Shown here: in pieces, positions 1 to 64,000 of the stretch
How the letters are laid out: each line of letters opens with the position of its first letter
Position numbering within the stretch: position 1 is the stretch's first letter
Source of the DNA: Nageia nagi
Taxonomy: Eukaryota > Plantae > Pinophyta
Assembly (NCBI GenBank): GCA_050084985.1
Contig: JBITNC010000001.1
Coordinates: 620,001-684,000, forward strand
DNA length: 64,000 nucleotides
Reading direction: 5' to 3'
Translations under genes and position numbers: made by a program
The notes under the pieces: model-generated
Told to the model about the DNA's origin: nothing
What the model saw: the letters and a program-made list of their open reading frames with translations, nothing else
The model's database searches: none

Positions 1-2087
1 AGAGAGCTCCACTAGCTTGGGGAAGAGTCAAACCTATGTGCATATGAATGACAATGCAGTATACATTAAGACCTTAGTGGCTGAAAAGGATAACCCCCAG
101 TGTCCCAGAGATTTTAAGCAAAGTAATTAGATCATCAATACAGATCCTATTGGTGTGACGGGCAGGCAACATGCAATCATCTCAAACACCAAGGCAATCG
201 CCAAGGATGGGCTGTTAAAAGAAAAAGAAATAAAAAGCCTTAAGGAGTTAGCCGCTTAGAGGAGATTGACTTGTGAGATCAAGTCAGCCAAGGTACCAAC
301 AGAAGAGCTTCGGAAGGTGAAGCCTCTCAAAGAAGGTATGATGGAGGTAAAGCAGGAGGTGGTCGACGAGATATTGGCAGTATTAAGGTGATTCATTCAC
401 CCCCTTCACGAAGTCTCACTTGAGGAGAAGTTGAAGAACATTGTGACCGAAAGGGTCAGGCTCCTCGGGATTCTAGATTCTTGAAGGCCCATGATACTAA
501 GATTCGAAGCAATGCAAGAACAAAGACTTGAGGATGTCAACTTTTGTGAAGACTATTGGTTCTACTTGGGCATGATTAATCAGGTGCTCACCCGTTTCCA
601 AAAGACCAAGAAGGAGGTGGCCTTGATCAATGACAAGGCCTACTCATGCATTGAATAGATGAATTTCCAGGTTCAGTTCTTGGAGGACTCCATCATCAGA
701 GAGGTAGACATAGTAGTGATAGAGGCAAGACACCTTCTTCATAGTTTGATCATGACGAAGGACATAAACTCCTACCAGTATAAGAGTCACTTGAGGCACA
801 TGTTGCGGGCTCACACATGGAATATAGAGATGCAAAGGCTGATTGATGAGGTCGGAGATGGTGTTGCTATAAGCAAGCCGAAGTTTTTCAAAGATGTTGC
901 ATGGATTAGAACTTACAGCAAGATTCTTGGAGGACAGCTTTGAGGATCGAGTTGCAAGCTTGGGCCCACCATTGGCCTAAATATTATTTTAGTTTTTTTT
1001 TTCAAGAAGTTTTATTTTTAGTAAGACATTTCAAAATATTATTTTATTCCCAAACTTGTGAAGGATGAGGATTTGCTCGCATAAGTTTGGAAGAGACTTT
1101 GTAATGCCAAGTGGCGTATTTCTGTTGGACCGCACTTCATTTCTTGATTAGGGTTAGGGCAACACTGTTGGTTGCCTCAAAACTATTTATACCCCATTCT
1201 GATTCATTTTCAAGGGGGATTAACAAGTTTACCAATTCAAAGAACTTTTTCTTGCAAGACCAAAATTTCTATAAATTCTTAAATTTGGTGTATGACAATG
1301 CAATTGTGATTTAGATGCTTACTCATGTTGGAATGGTGAATATGAATGAATGAGTGATAGTGCTATGTAGTTCATTCTGCCATTGCTTTGTGTTGATTCA
1401 ATTGCTTGGTGCATCTTGTAAATTTCCTTGAAGTGGACAAGAGAGTGCTTGTATATCTTATGAAGTGATTGATTGGCATCCAGTTGATGATATTTTACTA
1501 TTTGTATTTTAGGCTTGGATACCTTGGAATGTCTCACTAATGTCGCTCATCGTAGGAACTTCACCTAGGTCCTTCAGTCCTATCTCCATCCCACCATACT
1601 TCATCTCTACCATGGCTTCAGGCTCCATCCACTAGGCCACTCGTGTTGTTGGCTAGTGGAGCAGATAGAGAGTGCTTGGAACTTGCAACGAGATCTAGTG
1701 AGTCGACTGCTGAGAACATTGTCTCAAGCCTGTGAGTTTGCATGCCCACCATTGCATCTTACTACCCACAGTCTTTTCACCACTTTTCTTTGTTTTATTT
1801 TACACTCTTTTCCACAATTTTCGCACCCCAATTTCCCTTTTCAGCATTTTCAAAAACAACTTAGTCAAAACCCGAACATAGAACACATAGTCCCTTGAAT
1901 CCACACATGATATTCATGTTGGTGGCAGCTTAAACATCTCAACCATTCCTTGAGTTATCTTTGCTCAAGTCGTGAAGCTAACCTTTGGGGTAACTAGTCC
2001 CCATAGCAGGAGGGAGTAACATCCCTTCACTTGAGGTGTTGGCGTTTTTCTCACTACTCTAGGGTAGGAAAGAAAAACCACCCAACA
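1..2087 (+). mobile_element. Gene-carrying TGTTG...CAACA unit, subfamily A copy 1 (5' part outside window)
   Basis: Homologous in protein and 3' DNA to the reverse complement of 15432-17520. Ends GTAGGAAAGAAAAACCACCCAACA, matching GTAGCAAAGAAAAAGCCCCCAACA of copy A2. Confidence 0.8.
2..980 (+). pseudogene. C-terminal coiled-coil part of the large accessory ORF (copy A1), with stops and frameshifts
   Basis: Translation TYVHMNDNAVYIKT...GRQHAIISN...SAKVPTEELRKVKPLKEGM...FCEDYWFYLG...LGPPLA* matches ORFs 16935..17324 and 16704..16925 (-). Confidence 0.75.
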
Positions 2088-2308
2088 CATTCACTTGGTA
2101 GTTGTGGTGATGATGAGAGGGAGCATTGAGTTAGCAATCGATGCTATTTTGGAACTCTACAAATCACGCGAGGAGATGTGGGGTGGCTGCAGGTAGTTTG
2201 GGAATGGGTGACAAGACTTTAAGGTGATGTTGCCTTTATTACAAAGAGTGGTCGAGCTAGTGAGGTGTGCCAAATGGAGTGTTGTACAAAGAGCCATGAC
2301 TTGAATTC

Positions 2309-2385
2309 TGTTGTGCCCACACAACACACCCCAAAATACAAGATTTTGGGGACCCTATTTTTGCGAAGGCAATGAGGTGCATCGC
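2309..2385 (+). mobile_element. Truncated 5' stub of the TGTTG...CAACA family (B-like)
   Basis: TGTTGTGCCCACACAACACACCCCAAAATACAAGATTTTGGGGACCCT...GAAGGCAATG matches the reverse complement of about 31625-31701. Confidence 0.65.
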
Positions 2386-3495
2386 TTTGAGATTTGTTTT
2401 TGGTGATGGATAGTTCATTCTGAAGAGTGCAAGCATGATATCAGGGAGCAATTCATGAAGATAATGCGACAAATACTCTAAAGAGTATCAAAGCATCCAA
2501 TCACCAATTTTGCAGCCAAGGAGCCAGGATCTGAGAGATACCATCCGAGCACAGATTTTTGGGTTTAGAATGAGGCCAGTGGAGGTGGGATCATTTTTCA
2601 AAGTTTGCCAGAGTTGGAATCAGAGAGCATAGGCTAGTGGAGGACGTCATTCTAGGCAAGTTTAGGCTTGGAAATTTTGAATTTTGACCAAGCATGCAAA
2701 AACAGCAACTAGGATAGGATTTGCACCCCTTTGATGACATCAAAGGGCTGAAAATCATGATCAAAAGCATTGCATTGAGTATGAAGAGAGTTTTGGGAGT
2801 GAAGTTGAAACAAATAAGATCAATTCTGATTTACATGGCAGCAATATATTCACTTCATCCAGCTCTATGAATATTAAGAATAGTGAAGATGTTGGTGTTA
2901 CACCTAGTGAAGTGGTTGAAGAAGGGAAATGCCAAGCTGAATTATATTCTTTGAAAGAAAAGTCTGAAGACAAGGTTCCTCCAAAAAAAAGGTAAATCTG
3001 AAAATGTTAAACACAAATCAGAAATTATTAGCTTTGTTTCGAATCCTACCAATGAATATTTTGTTGAAGTAGTTACAGCTGAAAATAATAAGGTTAATTC
3101 TGATTTGTATGACAGTAGTATGTCAGTTTTGCATAGCCCTAACAGTTATGAGGATAGTGAAGATCATGAAAACAAGGCATTGTATATGGCTGATCCTAAA
3201 TTTGATGATTGTGAAGAGCCTAAATTTGATGATAGTGAAGACACTTCTTTAATAAAATCAGAAATAGAAGCTATCAAAATGATGTTGAAAAGTGATTCTT
3301 CCAATAGTGATGTCATGGCTTCAGATTTGGAAGAGGTAAGCGATACACCTTGTCCCATCTCTTCTTACGTGATAATAGTTCCATCCAAGGGCATAGCATG
3401 AGTAAAGGAAAAGAAAAAAAAATTGGATGCAAATTCTAAAAGCATTATTCATTTGATGGAAAAAGCAATTCATTCTTGAAAAAGTGAAAACAACG

Positions 3496-5056
3496 GATAG
3501 TTGGCAGCCATTTAAAGGTGAGCAGAAAGGGCTATTAACACAACCATGTGAGCATCATAATACAAAATAAGTGGACTGTTTTTACAGTGTGAACAGTGAC
3601 CAGCATGTGGAATATGATCAATTGCCTTTTAATGACTCAAAGGGAGCTACGAAGACTGATACAAAGGTTGTACATGAAGGCGAACATACTATTATGATTA
3701 AACCCCTTAATATTCCACATTTTGAGCCTGTTCCTACATCTATGTGGACTGATTTGTTGGCTGATAGAAATTTGATATATAGACAGCCATATTCTCCATC
3801 TTTTGACATTTATTGTGAAGAAGATTTAGTTCCAACAGCAAACAAAGTGTTGGCTACAAATGTATGGGATAGGCATACTTCTATGATGATAGATGTTTAT
3901 ATTGTTACATTAAAAGGGGTTAAATACGATGACTCTCTCGCTCATATTCCAAAGTATTTCATTTATGTATTGGTGAAAGATAATCACGTGTTGAGGATTG
4001 TACTTGACTAACTTTTGGATGCAATTGAAGTGCATTCTCTATTCAACTTCATGGCTGCATTTATAAGGACTACTAAGGGAAAAGCATTGAATATGTAGAT
4101 TCTAAATTATGATTTATTAAGCTTTATCTATTTGCTATCTTTTGCACACATCCTAGTTTTGCAGGTTTCAAGGCGTTCGCATCATAGAGCTCTTACAGTG
4201 CGCATGTCGTATTTCTTTGCAATCCAGGGCTACAGATTTGGAGGGTGTTGAGCATTGATCTGGGTCATTCGAATATCATTACGGCTTCATCCCAAATTCG
4301 ATCCAATCCTCTGCATTATCATGCCAATCTTTGCAAATTGCTTGCTTCTCATATCAGGTGCGCACTTTCTTAGTTTTATTCAAACAGCCTAGATAAATGA
4401 TTTGAATCATATATTGTAAACTTATATTTATTGTATTTATTACAATAAATCATAATTTTGAGTCTACATATTCAATGTTTTTCCTTTAGCAGTCCTCGTA
4501 AATGCAGCCATGAAGTTGAATAGAGAATGCACTTCAATTGAATTCAGACTTGAGTCAAGTACAATACTCTACACGTGATTATCTTTCAACAATACATAAA
4601 TGACATACCTTGGAATATGATAAAGAGAGTCCTTGTATTTAACCCCTTTTAGAATAACAATAGAAACATTTATCATCATAGAAGTATGCTTATCCCATAC
4701 ATTGGTAGCCAACACTTTGTTTGCTGTTGTAACTAAATCTTCTTCACAATAAATGTCAAAAAATGTAGAATATGGCTGTCTATATATCAAATTTCCATCA
4801 GCTAACAAATCAGTCCACATAGATGTAGGAACAGTCCCAAAATGTGCAATATTAAGGGGTTTAATCATAATAGGAAATTCGCCTTCATGTACAGCCTTTG
4901 TATCAATCTCTGTAGCTCCCTTTGAGTCATTGAAAGGCAAGTAACATGCTGGTCACTGATCACACTATAAAGACATTCCACTTCTTTTGTATTATAATGC
5001 TCACATGGTTGTGTTAATAGCCCTTTCTGCTCACCTTTAAATGGTTGCCAACAATC
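3496..5056. repeat. Long inverted repeat, arms about 3496-4118 and 4444-5056
   Basis: ORF 3571..4011(+) and ORF 4569..4940(-) encode near-identical peptides. The DNA arms are reverse complements with scattered substitutions. Confidence 0.9.
4094..4468 (+). mobile_element. Short LTR-like unit with about 25-bp terminal inverted repeats at the centre of the inverted repeat
   Basis: TGTAGATTCTAAATTATGATTTATT...AATAAATCATAATTTTGAGTCTACA. Its 3' ~230 bp is homologous to 49030-49252, and it is preceded by purine-rich AAGGGAAAAG. Confidence 0.6.
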
Positions 5057-5093
5057 TTTTTGTATTATGATGCTCACATGGTTGTGTTAATAG

Positions 5094-5541
5094 TCTTGTT
5101 TCATTTTATCCTAATAAAAAAATCGAGCCACTCTTTTATAGGTTTTGAGAAACTCAGAGTGTCTTGCTGATGGTGTAGCATGCAATTCCTGAAGTATTGC
5201 TTCTCAACAGCAAGAAGTGGATGGCAATGCAATGCGGCCATTGAAGTGTAAAACTCCATATTGCCAAGAGAAATTCCATTTACTAGCAGGATTAGTCTGA
5301 AGTTGTTGAATTAATGCCTGAATTGAATAATCTTGAATCCATTCTTATTTCAGTTGCTCTAGACACCAGGGAACTAACAGTGAGATTGCTTGAAGTATTA
5401 CGAGTTCCTCAAATTTACGGGAAAGAGCATCTGCAACCACATTCTCTGAACCCTTTAGATACACTATTTCATAGTCATATCCCAACAGTTTGGTCATCCA
5501 CTTTTGTTGTTCAGTTGTCGCAAATTGTTTTTCCATAAAAT
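5094..5541 (-). pseudogene. Ty3/gypsy pol fragment: RNase H end and integrase Zn-binding region (outer gypsy, piece 3)
   Basis: QQKWMTKLLGYDYEIVY..G.ENVVADALSR...AILQELHATPSARHS. Reads in frame from HHSLKYF at about 23690 once 5542-23677 is removed. Confidence 0.85.
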
Positions 5542-6759
5542 TGTGACACCCCCTTGCATTATTGTCATTAATTGTGGAATCCAACGGATTCCCCTTTGTA
5601 ATATATTTTATTATTGCATTGTACTTTCAAGTTGTAGCTTGGGATAGAAGACTTCATAGGTCAAAGGACCCCACTGTGAGCCCCAAGTGTGACATCTCCC
5701 TCCCAAGCATAGATTAGTTGTTTTATTATACTTGGAGATCCTAATTTTGATTGTGGGAATCCCAAGGTCTATTTTGCACTTGGATGGATAAGCACTTGTA
5801 TACATGCACCAGTCTTGAGGAAACTCCTAGACCCCCACGTTGGCCCATTATGACACCTAGACGCATGGCTCCTAGACCAACATTGGGCATGCATAGAACT
5901 CCTAGACCCCCACGTTTGCATTTATGGCACTCCAGGCCCCCATGTTGGCATGCTTGATGCCTAGGCACCCACATTGGGAGTTATGGGCCCCCAAGAGGCT
6001 AACATTGGGATTCAGGAGTCAAGTGATGACTTTTAGGTGAGATCTAGACAAAGTCGAGTGTATAAAGAAGCATTGGAGCCTCATTATTGGATATACCTGA
6101 TTATACTATTATCTCTTGATATCGTCATGTGGACACAAGTCTTAGCAGCACTAAGCAATCCCCTAGGTGCAGCATCTAGGAGGGCTATCAGGCTAAGGGA
6201 TCCTCTAGCCTATGGCATTAGTGTAGCAACCTTTCCCATCTGGTGGTATTCTGAGGTTGCGCTTCTACCTTCAGTGGTTGCCAAGATCAAAGGAAGGCTC
6301 CTTCAATGGAGAGGATTCGAGTTTTGAGGGAGCAATATTGTCCCATGGTTCTATTGTCCGTCTAGCAGTGAGAGACATTCAGTTGTGCCCTAGTTGGCTA
6401 CTTGGAGGCCAACGTCCAACTTTGGGAGCTTGGTATTGTATCACTTGTCATTTCTTATCATATATATATAGCCATTGGGCATTTAGATCTCATGTTGTAT
6501 TGTTCTTATGTCCATTATTGCAACGTTGTGGTGTATTTGCTCATTTATGTATGTATGAGTTAGACATTGGCATTGTGAGGGTTTGAACATTGATATCTGC
6601 TTGTCTTGGCCAGATGTTGGCATCTTTGTGTTGTGTACACTTATAGTGGATGCCTTAGCTCAGACATTGGTAATATTGTGTTGTGAATGCTTAATGTGGG
6701 TTAGGGTTTGTTAATCGAATTTGTTGATTTGCACTTGAGTATTGTTTGGGATCCTTACA
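5542..6759 (+). repeat. 5' LTR (TG...CA, about 1.2 kb)
   Basis: TGTGACACCCCC...GGGATCCTTACA, a direct repeat of 22436-23677. Confidence 0.92.
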
Positions 6760-6760
6760 G

Positions 6761-6772
6761 TGGTATCAAAGC
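6761..6772 (+). promoter_or_regulatory. Primer binding site (initiator tRNA-Met type)
   Basis: TGGTATCAAAGC (consensus TGGTATCAGAGC) immediately after the LTR. Confidence 0.85.
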
Positions 6773-6845
6773 TTGGATCTAGCCAACTTGTGTATGAAAC
6801 TGGTAGTACATCGCTATTACACCAGATCCAGTACTCGAAGAGAGA

Positions 6846-7708
6846 TGGCATCCGCAAGAAAGAGCGAAAAGTCACATACCGAAGAAACACCTTCTAGGAC
6901 CATCCATGAGGAGGATCATCGACCATCAATGAATGAGGTGCCGAATGAAGGTGCATCTAGAGAGGAGGATGATGCACCAAGAGGAAGATCTACATTAGCC
7001 AGGAGAAGAGGCTCTACTCCGATTCAGGATTCCACACCTAAACGGAAGTTCAATGAGCTCATCTCAGCCATCCATAACATGACGAGAGCCATCACTGCCA
7101 TGCAACAGTAGCTGAATAGGCTTGTAGGAGTTCGTGAGGAGCCGAAGAGGCAAGTCAACCCCCCACGTCCTATTCCAAGTGATAGAGAGGAGCCACATAA
7201 GGAGGATAGGGCAGACAAGGAGTCGAGCATGAGGAGATCCCGTAGCTTGAGAGATCAGGAATCTACTCACCATGGATCTATGGGTCATCCAGAACCCACA
7301 TTTCTAAGATCCCATTCACACTGAGCACCACCAAGCACTAACCCTCGCCTAGGGAGGTACCTGCAGGAAGACGTTGGCAAGATGGTGGAGCAACCCATAA
7401 TCCCTAAGCCATCCAAGCCCATGTTCGCCAAGAAGTCATGGGAGGAGACAAAGAATAGGGTTGCTAGTCCACTAGATCTGAATCAGATTTTTAGGGAGTA
7501 TTCCATGCTCGATCTAGGGTCGAAGAGAGATGTCAACTTCAGCAACTACCTAGAGATCTTAGGGTTGAAGGGGAGTAAAACACATGGCCCACATACCCCA
7601 ATTAGTTCATGGGGAGACAAGAAAGACCTGTAACAAAAGATAAATAAATTGCATGTGCAGATGTACAGGACATGGTTGCATCAGCTACAAACTTACTTCA
7701 CATTAAGG
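6846..7708 (+). pseudogene. Degenerate gag, N-terminal part
   Basis: MASARKSE... through QKINKLHV...WLHQLQTYFTLR, a gag-like motif downstream of the PBS. Confidence 0.65.
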
Positions 7709-10700
7709 CACGGAAATGCTGAAAATGGGCAGAATTGAATACTTTGAGCCTAGAAATGACAGAAAATGACAACTTTAAGCTCGAAAGGCGAAAATGGTCA
7801 TTTTTGTACTGTTTGAGCTCGAAAATCATCGAAAATACAGAATTTGAGCTCGGAAATCATCGAAAATACAGAATTTGAGCTCGAAGGTGCTAGAAAGGGC
7901 GTTTTGGTCGACTTTGAGCTCAAAAATGCCAGGAGTGGTTCAAAATGCATAAATTGAGTCCCGAATGTCCAAAAATACAAGCTTGAGTAGCCTTAGCCCT
8001 AGGCACATTTTCCCAAGGTATTGAAGATCTAAGTGAGGGAAAAATGGTGCATGTTTCTAATAGATAAATACAAATAGTATCAGAATTCGAGTCTAAGAGC
8101 ATATTCGGAGAGATAAGATGAATTCTATCACAGTCCAAACTCAATTTTCGATTTTGACCAAGTCTAAGGCACTCCGAGGCTAGGCACAGTTTTTCAAGCC
8201 TATGGGAAATCCATAAAGATGCATTTTGGTGCCTAGATAGTAAATAAAAAGTGGAAATGCATCAAAAATGAAATCTAAATGCATGAATAAGTGGAAAAGA
8301 TGGTTCTAAGCCACATTAGGTCTCGAAATTTTTGATTTTGAGCAAGTAAAGGCCCCCAGAATGCTAGGGGCAAGTTTCTAAATGTTTTCAAATCCATTGG
8401 AGTGATAAATGGTGCCTAGATTGACAAGATGGAATGTTTTTTTATTTAAGTGCTTGCGACCAAGGAAAACATGATTGTAAGCACATTTAGGTCTCAAATT
8501 TTTTGATTTTGAGCACATTTGGGCACCTTAGAGGCTAGGCGTAGGTTTTGAGAGCTATGGAAATCCAATGGAATTAAAAATGGCACTTAAAAACAAAACA
8601 TTTGATAAAAATTGGTCAAAACTCAAGTTTGAGGGGTCCATTGGATGTAAAATGTGTTTTCTAGCACATTTAGGTCTTGAAAGTTCAAATTTTGGGCAAG
8701 TTTTGACCCTCCAAAGCCTACGCATAGGTTTGCAAATGTTTCCAATTCCATAGGGATGAAAAATGGCGCCTAACTTGGAGGGATAAGTGAAAAATGCACT
8801 AAAATTTGATCCCAAGGTGTCAATTGCATCAAAAACGCCATTCTAAATACATTTAAACTTGCAAAATTCAAATTTTAAGCAATTTTGAGGCACCTAAAGG
8901 GTAGGCATAGTTTTTCATGCCATTGGAAATCCAATGAAGTGAAATCTAGCGCCTTGGAACAAGATTTTTTGAAAAATTTCCTCAAAATCCAAGTTTCAAG
9001 GGTCAATTGCAAGGAAAACATGATTTCTAGCACATTTAAACTTGCAAATTTCCAAATTTGAACAAGGGAAGTGGCCCAAAATCCTAGGCACAGGTTTGCT
9101 GATTTTTCTAAAACCAATGAAGTCAAAATCAGTGCTTAGCATGAAGAGGAGTGAAAATTTTGCAAAAAAATAATTTTTTTTTACATGGTTGCATGGAAAA
9201 GGGCATTCTAAGGATGTTTAAACTTGCAACTTTTCAAAATTAAGCCCTAGAAATGCCCCAAAAAGTCAGGTGCAGGTTTCCAAGCCATTGGAGAACCCAA
9301 AAAAGTGAAAAATGGCACCTAGATGTAAGGAGAAAGCCCCAAAAGTCATCAAAATTTGATTTTGGGCACATAGATGGGTGAAGGAAGTGATTTGAATCAC
9401 ATTTAAACTTTGAAATTTTTCATTTTGGCCCAAAGAAGTGCCTCAAAAAGTCAGGCGCATGTTTGCAATCCTGTGGAGTGTTTAAAGGCTCCAAAAACTT
9501 AAAAACTATGCAAAATGCACCCTTAGAGCACTTTTCAGGTCAAAAACCCACTAAGGAGCATGCAAAAGGCATAAAAAACCTATAAATACCCCCTCAAGCC
9601 TCTCATTTTCTCCACAAACACTCTCATTAAGCCTCCATGCACCCATTTTTGAGCAAAATCCTCACAAAACCTCACAAAATTGCTCACAAGATCCAAAATA
9701 AACCAAAACCTAGTCAAAAAATTTCAAGAATCTTAGAATTCCATCCTCTATCCACCCATTAGGTCAAATCCACTTTTTAAAAATTTTCAAAAATTCAGAC
9801 CCCCTCTATCTTTTGGCCATTTTCAAGTTTTTTGGAAAAAAGTGAAAAAACACAAAAAACACTTTTTCAAGGCTAAAAAACTCCAAAATTTTGAGTGATC
9901 CAAACGTTGAAGTGGATACCAAAGTGATAAATCCCATATAGGAGAGAACCCTCCATCATTCACTTCCCCCAAAAGAAGCTTGAAAACCCATTTTACATCT
10001 CTATCTTTCCAAGCTTCGAAGCTGCAAAAACTTGTCAAAAAACGAATACATGGGCTAAGAAAACGAGTTAATTTGGACCTTGCAAACTCGAAATTTTTCT
10101 CCAAGACTTGACCACAAGCCTCCTAGATTTATTTGCCAACATCCCATGCACTTGTTTTCCAATTTCAACGAACTTGAAAATTTGCAAAAATCCACACTTA
10201 GCTTTTGAAAAACCCAAAAATAAGACAAAAATTTGACTCTCTTTTTTGCTCCAAAATCGCTCCAGAGATACCCAATACCACTCCTAAAACCTTGTTGTAC
10301 TCCATAGGTTTGAATCATGAGCATTGATAAGAAAAACAAAGAACTCCAGATGGAGAAGCTCATGAAGACTAGCCTAATCACCCTAGAAAAATGAGGGAAG
10401 GCTCTTTTCCCTATGGCTGTGCTAGTATATGGCCTTGGACAAATCAAAGACATAGATTGGGCAAACACTGACCCCGTCAAGTCATTAGAGAAGATGGCCA
10501 AGATCCCACACGAACGACTGTTCAATGATACACTTGCTCAATGCAAGATCGTTGAACCTTCTTTGATCCCTTTTACCGCTCCATTCCTAGAACCGTGCCT
10601 CGAGGTAGCAAGATATTGCGACACAAAAGAGAGAGTCCTCCTCGACAATGAAGGCACAAAGATACTAGATTTCACTATGGAAGGAATAGAGAGCACATTT

Positions 10701-13700
10701 GCATGGAGTAATGAAGGCATCATATTCTCCATGAAAGAGTCCATCAGATTCTATAACAGCTTGACCAAGCTAGGGAACTTGATAAGAGATTGGTTAGTTG
10801 ACGAGTGCAAAGATTACAAGGCAAAGGCCTTAAGTCAACCCAAAAGTATAGACTTTATTCTATAGTCTCGACCATTATCAGTATGTTGTGCAGGATCACG
10901 AGACAAGAGAATGATCAAAGATTCGAAAAGGAATTCGTGGGCTTCATACATTAGATCAGCAGAAGCAAAGGGATCAGATGGAGTAAGGTGATCAACGACT
11001 GCTTAGCTCAACAGTTGTTTAGAATCGTAGAAACAAAGAGATTCTACATGAGCTCTTACTTGGTATTCCTGCTTCTACATGGCAAGAACAAAAAATCCGC
11101 CATAGCAAATACCAAGTACCTCTTTGATCCAGAAATGCCAGTATGGCAGAGTTACCCTAGATTCATGTTGGAAAACCGGTGGGACGAATTCAAAATGATG
11201 AATGAAGGATTCGAGTGCCATATATATGCGGAGTTAAAGGGGACCGTCAATATGACCAGGATATCAAAAGCGACGATCCAAGTTCTTCGAGGACATGCAC
11301 AATTTTATCTTGAAGAGATATATGCCACATATATCATGGTTTATGGGTCAATCGAGCCACCTTACAAACTTTCTCGTTACGCAAGTGGTCGGTTCATCCT
11401 GATGTAATTTTGCAGACACTTGTTGTACCTACACGAGAAAGTCTGGTGTAAGAAAGGTGCCACCACATGCAAATTACCTATCTGCATAGGAGAGTACAAA
11501 TGCACATCATGGCATCAAGTCAAGACGATGAAGATGAAGCTGGCATATTATGGCTTCGCAGTAGAACATGCGGTAGAGTACTATGATCTTGAAGGTGTAA
11601 TTGATGCTACAAGAAAACCTGGCAAACTGATTACCCTCACAAGTCCCTAAGAAAGCTCGAAAGGTACAGAAATATAGATGACATCGAGCAGATCAACAAG
11701 CTAAATAGGGACTTGGCAGCAGAAAAGAAGCTTAAATAGACCGTGACCAAGAAAAAGAAGAAAAGAGGTCTGCAAGAGGAGAATGCAATAGCCAAGATAC
11801 ATCCTTCGATAATCCTTAAAAAGAATCCCTCAATTCCTTGTGAACTGCCACCAATTTCGCCTTCCGTGAGATTGACACAGGGGTAGTTTGGTCAATATGC
11901 CACACTCATTGTTCAACTAGGGCAAACTATTGATCAGACCATAAAAGGATTATCACAAGAGATAAGAAGCACTAAAGAGATTGGAAGCACTTCGCACCCA
12001 TACAAATGCTTGAAAAAATTGGTGGAAGTCCCTTCCAAAGGTCCATCTTGAGATGGGCAATTATATTATTCTGGCCCTAGTTCTCTTGCTTCTCCTGCCA
12101 GTGATAGCAAGGATGAATATGAGATTGACGAAGGAAACCTCTTGAGAGAACCCTTAGAAGATGGCCAGATATTTGAAATACCTTACATCTCAAGCAATGA
12201 ATCAAATTTATCAGTCGAAGAGATACCGGCCATAAGTGTTCCTAGCATAGAAGAACCCGTTCAGGCAACAAGACCTACATCTACACGGGCTTCCACACCT
12301 CGACAACCAAAGAAGACATCTCCACCTCAGAGAAAACCTCCACCACTTGCTTCAAGAAAGACCCCAACGTCTAAGGGAATAGCTTCCTCATCAGGAGGGG
12401 ATGGAGGAAATGAAGAGGATGAAGGTGAAGATGAAGACTAGAGGAAGAAAAGGAGAGAGAGAATATCAAAGGAATCCAGAGAGACAAGTGACTATAGTTG
12501 CCAATCCTGAGCCAAGTTACAATTTCGACATGACGGCACTTTAAAAAAACTTAAGAGCATATCATCCATCCGAAGCTCGTGCCAACCTTGAAACTGATCA
12601 GGAAATCAAAGAATGAACTTGAGCATGTAGCCACTTACGTCTCGATGAAGGATAATTCCATCATCATAGATACTGTTGTTGCAGAAAGGAAAAGGAATGC
12701 CGATGGAGAATTTGCATTAGTGGTGGAAACACGAGAAGAGCCATGTAAATCAATCGAAACTTTGGGCAGACAACATGCAGTAGTTTCTAATGTTGCAACA
12801 CTGAAAGAGGAGAACACTTCACAGAAGGTAGAAATCAAGGAGCTGAAAAGAGAATTGATTGAAAAGAGAAAGTTGACCGTAGATATCCAAGTTGCTAACT
12901 TGACTATTGAAGACATCAGGAAGCAGATCTCATTGAATATCGGGATTCAAGCGGTCAAACAAGAGTGGATTAACGAAACCAAAGAAGCTATGCAAGAGTT
13001 ATTCCTAGGAATAACTAACTTTTTTATTGAAGACAATGGATTGTTCATCGCTCAAGAAAGGATGCATGAGCTAAGAAGAAAAGCTATTGGTATGCCAATA
13101 ATAGTGGAGTACTGTCATCAATTCTTTTAATAGTATGATTGGTTGTTCTATGTCGTTTCAAAGTGTCAGGATTTCATCCAAGTCCGGACAAATTTCAAAG
13201 CAGACATGAGGAAATAGCTAGCAAAATACCAGTTTGATCCAAGGTTGATCGAGGAAGATGGATGTAGCAGAGACTATTCCACTGTAATAAATGAGGTTCA
13301 GCTGATAATCAACACTTCCCTCGAAACTGGAGATATTAATGTCCTCAAATCCGGCAAATAGCTCAAATATGGTAGCAATATGGCAGTATGGTGTAGTGAA
13401 ATGAAGAAGACTTCAAAACCATCACCACATATCTATTGGCAAATGAAGGGATAAAGGAGATCCTCAATATCGGAGTCAAAAATAGAGAAATCTTCATGGC
13501 ACAGACTTCAAGGCCACCATCGCATCACATGTGCAAACTGCAAATCAACCACCGTAATTTTTGTCACTTTACAAAATTTTGAAAATTTTGTAAATCAATC
13601 AACCGGGAAAGTTGAGAACCAAAAATCGACTAACCCTGCTCTCATGATCAGTCCACCTGGCAAGTAAAGCACCAAAAGTCAGATGACATAGTCGTAGCAG

Positions 13701-14804
13701 GCAAATATGTAATATTTTAAGGTTTTTTTATAGAATTAGGGTAACACTTGGAAACCCTAGAAATTCTATAAATAGACCGCATGGGGTCACTTCTATGGAG
13801 ATTCAAAGTTTGGAACTTTTCAAGGAATGAAAATTTTGAGAACAAGTTCAAGTTTTTTGTAAGAGGAGAAAAATTGTGAAAACTTTTATGTAACTCTTTT
13901 ACAAAGAAAATACAAAGTGGTTAATTCAAAGACTTGAGTTTGACACTTTTCATATTGATGTTACGGATTGATTCTTTGAGGGCACTCATAGTGGGTTTAT
14001 GTACTTTTGCTTTATTCCTTTGAAAGCTCTTGGGATTTAGAGAAGTTATCTCTGAAAAACATTAAAAAGTTCTTGAAGCCTACCTGTGTTTGTTGTTGGA
14101 TCCTTAACATGCAAGTTGATTAGGTATTCTACGTCAGTTTCTACTTTTATGACATCTTGTTAGGTCTCTCATCCAAAACTATGATCCATTCACTTTCAGA
14201 CCTTCCATTTCCATTCAATTAAATCGGTCCTATTCATAGAGAACTGACAATTGGTGTTCCTCCCCGCTCCTCTTTGAAGCATTTCGAACTGAAGTTGTTT
14301 GCTTGCAAGGTTGGATGAATTGGGTGAAAATTCCTTAACCGATCTGGAAGAGATTAACTCTTAGACACTTTCCCGTCAGTGAACCTCAACCTCATATCAG
14401 ACCAAGTATTCTTGCTTTCTCCAAGGTGTTTTCTTTCACCTCTTTATAGTATTACCTTTACGCTTTCTTTATGCTTTCATACCAAATATGATCGTTAAGT
14501 CCACACACAAAAGCTCCGAACAAACTCTATACATCAAAGAATTAAATATCGTTGGTTAACAAACTATATACCTCTCATTCCATTCCATTGAAGCTGATTC
14601 CAAAGAGGGATACCGCACTTTATTTCCATATCTATCCCTATTTAGAAAACACATCAGGCGAACAAACCTTACAATGACACGACGTTGGGGTCGTTGGCAG
14701 GGTGTTTCAACAAGAGCCTTGGAGGTACACAGTCCTTTTCAACCGAGGGAATTCGTAACGCATATCCAACTATGTTGCTTGGGGTCTCGTAAGTTCCGCC
14801 AACA
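7698..14804 (+). mobile_element. Gene-carrying TGTTG...CAACA unit, subfamily B copy 1 (5' about 690 bp deleted)
   Basis: Colinear with the reverse complement of about 24830-31010. Ends CCGCCAACA, and host gag/protease sequence resumes after 14804. Confidence 0.85.
10317..13667 (+). pseudogene. Large accessory ORF, about 1115 codons (copy B1): globular N-domain, acidic/Pro linker, coiled-coil C-terminus
   Basis: ORF pieces 10413, 10988, 11420, 12142 and 12579 join into one frame MSIDKKNKELQMEKL...ISPPGK*. Homologous to three other copies. Confidence 0.8.
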
Positions 14805-15431
14805 ATATTTAGTGTGTCCCATGCGGGAAAGAAAAGCATCCCAACACATATGATCTAGAGCCGACCATGAAGTCCCTCAAGGGAGGGTAGACATACAAAG
14901 GGTCGATCACACGGAAGTCTTTCGTCGACAAGGGCCTACCAAACCATTCCCCCCACCTCGAACGAACCAACTGGATGCAGCCCCATAGAGGAAATTGAGG
15001 ACGGCAAGTGCTTCTACTGCAAGAAGACTTGGGATCCAGGGCACTGTTGCCAAGGCAAGGGAAAAGTGCATTACATAGAGGTATTTTTGGAGGATGAGTT
15101 GAACGATTCAGATTTGGATCTTGGCATGGACACCCTAGATCAGGAGACACCATGAGCAGAGGACACCTTAGGGAGCATGATCACTTCACTTCATGGGGTG
15201 AAGAAGTACCTCACACTAAAAGTTGTGGGGCAAGTAGGTGGTCAGGATGTGATGGTCCTGATTGACCCAGGAGCATACCATAACTTCATCGATGCAAGCT
15301 TTGTAGAGAAGAAAAATCTAAAAGCCAAGGGGTTCAAAGGATTCAAAGTTTCCAATGTCAAAGAGAAACTCACGATTGTGGACCACATCCTTGAGAGATT
15401 AGGGAGTGCAGTGGCTATTTGATTTGGGTGA
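14805..15431 (+). pseudogene. gag C-terminus and aspartic protease of the 5542-23677 element
   Basis: KCFYCKKT/WDPGHCC knuckle and VMVLIDPGAYHNFID retropepsin motif. VQWLFDLG continues as DIHTNHQKLTMSFKIDGK after 21402. Confidence 0.85.
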
Positions 15432-18400
15432 TGTTGGGGGCTTTTTCTTTGCTACCCCTTGCAAGTTAACAAATGTTATTACAAGGCTTGTACAAAGACT
15501 CCGACACTTGAGTGGTAGGGCGTTTCCCTTACCCGCTATGAGGACTTTTACCTCAGGTTTGGAAATGGAGGGTGCAAGGGTTCACTCAGGTGAAAAGGTG
15601 GAGATGTTTAAAGCTGTTACCAACTCAAAATAGAATTTGTTACTCAAGGACTCAAAGGGTCCCTAATCCAAGTATAATTGTTTCTCGAAAGGAAGAAATA
15701 AAAATAGTCTGTTGTGAAAGCCACACAAAGAAAATGAAAAAGAAAAGAAAAATAAAAGGAGTGAAAAGACAGTGATATATGAGTTGGGCTCCTAGGCAAT
15801 GTTTTCACTGATTAATATGACTTTCTAAAATCGAACTTATCCAAGTTTGATATAAGTTCCACGCACCCCAATTCCAGCTCGGAAGGCAACAACACGAATG
15901 TCCTAACAAGAGGAGTTTGGTGCTAATGCAATGAAAGAAAGGTGTGTCGTAGGTATGACTTAATATTGGGGTGAAGTTCTTATGCTAAACGGCATACACA
16001 AGTCATTTCGGAACACATTAATCCTCAATGCAAACTATGAAACATCACAATGAAACACTTATTGAAATATTTCCAAAAGATATACAAGCACTCTTTTATC
16101 CACCTATTAGGTTTATAAAATGACCCAAATATTCAAGACAACATTAACATGTAATACGCATTCACATTCATAATTTCAAATGCAAACAAGCTCACTTCAA
16201 TTACTTGAAATCATATCATAATTGCGAAAAGAGAAAACTTGTAAGCTTTAGAGTATTATTTTAAGTAATCCCAATTGCAAAGAATGTCTGATCCCCCTAC
16301 AAATGAGCTTAAATAGGCTACTTCTAGTTTTTAGAGCAACCCAAAGTGTTTCCCTAACCCTAATTACAATTTCCAAGAAATGAAATATGGTCCAACAAAA
16401 ATATGCCACATGGCATTACAAGATGTCCTCCAAATTTGTGGGAGCAAATCCTCATCCATCACAAATTTGGGAATTTATTAACAAATAAATAAAGCCTCCA
16501 AAAGTAACTTATGAAATATAATAAATGCAAGACAACAAATATTGTGACTAGGCAGTTGGTGGGCCCAACACCTCTACATGCCCTTCAAAGTCATCGTCCA
16601 GAAATTTGGCCGTGAGCTTCAATCCATGTAGCATCTCTGATAGCTTCGGCCCATTCTTCACCACGCTACGCTCTACTTTGTTGACAATCCTCATCATGGC
16701 CTTCTACCACGCATATCCTTTGAGCAAATGCTCCAAGTGACTACCTATCTGGAAAGTATTAATGTCTTCGATCATGATCAGACTATGAAGGAAGTGTCTC
16801 ACTTCCGCCACTATAAGGTCTTTGTCACGGATGGCCGCATCATCGTCAAGAAACTTCACCTGGAACTCCATTTGCTCAAGACAAGTATTTGTCTTGTCAT
16901 TGAGCTTTTGAACATCCTTTTGCACCTCCTGGAATCAGGTGGTTATTTGGTTATCTACACCCAAATAGAACCAATATTCTTCGCAAAACTTCATATCTTC
17001 TGGCTCCCGATTCCATGACATTTCAAACTGCATGATCATGGGCCGTCTAGAATCCAAGATCCTGAGAAGACTGGTTCTCTCCACGATGATATCCTTGAGC
17101 TTTTGCTCCTCGAATGCTATCCTTTTTAGTGCTCCAATGAACTGATATACTACTACCAAGACCTCCTCTATATGCTTTTGTTTTACTACAATCATACCCT
17201 CCTTAAGCGGCTTGATTTTTCGGAGCTCTTCAGTGGGTACCTTAGCCGATTCTAATTCCTTGGTCAACTTCCTTTGTGTGGCTAACTCCTTCTTGAGGCC
17301 TTTGATCTCCTTATCTTTCATCATACCATCTTTTGTAATGGCCTCAACATTGGAGATGATTGCATATTTCCGACTAGCCAGACCAATCGAACCTGTGTTG
17401 ATGATCTGGTTAATCTGTCTAAGGTCTTCAGGGCATTGCGGATTTTCCTTATCAGCTATAATGGTCTTAATATGTATGGCATTATCAGCTAAGCGTACAT
17501 ATGTCTAGGTCCTCCTTGGGTGAGTGGATATTTCTCCAATATGGTTGTTCTTCTCTTCAGCCCTAAACTTTCTAGACATCCATATTAAACACATCTAAAC
17601 ACCCCTCCATATGGACACCCCACTCATTCGTGGTTGATGGCCGATAAGTCTCCACAACCACCTCTAGAATAGTAACAACATTTTTGTTCATTTTCTTCAA
17701 GGATCTCTTTGCTCATGATCACTTGAAGTTCTTGTAGCTCGTGACTGTGGGGTTCTCTTTAATAGAGCCCTCTTCTCCACTATCTCAGATACTAGCTCCT
17801 TTTCCTTCTCAGTAGATAGCTCTATCGTTGTTGTCTTATGGATTTCTGCCAATATCTCTATGAATTCATCTTGTTGTTGTGCATCGGGAATTCCCTAATC
17901 CTGGATTGCATTCTCTTCCTATTCTTATTCTGATGCTTCAAGCTCCCCTTCCTCTTGATTTTCATCAGGCTTATACAAGGGGCTAGAGGCTGATGATTTG
18001 AATGGTGGAACAACTGGTGACTTCATGATTGTCGTGGTTCTAGTTGGTCTCGGAGATGGAGAGGGATCTTTGTCTCTTTCTCACGCACCTCACCACTTTG
18101 TTTGTAACTACTCGTTCTAGCTCCCTTGCGTCATGCTCATCCATGGTGGCTTGCACTTGTTGCACAACTTGTTCGATTAGCCTTTTGCCACACATGGACT
18201 CATACTGACCAACTGGTGTCTCACCGACTGGAGGGAACTGTGTAACCCTAGAAGTAGACTCTTGAGGTTTTCTGCCCTTATGCTGTGATAGTATTTTACT
18301 GATGGTAGCTTCAACACGGTGCTGCTAATCATTTGCATCCTTGTGTACCCTTTCTCTTACCTTCCTTATTTCTATCTCATTGTTGATATTTCGGAAAGGC

Positions 18401-21397
18401 TCCTTGTCTACTAGTGACTTATGCTCATAAGGTTTCTTCCTTTCCTTCATGAAGAACGAGTGCATTCTGTGATCCGAATCATAATGGTTGGCAATAAGCA
18501 TTTTCTTAAAATTGAATTTTGCCAACTCTTCCTTCATGGTGTCTACATCCGTCCAGAACTTACACTGGTACTCTTCTACAACAATCGGCAAGTTGGAAGT
18601 GGCTGATTTCTTCTGCCATACCTGGTCATGTAGAAAGGCCAATTGCCTCATCATCTCCATTAACAACATCCTATTACTCACAAACCTAGCCAATTGATAG
18701 GGTTGAACGGTTGATTCATGTATACGAATATAAGAGAAGTGTTGATGATGGAGGAAGAAGTCTCCATGCTTCTTCAAAGCATCTTGGGTTGCATTTGAAA
18801 TCCGAGCAACCGTGATCTCTCCCTTGAGCTCTTTATATATCTCATACTCCCATCCATCGTTCTTCATCATGAAACTGTCCCATCTTCTCTCTAATTTCCA
18901 TTTGGGGTAGCATTTCCAAATGGAGTAAGTTCCTCTTTCTATCCATGTCATCTCCCCCTGCGTTGTAGCTCTATACTTGCTGTGAAGTAACATGTATACC
19001 AGGCATGAATTGAGATAGAATTTGCAAGTGGTACCTATGGATGATAATTGGTCTGCTATGGTATCACTCACCACCTTGCTCCACTTGATCCTTTTGCCCC
19101 TAGCAATTTTCAGAATGAACCCAAAGAATTCCTTCCTGAACTTTGAAGCATCTTCTTTCCCAAGAACTCTAGATAGCAAGAGTATCATCAGCTCACTTGC
19201 GGGATAGAAATTGGAATGAGGAGCATTGATGAGTGCATTTCCCTTCAATCTATGATGCTCCTCCAACATTTAGCTCTTGATAGAAACGGCTGCCCTGGGG
19301 TCCCCTGGTAACAACCTAATGATCTAGCCTCGTTATACTCAACTTCTCATTCAAAGGTCCACTAAAATGCTGCTTTGATGGCGTCCAGGCTGAAGTCCAT
19401 TATGATGTCTCCTTTAATACCTCAAAGGACACTCTCCCCTTTCTGCCAGTGGTGACCGACCTCCATGCACAATTCAAGAAATGGGGCTATGAATGGGACT
19501 AATGTGCAAGTGGAGAGTCCAGAGAAGAAGACAATATCCTGCTTCAAGTCAATGATAGGAAGACCATGAGTGCTCTCCCTCATCTACGTAGGGTCAATGT
19601 TTTGCCAATTTGTATCTCTAATAGTTGCAAAACCATTTCTCGAGAATTTATTCCCTTGGGGAAGGGCTTGTTGTCTCTCATGAATGGAGATGACACAATC
19701 CTATTTTAACCGCTCGAGATCCCTAATGAGGTCCGAAGCAAAATTGCCCTTAGAAGAAGTCATGGTGTTCTCACTTGCAACGTGGCTCCTCAAGAATGTT
19801 GCGTGGGTTTTCAAGTGAAGATGACACCCACGTTGGAGGGTCTTGCCTTCCAAGTGCTTGCGCAAGCCCTAGGATGGATGAATGATGATGTTTGAGCACA
19901 AAAATCTGCAATTTGCTGCTATCCTGGTGCAAGCGTAGAAGAGGAGTAAGTTTTTGAGTTTGAGAAAATGAGGTCCCTAAGCTTGTATTTATAGCCCACT
20001 TGGCTTCTAGCTTGCCCTAGTTGGCTAGGGTTACTGACAGAACTCATCATAGCCTTCCACTTGGCTGACCTAACTCATGCAAAGCCGCCTGTGCCCAAAC
20101 ATTTGGGTTTTAATGCTCAACCTAGATTGGTGCATGGAAAAAAAAGACAAAAAAGTGACTTTTTGAACCATGCGCCAGCCCTAGAAGTATGTATGCTTCC
20201 AAAGTTGGGTCTCCTGCCTTCATGCTTGCTTGCCTTTATCACCTAACTCACCCAAAAACCTGATTTTTCCTGATTTTGGGTCTTCTGGTTAGTTGGACTT
20301 ATCAATTTTGATGTTTCATTTCAATCTGGGCAACCTGTGGGCTTGGCGCATGCTTCCAAAAGTCAAGTTTGTGACCTTTTGAGGCATACGCCAGCCTTGC
20401 CTGTCCATCCAACCTGGTTGCATGGTTCAAAAAGACAAGATTTTATCTTTTTGAAGCATGCATCAGCCTCCACTTGGCCTATTTTCCGGAATTTGATCTT
20501 CAAGTGCTCATGCCTTAGCCAAATTTTTGTGTTTCTCGAATCCTGGAGGCTTCCTGGGCTTGGCGCATATCTCAAAAAGTCAAGAATTTGTCTTTTGAGA
20601 CCATGCGCAAGCCCCTCTGGGTATGCTTGAGCTGGTCTTTAGTTTCCTGGGTTCGGAACTTGTCAAATTTTCCACTTTTCTCGAACTGGCAACCCTTCTA
20701 AGCTTCGCGCATGGTTCAAAAAAACAAGATTTTGTTTTTTTTGAAGCATGCGCCAACCTCCTAGGTGACTCATGTTCATTTTCTAACCTCCAAACTTGCT
20801 CAACTTGCCCTCCTGACCAAGTCGCATGGTTCAAAAAGACAAGATTTTGTCTTTTGAAAGCATGGGCCAACCTTGTAGTGCCTTTGACTTGGGTTTTTCG
20901 TGCTTACTTTTGCTCCATTCTGCTGCCTATGTTTGGCGCATGCCAAGGAAAGACAAGATTTTGTCTCCTAGAGGCATGCACTAGGCTTGCAAATGCCCAA
21001 ATTCATTTCTTGAGCCTTCCCTCCTGTATGGACGACCCTAGGCCCAATCGCATGATTCAAAAAGACAAGATTTTGTCTTTTGAAAGCATGCACCAGCCCT
21101 TGGAGATGCCCAATTTGCTTTGATCGGAGTCTGACTTTTCCTAGACTCCCTAGTTCACCTAAGATCGACTTTTACCCTTCCCAAACTTAGCCATTTTTAG
21201 AGTTTTTGAAATTGCTATCTTGACATGACTAACCCTAAATGAAGGAAGAGGCTTGGCTTATAAGGAGTTGTCCATGAATATGGATCTTTGAGATGCAACT
21301 TTCGTAAGACTGATGACAAAAAAATGAAGTATATACATTGGTGCATTGAGGGTCCCCAAAATCGTAGGATTTTGGGGGATGTGTTTTAGTCACAACA
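15432..21397 (-). mobile_element. Gene-carrying TGTTG...CAACA unit, subfamily A copy 2 (complete, 5966 bp)
   Basis: TGTTG/CAACA termini, TSD GGTGA/CGTGA (4/5). The host reading frame is restored on removal. No internal LTR pair, gag or pol. Confidence 0.9.
16548..19763 (-). pseudogene. Large accessory ORF, about 1070 codons (copy A2)
   Basis: MTSSKGNF...IRDTNWQNIDP...PFIAPFLELCMEV...(ORF 18325..19269: FRKEFFGFI..I..GK.IKWSKVVSD..ADQL...FYLNSCLVYMLLH)...coiled coil...LGPPTA*. Confidence 0.8.
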
Positions 21398-22420
21398 CGT
21401 GACATTCACACCAATCACCAGAAACTCACCATGAGTTTCAAGATCGATGGGAAGACCCATACACTGCAAGGAATTCGAGATAATTGTCCACAAGTGGACA
21501 GTACGCGTCTAGAGGTTATTGAGTGATGCCAAAAGGAGGAAGCAAAAGATAGGGCCACGTTGGATGAGGAGTCTCGACAGGAGAAGAGGAGAATTGGGGA
21601 GCTCCCATACCCCACGTTGCATCCCAAGGAGCTTGGAGGGATCACATCGGGCTTAGAAGGCCTCCCACACTACACGTTAGGCCTTAGGGATGGCTTCCAC
21701 CTCACGTTGCACACCAAAGTGGTTTATCACATCACATTGGGCATTAGGGAGACTTGCCACCAGATGTTGAGTTAGGACATCCAGTTCCCCACGTTGGATT
21801 AAGGAGAGCTACTACACCTCACGTGGGAGGATGAGGAATATTTGCACATGATGAGGAGCATGAAGGGGTTTGAGCACCCCACGTTTGGCTTGGAGGGTCT
21901 TGAGCATATAATGGCTGGGATAAGGGGGTGTTGGCTCCCACGTTGGACTTGGCAAGGTCTGTGTACATGATGTTGAACCAAATAGCAGTTGGGCACCCCA
22001 CATTGGAATATGGAGGAGTTTTCGACCTCACATGGAGTGATGGGGGAGCTCGGGTCCCCACATTAAGCTTCGGGGAGGTTTGGCCTCATCTATGGAGCAA
22101 GAGCTCCATTTGTTTAAACTCACCCATGATTTACTTGAGGTTTTTACAGGTACACCCTTACGGAGGTACACATACATCCTCATGTGTGCTAAGGAAGATA
22201 GTGGAACAGCTAATGGGAAGTGACAGTTACAGCAAAATAGAGTTTTTGCATGCTACATTGATGCATGGCTATGAAACTTCAGCAATCTGCATCACACTGT
22301 TATCATGGGTAGAAGGTATTGAAGTTGCATTCCACCATGGCAGACCATGGCTATTAGGTTTGAAGGATGCTCGGAAAACAATATGCTGCAGTCTCCATTA
22401 TTATTTGAGGGCAAGCAATT

Positions 22421-22435
22421 GGAGAGGGAAGGCCT
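22421..22435 (+). promoter_or_regulatory. Polypurine tract
   Basis: GGAGAGGGAAGG just before the 3' LTR start TGTGAC. Confidence 0.75.
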
Positions 22436-23677
22436 TGTGACATCCCCCTTGCATTATTTTCATTAATTATGGAATCCAACAGATTCCCCTTAGTAATATA
22501 TTTTATTATTGCATTGTACTTTCAAGTTGTAGCTTGGGATAGAAGACTTCATAGGTCAATGGACCCCATTGTGAGCCCCAAATGGGACGTCTCCCTCCCA
22601 AGCATAGATTAGGTGTTTTATTATACTTGGAGATTCCGATCTTGATTGTGGGAATCTCAAGGTCTGTTTTGCACTTAGATGGATGGATGAGCACTTGTAT
22701 ACATGCGCCAACCTTGGGGAGACTCCTAGACCCCCACGTTGCCCCATTATGACACCTAGATCCCATGCATGGCTCCTAGAGCCACGTTGGGCATGCATGG
22801 CACTCCTAGATCCCCACATTGGCATTTATGGAACTCTAGGCCCCCATGTTGGCATGCTTGACCCCTAGGCACCCATGTTGGGCATTCTGGGTCCCCAAGA
22901 GGCTAATGTTGGGATTAAGGAGTGAGGTGATGACTCCTAGGTAAGATCCAAACAGAGTTGAGCGTATAAAGAGGCATTGGAGCCTCATTGTTGGATATAC
23001 CTAATTATACTATTATCTCTTGATACCATCCTATGGACACAAGTCTTAGCAGCGCTAAGCAATCCCCTAGGTGCTGCATCTAGGAGGGCTATCAAGATGA
23101 GGGATCTTGTAGCCTACGGCATTGGTGTAGCACCCTTGCCCATCTGGTGGTATTCCGAGGTTGCGCTTCTACCTTCAGTGGTTTCTGAGATCAAAGGAGG
23201 GGTCCTTCAATGGAGAGGATTCGGCTTTCAAGGGAGCAATATTGTCCTATGGTTCCACCATCCGTCTAGCAGTGAGAGACATTCAGTTGTGCCCTAATTG
23301 GCTCCTTGGAGGCCAACGTCCAGCTTTGGGAGCTTGGTATTGTATCACTTGTCATTGCTTATCATATATACATCCGTTGGGCATTTGAATCTCATGTTGT
23401 ATTGTTCTTATGTCCATTATTGCAATGTTGTGGGGTATTTGTTCATTTATGCATGTATGAGCCAGACATTGGCATTGTGAGGGTTTGTACATTGATATTT
23501 GTTTGTCTTGGCTAGATGTTGGCATCTTTGTGTTGTGTACACTTGTAGTGGATGCCTTAGCTCAGACGTTGGCAATATTGTGTTGTGAATGCTTAATGTT
23601 GATGCCCTAGACCAGATGTTAGGGTTTTTTAATCGAATTTGCTGATTTGCACTTGAGTTACATTTGGGATCCTTAAA
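22436..23677 (+). repeat. 3' LTR of the 5542-23677 element
   Basis: Direct repeat of 5542-6759. The terminal CA is mutated to AA and is followed by TSD AAAAT. Confidence 0.92.
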
Positions 23678-24104
23678 AAAATACTTCAGACTATGGTGAT
23701 TTGTGCATACGATGAAATGTTGACCAATGAGGTAGGGTCTCCATTTTTGCACCGCATGAATTATTGCCACATCTCCTTTTCATAGATAGATCTAGCCAAA
23801 TTTCAACTTGATAATGCCTTGCTAGTGAAAAGCCAAGGCTCTTCCCTCTTGCATCAAAACTGCACCCAATCCTACTCCAAAGGCATCACTCTCAATGAAA
23901 TCCTCGCAATCCCTTGAGTGATTTTGGAATAGGCCAATCTTGCATGTTTGCAATTTTATGTGGATTTACCTTGACTCCATCCTCAGAAATGACATGCCCC
24001 AAGTATTCAATCTCATGCAACCCAAACGAACACTTGGATTTATTTGCATATAATTGATGCTCTTGAAGTAATTGCAAAGTTTGATCTAAGTGTGCCAAAT
24101 GATC
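23678..24104 (-). pseudogene. Ty3/gypsy RT C-terminus and RNase H (outer gypsy, piece 2, internally deleted)
   Basis: LYANKSKCSFG..EIEYLGHVIS..GV.V.P.KI; ESDAFGVGLGAVL; AIIHAVQKWRPYLIG.HF.V.T.H.SLKY. Confidence 0.88.
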
Positions 24105-27100
24105 TGTTGGGATGGAAACCTTTCCTACGTACCTATGATCACCTTCACATGATCAGGAAGGGGAAAGCACCCAACATTTAGGTGAAATAGCATAACTTAC
24201 CTCCTCTTGAAAGGATAGAAACCCCAAGGTTTGTTCATGTTCCCATTGAAGAAGCACAATTTTATATATGATTATGGGAATCAACTTAACTGGTTTGTAT
24301 GGAGGTAGAGTCTGTTAACTCACTTTTTTTTATAGGGATAGTGTTTTTATGATGATTGAAAATTGCTCTGGTTTTGCAAAAAATGAATGCAAGAAAGATA
24401 AAAAAAAGCAAATAAAAAAAACAAAGAAAATTGAGAATGATCCAATACCGGTTAGACCACAAGGCGACCGTCACAACAAAGCATTGTCTAAAATGAGACG
24501 TTTTCTAATCAATTAGGAAGTTCTCTTTCATTCAATCTAGTTCAAAGTGAATGACTATTGTCCAATCAGCTTTGAATTTAGAGCAAGAGGCAACACCGAT
24601 TGTCGGTACTCTACAAACGGGACCGATGCAATTGAAGAAACTTAACATGAAATGCGCACTTTGGAACCAAGTTTGAACGAAAGCTTCAAATAGGATATAG
24701 AAAAGAAACAACTTCAGAATACATTTTGTTCAAAAGTGCAAGAGGCAAAAGGTGGCAAACTATGAAAGAGAGCCACAAAAGAGAATCCATTCACCACTCC
24801 ACGTATGACAAAGTCTCTTGAGAAAATAAGTCACCACTTTGTATTAGCTTGTAAAAGATTTACAAAAAAGTTTCCACAATTTTCTTCTTTTACAAAAAAT
24901 TTGAACTTTTTCTTGAAATTTTTATTCTTGGAAAAGTTCAAACTGTCATTTTACATAAAAGTGACCCTATAGGGTCTATTTATAGAATTTCTAAGGTTCC
25001 CAAGTGTTGCCCTAATTCTATAAAAAAAATATTAAAAAATTACATATTTGCCTCTTATGACTAAGTCAGTTGACTTTTGGTGCTCTACTTCCAAGCTAAC
25101 TAATCATGAGAGCAAGGTTAGTTGAGTTTTGGTGCTCAACTTTCTCGGCTGATTCATTTACAAAATTTTCAAAAATTTTCAAAGATGACAAAAATTACGG
25201 TGGCTGATTTGCAATTTGCATATGATACGATGGTTGCCTCAAAGTTCGCACCCATGAAGGTTTCTCTGTTTTTGACTTCGGTGTTGATAATTTCCATAAT
25301 CCATTCATTTGCCAATAGATACGCAGTGATGGTATTTGAAGTCTTCTTCATCTCGCTGCACCATATTGCCATATCACTGCCATATTTGATTTGCTTGCTA
25401 GATTTAGAAACATTAATGTCTTCAGTTTCGAGGTAAGTGGTAATCATTAACTGGACCTCATTTATCACCATGGTGTAGTTCCTACTGCATCCATCTTCCT
25501 CAATCAATTTCAGATCAAATTGGTACTCTGCTAGCTATTTCTTTATGTCCTTGAAATTTGTCTAGATTTGGATGAAATCTTGATAGTTTGAAATACTGTA
25601 GAACAACCAATCATACTGGTAAAAGTATTGATGACAATATTCCAGTAGTATTGGCATGCTAGCAATCTTCCTTATCAGATCATACATCACTTGATAACTA
25701 TTGCCCCACCTGGCAATCAATTCATGGATCCTGCCTTGCACAACAAATGATCCACTCTCTTTGATAAAGAAATTGGTTATTTCTAGGAATAACTCTTGGA
25801 TAGCTTCTTTAGTTTTCTTTATCCACTCCTCTTTAACCACTTGAATCCCAGTATTCAACGAAATCTGTTTCCTAATGTCTTCAACTATCATGTCAGCAGC
25901 TTGGATGTCTACGATCAACTTCTTGTGTTCGACCAATTCTCTTTTCAGATGCCTGAGCTCTACTTTCTGTTATGTATTCTCCTCTGTTCGTGCTGCAACA
26001 TTGGTTACTATTGCATGTTGCCTGCCCAAAGTTCCGATTGCCTTACATGGCTCTTCTCATGTTTCCACCACTATTGCAAAGTCCCCAACAACATTTCTTT
26101 TTCTCCCTAGAACAACAGTGTCGATGACGATGGACTTGTCCATCGAGACGTAAGTGGCTATATGCTCAAGTTCATTCTCTGAATCCTAATCGGTTTCAAA
26201 GTCGGCACAGGCTTCAGATGGATGATATGCCCTTAAATTTTTTAAGAGTGTCGCCATGTCAAAGTTGTAACTTGGTTCAAGACCAGCAACTGTAGTCACT
26301 TGTCTCTTAGGGTTCCCTTGGTGTTCATCCTCTCTCCTCTTCTTCCTCTGGTCTTCATTTTCACCTTCATCCTCTTCATTTCCTCCATCCCTTGCTGATG
26401 AGGAATCTATTCCCTTGGAAGCTGAAGTCCTTCTTGGAGCAAGTGGTGGAGGTTTTCTCTGAGGTGGAGTTGTCTTTCTTGATTATTGAGGTGTAGAAGC
26501 CCGTGTAGAGGTGGGTTTTGTTGCTTGCACAGGTTCTTCCATAGTAGAAGGATCTATGGCCGGTATCTCTTCGACTGATGAATCTGATTCATTTGATTCA
26601 TCGCCTAAGTTATAAGGTATTTCAAGTATCTGGCCATCTTCTAAGGGCTCTCTCAAGAGGTCTCCTTCATCAATCTCATATTCATCCTCGCTGTCACTGG
26701 AAGGAGGAGCAGGAGAACTAGGGCAAGAATGATATAATTGTCCATCTCGGGATGGACCTCTGGAAGGAACTTCCACCAGCTTCTTCAAGCGTATGTACAG
26801 GTGTGAAGTGCTACTAGTCTCTTTAGTGCTCTTTATCTCTTGTGATAATCCTTGTATGGTCTGATCAATAGTTTGCCATGGTTGAACAATGAGTGTTGCA
26901 TATTGACCAAATAACCCCTATGTCAATCTCACGGAGGGTGAAATTGGTGGTGGTTCATATGGAATCAGAAGATTCTTCTTAAGAATTATCGAAGGATGTA
27001 TCCTAGCTACTGCATTCTCCTCTTGCAAACCTCTCGTTCTTCTTCTTCTTGGTTATGATCTACATGAGCTTCTCTTCTACTACCAAGTCCTTGTTTATCT

Positions 27101-30100
27101 TGTTAATTTGCTCTGTATCATTTACATTTATATACCTTTCAAGCTTCCCTAGGGATTTGTGGGTATAATCGATTTGCTAGGTTTTCTTGAAAAATGTGTT
27201 GATTACACACCTCGGGGTCATAGTACTCTACTGCCTATTCTACTATGAAGTTGTAGTATGCCAACTCCATCTTCATTGTTTTGACTTGATGCCAGGACGT
27301 GCATTCGTACTCTCCTATGTGGATGAGTAATTTGCAAGTGGTGGCACCTTTCTTACACCAAACTTTCTCGTGTAGATATGACAAGTGTCTGCAAAGTTCC
27401 ATCATGATGAACCAGTTACTTGCGTAACGAGGAAGTCTATAAGGTGGTTCAATTGACCCGTAGACCCTGATAAATGTGGCATCTGTCTCTTCAAAATAAA
27501 AATCAGCATGTCCTCGAAGAGCTTGTATTGTTGTCTTTGATATTCTGGTCATATTGACCATCCCCTTTATCTCTTCATATATCCGACATTCGAATCCATC
27601 ATTCATCATTTTGAATTCGTCCCACCAGTTTTCCAACAGGAATCTAGGGTAATTCTGCCATACTGGCATCTTTGGGTCAAATAGGTACTTGGTATCTGCA
27701 ATGGTGGGTCTTCTGTTCTTACCATGTAAGAGCAAGAATACCAAGTAAGAGCTCATGACAAATCTTTTTTTTTCTACAAGTCTAGACAGTTGTTGGGTCA
27801 TGCAATCGCTGATCACCTTACTCCATCTGATACCTTTGCCTCTGCTAATCAGATGTATGAAACCCACAAACTCCTTTCTGAATTGTTGGTCATTCTCTTG
27901 CCCTATAATTCTGCACAACATGTTGATAATGTTAGAGACTATAGGATAGAAGTCTATCCTCCTTGGTTGGCTTAAGGCCTTTGCCTTGTAGTCTTTGCAC
28001 TTGTCAACCAACCAATCTCTTATTACGTTCCCCAACTTTGTCAGGCTGTTAAAGAATTTGACGAAGTCCATCATACTGAATATGATTCTCTCATTGCTCC
28101 AAACAAAAGCGATCTCTATTCCTTCCATAGTGAAGTCTAATATTTTTGTGCCTTCAGTGTCAAGGACTCTTTCCTTCTAGTTGTAGTATCTGGCTACCTC
28201 AAGGCACAATTCTAGAAATGGAGTGGTATATGGGATCATAGAGGCCTCAACGATTCTGAACTGAGCAAGTGTGTCGTTGAGCAACCGTTCATATGGGATC
28301 TTGGCCATCTTTTCCAATGACTTGACAGGGATAGTGTGTGCCCAGTTTGTGTCTTTGATCTATCCAATACCATCTACTATCACAGGTGTAGGGAAGGCAG
28401 CCTTCCCTCTTTTCTCCAAGGTAATCTCAATAGTCTTCATAAGCCTCTCCATCTGGAGCTCCTTGTTTTTTTTAGCAATACTCATCATTTATGCCCTATG
28501 GAGCACAACAAGGTGTTAAGAGTGATGTTGGGTATCTTTAGAGTGATTTTGAAGTGAAAAAGATAGTCAATTTTTTTGCCTATTTTTGGATTTTTGAGAG
28601 GCTATGGATTTTCAAAAATTTTGAAGTTCGTCGAAAGTGGGAAACAAGTACATGGGGTGTTGGAAAATAAATCTAAGAGGCTTGTGAACAAGTCTCAGAG
28701 AAAAATATCGAAGTTTCTATGTCCGAATTAACTCGCTGTTTTTTTAGCCCATGTATTCGTTTTTTGACAGTTTTGGCAGCTTCGAAGCTAGGAAAGATGG
28801 GGGTGTAAAGTGGGTTTTCAAGCTTCTCTTGGGAGAAGTGAATGATGGAGGCTGTTCTCCTATATGAGGTCTATTACTTTTGTATTCACTTCGAAGTTCG
28901 GATCACTCAAAATTTGGGAGTTTTTGAGCCTTGAAAAAGTGTTTTTTGTGTTTTTTCATGTTTTTGAAAATGCGGGTCCCGAAATTTGGAAATTTTTTAA
29001 AAAGTGGAATTGACCTTATGGATGGATGGAGGGTGAGATTATAAGGTTCTTGAGAAAATTTGAGAAGGTTTGGGGCTGTTTTGGATCTTGTGACCAATTT
29101 CAAGTTTTTGAGCAAGTTTGTGATGTTTTGTGAGAATTTTGCTCAAAAATGGATGCATGGAGGCTCAAGGAATGTTGTGGAGCAAATGAGAGGCTTAGGG
29201 GGGTATTTATAGGGTTTTTGTGCCTTTTGCATTATCCTTGGTGGTTTTTGACCTAAAAAGTGCTCTATGGGTGCATTTTGCACATTTCTTAAGGTTTTGT
29301 GGCCTTCAAACACTCCATAGGCTTGAAATTCAGCCCCTAGCTTTTGGAGGCACTTCCTTTGGTCAAAATGGAAAAATTCAAAGTTTAAATGTGATTCAAA
29401 TCACTTCCTTCACCCATTTATGTGCCCCAAATCAGATTTTGATGAGTTTTGGGGCTTTCTCCTTGCATCTAGGCGTTAGAAATCACTTGTTTGGATTCTC
29501 CAATGCCTTGCAAACCTACGCCTGAGTTTTTGGGGCATTTCTAGTGCTTAATTTCAAAAATTTGCTGACCTAAACATGCTTAGAATGCCCTTTTCCATGC
29601 AACCATGTGAAAAAATTTGATTTTTTTGCAAAATTTTCATTCCTCATGCTAGGCACTAGTTTTCACTCCAATGGGTATAGAAAAATCAGCAAACCTACAC
29701 CTAGAATTTTGGGCCACTTCCCTTGCTCAAAATCGAAAAAATGCAAGCTTAAATGTGTTTATTTTCATGTTTTCCATGCAATTGACCCTTCAAACTTGGA
29801 TTTTGAGGAAAATTTTTGAAAACTCTTGTTCCTCGGAGCTAGATTTCACTCCATTGGATTTCTAATGGCATGAAAAACTGCGCCTGCCTTTTAGGTGTCT
29901 TAAAATTGCTCAAAATCCAATTTTTACAAGTTTAAATGTGGTCAAAATGGGGTTTGTCACCTAATGGACCCCTTGGAATCAATTTTTATTGCATTTTTCA
30001 CTTATCCCTCCAAGTTAGGCGCTAGAAATCACTCCTATGGATTTGGAAACATTAGCAAACCTGTGCCTAGCCTTTGGAGGGTCAAAACTTGCTCAATTTA

Positions 30101-31701
30101 GAAATTTTCAATACCTAAATGTGCTAGAAATCACATTTTACACCCAACGAACCCCTCAAACTTGAGTTTTGACCAAAACTTATCAAATTTCATGATTCTA
30201 TGTGCTAGATTTCATCCCATTGGATTTCCATAGCCTTAGAAACATGTGCCTAGCCTTTAGGGTGCTCAAAATCAAAAATTTTGAGACCTAAATGTGTTTG
30301 CAATCATGTTTTCCTTAGTCCCAAGCACTTAAACTTGAGTTTTGGTCAAAAAACATTCCATCTTATCATTCTAGACGCCGCTTTTCATGCCAATAGATTT
30401 GGAAACATGCGCCTAACATTTTGGGGTCTTCACTTGTTCAAAATCAAAAATTTTGAGACCTAATGTGCCTTAGAATCTTCATTTCCACTCATTTATGCGT
30501 TTAGATTTGATTTTTGATGCATTATCATTTTTTCTCCACTTTCTAGGCACCAAAATGCATCTCTATGGATTTGGGCTTGGAAAACTATGCCTACTCTTTG
30601 AGTGCCTTAGACTTGGTCAAAATTAAAAATATCAAGTCCTAACTATGATAGAATTCACCTTATCTCTCCGAATACGCTTTTAGACAAGAATTTCAATACC
30701 ATTTGTATTTATCTATGAGAAACGTGCACCATTTTTCCCTCACTTGGGTCTTGAATAGCTTGGAAAAACATGTCTGGGGCTAAGGGTACTCAAACTTGCA
30801 CTTTCGATCCATTCTAGACTCAATCTGTGCATTTCCGATCACTCCCAGCATTTTTGAGCTCAAACTCGATCAAAATGCCTTTTTCGGCACCTCCGAGCTC
30901 AAACTCTACATTTTTGATGATTTCCAAGCTCAAACGATGCAAAAATGATCATTTCCGGGCTCAAAGTATTCAATTCCGCCCATTTTCGACATCTCCAGCC
31001 CTTAGTGTGAGAAAATGACCTTTTCAGGCATTTTCGGTATTTTCAAGCATTTTTGACCATTCTGGACTCAACTCGTCACTTTTAGTCATTTCTAAGCTTT
31101 TCGGACTCAAATCGTGCAAAATTGCATTTTTTTACCATATTGGCCATTTGCAGGCTCAAAAGTGACCAAAACACGCTTTTCTACCTTGCCTTTTTCTAGC
31201 TCTTCGGGGTCAACCTTGACAAAAACGTCCATTTTTGTCATTTTCAAGGCACCTGGACTGAAAGTCTCATTTTTGTCACCTAGGTACCTTTGTGCTTAAA
31301 TTCTGCAAAAATATGCCTTTCTGTTGCGCTAAGCACCTGTGAGCTGAGTCTGCAAAAACACACCCTTTTTGTCAACTTGGTACTTTTGCACTTGAATGTT
31401 GCAAAAACGTGCCCTTTTTCGCCCTGTTGGCCATTTTGTGAAAAACTCTCTTCCTAGTCGCCATGATCCAAAACTGCATCCTGCTTGATGTTGCTTGAAA
31501 CTGGGTCATGAATGGTCGCTGGACATGTTGAATTGCCTTGGTGCCTCTGGGCTACTTGTGTGCATTGCATCATCACTTGGCCGCTCTGATTCTTCACTCT
31601 GGCCGTCGTCTAATCATCTTCAGGCAATGTCGTCCATTGCCTTCAAAAAAAGTAAGGTTCCCAAAATGCTACATCTTGGGGTGTGTTATGCGGGCACAAC
31701 A
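24105..31701 (-). mobile_element. Gene-carrying TGTTG...CAACA unit, subfamily B copy 2 (complete, 7597 bp)
   Basis: Perfect TSD TGATC (24100-24104 and 31702-31706) and TGTTG/CAACA ends. Interrupts RT at KTWEDH|LAHLDQ. Confidence 0.92.
25085..28485 (-). pseudogene. Large accessory ORF, about 1130 codons (copy B2)
   Basis: ORFs 27235..28128, 26483..26788, 25562..25936 and 25169..25507 are highly similar to the B1 pieces. Confidence 0.82.
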
Positions 31702-33905
31702 TGATCCTCCCATGTCTTGCGGTAGATCAAAATATCATCAAAGAAAACCAAAAGAAATTTACGAAGATAAGGGCGAAATACCTGATTCATCAAGCTTTGG
31801 AATGTTGAAAGGGTATTAGTGAGGCCAAATGGCATTACTAAAAATTCGTAATGACCATCATGTGTCCGAAAAGCTTTTTTTGGAATATCCTCTTCACGAA
31901 GTCGGATTTGATGATATCCCGATCGCAAATCTAGTTTCGAAAAATATGTCTCCATGTAGCTTATCTAGCAATTCATAAATTATGGGAATAAGGAATTTAT
32001 CTTTCACAGACACCTTGTTGAGAGCCCAAAAATCTATACACAACCACTAGGATCCATCCTTTTTGGACTAATATGACAGGCGAAGAGTAAGGACTAACAC
32101 TTGGCCTGATAATCCCTGCTTCCAGCATCTCCTATACTAGTTTTTCAATTTCATCTTTCTGCAAACATGCATAGCAGTAGAGCCAAATGTTGGGTGGTTG
32201 ATTGTCGGGAACTAGTTGTATAGTGTGATCTTGAAGGCGGTTGGAGGGTAACCCTTTTGGTTCTTCAAAAAATTCTCATGAAGAGCCAAAAGTTGTTGCA
32301 ACTCTGCTAATTCACCTCCCTTCTATGCAACTGGTTGTATTGCAAATAGTTGTCCTACCATTCCCTTTTGTCCTTTTCTACTCAGCTTCTCTATCCGATG
32401 AGAACTTATAATCAATGATGGACTAACACGTAGTCCAGTGAATTGATAGATATGTTCTGCATTAGTGAATTTCATCCACAGTTCAAGGAAGTCCCATAGT
32501 ATAGGTCCCAATGTTTGCAACCATTGAACTCCTATGACCACATCACACCCTCCTAATAGAAGTACATACATGTCACTCTACATGTGATAATCACCCATGT
32601 TGAGCTTAACATTGCGGCATTTCCCCTTGCAAGAAATTCTACCTCTATAAAACAATTAGTCTGTTTGGCCACACCAGGATCAATGAAATTATGCCTACTT
32701 CCTAAGTCAAGTAAAATAACGAGGGACGGCTTTTTGAAATATCCATGAACCTTCATTGTTTGAGGTGTTGTAATTCCTGCAAGAACATTGCAAGAAATTA
32801 CAGGAACTTTTTTAGTTGTTTCAGGCTCATTAGCTTCTTCCTCGACAACAGTCTCATCCTCTAAATCATCAGAAACATCCACATTAAGCAAATACAACCA
32901 CTGTGTATTACATCGATAGTCAGGTGCGTACTTTTCATCACAATTATAGCAAAGGCCCTTTTCTCTGCAATCATTCATTTCCTCTTGAGTATGTTGCTTA
33001 ATTGGAAATGAATGGGTAGGTTTAGGAGCAGCTTGAGAACCTTGAGGTTTGTTGAATGGTTGCTTCCCTTATCGGCATTAGGCATTAAATTTGTCTTCTG
33101 CCAATTTGGCCAACCTAATAGCCTGTATTATAGTGCTAGGATTAAACATTTTGACTTATACCTTGATGTCTTCCTTCAACCCACTAATGAAGCAAATCCT
33201 AAAAAAAGATTCATCTAATCCCTCTGCAATTTGCAAGCTTTTCAAATTGTGTTTGATATTCTTTCACTGTTGATTTTTGCCGAAGTTTTGTAAGAGCTCC
33301 TGTGAAATCCTCAAAATCACTTGAGCCAAACCTCACCAAAATTTTTTTGTAAAATCCTCCCAACAAAGAGTCCCATTAGTTTTTTCAAACCACTGGTAGC
33401 ATTGAATGGCCTCATGCTCCAAATGGAAAGAAGCAATATTGACCTTCTAAACCTCAAGAATATGATTCAGTGTAAAGTATTGTTCTGCTCTATAAATCCA
33501 ACTAGTTGGATCCCCTCCATCAAACTTGGGAAATCCAACTTAGTTGTCCTCGGAAGGATGAAGGCTTGGACACCTCCCATATGCCACCTGTTGTGCCTAC
33601 AATTGAGTATTATGCCTTGAAGATTGTTGAAAACTTGTACCTAGTGTAGTTTGGGACAAGGCTAGTTGTTGCATAGATGATTTTTGCAGAGCTATAAGAG
33701 ATGTTTTCTATATTTGCAATAGATTCGAATTCATAGAATTGTATTTAATGCCCAATCCAATAAGCTTCTCTGTCAATTCAGTGAATTTGCCATTTATCTT
33801 TTGAAAAGCAGATTTTAGGTCAACTCCACTAAGGTGAGCTTGAATCAGTTTAACTTCATTATCTATTTTTTCTAGAATGGGGTCTTGAGATCTTCTTCCC
33901 TCCAT
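31702..33905 (-). pseudogene. Ty3/gypsy gag-protease-RT (outer gypsy, piece 1; chromovirus/Reina-like)
   Basis: REKGLCYNCDEKYAP; ILLDLGSRHNFID; [14 protein letters not shown]; [14 protein letters not shown]; [10 protein letters not shown]. Confidence 0.9.
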
Positions 33906-34272
33906 TTGAAATACTAGCCAGGTCCTGACTTACAATTTTTAGTAACTGCTATTTTTATAAATTGAAAAAGTATATGGATGCTATATATTGAAATGATCAA
34001 CGCAAAAAAATATTAGGAATGGTCTAGGTCTCAATTTGATGACTTTCCGAATTTTACACGGTTTTTTCTAAAATATCATTACCTTCAGTAACGAATGGGC
34101 ACTCTCATAATTTGCTAATCCCTCATGTTTTGGAAGATATTCGCTTTGGAAGTTTTTGCCTATTTTGGAGCTGCTATTTTGGACAAGAAGTTTGAGGGTT
34201 TCATGAGATTCTGAAAAAAAAATGGACAAAATTTTGGCTGAAAAAATAGCAATTTCTAGGGTTCCACTTCAA

Positions 34273-34716
34273 TGCGACCTTGCAATCTACTAAAAAGGGG
34301 TTTTAGAAACCTAGCAGAACTAAAAAGGGGTTTTACCTCAAATTCCATAAGAAATATTGAAATACGAAATAAACACAGACTCGTAATGCATCAAGTAAAA
34401 CAGTTGGAACAATATACTCAGGTTAACAACCAGATAATAGAACATAATAAATTTAGTGATAGCAATAACGAATCGCAAGCCTCTTCAAGGAGGCTTCCTC
34501 CTTACAACTCAAAAGATAATTGATTTTCCAAGATGCTCTCTTTACCCCTCTTACAAATATTTATGGTCCTTCTACCCTAATTGGAGGTTTACATTCAAAA
34601 TGACGATTCACCTTACAAAATATGATGGTTCACATTACAAGCCGATGCAAGCAAATAATTAAATTAACTAAAACATAAATAAGCCTAAGTAAATTTTAGG
34701 ATATGGGATCCTAACA
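34273..34716 (-). repeat. Probable 5' LTR of the outer gypsy
   Basis: The minus strand starts TGTTAGGATCCC at the junction with copia coding sequence, upstream of gag. No intact PBS was found, so the inner boundary is approximate. Confidence 0.5.
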
Positions 34717-37317
34717 AACAATCTAGTGAAAATAAGTTCAAAGACAGTTGTAAGAGACATTCTGAGCATAGGCAAGCCATCAAATAGCATCTGTTCTTCA
34801 TGTCAAAAAGGTAAGCTCACCATAACTTCATTCAAAGCAAAAAAGTATTATTCTAGCAAACCTTTGGAAATTGTACATACAGATTTATGTGGGCCCATGA
34901 GAACACAAAGCATAAACAGGATTAAATACTTCATGGTGTGTATAGATGACTATTCCAAAATGACATGGGTGATGTTTCTAGAACACAAATTGGAAGCTCT
35001 TGAAATGTTCAAGATCTTTAGAAGACAAGCAAAGAATCAAATAGAAAAAAGGATCAAATGCTTAAGATCGAATAGAGGTTGAGAATTCATTTCAAATGAA
35101 TTTAAAAAGTATTATCAAAAACATGGCATCAGGAGACAACTTTCAGCAGCTAGGACACCACAAGAAAATGGTATGGTAGAAAGAACATGATAGTACAAAA
35201 AATTGCATGAATTATATTGACTGAGTGCAAGATAGCAAACAAATTTTGGAAAGAGGCAATCCACATCGCGGTATACATTCAAAACATGAGCATGTTGATG
35301 CCTCATGAAAGCAAGACCCCATATGAGTAGTGGTTCGGAAAAAGAGCAACAACGAGACACTTTAAAGTTTTTGGCAACAAGTGCTACATCAAAAGGATTG
35401 AAGACAATATTGGAAAGTCTAAAGCTAGAGCAGATAAAGGCATCTTTCTTCGTTAGTCAAGAAAAGCAAGACTTACAAATGTTACAATAAGAGATAAACA
35501 AAAATAGTGGAAAGTACGAATGTCAGTTGATAAAAAGAGAGAACCAGCAAGCAGCAATGAGGAGAACTTTTCCATTTACAAGGACGAAATAGAAGGAGAA
35601 AAGGAAGAGGACAGATGAAGAAGCGAAAAGTGAGTCAGAAAATGAGAAACCAAATGAAGATAAAGAAAAGAACAAGAAATCCAAATCCACAAGTTGGCAA
35701 AAAAATCATCCTAAAGAACAAATAATTAAAGATCCCAAAGTTGGTATTTAAATAAGAAGAAAAATTGTAAGAGCTTTCTCTCTTTTATCCAACATAGAAA
35801 CTAAAAATGTTGATGAGGCAAGTCGAGATGAAGGTTTGATAGAAGCAATGAATGAAGAATTAGATCAAATTGAGAAAAACAAGACTTGGGAGTTAGTACT
35901 AAGACCCGCAAACAAGAATGTGATCGGTACCAAATGGGTCTTTCGAAACAAATTGAACGAAGATGGACAGGTAATCAAGAACAAAGCAAGATTGGTATGC
36001 AAAAGGTATGCGCAAGTTGAAGTTATTGATTTCGATGAAACCTTTGCTCTTGTGGCTAGATTAGAGGCAGTTAGAATGTTTCTTGCTTTGGCAGTATACA
36101 AAAACTTCAAAGTTTATCAACTGGACATGAAGTCAACATTCTTGGATGGAAAACTTGAGAAAGAAGTTTAATTTGAGCAACCAAATGGTTTTCAGTTGGG
36201 ATAGGATCCAAAGTTGGTGTGCAAATTGAAGAAAGCGCTTTACGGTCTAAAGTAAGCACCCCAAGCATTGTACTCCAAGCTTGATGCATATTTTCATTAG
36301 CATGGCTTCAGAAAAGGTATGGTGGATAGTTATCTTCACATAAATCTGAAAATGGAAATCAAATCATTTTTATTGTTTATGTGGATGATATTATTTTCAG
36401 AGGATGCAAAGATGAATTATGTAAAGACTTTGCAAACAAGATATAGAAAGAATTTGAAATGTCCATGATAGGGGAACTTTCATATTTTCTTGGTTTGCAA
36501 GTTAGTTGAAAAATGGCATTTTTATTTCGCAAATCAAGTATGTAAAAGAAATGTTGAAAAAGTTTACTATGGCGGATTGCAAGCCAGTAAGCACTTCTAT
36601 GACAATATGTTGCAAGTTGAGTAAAGATGACAAATTCCCATCGATTGATCAAACTATGTATAGGTCAATGATTGGAAGCTTACTGTACTCGACAGCTAAT
36701 AGACCAAACATATTGTAGGTAGTGTTCATGGTTGCACGATTTCAGGCTAGTCCCATTGAGACTCATTTGACAGTAGTGAAGAGAATTTTTCGGTACCTCT
36801 AAGGCATAGTGGATTATGGTTTGTTGTATCCAAAGGGGAAGGACTTCACACTTATTGCTTATTCAAATGTAGATTGGGCAGGTTGTGTTGATGGCAGGAA
36901 GAGCACCAGTGAAGATGCATTTTACTTGGGTGACAATCTTGTGGCATAGCACAATAAGAAGCAGGAATTAGTTGTACACATGCAGAATACATAGCAACGT
37001 CATCATGTTGTACATATGTACTATGGATGAAACAAATGATGAAGCACCTTGGTATTCATATCAACGAGCCCATTTCAGTGTTATGTGATAACACAAATGC
37101 AATCAAAATCTCAAAGAACCTGGTTATACATTCTTGCACAAAGCATATTGCTATTCGATACCATTTCTTGAGAGAGCAAGTTGCTAAAAGAGAGGTTAAG
37201 TTGGATTTTGTTCCAACAATAGAGCCAGTAGAAGATATATTCACCAAACCATTTTCCAAGGAAGTATTTGAATACCTTCGCAAGAAATTGGGAGTGGTCA
37301 TACTTCCCAAGCATTGA
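34717..37317 (+). pseudogene. Ty1/copia pol (GAG-pre-integrase, integrase, RT, RNase H), degenerate
   Basis: CSSCQKGK; PLEIVHTDLCGPM; IDDYSKMTWV; IKCLRSNRG; VIGTKWVFRNK; KARLV; YVDDIIF; RSMIGSLLY; KHIAIRYHFLRE. Confidence 0.93.
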
Positions 37318-37530
37318 CTAGCTCTCAGGACCACATTCTCAGGGGGAGCATTTTTGTCTTTGATTATCATTTTGTTCTTATTTATGATTTTTGCTAAGTG
37401 TACTAATTTTTACCATAGAATGTTGTGCATGGATTCAGGGCGAGTTTACTGTGGCCCTTTGGTCTTGTTATCAAAGGGGGAAAAGAGTTACAGGAAATTG
37501 TGTATTGCCAACAATTCCAAAGGGAGGGAT

Positions 37531-39722
37531 TGTTGACCAAGGTGCAACAACGATGTTATCATTTTTGTCAACACACCATTATGGATGTATTCAATGCTTG
37601 CATGGGAATTTTCTGTGTATATATGTTGCAGTGTTCAAAGCTGAAAAAGTTGCAAAATTGTCAAAAGTTGTAAAAGTTGTCAAAAAGTTGCAAATGAAGT
37701 AAAAATTGCACATTGGTGCTTATTTGGAGATGTTCGGTTCTTGTGTGGATGTATTTGGTGTTCAAAGAAGTTATTGTAGGTTTTTTGTGCGAATTTGCAA
37801 AATTTGCCAAAAGTTGCAAAAATCGTCAAAGGTACCAAAATCGTCAAGTCGCCAAAACCCCAAAGGACTGTGTTGGAAAGCCCAAAAAAATGTGTGTAGG
37901 CTTGTTGGATGATAATAAGTGTGTTTGCAGCGTTGGAACGACCGGTTGTCTTATCGGTGCATGATTAGACAATTTAGTGTTTTATGGGACAATTGTAAAA
38001 TTAGTGTCAGAGGGCATTTTACAGGTAAAATATCAAGCAATTTGGAAGGAGTTAGGCTTTGAAATTTATACAGGTCATAGATTGAATTACGGTAAACATA
38101 CAGTTCAAATTTCAGCAATGAAGACCCAAGACAGAAACGACGAGAGTTGTAAAAAGCTAATTTGCCACTTTTTCTAGTTTTGGACAATTTTATGGGACAA
38201 CGGTAAAATGCTAAAATCTATGTTTGGTTGTGAGAAATATTGAAGTTTGATGATTGATTCACCTTTATCTCATCAAAATGAACAACTTTTCTTTTTGCAC
38301 CACCTCGATCCGAGATCACGAAGTATGAGTTTGAGTAACTTGCACCATTCTTTGTCCGCCAAGTGTTTAACAAGTTGTTTCTTTGATGTTTTTCAAGTGT
38401 TCGATCATTTTGAAGGCAAATTGCTTGATTTTATGCTTGGAAGTGTTCTAGTAGTGTTATTGGTCAGCAGTAGTGATGATTTGTTGAATTGCAATTGTGG
38501 TAGAATTGTTTGAGAAACTATGATTATTGGTGAATTGATAGTTTTGTTAAAATTCAAATATTATTAAAGATAAAATATCAATCATTTTTGGAAGGGCATA
38601 ACTTTTGATATAGGCATCCAATTGAATTGATTTTTTTCCATTCAATATCCCTTGAAAAGATCTTTCCAGCAAATATATGCATGCCTATCTTTTTAGAGAT
38701 TTGACCTTCATTCAGTGCATTTTGTTTAGGGAACGTTCTGAAGGCTGGTTAGCATAGGGGGCATTTGGGATGCTAGTTTGCATTTTTTTTTATACATGTC
38801 AATTTCTTACGATATAAAAGAAAAAGAAAAAGCCAAGGGTTTGAGTGATTGTTGGATGAAATATGTACACAAGTTTTGAAAGAAAATAATGGAAGAACAG
38901 AGTTTTCCTTACGAAGGAGCTGTTACAAAGAGAACCCTAAGATTTGGGTGGTAAAAGACATCATTATTCAAAGTGAATGTAGTGTTTTTGATTGACAGAC
39001 ATTCTAGCAATGTGAAGACAAGGTTAGAGATTCTTGGAGGCATAACGAACATTTGTTTTACACTGTTGTGGACAAGTGTGAAATGCAGGTGTGCAGTATG
39101 GTTGTGATTGAGAGAGTAAAAAAGCAAGGTAGTTTTTGGGTGTCGATTTGTTTTGAATGGAATAGTTACAGGGCATACGTTCTTGAAGAATTCAAGGCAT
39201 AACAATAATCATATTATTATTGCATTCGGACAACTATGAGGAGCTGTTGTGTAGGGCTAGAAAAGGGAATTCATTGGCAGTAATTCAAGGTGTTGTGTTG
39301 TGTGAACAGTAGTGTGGTTGCAACCGTCAGGATGAACAGAAGAAGAGTTTGTGTTAAACCACTCATAGTCTTTGGAATAGAGAAATTTTCTATTACTGCT
39401 TGGTGAGTTCGTAGAGTGGATGCTTGGCGACAAGGGTCGGTGCTCCTTGCAGTCAATGTTGCAAAAGTTGGGGTTAGTCAGTGCTACTCCCCACAGTGGG
39501 TGCTACAAAAACATTGTAAGACCAATTTATTTTGTGACTAAATTTAGATGGAAGTCCGAGCAGTCCTTTGGCAGAGTGGTTTTTCCCACATTTGTTTTCC
39601 ACTATAAATCTCGTGTTGTGCAATGCTTGCTTGTGTGTTTGCTTATTCTTTTTTATTTTGCATGTGTTAAATTTTTAAGTTACGCATTCACCCCCCCTCT
39701 CAGTGTCACATGTAGTTCAACA
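37531..39722 (+). repeat. 3' LTR of the copia element (SIRE-like, about 2.2 kb)
   Basis: TGTTG...TTCAACA after several PPT-like runs (AGGGGGAG, AAAGGGGGAAAAGAG, AAAGGGAGGGA). U5 motif ATTCACCCCCCCTCT is typical of Sireviruses. Confidence 0.78.
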
Positions 39723-39878
39723 AGATCTTCACCATTAAACACTCTAGATCTCATATCTGTATCAAAATATCAATTTAGGACAACATATAGAACTTAGAAA
39801 AATACTCCATAATGCATGAGATCTAATAGAAAATGAGACGAGCAAAATATGGATGGAAATTTGCCTCTAGGGCCTAAA

Positions 39879-41297
39879 TGTAATGTTCCAAAATTACTCT
39901 CAACAAAAACAACTCAGCACTAGGGCACACAAACCATCCAATACTCCCACATGGGCCTCCTAGGCCTTCTGAACTATACTCTACACCAAACAAGGATCTC
40001 ACAATGTTGATGTCAGCCCCTAGGGCTTTTCCAACACTCTGCAAACCCCACGAATGTCCACAACAACAATGCACAACACAGGAATACCAACGATGGCTAC
40101 ACACAATGATATGAAGCCAAAACAAGCTTCCAACACCAGTATATCACAACACATGCACACAACGAAACAACACAATGATGAGAGGCACAAAGATATGTAT
40201 TTAGTATGATATGATAATGAAGTACAATGGAGGTCACAACACACAGATCTAGGGTTCCAAACCCTCAATAAGCTGAACATGCAATGGGAAAGACTCACTC
40301 CCTCAGTATCCGAATCCCCTCCTACAAAGGAGTTTCCTCGAATCCTGGGACCACTAAAGGTAGAAGCTCGCCCTTGGAATGCCATTGGATGGGCTAGGTG
40401 ACCCACCTAAGCCATAGAATGTTAGGCTCCCAACCATGTCACTCCTCTAGATGCCATCTAGGAATATTGCTCAGCACTGCCAAGACTTAAATGCCCGATT
40501 GGGTCTGGTATAGAAAGTATATGATAAATGGTAACCTCATAGTGGAGCCTCATCCTCAATATATAGTCTCTCCTAGATCTCACTTAGGAATCATGCGCAT
40601 GCCTCTCTATTCCAATGTTGCCTAGGGATACCAGTAATCACAAGATCCAATGGCTAGATATGCAACACCTTGGGATCATGCATCACAGCTTAGAAAAATG
40701 GTCCCATTACTATTGCTACATGCATTGAATACACATCACAACATACTCACATCCCGAGGAGTGGGACGTCACGTTTCAAGGAGTCAATATGAAGTCGTTT
40801 ATAAATTTCCATGGGTGGCCACGAGGTGGAAGACGAGTCCGGATGGCGAACTTCAAGAGACCATAACTCCTTCGTTTCTTGATGAAACCATGTCGTGTGA
40901 CCTATCAAAACATTTCCCACAAGATGCCCTATCCAAAGAACAAATCATATCAGCTCTCCAAGACCTCTGGTGAACTCTATCTTCTAAAAGGGGATGTCAC
41001 CGTGATTCCCACAATCTAGGATTACCCACACATAACAACACTACATTGGGATTCCCACAATCCGAAATTACCCACACATAACAACACTACATTGGGATTC
41101 CCACAATCCAAGATTACCCATACACGACATCACATATTACTACTCAAGAAGAGATGTCCCATTTCTGGGCTCATAGTGGGTCCACAGGACCATAAGCTTC
41201 TACCTTGAGTTGCACAATCACACTACACACATGAACTAACTATAGATTACAAAGTGGTCATGATTTAATTTATCATTGGCTCAAATGGGACATCACA
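39879..41297 (-). mobile_element. Solo LTR distantly related to the 5542 LTR family
   Basis: TG...CA ends, TSD CTAAA/CTGAA (4/5), and shared GATTGTGGGAATCCCAA motifs. Contains a ~46-bp tandem repeat at about 41005-41130. Confidence 0.65.
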
Positions 41298-42589
41298 CTG
41301 AACATCTCACTAAGAGTGGCAAATACAAGTGAAAATATACCCAAATTTGATCCAGAATTCACCAAGGAATGTGATGTCCCTTTCAAAATGGCAAATACAT
41401 GCAAATCTCTCCTCAAAACTCATAACAATGGCTGAGCAGACCTCTAAAAACTAGAAAACATGACATGAACAAGCCTAGAACAATGCAACGTCCCTCTCTA
41501 ATGCAGATATGGAGTGAATTTGAGCCTCAAAATAGATCTAGAATAGAATAGTAGGCTAGACATCTCATGTATTATGCAAAATTGGCCTCACAACTGAAGA
41601 AATTTGCCTCCTAGGTGTGGACGTCCTCCTCCAAGGGCAATTAATGACTTGAAAGATCAACAATAAGCCTCCTAGAAGCTCAACGTTCCACCTACCAAGT
41701 AATAGTGTTGAAGAAACTCCAGGGTTTTCGTCCTAGAGCCCCTTTGACAATGAAGGTTTTTGTTCCCCTCTTGGACATTGTATTATTTCTTCTTTTTGTG
41801 GAATTCGGCTTGTAGCTAAATTACATTTCTCTTGTGGATGAAACCCTACAAGAGCATCTTCTACGGACGAAAACCTATAGAAGATAGATTCAGAGATGAA
41901 AACATATGGATCGTGAGAGTGGAACGAAAACACTAACTCTCTTGGAGGCAAACCTACATAGGGTTTGCATTTGTAGTTCATTGGATTTAATTGTGGAGCA
42001 TTCAATGTGTATTCAACCAGCTAGGGCATCATTGCACCATTTTGAGAGATTAGATTTTTATTCAGCCATTAGAGGGCTTTTACATCACATTATACAGTTT
42101 CCAACATCAAATCCAGTATACTAAATCAAACACCTAACTCTAAGAGGCATTTTCGGGCACTTTGCATCCATTTTGAAGCTTCTAGAAGGTCCATTCAGCT
42201 TGAAAGAAACAAAGTGACGTTTTTGAGTATTCAGTCAATTGAAGGCATTTTGTTGGCCAGATTTGATAAGATCCATCAGTATTGGTTGTATTCAGAGGGT
42301 TCTATACCAGATTTGATATATTGCATTGTTGGTTTTCAGATCAAGGTTTCTTCTCATGCATGTTTGCAGATCTTGACATTTTTGAGTAGATCTATTCATT
42401 GTAATTGATATAGTTTTATATCAAATGCAAATCCATTGATTTGGCCCAAGATTTGAGTATTTTAGTAATTTCTCTGTATTGCGGTATAAATTAGAATTTT
42501 ATTTGTAGCAAATCATAATTTATTTGCAAGAAATATTGTGTTTTGCCCTAGGGTTTGAAAATTTCAAAATAGGGACACTAAATCCAACA
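41298..42589 (+). mobile_element. LTR-like remnant ending TCCAACA
   Basis: Repeated AAATTTGCCTC motif also found at about 39860, and an LTR-type end. Boundaries uncertain. Confidence 0.35.
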
Positions 42590-45227
42590 CATAGGCTTCC
42601 ATGAGGAGGATCCTATGGATGTCAAGGAGTAGATGAGTGATGCCAAACTTGGTGATACTATAGGATATTACAATGGAGATGAGGAGAATGAGAATGCTCT
42701 AGCAGCCTTGAATGTGATGATTTTTATGTGGCTCAAGTAGATCAAACATGGCGAGAGGGTGATCCATGTAATTATGTCAATACATCTAGGGTTAGTGATA
42801 AAAATGCAAGATAAATAACAATATGTTAATATGATAATGTTTGCTTTTGTAGATAATGTTGAGGAGTGGCAAACCCTTATCTTGGATAACACCATGACTG
42901 TATTTAGGGGAGGGGATGACATGCGGCCTCGGTTTTCAAATAGGAAAAAACAACATAGCAATGTATTTTCCTTGACATTGGAGCTACATGATAGGAAAGA
43001 GAGAGCAAAGGTCAAGCTAGAGGTACAATGAGCGAGTATACGAGAACTAGATGGACAAATTCAATAGTTAATTTCAAAGTTGCAACAAGTACGAACAGAG
43101 GTTGCTAGGCAAGAGGGTGAGGCTAAACTACAATTAGTATGTCCCCACAAGGAAATCCATGGACTACCTATCTCACATAAAAGGAGAAGTTTGAAGCTCT
43201 ACTCTTTGAGCTATGATAAATGAAGAGGAATTTGATGTACTTTAAGGGTGAGTACAACATAATATCTTCTTAGGGTATCAAGAGGAGATTCACACTGGGA
43301 TTGTCCTAAAGGAGAATGATGGCAATATTTGAACAATAGCCATCGACCCGAGCAGTATTGTCTAAGGAGGGCACAAATGAGGAAGGAGGGGAGAACTAGG
43401 CTCTTTGCTACCTGATGTATATCATTGTATTATACTAAATTTTGAAAAGATTAATACAAAATTTGATTTTTGCATACAAATTATTGATCAATGATAATAA
43501 ATTTGGTTAAATGAAAATTACTGAATCATACCTTAAGTGTATGATAATCATGATGTTAATAATTTCTCAATTTTGAAACATGTAACAATACATTGACTTA
43601 AATTGTAGTTGTATTAGTTGATAAATGCAATTGCTTTTATGAAAATTGAGGAGATAATCACATGAATCAGGTGTACCAACAAGAAGATGAAATCCAAAAC
43701 AAGATATAACAAAGAAATTGGAATGAAAAAATATGATAAAAATCAAAAGCGAAATACCAAAAATAGAATTTGAAGGATCTAATTTTGTGATCAAACTTCA
43801 AGAAGTGACACCTACATAATTATCCTTGAAGGACAATTTGCACCAATTTGTTTGATGAGAAAATCACCATGCTAATATGGGCGATGTATAAAACCCTACA
43901 GGATTGTTCTAAATTGTTTCCGTGCATTGTCCAAAACGACCACATTTTGGGAGCTCTAGTCCTAAAGCACCCATAATGTAGGCCTATGTGTATCAAAATG
44001 CCCACATTTTGGGACAAATTGCATTTTGAGCCTGAAATGCGTTTATATTGACTATCATCATGAAAATATGCTTTTGTACACTATTTTGCTACCATTTAAT
44101 ATTTATGTGAATCCAATAACACTTTCTAATTATTTTTCTATGTGATCCGCAACCTATTATGGTAAGGGGTTATTACAAATTCCCAATTTATGGTTTTGTG
44201 GTTGAACTAATGCAAAATGTTGAGCCAGTTGAATAGGTTGAGTATCATCATCAAATTTGATTGCCTTATAATCAATCAAATTTTTTATAATATTCCTTAG
44301 CTTTCTACATTTCATCGTGATATGTCCGAAGTTTTGATGATAGTTGCAAATTCCTTCAAACCTATAACCTTTTGGGACACCATTGGGAATGGATGTTCTC
44401 TTCTTGAGGGCAACTCAATAATATGCCCATTAACTAAGATGTCCAAAACTCAGTTTAAGCTTTACTGAAAGCGTGAGTACTTTCTTTGTGGTATTTGGTG
44501 AAGGATGGTTTTAACTTTTTTGTGTTTGCCACAACCATTGTATTTTTGTCTTTGTCAATTATTGTGTTGTTCTTTTTTTTACTGACATTCTAAAAGCATA
44601 ATTTCTTTTTTGATCATGTAGCGAATCATTTCTTCCAAAAGAAGTGATTGTAAAAAAATCATCTTTTAAGCCTTTTTGTTTTGCTTTGATTTTGTTTGCC
44701 TTCCCTTTCTATACCTTTATAAAATAATAGAATTTCTAATTTTGGTAAATGTATAAGCTTGTATAAATCTCCTAATGTGGTATCACGTTTGATCTTCAAT
44801 CTATAGTCTTGCAAAAATTTGCATGTGGGATTCTCAAAGTTCTTACTAGTCTCATTTGGTAATTCTTGATACCATGGGAGGCATCACCTATTAGGTTCTT
44901 GAAAATTATCCTAATCATGAGATCTTTATTGTTGTTGAATTCAATTGCTTCATTCTTGAATCTAAGTATATGTTGTGCAAGGTCTTTGTTACCATTGTAT
45001 TTGATAAAACTTGGTAGATCCTTTTCTGGTTAAGTCGGTGATTTGATTCTTGAATATAGAGTTTTTCCAATGCTTTTGTATGAAACCACATGATGTGAAT
45101 TCGTGCCTCTTTATAAACATTGTTAATTCTTCTAGAGTTTGTTGAACTTTTGGTGTGTTTGTTCCATTAATTGCATCCTAGATTATTTCCTAGGTTGCTC
45201 CATATTAGACCTTGTTTTGGTGAAAAC

Positions 45228-46249
45228 CAAGATTACAAATGGACTGAGGATGAGGGTATAGGGGGATTGGGAAACGTGTATCCAAGGATGGTAGGGGACG
45301 GGGGCATTATTTTAAGGGATTCTTTGAAACGATAAGTGTGTTGTATATACAAAATAAAAATATTGAATTTAATTTATTTTGAAGCATTAAAATAAATATA
45401 TTATAGAAATTAAATTATTAAACGTATTAAAATTTTATTATAAAACAATTAAAATTAATTTAAAAAACATAAAATATACAATTTATTATCATAAAACAAT
45501 ATAAAAATACTAAAACCATTAAAATTAAATATATTAAAAATTATTATAAAAAGATTGAAATTAATTTAATTAAATACATTAAAGATTTTAAAAATATTAA
45601 AAAAAAACTATAATTAAATTATTAAATGTATTAACTATTAAAATTAAATTAAAACATTAAAATTAAATTCAAATGTTTAAACTAAAGAATTAAAAAAATA
45701 TATCTCTCTCAATTATTCCATCAAAAAACTCGAGGTTGCACCACTTGATGTACATTTGGAGAAGGGTGTTGTGCAAAAACACGTCTTCCATGAACCTCAA
45801 ATTGCGATTGAAAATTAGAGCATGTACACACTTGCCCTGATGTAAGACTTTCTTCTGAATGCAATACTTATGTGAAGAGGAGTCCACAATGCCATGAACA
45901 TTATGCAACACATGCACAACCTCATTGAGATGACCCTCTTTACAAAGTGCAACGATGGTGGTGGGCAATGTAGAGGTTGTGGGTATTCTTCTTGTGGAAG
46001 AGAGTGTGAGAGATGCCCAATAATCTGAATGCTATAATGACTTGTGGTGTTTGTGTATTTGTAGGTGCATTGCTATTTTGCAAGGGACGACTACCCAAAT
46101 CCTTTGAACATCCCGGTGATGGCCCTTATCATTTCCTTCAAAAGGGGTACGAAGGGGAAATGTCCCCGTGTACGTCCCCCCATCCAAGAAATGTAAAGTA
46201 TGGGAAAAATCCTCCCCCAAGTAGGGAGACACATCCCCGTGTATCCTTG
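45228..46249. mobile_element. Non-autonomous hAT-type element carrying a PPR gene fragment
   Basis: 8-bp TSD GTGAAAAC/GCGAAAAC, short TIR CAAGATTAC/GTATCCTTG, and subterminal GGGGAC/GTCCCC motifs in opposite orientation at the two ends. Confidence 0.7.
45690..45968 (-). pseudogene. PLS-class pentatricopeptide repeat gene fragment
   Basis: IVALCKEGHLNEVVHVL...CIQKKVLHQGKCVHALI...DVFLHNTLLQMYIKW...FFDGIIERDIF. Confidence 0.8.
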
Positions 46250-46559
46250 GCGAAAACTCCTTTTTTGTTTGTATGTTTCCATTGGAGTATCTCTACAAAT
46301 TCTATCAATTGTATGAATTGTTCTTCAAGATATAATCTTTTGAATTGAGGTTTTCCTTTCTCCATTAAATGAAATTTATTATGGTCTCTACCTAAAGTTT
46401 ACTTTTATATGGTGTTAATCCTTCAGAGTTGAAAATTATTATTTCGTAATCTTGGATTTCTTGAGAAGTAGATAGTTGATTTTGTTGTTGTATTCTTCGA
46501 CTTAATGATTGTAATGTTACTGCAGTTTTAGCTTCTCTTGCTAATTTAAGTCTCAGTTT

Positions 46560-49500
46560 TAGCTTCTCTTGCTAGTTTAAGTCTCAAACATTGGCCTTGG
46601 GAAGTATTTTGAGGATATTCCATTTAGGGTTAATGCGATAAATGGTGGTGGTAATGTTGTAGCAGGAGGCAAAATAGGATAAGAAATGACTTGAGACACA
46701 ACAAAGTTATTTCTAGAATGGTTGCAAACTAGTTGCAATTTTTGGGTGTCAAGGCCAAAATGTTGGTAAATATAAGACATAGGGTCTAGAATGTCCCACT
46801 TTCTACATTATAGGATTGAGGCCCCAAATCCTTGTCACTTTGTTCTAAAGGACCCAATACATTTGTGCTGTGGGATGAGAAACCTAAATTGGGAAGGCTA
46901 TAGATATAATGTATGCTTGATTTGAGGCCAAATGAGGTCATCTTGAAATTAAATATCTTAGAATTACTTAGTTTCACAAAGAGATGGATTTAACACACCA
47001 CAAGTCCTCTAGAGATCTATGATTATATTTTGTAGTCTAGGCAACATTACAAAGTTATGAAGGAAATCTTCATCAACCAATATACACTATCAGAGTTTTG
47101 TTCTTCTTTCTTCATCGGTAGGGCATGCAATGGTATTTCAAGGGCAACATCATCTTCTAGGATTAGTCTTTCACTATTTTGAATCACTTGATTTTCTATT
47201 TCATTATTGTTTGGACAAGCATTATTTGGTTGTTTCTCATCCTCTCCTATGTCATCATCATAGTTCGTACTTTGTATATCTTAATTGAAAATCTCCTCAT
47301 CTAAAAAGTCAAGTTCACCAAATTGTAGACACAAAAAAGAGAATAATGTATTAAAATATGTATAATTAATAATGTCTATGAAATGAAAAATAGATTAACA
47401 GCTAAATGCAACATAGAGATCTACCAACTAGGATTAGGTAGTACTTACAAGAGGAGATACGGAGGAGAATACTTATCTCGAATTGGGGATCAACACTAGG
47501 CTGACGAACAACTTGTGTTCTTGGAAGACAAAACTTAGCATTTTGGAGTGGACATGTAGCCACCCAAAAATGATTTCAAGGGCACGCAGGTAAGTATAGG
47601 TATAGTATACCATCTTACACTTGCTCATGTTTCAGATATCCATATGTTCTAAGTTGCAGAAGATCATATTTGAAAATCTTATGAAATATGCAACATCGAC
47701 GTCGTGCACGCACTAAATCTACAACGCCTACATCGTAAAAACAAAAGTTTTTTGAAAATCATGTATTTCAAAACTAAGGCCACTATAAATTTTGAAAATA
47801 TGGCATTATTTTTTTTGTATAGCATATGATTTCTTCGCAATCATCTTATGAATGCAATACATGTTCTACTTACAAATTTTTCAGAAAAGCCATGGAACTC
47901 CCAAGAGCATAAATATCAAACTAATTCTATAGATATGAGCATAATTTTCAACGGTTTGAGGCACTCTTGATCCCATTTTCTTTGAAGTAATAGCTCTACG
48001 ATCATCAAGCACGAAGTTGTCGTCTCCTAATCATCTGATCACCTAAAGGAGTCCATGTTTTATCCACGTGGTCAGGAAATAGAGAATCCCTTTCGCTTGG
48101 TAGTATAAGCAACCTACATGTTTTGGCTCTAAACACCCATAATGCTTAGAGGTAAAAAGCACCCATTTGCTTGGGTACATAAGCAAGCCTTTATATTATT
48201 GTAATCATGTTCTATCATATCTTTGATTTTACAATGCTATAATCTTTTGAAAGATATGATCTATGCGGGTATGTTTCTTTTATGTTTTGCAGGCTATCTT
48301 TCTTAATCTATTTTTTTCTTAGTTCCCCCAATCGAGGATTCTCTACAGGCAACCAAGTCAAAAAGGGGGCATGGCGAAGGCAACAAGGTTGTGACATCCG
48401 CAAATCTATAAAGGAAGTAATCTTTAAATTCAATTAAAAAAATTTCTATACTTTTCTTTCATTCTTTGGATTATGCAATTTCAATGTTTTTCAATACATA
48501 TCCAAAGAGGAGCAAATGTAGCCACCTAAAATTGATTTCTTATTTATTAATAAATCATATTTTAGGTATCTATATATTATTTAAATAATGCAAATATCTA
48601 TAATATCAAGACTAATGTGTTAATCATATGCTAAACATGTGCTAATCAAGGCTAATATCTCTTAATCATGTTTATATCTATAATTATCTTGAGAATATCA
48701 TTAATATTGCATGTTCTTCTATAATTCTATTGAAATGATTATTATTATTTCAAAGTCGGGTCTCACTCTCTTCTATGTCTTTGCAGGTATAAAAGAAAGT
48801 GCACAACACAATAACCCCTATCAGATCTCTCTAAGAGGTGGTTTTCCATACATCATACTATACTTACGGTGTCTCTCAACACCACCTATCTGAGAATCTA
48901 TTATGCTATGAGATTTATATTACATTTTATCTTCGTTATATGCTTTCATATTGCAAATCCCACTGTGTGCACAGAGTGAGGTGATTGTAACACAACATCC
49001 ACGTGACTCTGTGTGATTTAGAGCAACGAATTTGAGGGATGTCAAGCATAGATCCGGGTCAATGAATATCCATATGGCTTCATCCCCCATTCGATCCGAT
49101 CCTCTGCATAATTACACAACATCTTGAGGATTGTTTGCTTCTCATATCAGGTGCATACTTTCTTGTTGTTATTCAAGTAGCATTGATAAATGATTCACAC
49201 CTTATACTATAAATTTGTATTTATTATTGTAAATCATTATTTAGAGTCTACAGGACAGATGGCAAATTTGCATTGTATTGGGTTGCACTTGGCTTCTGAG
49301 ACTATAGAATCTCAATAGATTCACTACATCAACAACACGTAAGGTTCAGCTCAAATAAAGTTGCAATAACCTTGATAAGATTATTGAACTCTCACAAACG
49401 GAAGCATAAACATAAAGACATATATCAAGAGTTGAACTCTACACCAATTTGCCCAAGATCTTAGGTTTGGGCTTAACCAAACATTCACAATGAACCAATG

Positions 49501-52000
49501 AAGTAATGAAGCAACCTTTGGAACTAAATCAATACACAACCATGGAGCTACAAACTAGAATGGCATTGTTGTAGCAAACACACTCTTTATTGATGACAAA
49601 CATATAATCATATACAATGAACTTTGTGTATATTCTGATAGAATATGACACTGTACATATAGAGCACACACATTCTACAACCTAAACAAGACTATGCTCT
49701 TCATAAAGCTCACAAGATATCTAACACCCTCTATATTTGTTCTACATGTTCTACTTACATTACAAAACCAATGGATTACAATGCTTATATAGATTTTGGG
49801 AGACACTAGAATAGACATGGATTGTTGAGAGAAATTCTCTCAAGACTTATCACAAATTTGTCTAAGATTAATCAATACTACTGTAAATAGGTTTAGATCC
49901 TATCAACAACAGTCTAAATATGGTAAAAGACATTCCTACAAATCACAAAAGACAAACAGAAGAAGTTAAACATGGACTGGTCGTCAAAATTGACCAAAAC
50001 AAGTTAAATCTAGAAAAGACAATCGAAACGCAGTTCCTCTTAAAAAATGCGATCACATACCAGAAACATGATCGCGTTTGGATAGAAACACAGTAGGGGC
50101 TATGTTTGAACATGATGAAATGTAAGCATGGCTGCATTTCTGAGCAAAGTGTAGGAAAACTTAGTTTTGATACCGAATGCTGATCTTTGATGATGCCAAG
50201 AATCCAACAAAGACTTGTTTAGAGTCAATTTGGTTTAAGGACCAAATTGTCCATGTTTTGGATCTAGCAACGTTCTAGGTTGTGGTGACGTACAATGTTT
50301 TGCTTGGTTCTGGTGACCTCCTTGTCGAATTCTACAATACCTATAAATATCACTTAAAGGAAATGCTTGGAAGAAGATAGTAGCATTAGAGCATACAAAA
50401 AAGATTGCCTAATGTATTTCTGAGATTTGTTTTTGATATTCTGATCATGTATTATGTGTCTTCTATATTTTTCATGTATCCCATATCACATAAGACCTGT
50501 GGTTTGAATGTGTACTATCGGTTCTTGGAGAAGAACATCTTTTATATTGCTATGTATTAATGAGATCTGTATATATTGCGAGCAAACTAATTCTTACTAA
50601 CTGCAGTTAGAAAGTGAACCCTATCTTGGGGAGTTTACAAAAACCCAGCTGGATAATCATTTGTCTTCAAAATTTCGCAAGAGATCAAAATTCGTGTATA
50701 TTCATAATTGCACATCTTGAAATGAGTTCTTTCCCCTTCATACCAAACCTCTTTTGACAGTAAGACCCACCTTTTTATATCTTCAATTTAGGACTCCTGA
50801 ATTTGTCTAAAACATCCTTATTGTCATCTTGTTTTTCAATTTTGTGGGAGATGTTTTGAACTCCAAACCTCATATTAACTGTGTCTATTATCATCTAAAT
50901 TTAAGCTTGAGACATTTTTGAAGCATATTAAATGCAACTTTTTTGTGCAAATTCTTGGGCATGGGATTCCCTACAAAAAGGCATGCAACTACCTTTCTTC
51001 TTAAGTTTCTTTTGTTCTATTAACAAGGGGGACTGCCACTCTCAACCTATTCCATTGCGCGTGCCTTAACAGATGCACTTTGGATCTGAATCACATATTG
51101 TTGTCTAGGTCTGCAGTGTATTACTCGTAAATGTCAATTATTAGAATTTGCTATGATAAGTTTCTAACCATCACATTAAAAAAACAAGAGTCTTTTCCGC
51201 AGTTCAAGATTTAGTCATTGATGACAATCTCCAATGGACCTGACAATTTTTACACAAGTGCATGCTCAGGAAGCTTTTGTGTATTCAACCATAATTCCGC
51301 ATTTGATGTTAGTTTCCCTTTTTCTTGTTTCAAGAAAGCAGGTTCTTGCTTGCTAAAACACATATATCCTGATCTCCTCCTTCCCCTTGTCACATGCTAC
51401 TTCATATCCACCCATCATCACCAAACTGTGAAACTACACCAAAAGAAAAACAAGACAATAACAACATTCGCAGAAATCATTAAAATCAAACCATTCAACA
51501 CATCAAAACATGCTACACAATCATAATAGGCATTGGGTATGTGTATCTCCCATACCATGTGGAAGTCATACTGCACGCCAAGAACATAGCCCCAGTCAGT
51601 GATTCTGTCAATTACTCGTTATACAATGTTGATAGTATAATGTTGTGTACATGCCTTCGCACAGTATACTAGAGTTTTAAACAAACACCAGATCCAAGCC
51701 GAAAAAGTTAGGTTAAGAACTTAAGCCTATTCCAAAAAAAAATTCTCTGGTTCCTAGCCAAATGAATTTTCACACCTAACCACATAAAGTCCTAAACTTA
51801 ATTTACAATCCAAACAAGTTCAATCTCCGAAATTAGAAACTTTCTACTAAACGAGAAAGAAGGTAATTCATGAATAGAAAACCTCTTACCCACTACAACA
51901 TCTCCATTGTAAAATCTCCATGATCATAATCCATTCAAGGGAAACTTCCACGACTCGTGTACCGTATGTTGAGGCAATTGAAAAGACTCAAAACAAATTT
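46560..52000 (-). pseudogene. Fragmented spliced gene remnant, probably DNA-transposon derived
   Basis: Minus-strand GT/AG junctions (e.g. donors near 47447, 51547, 51890) bound short coding-like segments with stops. No domain was recognised. Confidence 0.25.
47555..49252 (+). mobile_element. LTR-derived insertion (solo or deleted LTR element)
   Basis: TGTAG...CTACA with perfect TSD GGACA. A second LTR-start motif TGTAGCCACC at 48517 is preceded by PPT-like AAAGAGGAG. Confidence 0.8.
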
Positions 52001-52622
52001 TTTTGACCAAGTACAATAAAAGCAACTATTTAAAAATTAGAGTTCGCAATTGTTGATTACAGAAGACATGTCACCATCTTGCAGATCAATGCTATTCGAG
52101 GTTCGGTGCGTGTTGGGATTTGTATTTAGACCTGATAATATTAATAACGCATTGATATACATAAGCTGGTTGATTCCCAGGACACGAATTTGAAATCCCA
52201 AGTTTTGGAATTGGTCACCTCGCATCCATCTTCAATCATAGAGCACTTTTCGAGGACATTATCGATTGGACCGTGCAATGCCTCCAATAAAGTACCGACA
52301 ATGCTCTTACCATATCATTCACGCTTTCCCTTCCTCATCGGCAAAAATTATCTTGGAATGCGAATCTGCAACCTATCGTTTACCTATGCAAACAAAATTC
52401 TGAATAAAGCCCTAAATTCTAAGGCATTTTGAAGTAAGTTCAAAAGACACATTCCCAGGTATATATTATGGTACGAAACTTATCCAAAGCTGTTTCGTAC
52501 AAAAATAGGTGTACGTGTACCCATCGCAAATCTGTTGGCCAGTATTGACTTGAGTGATAAAAAGAAGGTTCCCAGGTGTCAGATGTTATTGCATTTTTTA
52601 TCGCGTTCGATTGTACTCCTCG

Positions 52623-52985
52623 CAGGGTTGAAATTTGACGTTTGCCCCTACCCGTCATTAAATTTTTAATCACGTTTTCAATATTTTAATACCTATCAAA
52701 ATATAATTAATTTTACTGTGTTTTTCTAAATACAATAATATTAATAAAAATATGTATTAATTAAATTAAATATAAATATTTTTAATATATATACATATTT
52801 TTAAATAAAAAATATATATAAATATTAATTTTATAAATAAATGAATTTATATTTTTTTATTATTATATAACATTTTTAACGATAATAAAAAATATACAAC
52901 CTTCACATATAAAAAGAAAAGTTGACAGTAAAAAACGTTTAGAAACCCCAAAAACATTCAATACAAACGTCAAATTTCAAGCCTG
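52623..52985. mobile_element. hAT-type MITE
   Basis: 22-bp TIR CAGGGTTGAAATTTGACGTTTG / CAAACGTCAAATTTCAAGCCTG, 8-bp TSD ACTCCTCG/ACTTCTCG, AT-rich interior. Confidence 0.85.
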
Positions 52986-54999
52986 ACTTCTCGTATACGC
53001 CATAAGTTAGCCCCTACTACTCATTATATTGACATTGTTAAACTACAATTTCTTTTTCAACTATTGTTTAGCCCATTTAGTTTCTATTGAATTAATTAAT
53101 TTTAAATTCAATTTTAATATTTTTTTTTGGTGATTTTTTTTAATTTACATAAATGTATTTAAAAATACATGAGAAGTAGGTTGATATTTTGTAAACCTTG
53201 TTATAATATATACATTTTTTTATGGATGATTTTTTTTTTCTTAAATTTCATATAAATGTACTTCAAAATACACAAGAAGAAGGTTGACATTTGGTAAACC
53301 TTGTCAAAATATATATATATTTTTTTGATAAAATGGAAAATTTTCATTGATCACCTTTATCAAATGTCAAAAATAATATAAAAGTATCAATTTATAACTC
53401 ATATATTAAATTTTATATTGTATTAAGTGTCTATTAAATGAAACTAAAATGTTATATTTTGAATTGTGATAATAATTTATTATTTACTATTTTTCATTGT
53501 AGAAATGATTTATAAATTCATTTTGAATTTTAAATTTTATTTTTATTTTAAAACTTTGTTTTTTGTTTTAGTGATTTGGCATTTCATTTCACACTTGTTT
53601 ACATTGAATCTACATTGACAATTTATGATGATTTGACGATATGCAACCTATGATAAAGAACTGTAATAAAGATTTGGTGACCATTTTTGCACTTTATCAT
53701 ATTCCCATTTTGGAGATTTGTGATGGCAATTTGGCAATGCATATTTGCCAACTTGACAATTTGACAACATGATAGTTTAGCGATTTGACAATTCATCACT
53801 AAAATATGTCCTGAACCTATTGACTTGAAGATTGCCACTAATCAAGTCAAATCATAAGTAGAAATTCCTTAATATGGGAGATGGCATCAACATTTTAGAC
53901 GACTAAAAAAATCTAGAGCTAACATAAGTCCAAAGTTTCATGGCAAGAACTTTAAGATAGGTGGTAATATGTTAGATTGCTAATGTTAGAAATTAGGAAG
54001 ATGATCAATTGCCAAACATATGAGCTAACCAAGATAACTAAGCATGCATGTGATTCAACTAGAAAAAAATAATTCAAGAGAATAAAGTTCACTTTACAGT
54101 ATAAAAAGGAAAGAGTTATTGAAAACAAAATAAAAAATCGATCTTATTCTTTTGGAGGTTCTTGTTGGAGCTTCTAATCTTGAATAGGAGCTATACTTAT
54201 TAGAGAATAGAGTTTGAATTCTAGGAGTTGAGGTGAAGTAGAGAAGAGTTGCGAATTGTAAATGTTTTATAATGGTATAGTTAATCCAAGTTGATTTAAA
54301 CTTGAATTGGCAATGCATTTTGTTGTTAATAGCTTCCAAGAGTAAATGTTTTATAATGGTATGGTTAATCCAAGTTGACCAAAAATGCATTTTATTGTTA
54401 ATAGCTTCCACAACCACGTAATTGTTCTATTTACTTGTGCTTAATTCATTCCGAGCTCATTCACATTGCTTTTTACTCATTTGAGATTTTCCACTATAAA
54501 TTCGGTGTTAATTGTTTGATTATTTGAAAATGTTGATTGGAAATCATTATATGTTTTTTGAGTTGATTTTGTTATTGAGCTATTTTATTCCATTCACTAG
54601 AAAGTGAATATTTTGAAATTAATTCTACAAATTAAAGAATCTATAGTGGTGGAATGAACACATTGTTTTGGAACTTGATTACAAATTAAGAGATATCAAA
54701 GTAGTTGTTCTTTGTAGATTATGTATATGCAAGGAAGAATATCACTACACAAAGAGTTACTTCCTTACGACCTTAGAGTCGGTTGTTTTATATGTACGTC
54801 AACTATGGTTGTATAGGGCAAAGAATAACCATCTTTGACGACTAAGGAGTTTGGTAGGCAATTTCTTGTAATGGAAAGCAATTAACAAAACTTGATGTAA
54901 TTGTTGCAAGGAAAACTATTTGGGAAGGAGGAAAATGAAACTAAAAGAGTTGCAAGTTCCTTAGTTGAGAAAGAGGACAAAAGCTCCATTTTTAATTCC

Positions 55000-55125
55000 C
55001 AAACTTTGATAGCAAACCCATTCAAGATGGAAGTGAAACAGATATTCCAATCTACAATGCATAGTTAGACCCAAATAAGTTGGATGTATGGATGAAGAAG
55101 TTGGAAGTGTAATTCAGCATAAAAG
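55000..55125 (+). pseudogene. Short Ty3 gag fragment
   Basis: NPFKMEVK/DIPIYN..LDPNKLDVWMKKLEV*F. Confidence 0.5.
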
Positions 55126-55159
55126 CTTAGCAAATCAATTTCACCATATTGAAGCTTTG

Positions 55160-56760
55160 TTCCTATATACAAAATTGAAAATAGAAACAACCCATCAAAT
55201 TATAGAATTATTAATTATCCTTTACTTGCCAATTCTACAATGATATTTTAGAAAAGAAAATTAGCAATTGGTTTGATGAAAATGATTCAACAGCTAAAGG
55301 TTACACCGATTTTAGAAGCAATTCTTTTATAATTCGCCACATCCTCACTTTTTGAATTATTGTTGAAAACTGTCGAAATGATAAAGGTCTATTTGGTTGA
55401 TTTGCGGATTTTGAAAAATATTTTGATATTGTTATTACGGGTAAACTTCTTAAGTGTATGGCTAACCAAAAAATACCTAATGAATTAAGATTTGTAGTTT
55501 ATAAGTTTTATGACCAAGTTATAGCCAAACTCAAAATTGATGCCCATTATACCTAACTTTGTTTGGTATTTATATAGATCAAATTGAAAAATATCTTGAA
55601 GAAGTAAGGTGTATAAGCATCAACCATCATAACTTCATCATTATCCTCTTACTCTATGCAAACGATACTATCTTGTTAGTTAAACATTACGATGATCTTG
55701 TAAAATAATTAAATACTCTTCAAATATTTTGCAATACATATGATTTAATTCTTAATATAGATAAAACCAAAACTATGATCATTAAATCCAAAAAAATAAT
55801 TCACCCTACAATCATTTTTAATAATCAACTCTTAGAGTTGGTTAACTCTTACAAATACTTAGGTATTAATATAAATCACAACTAAATTGGTATAATATTG
55901 ATATATTGGATAGATGAAAATCCTTTTATGGTTTGTAAAATAAGTGTAAGAATGTGAAACTTTGGAACTAGGATAAAAAGAAAATTATTTTCTCTTGCCT
56001 CATAACTCTAATAATACTCTATGGTTGTGAAGTTTGAGGTGGAAGCGTTTCACAGCAAACATGGAATACAATTGAGCAAATTAAAAAATAATTCATTGCT
56101 TATAATTTTAAAATTAAAAATAGTTGGTTTATTCCCCATTGAAAGTGAAGTTTTAAGATGATATATGTTATACAATTATAAATTGAAAAAGTTAGATCAC
56201 CTTAGGTTGTTTATAGTCACCCAACAAACTTGTTTATCCCATCAATGTATTAAAAAGAAGTTGGCTAAAAAAATTTAATAAATGTCTTAATTTTTGGGGC
56301 ATATAGAATAATATAACCCCTTCAAATAGCAATTAAAAAAAATTGCAAACTAGCAAATAAAGTAATTCATTTTTTTTGGAGTTATGCTAATATAAAAAAT
56401 AAAAGAAAACTAGGTTACCATAAAAACATCATTAATCCAAATTTTGAATAGCCATCTTATCCACATAAGATTATTAATATCAAAAAGAAAGTTGTAATTA
56501 CTAAATTAAGAACTAATTCACACAATTTGCATTGCGATATTGGTAGATGGACAATACCTAAAGCATCTTGGGATAAAAGAATTTGTAAGCTTCGTAACCT
56601 AAATACCATAAAAAATGAGACTCATTTTCTCTTTTTGTTTGTCCACTTTACAAAGACATTAGAAAAACCTACAAAAATATTTGCAATAATAACTTAAATC
56701 TATGAATTCTTAAACCAAGATAGCCAAAATTAGCTTGGTGATTTTATTATACATCTTAAT
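55160..56760 (+). mobile_element. Highly decayed non-LTR retrotransposon (RTEX-like LINE): RT and C-terminal region
   Basis: FADFEKYFD; LLLYANDTILL; NIDKTKTMI; VNSYKYLGINI; ILYGCEV*G; KLRTNSHNLHCDIGRW...RICKLR..ENETHFLF..CP.Y.DIR. Confidence 0.7.
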
Positions 56761-56804
56761 TCTATTTAAAAATATTCATTCAAATACATAATTAATACAC
56801 TTAT

Positions 56805-57302
56805 TGAAGGAACTAACACTAACAAGATAATTCCTAAACAACCAAGATCTCTTGAAAGCTCACAGTACACATCTAGCAATCTCACAAATAAGACAATCTC
56901 ACAAAGTAACTCAAGATGTAAAGTGGTTCCTCCAACTAGGAGTACATCCACTAACTAGATCTTTACTTCAATCACAAATACAACTCTTACAATTCTTCTA
57001 ATCTCAACTCCTACACTTCTATCCTATAGCATAAATTTACTACACAATTGGTGTGTGATCACAAAGAGGGAGCCTTCTATTTATAGGCCAAAATCACTCT
57101 TTGGATCACCCTTTTATCCAATGTACAATAGCATGACATGCACATCCTTTTACCCAAGGGGCATGCTCATGACATGGAGTGTAGGACAAGTTATATTATC
57201 ATATTCACCTAAATACTTAAGGGTATCATTCCTTAAGTATTAGTGAATTTACATAGAAGATTTAATACAAACCTTTACAATAATGCATTATACATTCCAA
57301 CA
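56805..57302 (-). repeat. 3' LTR of a minus-strand copia
   Basis: Minus strand TGTTGGAATG...CCTTCA, preceded by PPT AAGGGAGAG (57303-57311), with TATA CTATAAATAG near 57080. Confidence 0.65.
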
Positions 57303-57759
57303 CTCTCCCTTAACGTAATATTGGGATAGAGTGAGTAAGAGAGAAGAAGAAAAGAAAGTAAAAGAGTTCTCTTCCAAATAGATACAACGGAGATGAGAAC
57401 TTTTTACATATTTGTGAAGTAAGAAAGATCTAGTTTGAGACTCATTACTTTGCTAAATACAATCATTAACCACAATCGATTTCAATGTACATGAAGTAGT
57501 CATCCAACTAGAAGTCATGAAGTCTCCAAGAGCCTGCATACCTAAGGTACATAACCTGCAATATCAAAGGAACCTGCAAATCATAAGCAGCTCAAATAAC
57601 AAGATCAGTTAGATGCATCAAATTCATATCAACAAGGATATATGAATCACACAAATGCCATCATGAACTGATCAATGGTGCACTATTAGTCATCACGAAG
57701 ATGCCATGCCAAAAACTTATAGTCACATGTTGTACATTAAAACATGTGTTGATTATCAT

Positions 57760-58010
57760 TACAAAATAGAGCATGCACATACGAGTTTCTCACATATGGA
57801 TAACTGAACAATGCCAAAAGACACATAAGAGTTCCTCACACATGGATAACTGAATAGTGCTAGATTGACTAAAAATAAAAAGTATGCACATACAAGTTCT
57901 TCACATATGGATAACTGAACAGTGCCAAAAGACACATAAGAGTTCCTCACACATGGATAACTGAACAATGCTAGATTGGCCAATTTGTACAGTAAGTTCC
58001 TCACGTAGAG
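57760..58010. repeat. Tandem repeats in the copia 3' UTR (about 111-bp unit built from CCTCACACATGGATAACTGAA subunits)
   Basis: Visible duplication. ORF 57759..58058 repeats a 37-aa block. Confidence 0.8.
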
Positions 58011-58134
58011 TGAACTTACTACGAAGGTGTACAACAAAATCAACATTATACAGCACAAAATCCTCCTAGAGATGAAATCATCACAAATATGAATTCAACA
58101 TAAGAATTCAAACTTCATTCCCTCTTGAGGGAAA

Positions 58135-58796
58135 CTTCACCAACTTAATAGCATCCCTAAGCTTACAAAACTGAGCTTCCAAGAGGGCTTGGTGAACAAA
58201 TCAATGAATTTCAAAGTGGATGAATAATACTCTAGGTGTATAATGCCATCAAGAACCTTCTCCTTGATAAAATGGGCATGGATTTTCACATGTTTTATTC
58301 TTTGATGGAATATTGGATTCTTAGCCAAATAAATAGCCGAGTGATTATCTGAAGAGATCAAAGGTGAGCCACCTTGATCATACCCAATTTCTTTCAGAAG
58401 ATGCCTTAGCCAAATGGCTTCTTGGGCTGCAATAGACATGGCATGATATTCGACTTCTGTGGTGGAAAGAAAAATAGTAGGTTGCTTTTTGGAAGCCTAG
58501 GATATAGCACCTGAACCAATGCTAAACACATACGTAAAGGTTGACTTCCTATCATCTCTATCTCCCCCATAGTCAGAATCTGAGAATCTAGAGAGAATAA
58601 ATGAGGGCAACTTAGAATACTTGAGAGAAAAATTCTTAGTCCTTGCAACATACCTCAAAATTTGCTTAACAGCATTGAGGTGTTCAAAATTAGGTTTTTG
58701 CATGAATTGTGCCATCAAATTAATTGCAAAGGCAATATCTGGCCTGGATATAGTCAAATACAAAAGACTACCAATTAATTGCTTGTAAGTTGTAGT
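58135..58796 (-). pseudogene. Ty1/copia RT C-terminus and RNase H
   Basis: YKQLIGSLLYLTISRPDIAFA; FSDSDYGGDRDDRKST; NPIFHQRIKHVKIHAHFIKEKV. Confidence 0.9.
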
Positions 58797-60289
58797 TGTA
58801 TATTAATACATAATCATTACTCCAAGGTTTTTTGAAAGTATGATCACTTCCGGAGGTGACGTAAGCTAAGCATAACCACAATGGGTTTAAGAGTCGTTTC
58901 CGAAAGTAATTGCTTCATTATGAAAGAAGAAAAGCCCCTCAAAGTTAATGGTGAGTAGAGCATTCCGGAAGTATGAGGATGACGTCACGGGGAGAACGAT
59001 GTTCATAATTTTGAATGAAACCGGGTCCCGGAGATGACGAGGTCAGCAAGGGGTGATTAAAAAGGCCGGAGTCAGTAGATTAAGCATTCCGGAATGAAAT
59101 GATAAAAGCTCAGTTGTGAAAAAAATCGGTTCCGGAGAAAGTGAGTAGAGCATTCCAGAATAAAGAGATGACGTCGCGAAGGATAAGACATCACGTTTTG
59201 GTAATGAAACTGGGTTCCGAAGATGATGAGGTCAGCAAGGGGTGATTAAAAAGGTTGGAGTGTTGGAAACTTAATCCTTAGGGATTAAGGCAATTTATGA
59301 TTATTAATAGTTTTAGGTGTGTGAGTATGCATGTATTTATAGGAGATCAAATTAATACAATATTTGGCTTTTGGAGTTTCTCCTTCAAGTGGTATCAGAG
59401 CCTCGTTGGAGAAGATCTGGAGAACTCCATTGCCCATCCTCCAAAGATGAGGGTTTGAAGTTTTTGTTGGTTCATAGTTTCAGCTGTGTTTATGAAGATT
59501 TGAATATGTTATGGGGATTTGAATCTGTTGAAGAGAGGCAGAGGACTGCCCTAGAGATGTGAATGATGGCCAGAGGGGCCATGAGAGAAGATCATGCAAG
59601 AAAGGGGTGTTGGAGTGCATCTCCTTGCATGGATCATGAGAAGAGCCTAGTGTGGAGAAAGGGGTGTGTCTTGGAATGCACCTCCCCACATGGAGCCTGA
59701 GGAAGAGAAGAAAGTGCCTCATAGAGGAGGCATTGCACAGCTGAAAGTTAAGAATGCAGCCCTGGGCGGAGAATGAGGTCAGGCGGCATGACCCGAAAAT
59801 GGTGAAGGAAGCCATCGCCATAATCGATCGATTGAACAACTTCAGGAGGCCACCGGCTAGGAGGGAGTCAAACAGGGTGCAAACTAAGATGGCTGGGCCG
59901 GGGAAGGAGTACCTGCAGTAGTCAGGTGTGTGCCAGGATGGCGCATGACAGTTTGATGCCAGGTTCGAGAGCGGATAGGAAGAGAGACCGGTGACCCTAG
60001 TGGGGCAAGCATGCCCAGACCACGGGCCGATTCGAGACTATTCAGAAAGGAGAGCAATGGCTTTGAGATGGTGAGGGTCCATCGATGCTTCAACTGCGAA
60101 GGTGATCACTTCGCCAAGGACTACCCGAACAAGCCAAGGCAATGGTTGAACATAACACGGTAGCAGCAGACTAAGAAGAAGAGGAGGATATCAGTTAGGT
60201 GCACTTAGGAAACTGAACACCGTGCAAGTGGAGCGCGAGTCGGCTACCAAGGAGGGCAGGACTGCACGTGGAGAGGACATAGTACTGAT

Positions 60290-60700
60290 GTGCGGAAGGA
60301 TCTGGGCAGCATGAACAATAGCTGCTGGGTGAAGAAAACAGTGATAGAAGAAGAAAAGAAGGCCTTGGAGCTCGATCCTGTCACCATTAACACATGGGAG
60401 CTCATGGAGGGGCTCGATGAGGATGTGGGTGAGTCTCCCGCTAAAAGAAAAAGCATGGAGAAGGACAAGAATGAAAAGACTTCTCCTTTCCACACGATCG
60501 AGATGGACGACGCTCGAAAAGAAAATGCGAGTCCTATGGGTTTTCATGGAAATGATAACGCCTCGTCTGGCAAGTAGAAAATGAAGGAGGTGAGTAGCCC
60601 TCTTCGCAAGTTGAACGTGGATATCTTCGCTACTGGGGAAGTCAAAATCAAGCGAAGCAAATTTTTTTTCCGGAGACCATCGTTCGAACCCCAGCGGCCT
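60290..60700 (+). pseudogene. Captured N-terminal fragment of a plant glutaredoxin-domain protein (At3g28850/At5g39865-like)
   Basis: Motif DPVTINTWELMEGLDE resembles the family motif PETINTWELMEGL. Followed by FHTIE and ..KEN. Confidence 0.65.
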
Positions 60701-61514
60701 TCGCTCGATAAGTTCTAGCTGAAAGCTGAGCAGCAAAGAGGGGAAGCGAGTTCATGAGAGGAGGGCTTGCAGCAGAGCCACCATGATCAGGTAGCCTCAC
60801 GCTCTCCGTTCTCAGCGAGATTTTATTGAACAATGAAGAGGACTTCCAAGTTCCGGTGCCGATGACGAAGCCAGGGAATTTCTGGACATGAAGTCGTTCC
60901 TCGACATGTTTTGCACTAGCGATGCGCAAATTGACATGGATAGAGGTGAGGGCTTTCAAGTCGATGCTGGAAATGATGTGGACGAGGGTAACCATGTCCA
61001 TGCGGATGCTGATGATGACGTTGCTGACATGGAAGGGTGCAAGACAAGACCCAGACGAAGTTATGTGCCCAAGGAGTGGGCAAGACGAGGTTGGAGTTGA
61101 GCGTGGAGCTCCTCCGGCCAAACGGTGGACCAAGTGGGGTTCGGAACAGAGCCGCTAGGAGCTGTGGCATGAACGAGTCAGAGGAAACTAACACTGTGCT
61201 CATGCCATCATTGAGCCCGTTATTCACCTACCCTGCGTGCGTTTCTAAAACTAGCATACATTTTATTGTTGGTGGAGAATAGATTCTTTGCAAGCGTGGC
61301 ATGGACTTGCCTTATTGGATTTTGCATAGGTTTGAAGATACCATGCACCCGTATGAAATGGAGCCCGCCTGAGTAGACGTGGTGCTTTACTAGCCCTCGA
61401 GTCTGTGGACATGGATACCAGCTGACATGGAGTGAAGAACCACAGTTCATGAGATGAAAAGAATTGCTGTGTTCTGTGATGTGGAGAGTTGCATGGTGCA
61501 AAGACCAGAAAAGG

Positions 61515-61660
61515 CTCAGACTAGCTCCAATGAACTTCGGATGAGCTCCAGACGTGCTCTAGACTAGCTCCAGATGAGCTCCAAATGAGCTCTAGACGAG
61601 CTCTAGATGAGCTCTAGATGAGCTCCGACGAGCTCAGATGAGCTCCAAAAAAAGCTCCAA
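61515..61660 (+). repeat. Tandem 11-bp repeat (GAGCTCCAGAT)n
   Basis: About 10 degenerate copies upstream of the PPT. Confidence 0.85.
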
Positions 61661-63427
61661 AAATATTTTGTAGCATCCACTACACACCTTGAAGCATATT
61701 TGTATTCTCATTTATTTCTTAATCCCTTGCGATTAAAGGAGGGAATGTTGGAAACTTAATCCTTAGGGATTAAGGTAATTTATGATTATTAATAGTTTTA
61801 GGTGTGTGAGTATGCATGTATTTATAGAGATCAAATTAATACAATATTTGGCTTTTGGAGTTTCTCCTTCACGGAGTCAGTAGATTAAGCGTTTCCGGAA
61901 TGAAATGATAAAAGCTCAGTTGTGGAAAAAACCGGGTTCCGGAAGAAAGTGAGTAAAACATTCCGGAAGTATGAAGATGACGTCACGGGAGAATAATGTT
62001 CACATTTTTGAATGGAACCAGGTCCCGGAAGTGATGAGGTTAGCAAGAGATAATCGAAGAAGCGGAGCCCGTAAATTAAGGGTTCCGAAGAAAGTGAGTA
62101 GAGCATTCCTGAATAAAGAGATGACATCACGAAGGATAAGATAGTCACATTTTGGTAATGAAACCGGGTTTCGGAGATGATGAGGTCAGCAAGGAGTGAT
62201 CAAATAGCCGGAGCCGATGAGTAGAGCAGTCCGGAAGTATGAAGATGACATCACGGGGAGAACGATGTTCACAATTTTGAATGAAACCGGGTCCCGAAAG
62301 TGATGAGGTCAGCAAGGGGAATTAATAAGCCGGGGTCAGTAAATAAAGCATTCCAGAATGAAATGACGATGTCACAGAAGAAAGGCTAAAGCTCAGTTGT
62401 GGAAAAGCCCGGGTTCCGGAGAAAGTGAGTAGAACATTCCGAAAGCATGAAGATGACATCATGGGGAGAACAACGTTCACATTTTTTAATGAAATTGGGT
62501 CCCGAAGATGATGAGGTCAGCAAGGAGTGATCAAATAACCGGAGCCAGTGAGTAAAACATTTCGAATGTAGAGATGAGAACAGCAAAGAGAGATCAAATA
62601 GCCGAAGCCAGTAAATAGAATATCTCGAAAGCGATGAGGATAGCGAGAAGTCAGATCACAGTCCTTAAGAAGCTGTATCATCTACAATCTACCCAGTTTT
62701 GTAATATTCTGCCAAGTGGCATATGTAGGTAGTATCAGTTAAAAGAAGGCTAGAATCTTGAAGCCGTTTTGTAAACGTTTCTGTTTTGCAAATTCTTGTA
62801 ATTGTTGTTGCTTTAGTATAAGTATATGAAAATAAAGTGAAAGAAGGGTCGGAAGCCCTAGTATTGCTCTTTACATTTGTTCTCGAAGACCTATAGTTTT
62901 TATCAGTAATATGATACCATCTTGACCTTTCTTGTCTAGCACTCGTAATTGTCATTCTTAATTTGGTTACATCGTGGTAGCTTGGCTTGTTTCCTGAATG
63001 GTAATCGCGAGCTGCTAGTATAACTGTGTCTACTACATGGTAGAGTAAAGCTGGGAAACTATTAGAGTGAGAGCTTGTACCGTAGCTACTACACTAGATT
63101 CAGACCAAGGTTTCACACACTGTGAAAGCCCGTGCTGAACTAGTGATCCACCTTTACTTTCTCTCTTGTTACCCTAAGCCTTTTTGCTTAAATTCCTCGC
63201 ACTCTACTCCTTTTTATTTTCTTTCCTGTTACCCTAACCCTTTTGCTTAAATTCCTCGCACTCTACTCCTTTTTATTTTCTTTCCTGTTACCTCTTCTAC
63301 ACCCAATGTATAAGGAACCGGCCTTCTCCGGAGATCAGACTGTCACCATAGTCTGTTCTTGATTTACTTTGGTTAAGATTGTTCGTGGTGCATATATTAC
63401 ACAATCCTAATCAACAGTATTTCTTTT

Positions 63428-63445
63428 TGGCACGCCCGGTGGGAC
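63428..63445 (+). promoter_or_regulatory. Primer binding site, tRNA-Arg type (Ogre/Tat)
   Basis: TGGCACGCCCGGTGGGAC, 11 nt after the LTR end. Confidence 0.75.
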
Positions 63446-63564
63446 ACAAAGAAACTTATTGGCGACTCTGCTGAAGCACTATCTATGGTATGTATTAAAG
63501 CAAATTATTTGTAAATATCATATGTGCTTTTGAACCTATCACTTTCTTTTGCAACCTAGAGTTT

Positions 63565-64000
63565 ATGTGGACAAGATCTAAAACTAGAGCAGCAAAAGAA
63601 GCATCGAATTTTAGAACGTTAGATACTCCTAAGAGAAAGACCCTGATCAAGTCCAAGTCTCTGAATAGTATCAACTCCCTAAAATCCTTTACCAAGCCAG
63701 AATCATCCAATCTTCACACTAGAAATACTTCTCCTGAAATGGCTAATCCAGCTCAGAATATTTATCCGAAATGGGACAATGGAGTACCAATAGCCCTGGC
63801 AGTGTTGCATGAAATCCCAGCAAATGTTTTCAAAACCCTTCTCGAGTTTGATGCAACTGATGCAACTTCAGAGAAAAGGCTTACGAGCATTGTGTTGATG
63901 TAGCTGGCCTAGTGAAGATTCATAATATCCAACATGAAGATGTCATGGTGAGATTACTGGCTCAGTCTTTCAAAGGAAAGGTCCTAGATTGGTATAGGGG
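63565..64000 (+). pseudogene. Start of gag of the Ogre/Tat-like element (frameshifted, runs off the window)
   Basis: MWTRSK... start, then HEDVMVRLLAQSFKGKVLDWYR, a Retrotrans_gag-type motif. Confidence 0.75.

What the first reader, a model, noticed from the sequence alone, without database searches (positions are those of the whole stretch)
16548..19763. The cargo protein is conserved across two DNA-divergent subfamilies and has no function I can recognise
Seen: subfamilies A and B share little obvious DNA similarity outside their ends, yet keep colinear protein motifs. These include I[KR]D.[DN]W...DP, PF.APFLE.C.EV, FRKEF.GFI..I..GK.I.WSKV.SD...QL, F...S.LV..LLH, W..YP...LE..WD.F.M.NDG.E..IY.E.KG, IR...S...PY.L.R..S....ME..R.L..LH..VW.KK.AT, then an acidic/Pro-rich linker, TYV...DN...I.T.VA, GRQHA..SN, a long coiled coil and a terminal PP. 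Inference: the ORF was under long-term purifying selection as an element-encoded function. The layout recalls plant-mobile-domain/Transposase_32-like and env-like accessory ORFs of Athila/Tat/SIRE, so an anti-silencing, chromatin or targeting role is a candidate. No DDE, RT or transmembrane motif is evident by eye.
Basis: partly seen in the sequence, partly recalled or inferred. Interest (0 to 1): 0.75.

Follow-up and report, generated by a model that had tools for sequence, protein, structure and literature searches.

The report
Conifer mobile unit with VANC-like gene
This is a decayed copy of a 6-7.6 kb mobile DNA unit, probably from a conifer, whose single gene evolved under strong purifying selection; a relative of its protein is predicted to fold like VANC, a DNA-binding protein that plant transposons use to escape silencing, so it likely helped the element stay active.

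Summary
Observation confirmed. The ORF (16548-19763, minus strand, about 1070 codons, broken) is the only gene of a 5966-bp unit (15432-21397) with TGTTG...CAACA ends and a 5-bp target-site duplication. Three more copies lie in the window. Subfamilies A and B share almost no DNA but 35-43% amino-acid identity over a ~430-aa N-terminal domain; dN/dS is 0.07-0.37 where measurable. The domain belongs to a large family (260 clusters; one named hit, Taxus) that matches no Pfam family. A confident model of a homolog (pLDDT 87) has one outstanding structural match among 48,161 chains: VANC21 bound to DNA (Z 7.1, 233 residues, rmsd 4.4; next Z 2.7). The match is moderate, and comes from the homolog, not the window's own protein. 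A subfamily-specific palindrome array lies upstream of the B promoter, as VANC targets do. No transposase, RT, gag or membrane helix was found. The ends are those of an LTR integrase product, yet none of 12 ends seen adjoins a PBS or PPT: likely giant solo LTRs with an internal gene, or a stand-alone unit. Best reading: VANC-like self-anti-silencing gene in an LTR-type element; binding and the parent element are not shown.

The parts
15432..21397 (-). Element copy B1, complete, 5966 bp, ends TGTTG...CAACA, inserted in the protease region of a host Ty3/gypsy element
   Evidence: locus L002 homology starts exactly at 21397; empty-site joint 15423->21401 in runs X1 and X4
15427..15431 (.). 5-bp target-site duplication, left copy (one mismatch to the right copy)
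21398..21402 (.). 5-bp target-site duplication, right copy
21354..21377 (-). Sub-terminal hairpin about 20 nt inside the 5' end, kept in B1, A2, L002 and the end at 2309
20125..21098 (.). Array of 8 dyad-symmetric repeats upstream of the promoter; B-subfamily specific; candidate binding sites (inferred)
   Evidence: 8 copies in B1, 4 in L002 at the same cut-off, 0 in A1, A2, 20 shuffles or window 32-64 kb
19986..19994 (-). TATA-like box upstream of the ORF, same position in L002, A1, A2
16548..19763 (-). Decayed single ORF of B1, about 1070 codons
18328..19763 (-). Conserved N-terminal domain (~430-470 aa); the part about 19640-18814 corresponds to the range of the homolog model that aligns to VANC21
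17535..18327 (-). Acidic, Pro/Ser-rich linker, poorly conserved, several breaks
16548..17534 (-). C-terminal helical, coiled-coil-like region ending GPP
16270..16483 (-). Conserved block after the ORF with a second TATA-like box in other copies; candidate LTR core promoter (inferred)
   Evidence: alignment; covered by far more contigs than its neighbours in 4 of 4 runs
24105..31701 (-). Element copy A2, complete, 7597 bp, perfect TSD GATCA, inserted in a Ty3/gypsy RT gene; ORF 25195-28488
7705..14846 (+). Element copy A1, 5' end deleted, inside a host Ty3/gypsy gag; ORF 10317-13557
1..2087 (+). Element copy B2, 3' part only (window starts inside it); ORF tail 1-980

Best explanation
The ORF is the single, selected gene of an LTR-type mobile unit, most likely a giant (6-7.6 kb) LTR left as solo copies, and its product likely works like VANC: a predicted DNA-binding N-terminal domain that would recognise the subfamily's own upstream repeat array and counteract host silencing of the element. 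Shown: unit ends, 5-bp TSD, purifying selection, a large family without Pfam match, subfamily-specific palindrome array before a TATA box. Predicted: fold shared with VANC21 (DUF1985/PMD-like). Inferred: binding to the array, anti-silencing action, an acidic linker and helical C-terminus acting as activation/oligomerisation parts, and insertion by an LTR integrase of a parent element that was not found. All window copies are dead.
For: Fold: model of homolog P0080 from a 143-sequence alignment, pLDDT 87, pTM 0.84; best of 48,161 chains is 9lnk_A, VANC21 with target DNA, Z 7.1, 233 aligned, rmsd 4.4, next Z 2.7. P0080 is homologous to the window proteins over the whole domain (E 1e-35 to A2, 2e-33 to B1; reversed controls E>0.05). 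Independent weak lead: ESM Atlas cluster with DUF1985 in 70% of members, score 0.88. Eight conserved Arg/Lys columns against five scattered acidic ones. dN/dS 0.07-0.37. B-specific palindrome array; motif columns 82% identical between B1 and L002 vs 70% elsewhere. [quoted passage not shown] PMD-C resembles the DUF1985 domain of VANC and PMD-A is retrotransposon-borne (bioRxiv 10.1101/2024.09.27.615353, passages); gymnosperm TatIII carries a PMD eORF (PMC4408406, passages). TG...CA ends with 5-bp TSD in 2 of 2 complete copies match most plant LTR lineages (PMC6317226 supplement 3).
Against: Z 7.1 is in the range the tool calls common for models without a clear match, identity is 5%, and Foldseek did not list VANC21 among its shown rows. 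The model of a close A-type protein was poor (pLDDT 45) and gave only generic helix matches, not VANC. No Pfam hit to DUF1985, PMD or Transposase_28/32; the atlas score is below 0.9 and a second atlas query gave nothing. The 82% vs 70% motif figure may be inflated by alignment. The A array has no clear palindrome. For the solo-LTR part: 0 of 9 3' flanks show a PBS and 0 of 3 5' flanks a PPT; at published conifer solo:complete ratios of 0.13-0.25 (PMC5751070, passages) the chance of 0 of 9 is 0.003-0.005, so a ratio of roughly 3-10 or more is needed. No parent with gag-pol was found.
Confidence: 0.5

Rival explanations
1. Same VANC-like gene, but the unit is not an LTR: it is a stand-alone non-autonomous element with 5-bp terminal inverted repeats, moved in trans by an integrase-type enzyme of an unknown partner.
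For: 3 of 3 assessable window copies sit between contiguous host sequence; 0 of 12 ends adjoin PBS or PPT; four flanks beyond the B1-type 3' end in public contigs are all different and deep contigs stop at the terminal base; solo LTRs are rare in conifers.
Against: No direct repeat between the ends, so no known retro route; no plant DNA transposon with these ends and 5-bp TSD is known to me (recalled); long LTRs do give many solos (Retrosat2, 3.2-kb LTR, 2.6:1 and up to 10.5:1, PMC3485330 passages); 45 of 74 contig records were not shown.
Confidence: 0.2
2. The protein is a PMD/DUF1985-fold accessory factor with another job, such as integration targeting, RNA packaging or transcriptional activation without any effect on methylation.
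For: A shared fold shows no function (note); direct DNA binding by PMD-C is itself unproven; eORF functions in Tat/Retand are unknown; long helical C-terminus has no counterpart in the VANC match.
Against: The only outstanding structural neighbour is an anti-silencing factor, and the element has the family-specific repeat array that such factors use.
Confidence: 0.2
3. The VANC match is chance and the protein is an unrelated orphan fold, or a highly diverged transposase or env-like protein.
For: Z below 8, rmsd 4.4, no sequence signal; not reproduced with the poor model.
Against: Gap of 4.4 Z units to the next hit, 233 of 362 target residues aligned, and an independent DUF1985 lead; no DDE-like conserved triad, no membrane helix, no transposase, RT or gag family hit.
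Confidence: 0.1

Closest known systems
VANC (VANC21, DUF1985) of VANDAL Mutator-like DNA transposons
   Same: Predicted fold of the N-terminal 275 residues of a homolog; element-encoded accessory gene; family-specific repeat array in non-coding DNA; conserved domain plus variable region.
   Different: Here no transposase gene, 5-bp TSD and TG...CA ends; no Pfam DUF1985 hit; ~150 extra conserved residues, long linker and helical C-terminus; motif is a 22-bp palindrome, not a 9-bp oriented motif; activity untested.
PMD-bearing extra ORFs of Ogre and gymnosperm TatIII Ty3/gypsy elements
   Same: Long accessory ORF with globular domain plus coiled coil in large elements with 5-bp TSD and tandem repeats; LTRs up to about 5 kb reported.
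   Different: Those ORFs lie in the internal region, mostly antisense between pol and the 3' LTR; this one lies inside the TG...CA-bounded unit; PF10536 not hit.
Retand antisense TRP28 ORFs and Athila Transposase_32/ORF1
   Same: Accessory gene with own promoter next to tandem arrays; proposed regulatory DNA-binding role.
   Different: No PF04195, PF20167 or PF03078 hit; angiosperm lineages; not within the LTR.
Genes inside retroviral U3 (MMTV sag) (recalled)
   Same: A gene with its own promoter carried in the long terminal repeat, if the LTR reading is right.
   Different: No sequence relation; LTR status here is inferred.

Membership tests
Solo LTR of a plant LTR retrotransposon | TG...CA termini with short inverted repeat | tested here: met
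   TGTTG...CAACA in B1 and A2; same ends in A1, B2, L001, L002
Solo LTR of a plant LTR retrotransposon | 4-5 bp target-site duplication | tested here: met
   GATCA/GATCA (A2), TCACG/TCACC (B1); empty site seen
Solo LTR of a plant LTR retrotransposon | Occurs as paired LTRs around PBS, gag-pol, PPT in a parent element | tested here: inconclusive
   0 of 9 3' and 0 of 3 5' flanks are internal sequence; no genome held; no parent found
VANC / DUF1985 anti-silencing proteins | DUF1985-type fold | tested here: met
   homolog model vs 9lnk_A Z 7.1, rmsd 4.4, 233 aligned, next 2.7; moderate, and not reproduced with a low-confidence model
VANC / DUF1985 anti-silencing proteins | Pfam PF09331 match | tested here: not met
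   not among the top 25 of 58 families for 143 members
VANC / DUF1985 anti-silencing proteins | Encoded in a VANDAL Mutator-like element with a MuDR transposase and ~9-bp TSD (TSD length recalled) | tested here: not met
   single ORF, 5-bp TSD
VANC / DUF1985 anti-silencing proteins | Family-specific motif arrays in non-coding DNA | tested here: met
   B array present in B1 and L002, absent in A; A has a different ~183-bp array with a weaker motif
VANC / DUF1985 anti-silencing proteins | Sequence-specific binding and demethylation of cognate copies | not testable with these tools
   needs EMSA, ChIP and methylome data
Plant mobile domain (PF10536), Transposase_28, Transposase_32, ATHILA ORF1 | Pfam profile match | tested here: not met
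   profile-profile comparison could not be run
DDE transposase, RT, integrase or gag | Family profile match and conserved catalytic residues | tested here: not met
   no Pfam or PDB sequence hit; five scattered conserved acidic columns, no triad pattern
env-like membrane protein | Transmembrane helix | tested here: not met
   maximum 19-residue hydropathy 1.47 in 5 proteins covering A and B
Helitron | No TSD, CTRR 3' end (recalled) | tested here: not met
   5-bp TSD and CAACA end

The most novel reading that the evidence does not exclude
Conifers harbour an abundant, old class of TG...CA-bounded units whose only gene is a VANC-fold, sequence-specific anti-silencing factor placed next to its own co-evolving target array: either the first plant LTR with such a gene built into it, so that even solo LTRs supply anti-silencing in trans, or a stand-alone element moved by borrowed integrase.
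Probability: 0.35. Interest if true: 0.85.

Novelty: new variant of a known kind. Interest (0 to 1): 0.68.

Why it matters
The function of extra ORFs in plant LTR elements is a long-open question, and VANC-type counter-defence is described from DNA transposons. A VANC-fold protein family of at least 260 clusters, riding on LTR-type units with subfamily-specific target arrays, gives a direct test (A protein vs A array, B vs B) and a candidate mechanism for how elements kept multiplying in heavily silenced conifer giga-genomes. Units of 6-7.6 kb would also be missed by LTR scans capped at 2 kb, as in PMC4408406.

Tried and rejected
No genome is held for the window, so no copy count or parent search. 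Scans for context in viral and prokaryote collections found nothing; only 3 metagenome loci were obtained. Search for longer or fused forms (798-2275 aa) found none; weak evidence. Foldseek on the good model: no match at E<=0.001 in PDB or BFVD; on the poor model none; VIA on the poor model only generic helices. PHROGs none; Rfam none in 1-34000. No RNA holder listed; run X4 is only guessed to be RNA, so expression is open. P0096 is a fibronectin-repeat false hit and was left out of alignment A6, as were short fragments (A6 holds 120 of the 144 new hits plus 23 closer rows). Five look-ups of earlier findings returned nothing. The 5' end at 2309 was left out of the 12-end count because its downstream DNA matches no other copy (one search also gives the 13-end figure). 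Literature searches for an ORF inside a plant LTR, or for such a conifer unit, found no description; the library lacks most subscription papers and I did not see the VANC21 structure paper. Helitron, env and standard transposase readings rejected as in the membership table.
Full report
Observation. Six-frame translation and tblastx show four colinear remnants of one long ORF: A1 10317-13557 (+), A2 25195-28488 (-), B1 16548-19763 (-, the finding) and the tail B2 1-980. All are broken by stops and frame changes. A2 and B1 share only 62 and 26 nt by blastn but 35-43% amino-acid identity in the N-core and 22-25% in the C-terminal part.

Selection. Pairwise codon comparison (window copies and loci L001-L003) gave dN/dS 0.18 (CI 0.13-0.23) for A1-A2 N-core, 0.35 linker, 0.25 C-terminus; 0.07 for B1-L002, 0.12 for B1-L003, 0.09 for L001-L002; 0.25 for B2-L001 and 0.37 for B1-L003 C-terminus. 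In 4 other within-B comparisons and in 17 of 18 A-vs-B comparisons synonymous sites are saturated; N-core dN between A and B is 0.5-0.6, and third positions are always the least conserved. Naturally open forms exist elsewhere: 758 and 838 residues without a stop, A type.

The unit. B1 runs 15432-21397 (5966 bp) and A2 24105-31701 (7597 bp). Both begin TGTTGTG, carry a hairpin about 20 nt in, and end CCCAACA; the flanks repeat 5 bp (GATCA exact; TCACG/TCACC). Both interrupt Ty3/gypsy pol reading frames that resume across the site, and the empty B1 site occurs in two public runs of one sample. A1 lies in a gypsy gag and has lost its 5' end. Inside: 1.4-2.5 kb with a repeat array, a TATA box, the ORF, and about 1.1-1.3 kb with a conserved block holding a second TATA-like box. 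There is no other long ORF and no repeat shared by the two ends. Such ends and TSD are typical of plant LTR elements (PMC6317226, supplement 3 read whole). But 0 of 9 3' flanks (five from window and L001, four from public contigs) show a PBS and 0 of 3 5' flanks a PPT, and deep contigs stop at the terminal base. At conifer solo:complete ratios of 0.13-0.25 (PMC5751070, passages) that has probability 0.003-0.005; at 2.6-10.5, as for the 3.2-kb LTR of Retrosat2 (PMC3485330, passages), 0.11-0.47. So these are either giant LTRs that nearly always collapse to solos (my estimate 60-65%), or a stand-alone unit (25-30%). The host is inferred to be a conifer from the Taxus homolog and the look of the repeats (recalled); it was not identified.

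The protein. No Pfam, PHROGs or PDB sequence match of note for window proteins or 143 family members. A profile search of 1.84 billion representatives found 260 clusters at E<=0.001; of the 144 new ones among the 150 listed, 23 are at least 50% identical to the window family, 47 are 35-50% and 74 below 35%; of 10 looked up, one is named, a Taxus chinensis hypothetical protein. A profile from the 73 most distant aligned members alone recovers A2 and B1 at E 1e-84 and 1e-71, reversed controls E>0.05. With this depth the homolog P0080 folds confidently (pLDDT 87, pTM 0.84). Foldseek found nothing, but the exhaustive structural comparison ranked VANC21 bound to its target DNA first: Z 7.1, 233 residues, rmsd 4.4, 5% identity, model 29-303, next hit Z 2.7, only chain with Z>=5 of 48,161. 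That range maps to residues 41-311 of the A2 protein. Cautions: Z under 8 can reflect a common arrangement; the model is of a homolog 22-23% identical to the window proteins; the poor model of a closer protein did not reproduce it. An earlier, independent atlas search had pointed weakly to DUF1985 (0.88), the VANC domain according to bioRxiv 10.1101/2024.09.27.615353 (passages), which also reports PMD-C to be structurally like it and PMD-A to be retrotransposon-encoded. Conserved charged columns are mostly Arg/Lys (8 vs 5 acidic). No membrane helix.

The array. Upstream of the B promoter lie 8 dyad-symmetric units (core about 22 bp, flanked by GCATG), also in L002 although synonymous sites between B1 and L002 are near saturation, and absent from A1, A2 and 32 kb of other window DNA. 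A copies carry a different ~183-bp array. VANC proteins bind family-specific motifs that accumulate by tandem repetition in non-coding DNA and co-evolve with the protein (PMC5735166, passages).

Mechanism. Shown: insertion as a TG...CA unit with 5-bp TSD; long selection on the ORF; subfamily-specific arrays. Predicted: VANC-like fold. Inferred: the gene is transcribed from the first TATA box, the N-domain binds the cognate array, probably as a dimer given the dyad, and keeps the promoter region unsilenced, for its own copy and relatives in trans; the second TATA block would be the retro-promoter if the unit is an LTR with the gene in U3. I give the whole about 0.5; the anti-silencing part alone about 0.55-0.6.

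Known kinds. It works like VANC by prediction but is not a VANC/VANDAL member (no transposase, wrong TSD, no Pfam hit). It resembles PMD eORFs of Ogre and TatIII (PMC4408406, passages; PMC6317226, passages and supplements 2-3) and Retand antisense ORFs (PMC11963269, first fifth of the text), but those lie in the internal region. PMC11728184, PMC13477047 and bioRxiv 10.64898/2026.08.24.746577 were seen as passages only and add no description of this unit. Six searches found no report of it, within a library that lacks most subscription papers. Verdict: real, new variant of a known kind, interest 0.68.

Noticed in passing
window 2309-2800: A fifth 5' end with the same terminal motif and hairpin, but the DNA behind it matches none of the A or B copies; no matching 3' end or TSD found. 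May be a third subfamily or another family sharing the end.
   Followed up: partly
window 3496-4118 and 4444-5056: 623-bp inverted duplication at 89% identity, arms 325 bp apart, over a degenerate coding-like stretch.
   Followed up: no
window 5541-6757 and 22435-23675: Two LTRs (88% identical) of a host Ty3/gypsy family; the first is followed by a Met-type PBS at 6761 and a gag into which A1 inserted; B1 sits in the protease region of the same element.
   Followed up: partly
window 7705-31701: Three of three assessable copies (A1, B1, A2) are inserted in coding regions of Ty3/gypsy elements; may reflect targeting or only local density.
   Followed up: no
window 34693-37317 (+) and 58137-58802 (-): Decayed Ty1/copia pol remnants (integrase, RT, RNase H by look; labels recalled).
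   Followed up: no
window 58929-62644: Short element with 138-bp direct repeats (59250, 61735, 96%), a Met-type PBS at 59390, a plant-gene-like fragment at 60209-60577 and 120-210-bp tandem arrays on both outer sides.
   Followed up: no
window 45690-46031 (-): Fragment that looks like the N-terminus of a PPR protein (recalled).
   Followed up: no

What the first reader, a model, noticed from the sequence alone, without database searches (positions are those of the whole stretch)
24105..31701. Family of 6-7.6 kb TG...CA units carrying one ~1100-aa gene but no LTR pair, gag or pol: giant gene-bearing solo LTRs or an LTR-less mobile element
Seen: two complete units (24105-31701, TSD TGATC/TGATC; 15432-21397, TSD GGTGA/CGTGA), two partial copies (1-2087, 7698-14804) and a stub (2309). 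The complete units have integrase-type TGTTG...CAACA ends and 5-bp TSDs, and removing them restores the host frame. None has internal direct repeats, a PBS, gag, RT or integrase. Shared layout: conserved 5' motif, 1.6-3.2 kb of repetitive non-coding DNA, TATA, large ORF, second TATA, then about 1 kb resembling R/U5. Known: TG..CA ends with a 5-bp TSD are the LTR-integrase signature, and solo LTRs arise by LTR-LTR recombination. Plant retroelement extra ORFs normally lie between the LTRs, and ORFs inside U3 are known from retroviruses (MMTV sag). Inference: either each LTR contains a whole self-promoted gene that survives as a solo LTR, or the unit is mobilised as such in trans. Five traces in about 32 kb with no cognate internal region suggest high abundance.
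Basis: partly seen in the sequence, partly recalled or inferred. Interest (0 to 1): 0.9.

Follow-up and report, generated by a model that had tools for sequence, protein, structure and literature searches.

The report
Giant gene-carrying solo LTRs, gymnosperm
These 6-7.6 kb insertions are a real, repeated mobile element that likely represents the lone end-repeats left behind by a giant plant retrotransposon, and each carries its own promoter and a selection-maintained gene whose protein is predicted to resemble a transposon anti-silencing factor.

The parts
24105..31701 (-). Unit A, complete, 7597 bp, inserted in the RT of a gypsy-type host
   Evidence: empty site and end-to-end cover in 4 runs
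24100..24104 (.). TSD of A (TGATC); other copy at 31702-31706
31659..31701 (-). 5' terminal motif of A, two short hairpins
29336..30984 (-). Degenerate tandem arrays of A (~183-bp units, ~31-bp units nearer the 5' end)
29203..29212 (-). TATA1 of A, upstream of the ORF
25170..28485 (-). Broken ~1100-codon ORF of A: folded N-domain, acidic/proline-rich linker, C-domain; 3' end approximate
24976..24985 (-). TATA2 of A, 881 nt before the CA end, followed by poly(A)-signal-like words
24105..24176 (-). 3' terminal hairpin of A ending CCCAACA
15432..21397 (-). Unit C, complete, 5966 bp, second subfamily; TSD GGTGA (15427-15431) / CGTGA (21398-21402)
20125..21098 (-). Palindromic ~56-bp repeat units of C, 8 copies, different from the A/B arrays
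16540..19763 (-). Broken ORF of C (ends approximate); TATA1 19985-19994, TATA2-like 16307-16316
7709..14846 (+). Unit B, 5'-deleted copy of the A subfamily; TATA1 9580, ORF 10317-~13560, TATA2 13766
1..2087 (+). Unit D, 3' part of a C-subfamily copy cut by the window edge; C-domain 2-~970, TATA-like 1183
2309..2375 (+). Stub: 5' terminal motif only
5542..23677 (+). Host of B and C (not part of the family): paired-LTR gypsy-type element with PBS, PPT and TSD AAAAT/AAAAT; LTRs differ at 117 of 1216 sites

Best explanation
The units are integrase-type insertions with TG...CA ends and 5-bp target duplications that are likely solo LTRs of a very large gymnosperm LTR retrotransposon, whose U3 would hold tandem-repeat arrays plus a self-promoted accessory gene predicted to encode a VANC/PMD-like DNA-binding regulator. 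Shown: ends, TSDs, empty site, layout, repetition across runs, purifying selection on the ORF. Inferred: (1) TATA2 and the last ~0.9-1.1 kb are the LTR promoter, R and U5, so everything upstream is a 5-6.7 kb U3. (2) The gene entered U3 when plus-strand priming moved upstream of a 3' extra ORF and its repeats, as found in the pol-to-3'LTR region of Tat/Athila-group elements. (3) Recombination between two such very long LTRs removed gag-pol and left one copy between the TSDs. (4) The protein most likely binds the element's own repeat arrays and counters host silencing, as VANC does for VANDAL transposons; each solo LTR would then keep protein, promoter and targets together until it decays.
Confidence: 0.7

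Rival explanations
1. An LTR-less element that moves as a unit, its TG...CA ends and terminal hairpins being used by an integrase (and perhaps an RT) supplied in trans.
For: 2 of 2 copies with both ends visible are single and TSD-bounded, and C is single although it is younger than a host that still has both LTRs. No PBS or PPT junction in 10 termini or in the listed contigs. Both ends carry hairpins; in the 5' motif 93% of cells pair, with one pair changed on both sides (6 sequences).
Against: No terminal repeats for strand transfer and only 5-bp inverted ends; no transposase or integrase; I know of no such mechanism (recalled). The TATA2-R-U5-like tail is what an LTR has. At 3-5 solo per intact element, seeing no junction in 10 termini is not rare (about 0.1 at 3:1, my arithmetic), and contig graphs break at high-copy junctions, so may be blind to them.
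Confidence: 0.12
2. A giant solo LTR in the opposite orientation, with the ORF antisense, like the antisense PMD ORF of gymnosperm TatIII or the TRP28 ORF of Retand; the conserved hairpin motif would then be the U5 end.
For: TatIII carries an antisense 3' eORF with PMD (PMC4408406 passages); Retand pol-3'LTR regions hold antisense ORFs and tandem repeats. The motif end is the most conserved terminus.
Against: Both TATA boxes and the poly(A)-like words of A and B lie on the ORF strand; in D the box reads as a TATA either way. No PBS-like TGG was noted next to the motif end in the 6 flanks.
Confidence: 0.1
3. An ordinary non-autonomous LTR element (LARD-like) with decayed LTRs, or a DNA transposon of the Ginger or MULE type carrying a PMD-like gene.
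For: PMD/VANC-type genes occur in MULE DNA transposons. A 7.3-kb pine family without known internal domains, PtPiedmont, exists.
Against: The two ends of each unit share nothing, while A and B still align at 80%. No TIRs beyond 5 bp and no transposase. MULE TSDs are 9-11 bp (recalled). PtPiedmont has ~1-kb LTRs.
Confidence: 0.08

Closest known systems
Extra ORFs (eORF/aORF) of plant OTA-group Ty3/gypsy elements: TatII/TatIII of gymnosperms, Ogre, Retand, Athila (PMC6317226, PMC4408406, PMC11963269, PMC7264820)
   Same: Large accessory ORF of PMD/Transposase_32-like character next to family-specific tandem repeats; 5-bp TSD; very long LTRs in the group.
   Different: The papers place these ORFs in the internal region, between the LTRs. 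Here ORF, repeats and promoter lie inside one TG...CA unit bounded by the TSD. No Pfam match; parent lineage unknown.
Solo LTRs of long-LTR plant elements (Del/Tekay up to 4.4 kb, PMC4029996; non-chromoviruses up to about 5 kb, PMC6317226; Retrosat2 >3.2 kb with ORF0 upstream of gag-pol, PMC3485330)
   Same: TG...CA ends, 5-bp TSD, TATA about 1 kb before the 3' end, no PBS, PPT, gag or pol.
   Different: 6.0-7.6 kb, with a ~3.3-kb protein gene and a second promoter inside.
VANC anti-silencing proteins of VANDAL (MULE) transposons and the MAIN/MAIL1 PMD proteins (PMC5735166; PMC13547354; bioRxiv 2024.09.27.615353)
   Same: Best structural match of the N-domain; fast-evolving TE gene beside family-specific tandem repeats.
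Retroviral ORFs in U3, such as MMTV sag (recalled, no call)
   Same: A gene placed within the LTR.
   Different: Those ORFs are far shorter and unrelated in sequence; this is an analogy only.

Membership tests
Solo LTR of an LTR retrotransposon | TG...CA termini with short inverted ends | tested here: met
   TGTTG/CAACA in A and C
Solo LTR of an LTR retrotransposon | 4-6 bp TSD around a single unit | tested here: met
   5/5 and 4/5; empty site in 4 runs
Solo LTR of an LTR retrotransposon | U3-R-U5 layout with promoter and poly(A) signal | tested here: inconclusive
   TATA-like box 0.9-1.1 kb before the end in 4 of 4; no transcript data
Solo LTR of an LTR retrotransposon | The same sequence occurs in pairs around PBS-gag-pol-PPT elsewhere | tested here: inconclusive
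   No genome held; no junction in 10 termini or in the listed contigs, tests of low power
Non-autonomous LTR element (LARD/TRIM) | Two terminal direct repeats with PBS and PPT inside | tested here: not met
Tat/Athila (OTA) lineage | RT-RH-INT phylogeny, aRH domain, PBS type | not testable with these tools
   No internal region recovered
TIR DNA transposon (MULE, Ginger) | Terminal inverted repeats and a DDE transposase | tested here: not met
   No long TIR; no transposase family in the ORF parts scanned
PMD / DUF1985 (VANC) / Transposase_28/32 protein families | Pfam match above cut-off | tested here: not met
PMD / DUF1985 (VANC) / Transposase_28/32 protein families | Shared fold | tested here: inconclusive
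PMD / DUF1985 (VANC) / Transposase_28/32 protein families | Sequence-specific DNA binding and loss of silencing | not testable with these tools
   Needs a bench test

The most novel reading that the evidence does not exclude
A new kind of plant mobile element: a 6-7.6 kb LTR-less unit with integrase-type ends and terminal hairpins that spreads without ever flanking gag-pol, and carries a VANC-like gene that keeps its own repeat arrays unsilenced.
Probability: 0.12. Interest if true: 0.92.

Novelty: new variant of a known kind. Interest (0 to 1): 0.66.

Why it matters
If these are LTRs, they are longer than the plant LTRs in the surveys I read, and the parent (over 20 kb, inferred) lies at or beyond the size limits those surveys used, so a sizeable part of gymnosperm repeat DNA may be unclassified and solo-to-intact ratios misjudged. 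Recombination to a solo LTR normally strips an element of its genes; here it would leave a complete promoter-gene-target cassette. The VANC-like fold beside subfamily-specific repeats offers a direct test of the open question of what plant retrotransposon extra ORFs do.

Full report
Setting. The window is a nest of plant retrotransposons. The only homologue that carries an organism name is a Taxus chinensis hypothetical protein, 30% identical over part of the domain, so the host is inferred to be a gymnosperm; the species is not identified.

Observation. Unit A (24105-31701, minus) and unit C (15432-21397, minus) start TGTTG and end CAACA, with TSDs of 5/5 and 4/5. Their flanks, translated separately, continue in one frame: RT around A (RVT_1 on both sides) and a gag-protease-like stretch around C. 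Contigs of four public runs hold A's empty site (7, 2, 4, 6 contigs) and cover all 30 of 30 bins of A and its flanks, so the unit is one coherent repeat. B ends at 14846 and lacks its first ~0.7 kb; D is cut by the window edge; the stub shares ~67 bp. Together they fill 22.9 kb of the first 31.7 kb. B and C both lie inside one host element (5542-23677) that still has PBS, PPT, TSD and two LTRs differing at 117 of 1216 sites.

Anatomy. In ORF orientation the order is: a ~45-nt 5' motif with two hairpins (93% of cells paired in 6 sequences, one pair changed on both sides; suggestive only); degenerate tandem arrays that differ by subfamily (183- and 31-bp units in A/B, palindromic ~56-bp units in C, 49-bp units in L002); TATA1; the ORF; a second TATA-like box 881-1081 nt before the end in 4 of 4 copies, followed by poly(A)-like words; and a purine-rich end motif closing with CCCAACA, folded into a terminal hairpin in A and D. 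The two ends of a unit share no direct repeat, which rules out an ordinary non-autonomous LTR element.

Solo LTR or LTR-less unit. For solo LTR: integrase-type ends and TSD, an LTR-like promoter tail, no means of self-replication, frequent solo LTRs in cupressophytes (passages), and survey limits of 6000 and 2000 bp on LTR length (passages). Against: no PBS after 4 window 3' ends, no abutting PPT before 6 5' ends, and low-agreement flanks without a PBS-like consensus in the 18 contigs listed at A's 3' end. These tests are weak. At 3 solo per intact element about one terminus in five would show a junction, so a blank in 10 happens about one time in ten; contig graphs also break at high-copy junctions, and 80 loose-end rows were not shown. 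Self-priming lineages without a tRNA PBS exist (TAR, Tcn1; supplement). I give 0.7 to a sense-oriented giant solo LTR, 0.1 to the antisense orientation, 0.12 to an LTR-less element and 0.08 to others.

Comparison with what is known. Extra ORFs with PMD or Transposase_28 domains and tandem repeats are known from the internal regions of Tat, Ogre, Retand and Athila elements. LTR sizes are given as up to about 5 kb or 4.4 kb for Del. Retrosat2's ORF0 is described as upstream of gag-pol. Ten searches found no plant LTR with such a gene inside. Unchecked AI notes from this scan report genes in LTRs of mosses, fungi and a flatworm, so the theme may be wider than print shows; they are leads only.

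What I saw of each paper. PMC6317226: passages and two supplements (Additional files 4 and 5); files 1 and 3 not readable. PMC4408406, PMC3485330, PMC5735166, PMC13547354, bioRxiv 2024.09.27.615353, bioRxiv 2026.07.23.736688, PMC9364684, PMC4029996 and PMC1560396: passages. PMC11963269: abstract and Discussion. PMC7264820: abstract and the first of three parts. PMC3762812: passages and the supplement list. MMTV sag, MULE TSD length and PBS motifs are recalled.

Verdict. A real, repeated and apparently undescribed element architecture; most likely gene-bearing giant solo LTRs, a new variant of a known kind. The parent element and the protein's function remain to be shown.

Noticed in passing
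window 5542-23677: Paired-LTR gypsy-type element (LTRs 9.6% diverged, PBS, PPT, TSD AAAAT) that hosts units B and C; between about 21550 and 22415 non-coding repeat-like DNA stands where RT-integrase would be expected, so it may be non-autonomous.
   Followed up: partly
window 2088-2308: 221 bp between D's 3' end and the stub's 5' motif, both in the same orientation; no PBS, PPT, Pfam match or second copy in the window. Unexplained.
   Followed up: partly
window 14760-14846: B has two end-like motifs: an inner hairpin closing with GCCAACA at 14804 and the family end motif at 14846.
   Followed up: partly
window 3496-4118 and 4444-5056: 623-bp inverted duplication (89%) next to a gypsy RNaseH-integrase fragment at about 5110-5540 (minus); the spacer matches 49030-49252.
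   Followed up: no
window ~58796-64000: Long LTR with tandem repeats followed by two PBS-like motifs (63428 and about 63459), Ogre/Tat-like by recall, inserted in a copia; it holds a nested 2.6-kb element with ~130-bp LTRs (about 59260-61871).
   Followed up: no
window 34700-39722: Decayed copia pol followed by a purine tract and a ~2.2-kb LTR.
   Followed up: no
L005 2582-4241 (same locus as L004): A-subfamily copy with two internal deletions that keep the 5' end and TATA1, followed by an inverted ORF piece; inserted in another element's LTR.
   Followed up: partly
contigs X2 record 10 and X3 record 18: Two runs hold a contig with about 665 bp beyond the 3' end at the same offset (depth 7-12): a shared, perhaps multi-copy junction. 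The 30 letters shown for X3 do not look like a tRNA PBS; it could be an internal-region junction or a copied nested insertion.
   Followed up: no
   Followed up: partly
window ~55600-56620: AT-rich decayed coding-like stretch resembling the end of a LINE reverse transcriptase (by eye).
   Followed up: no
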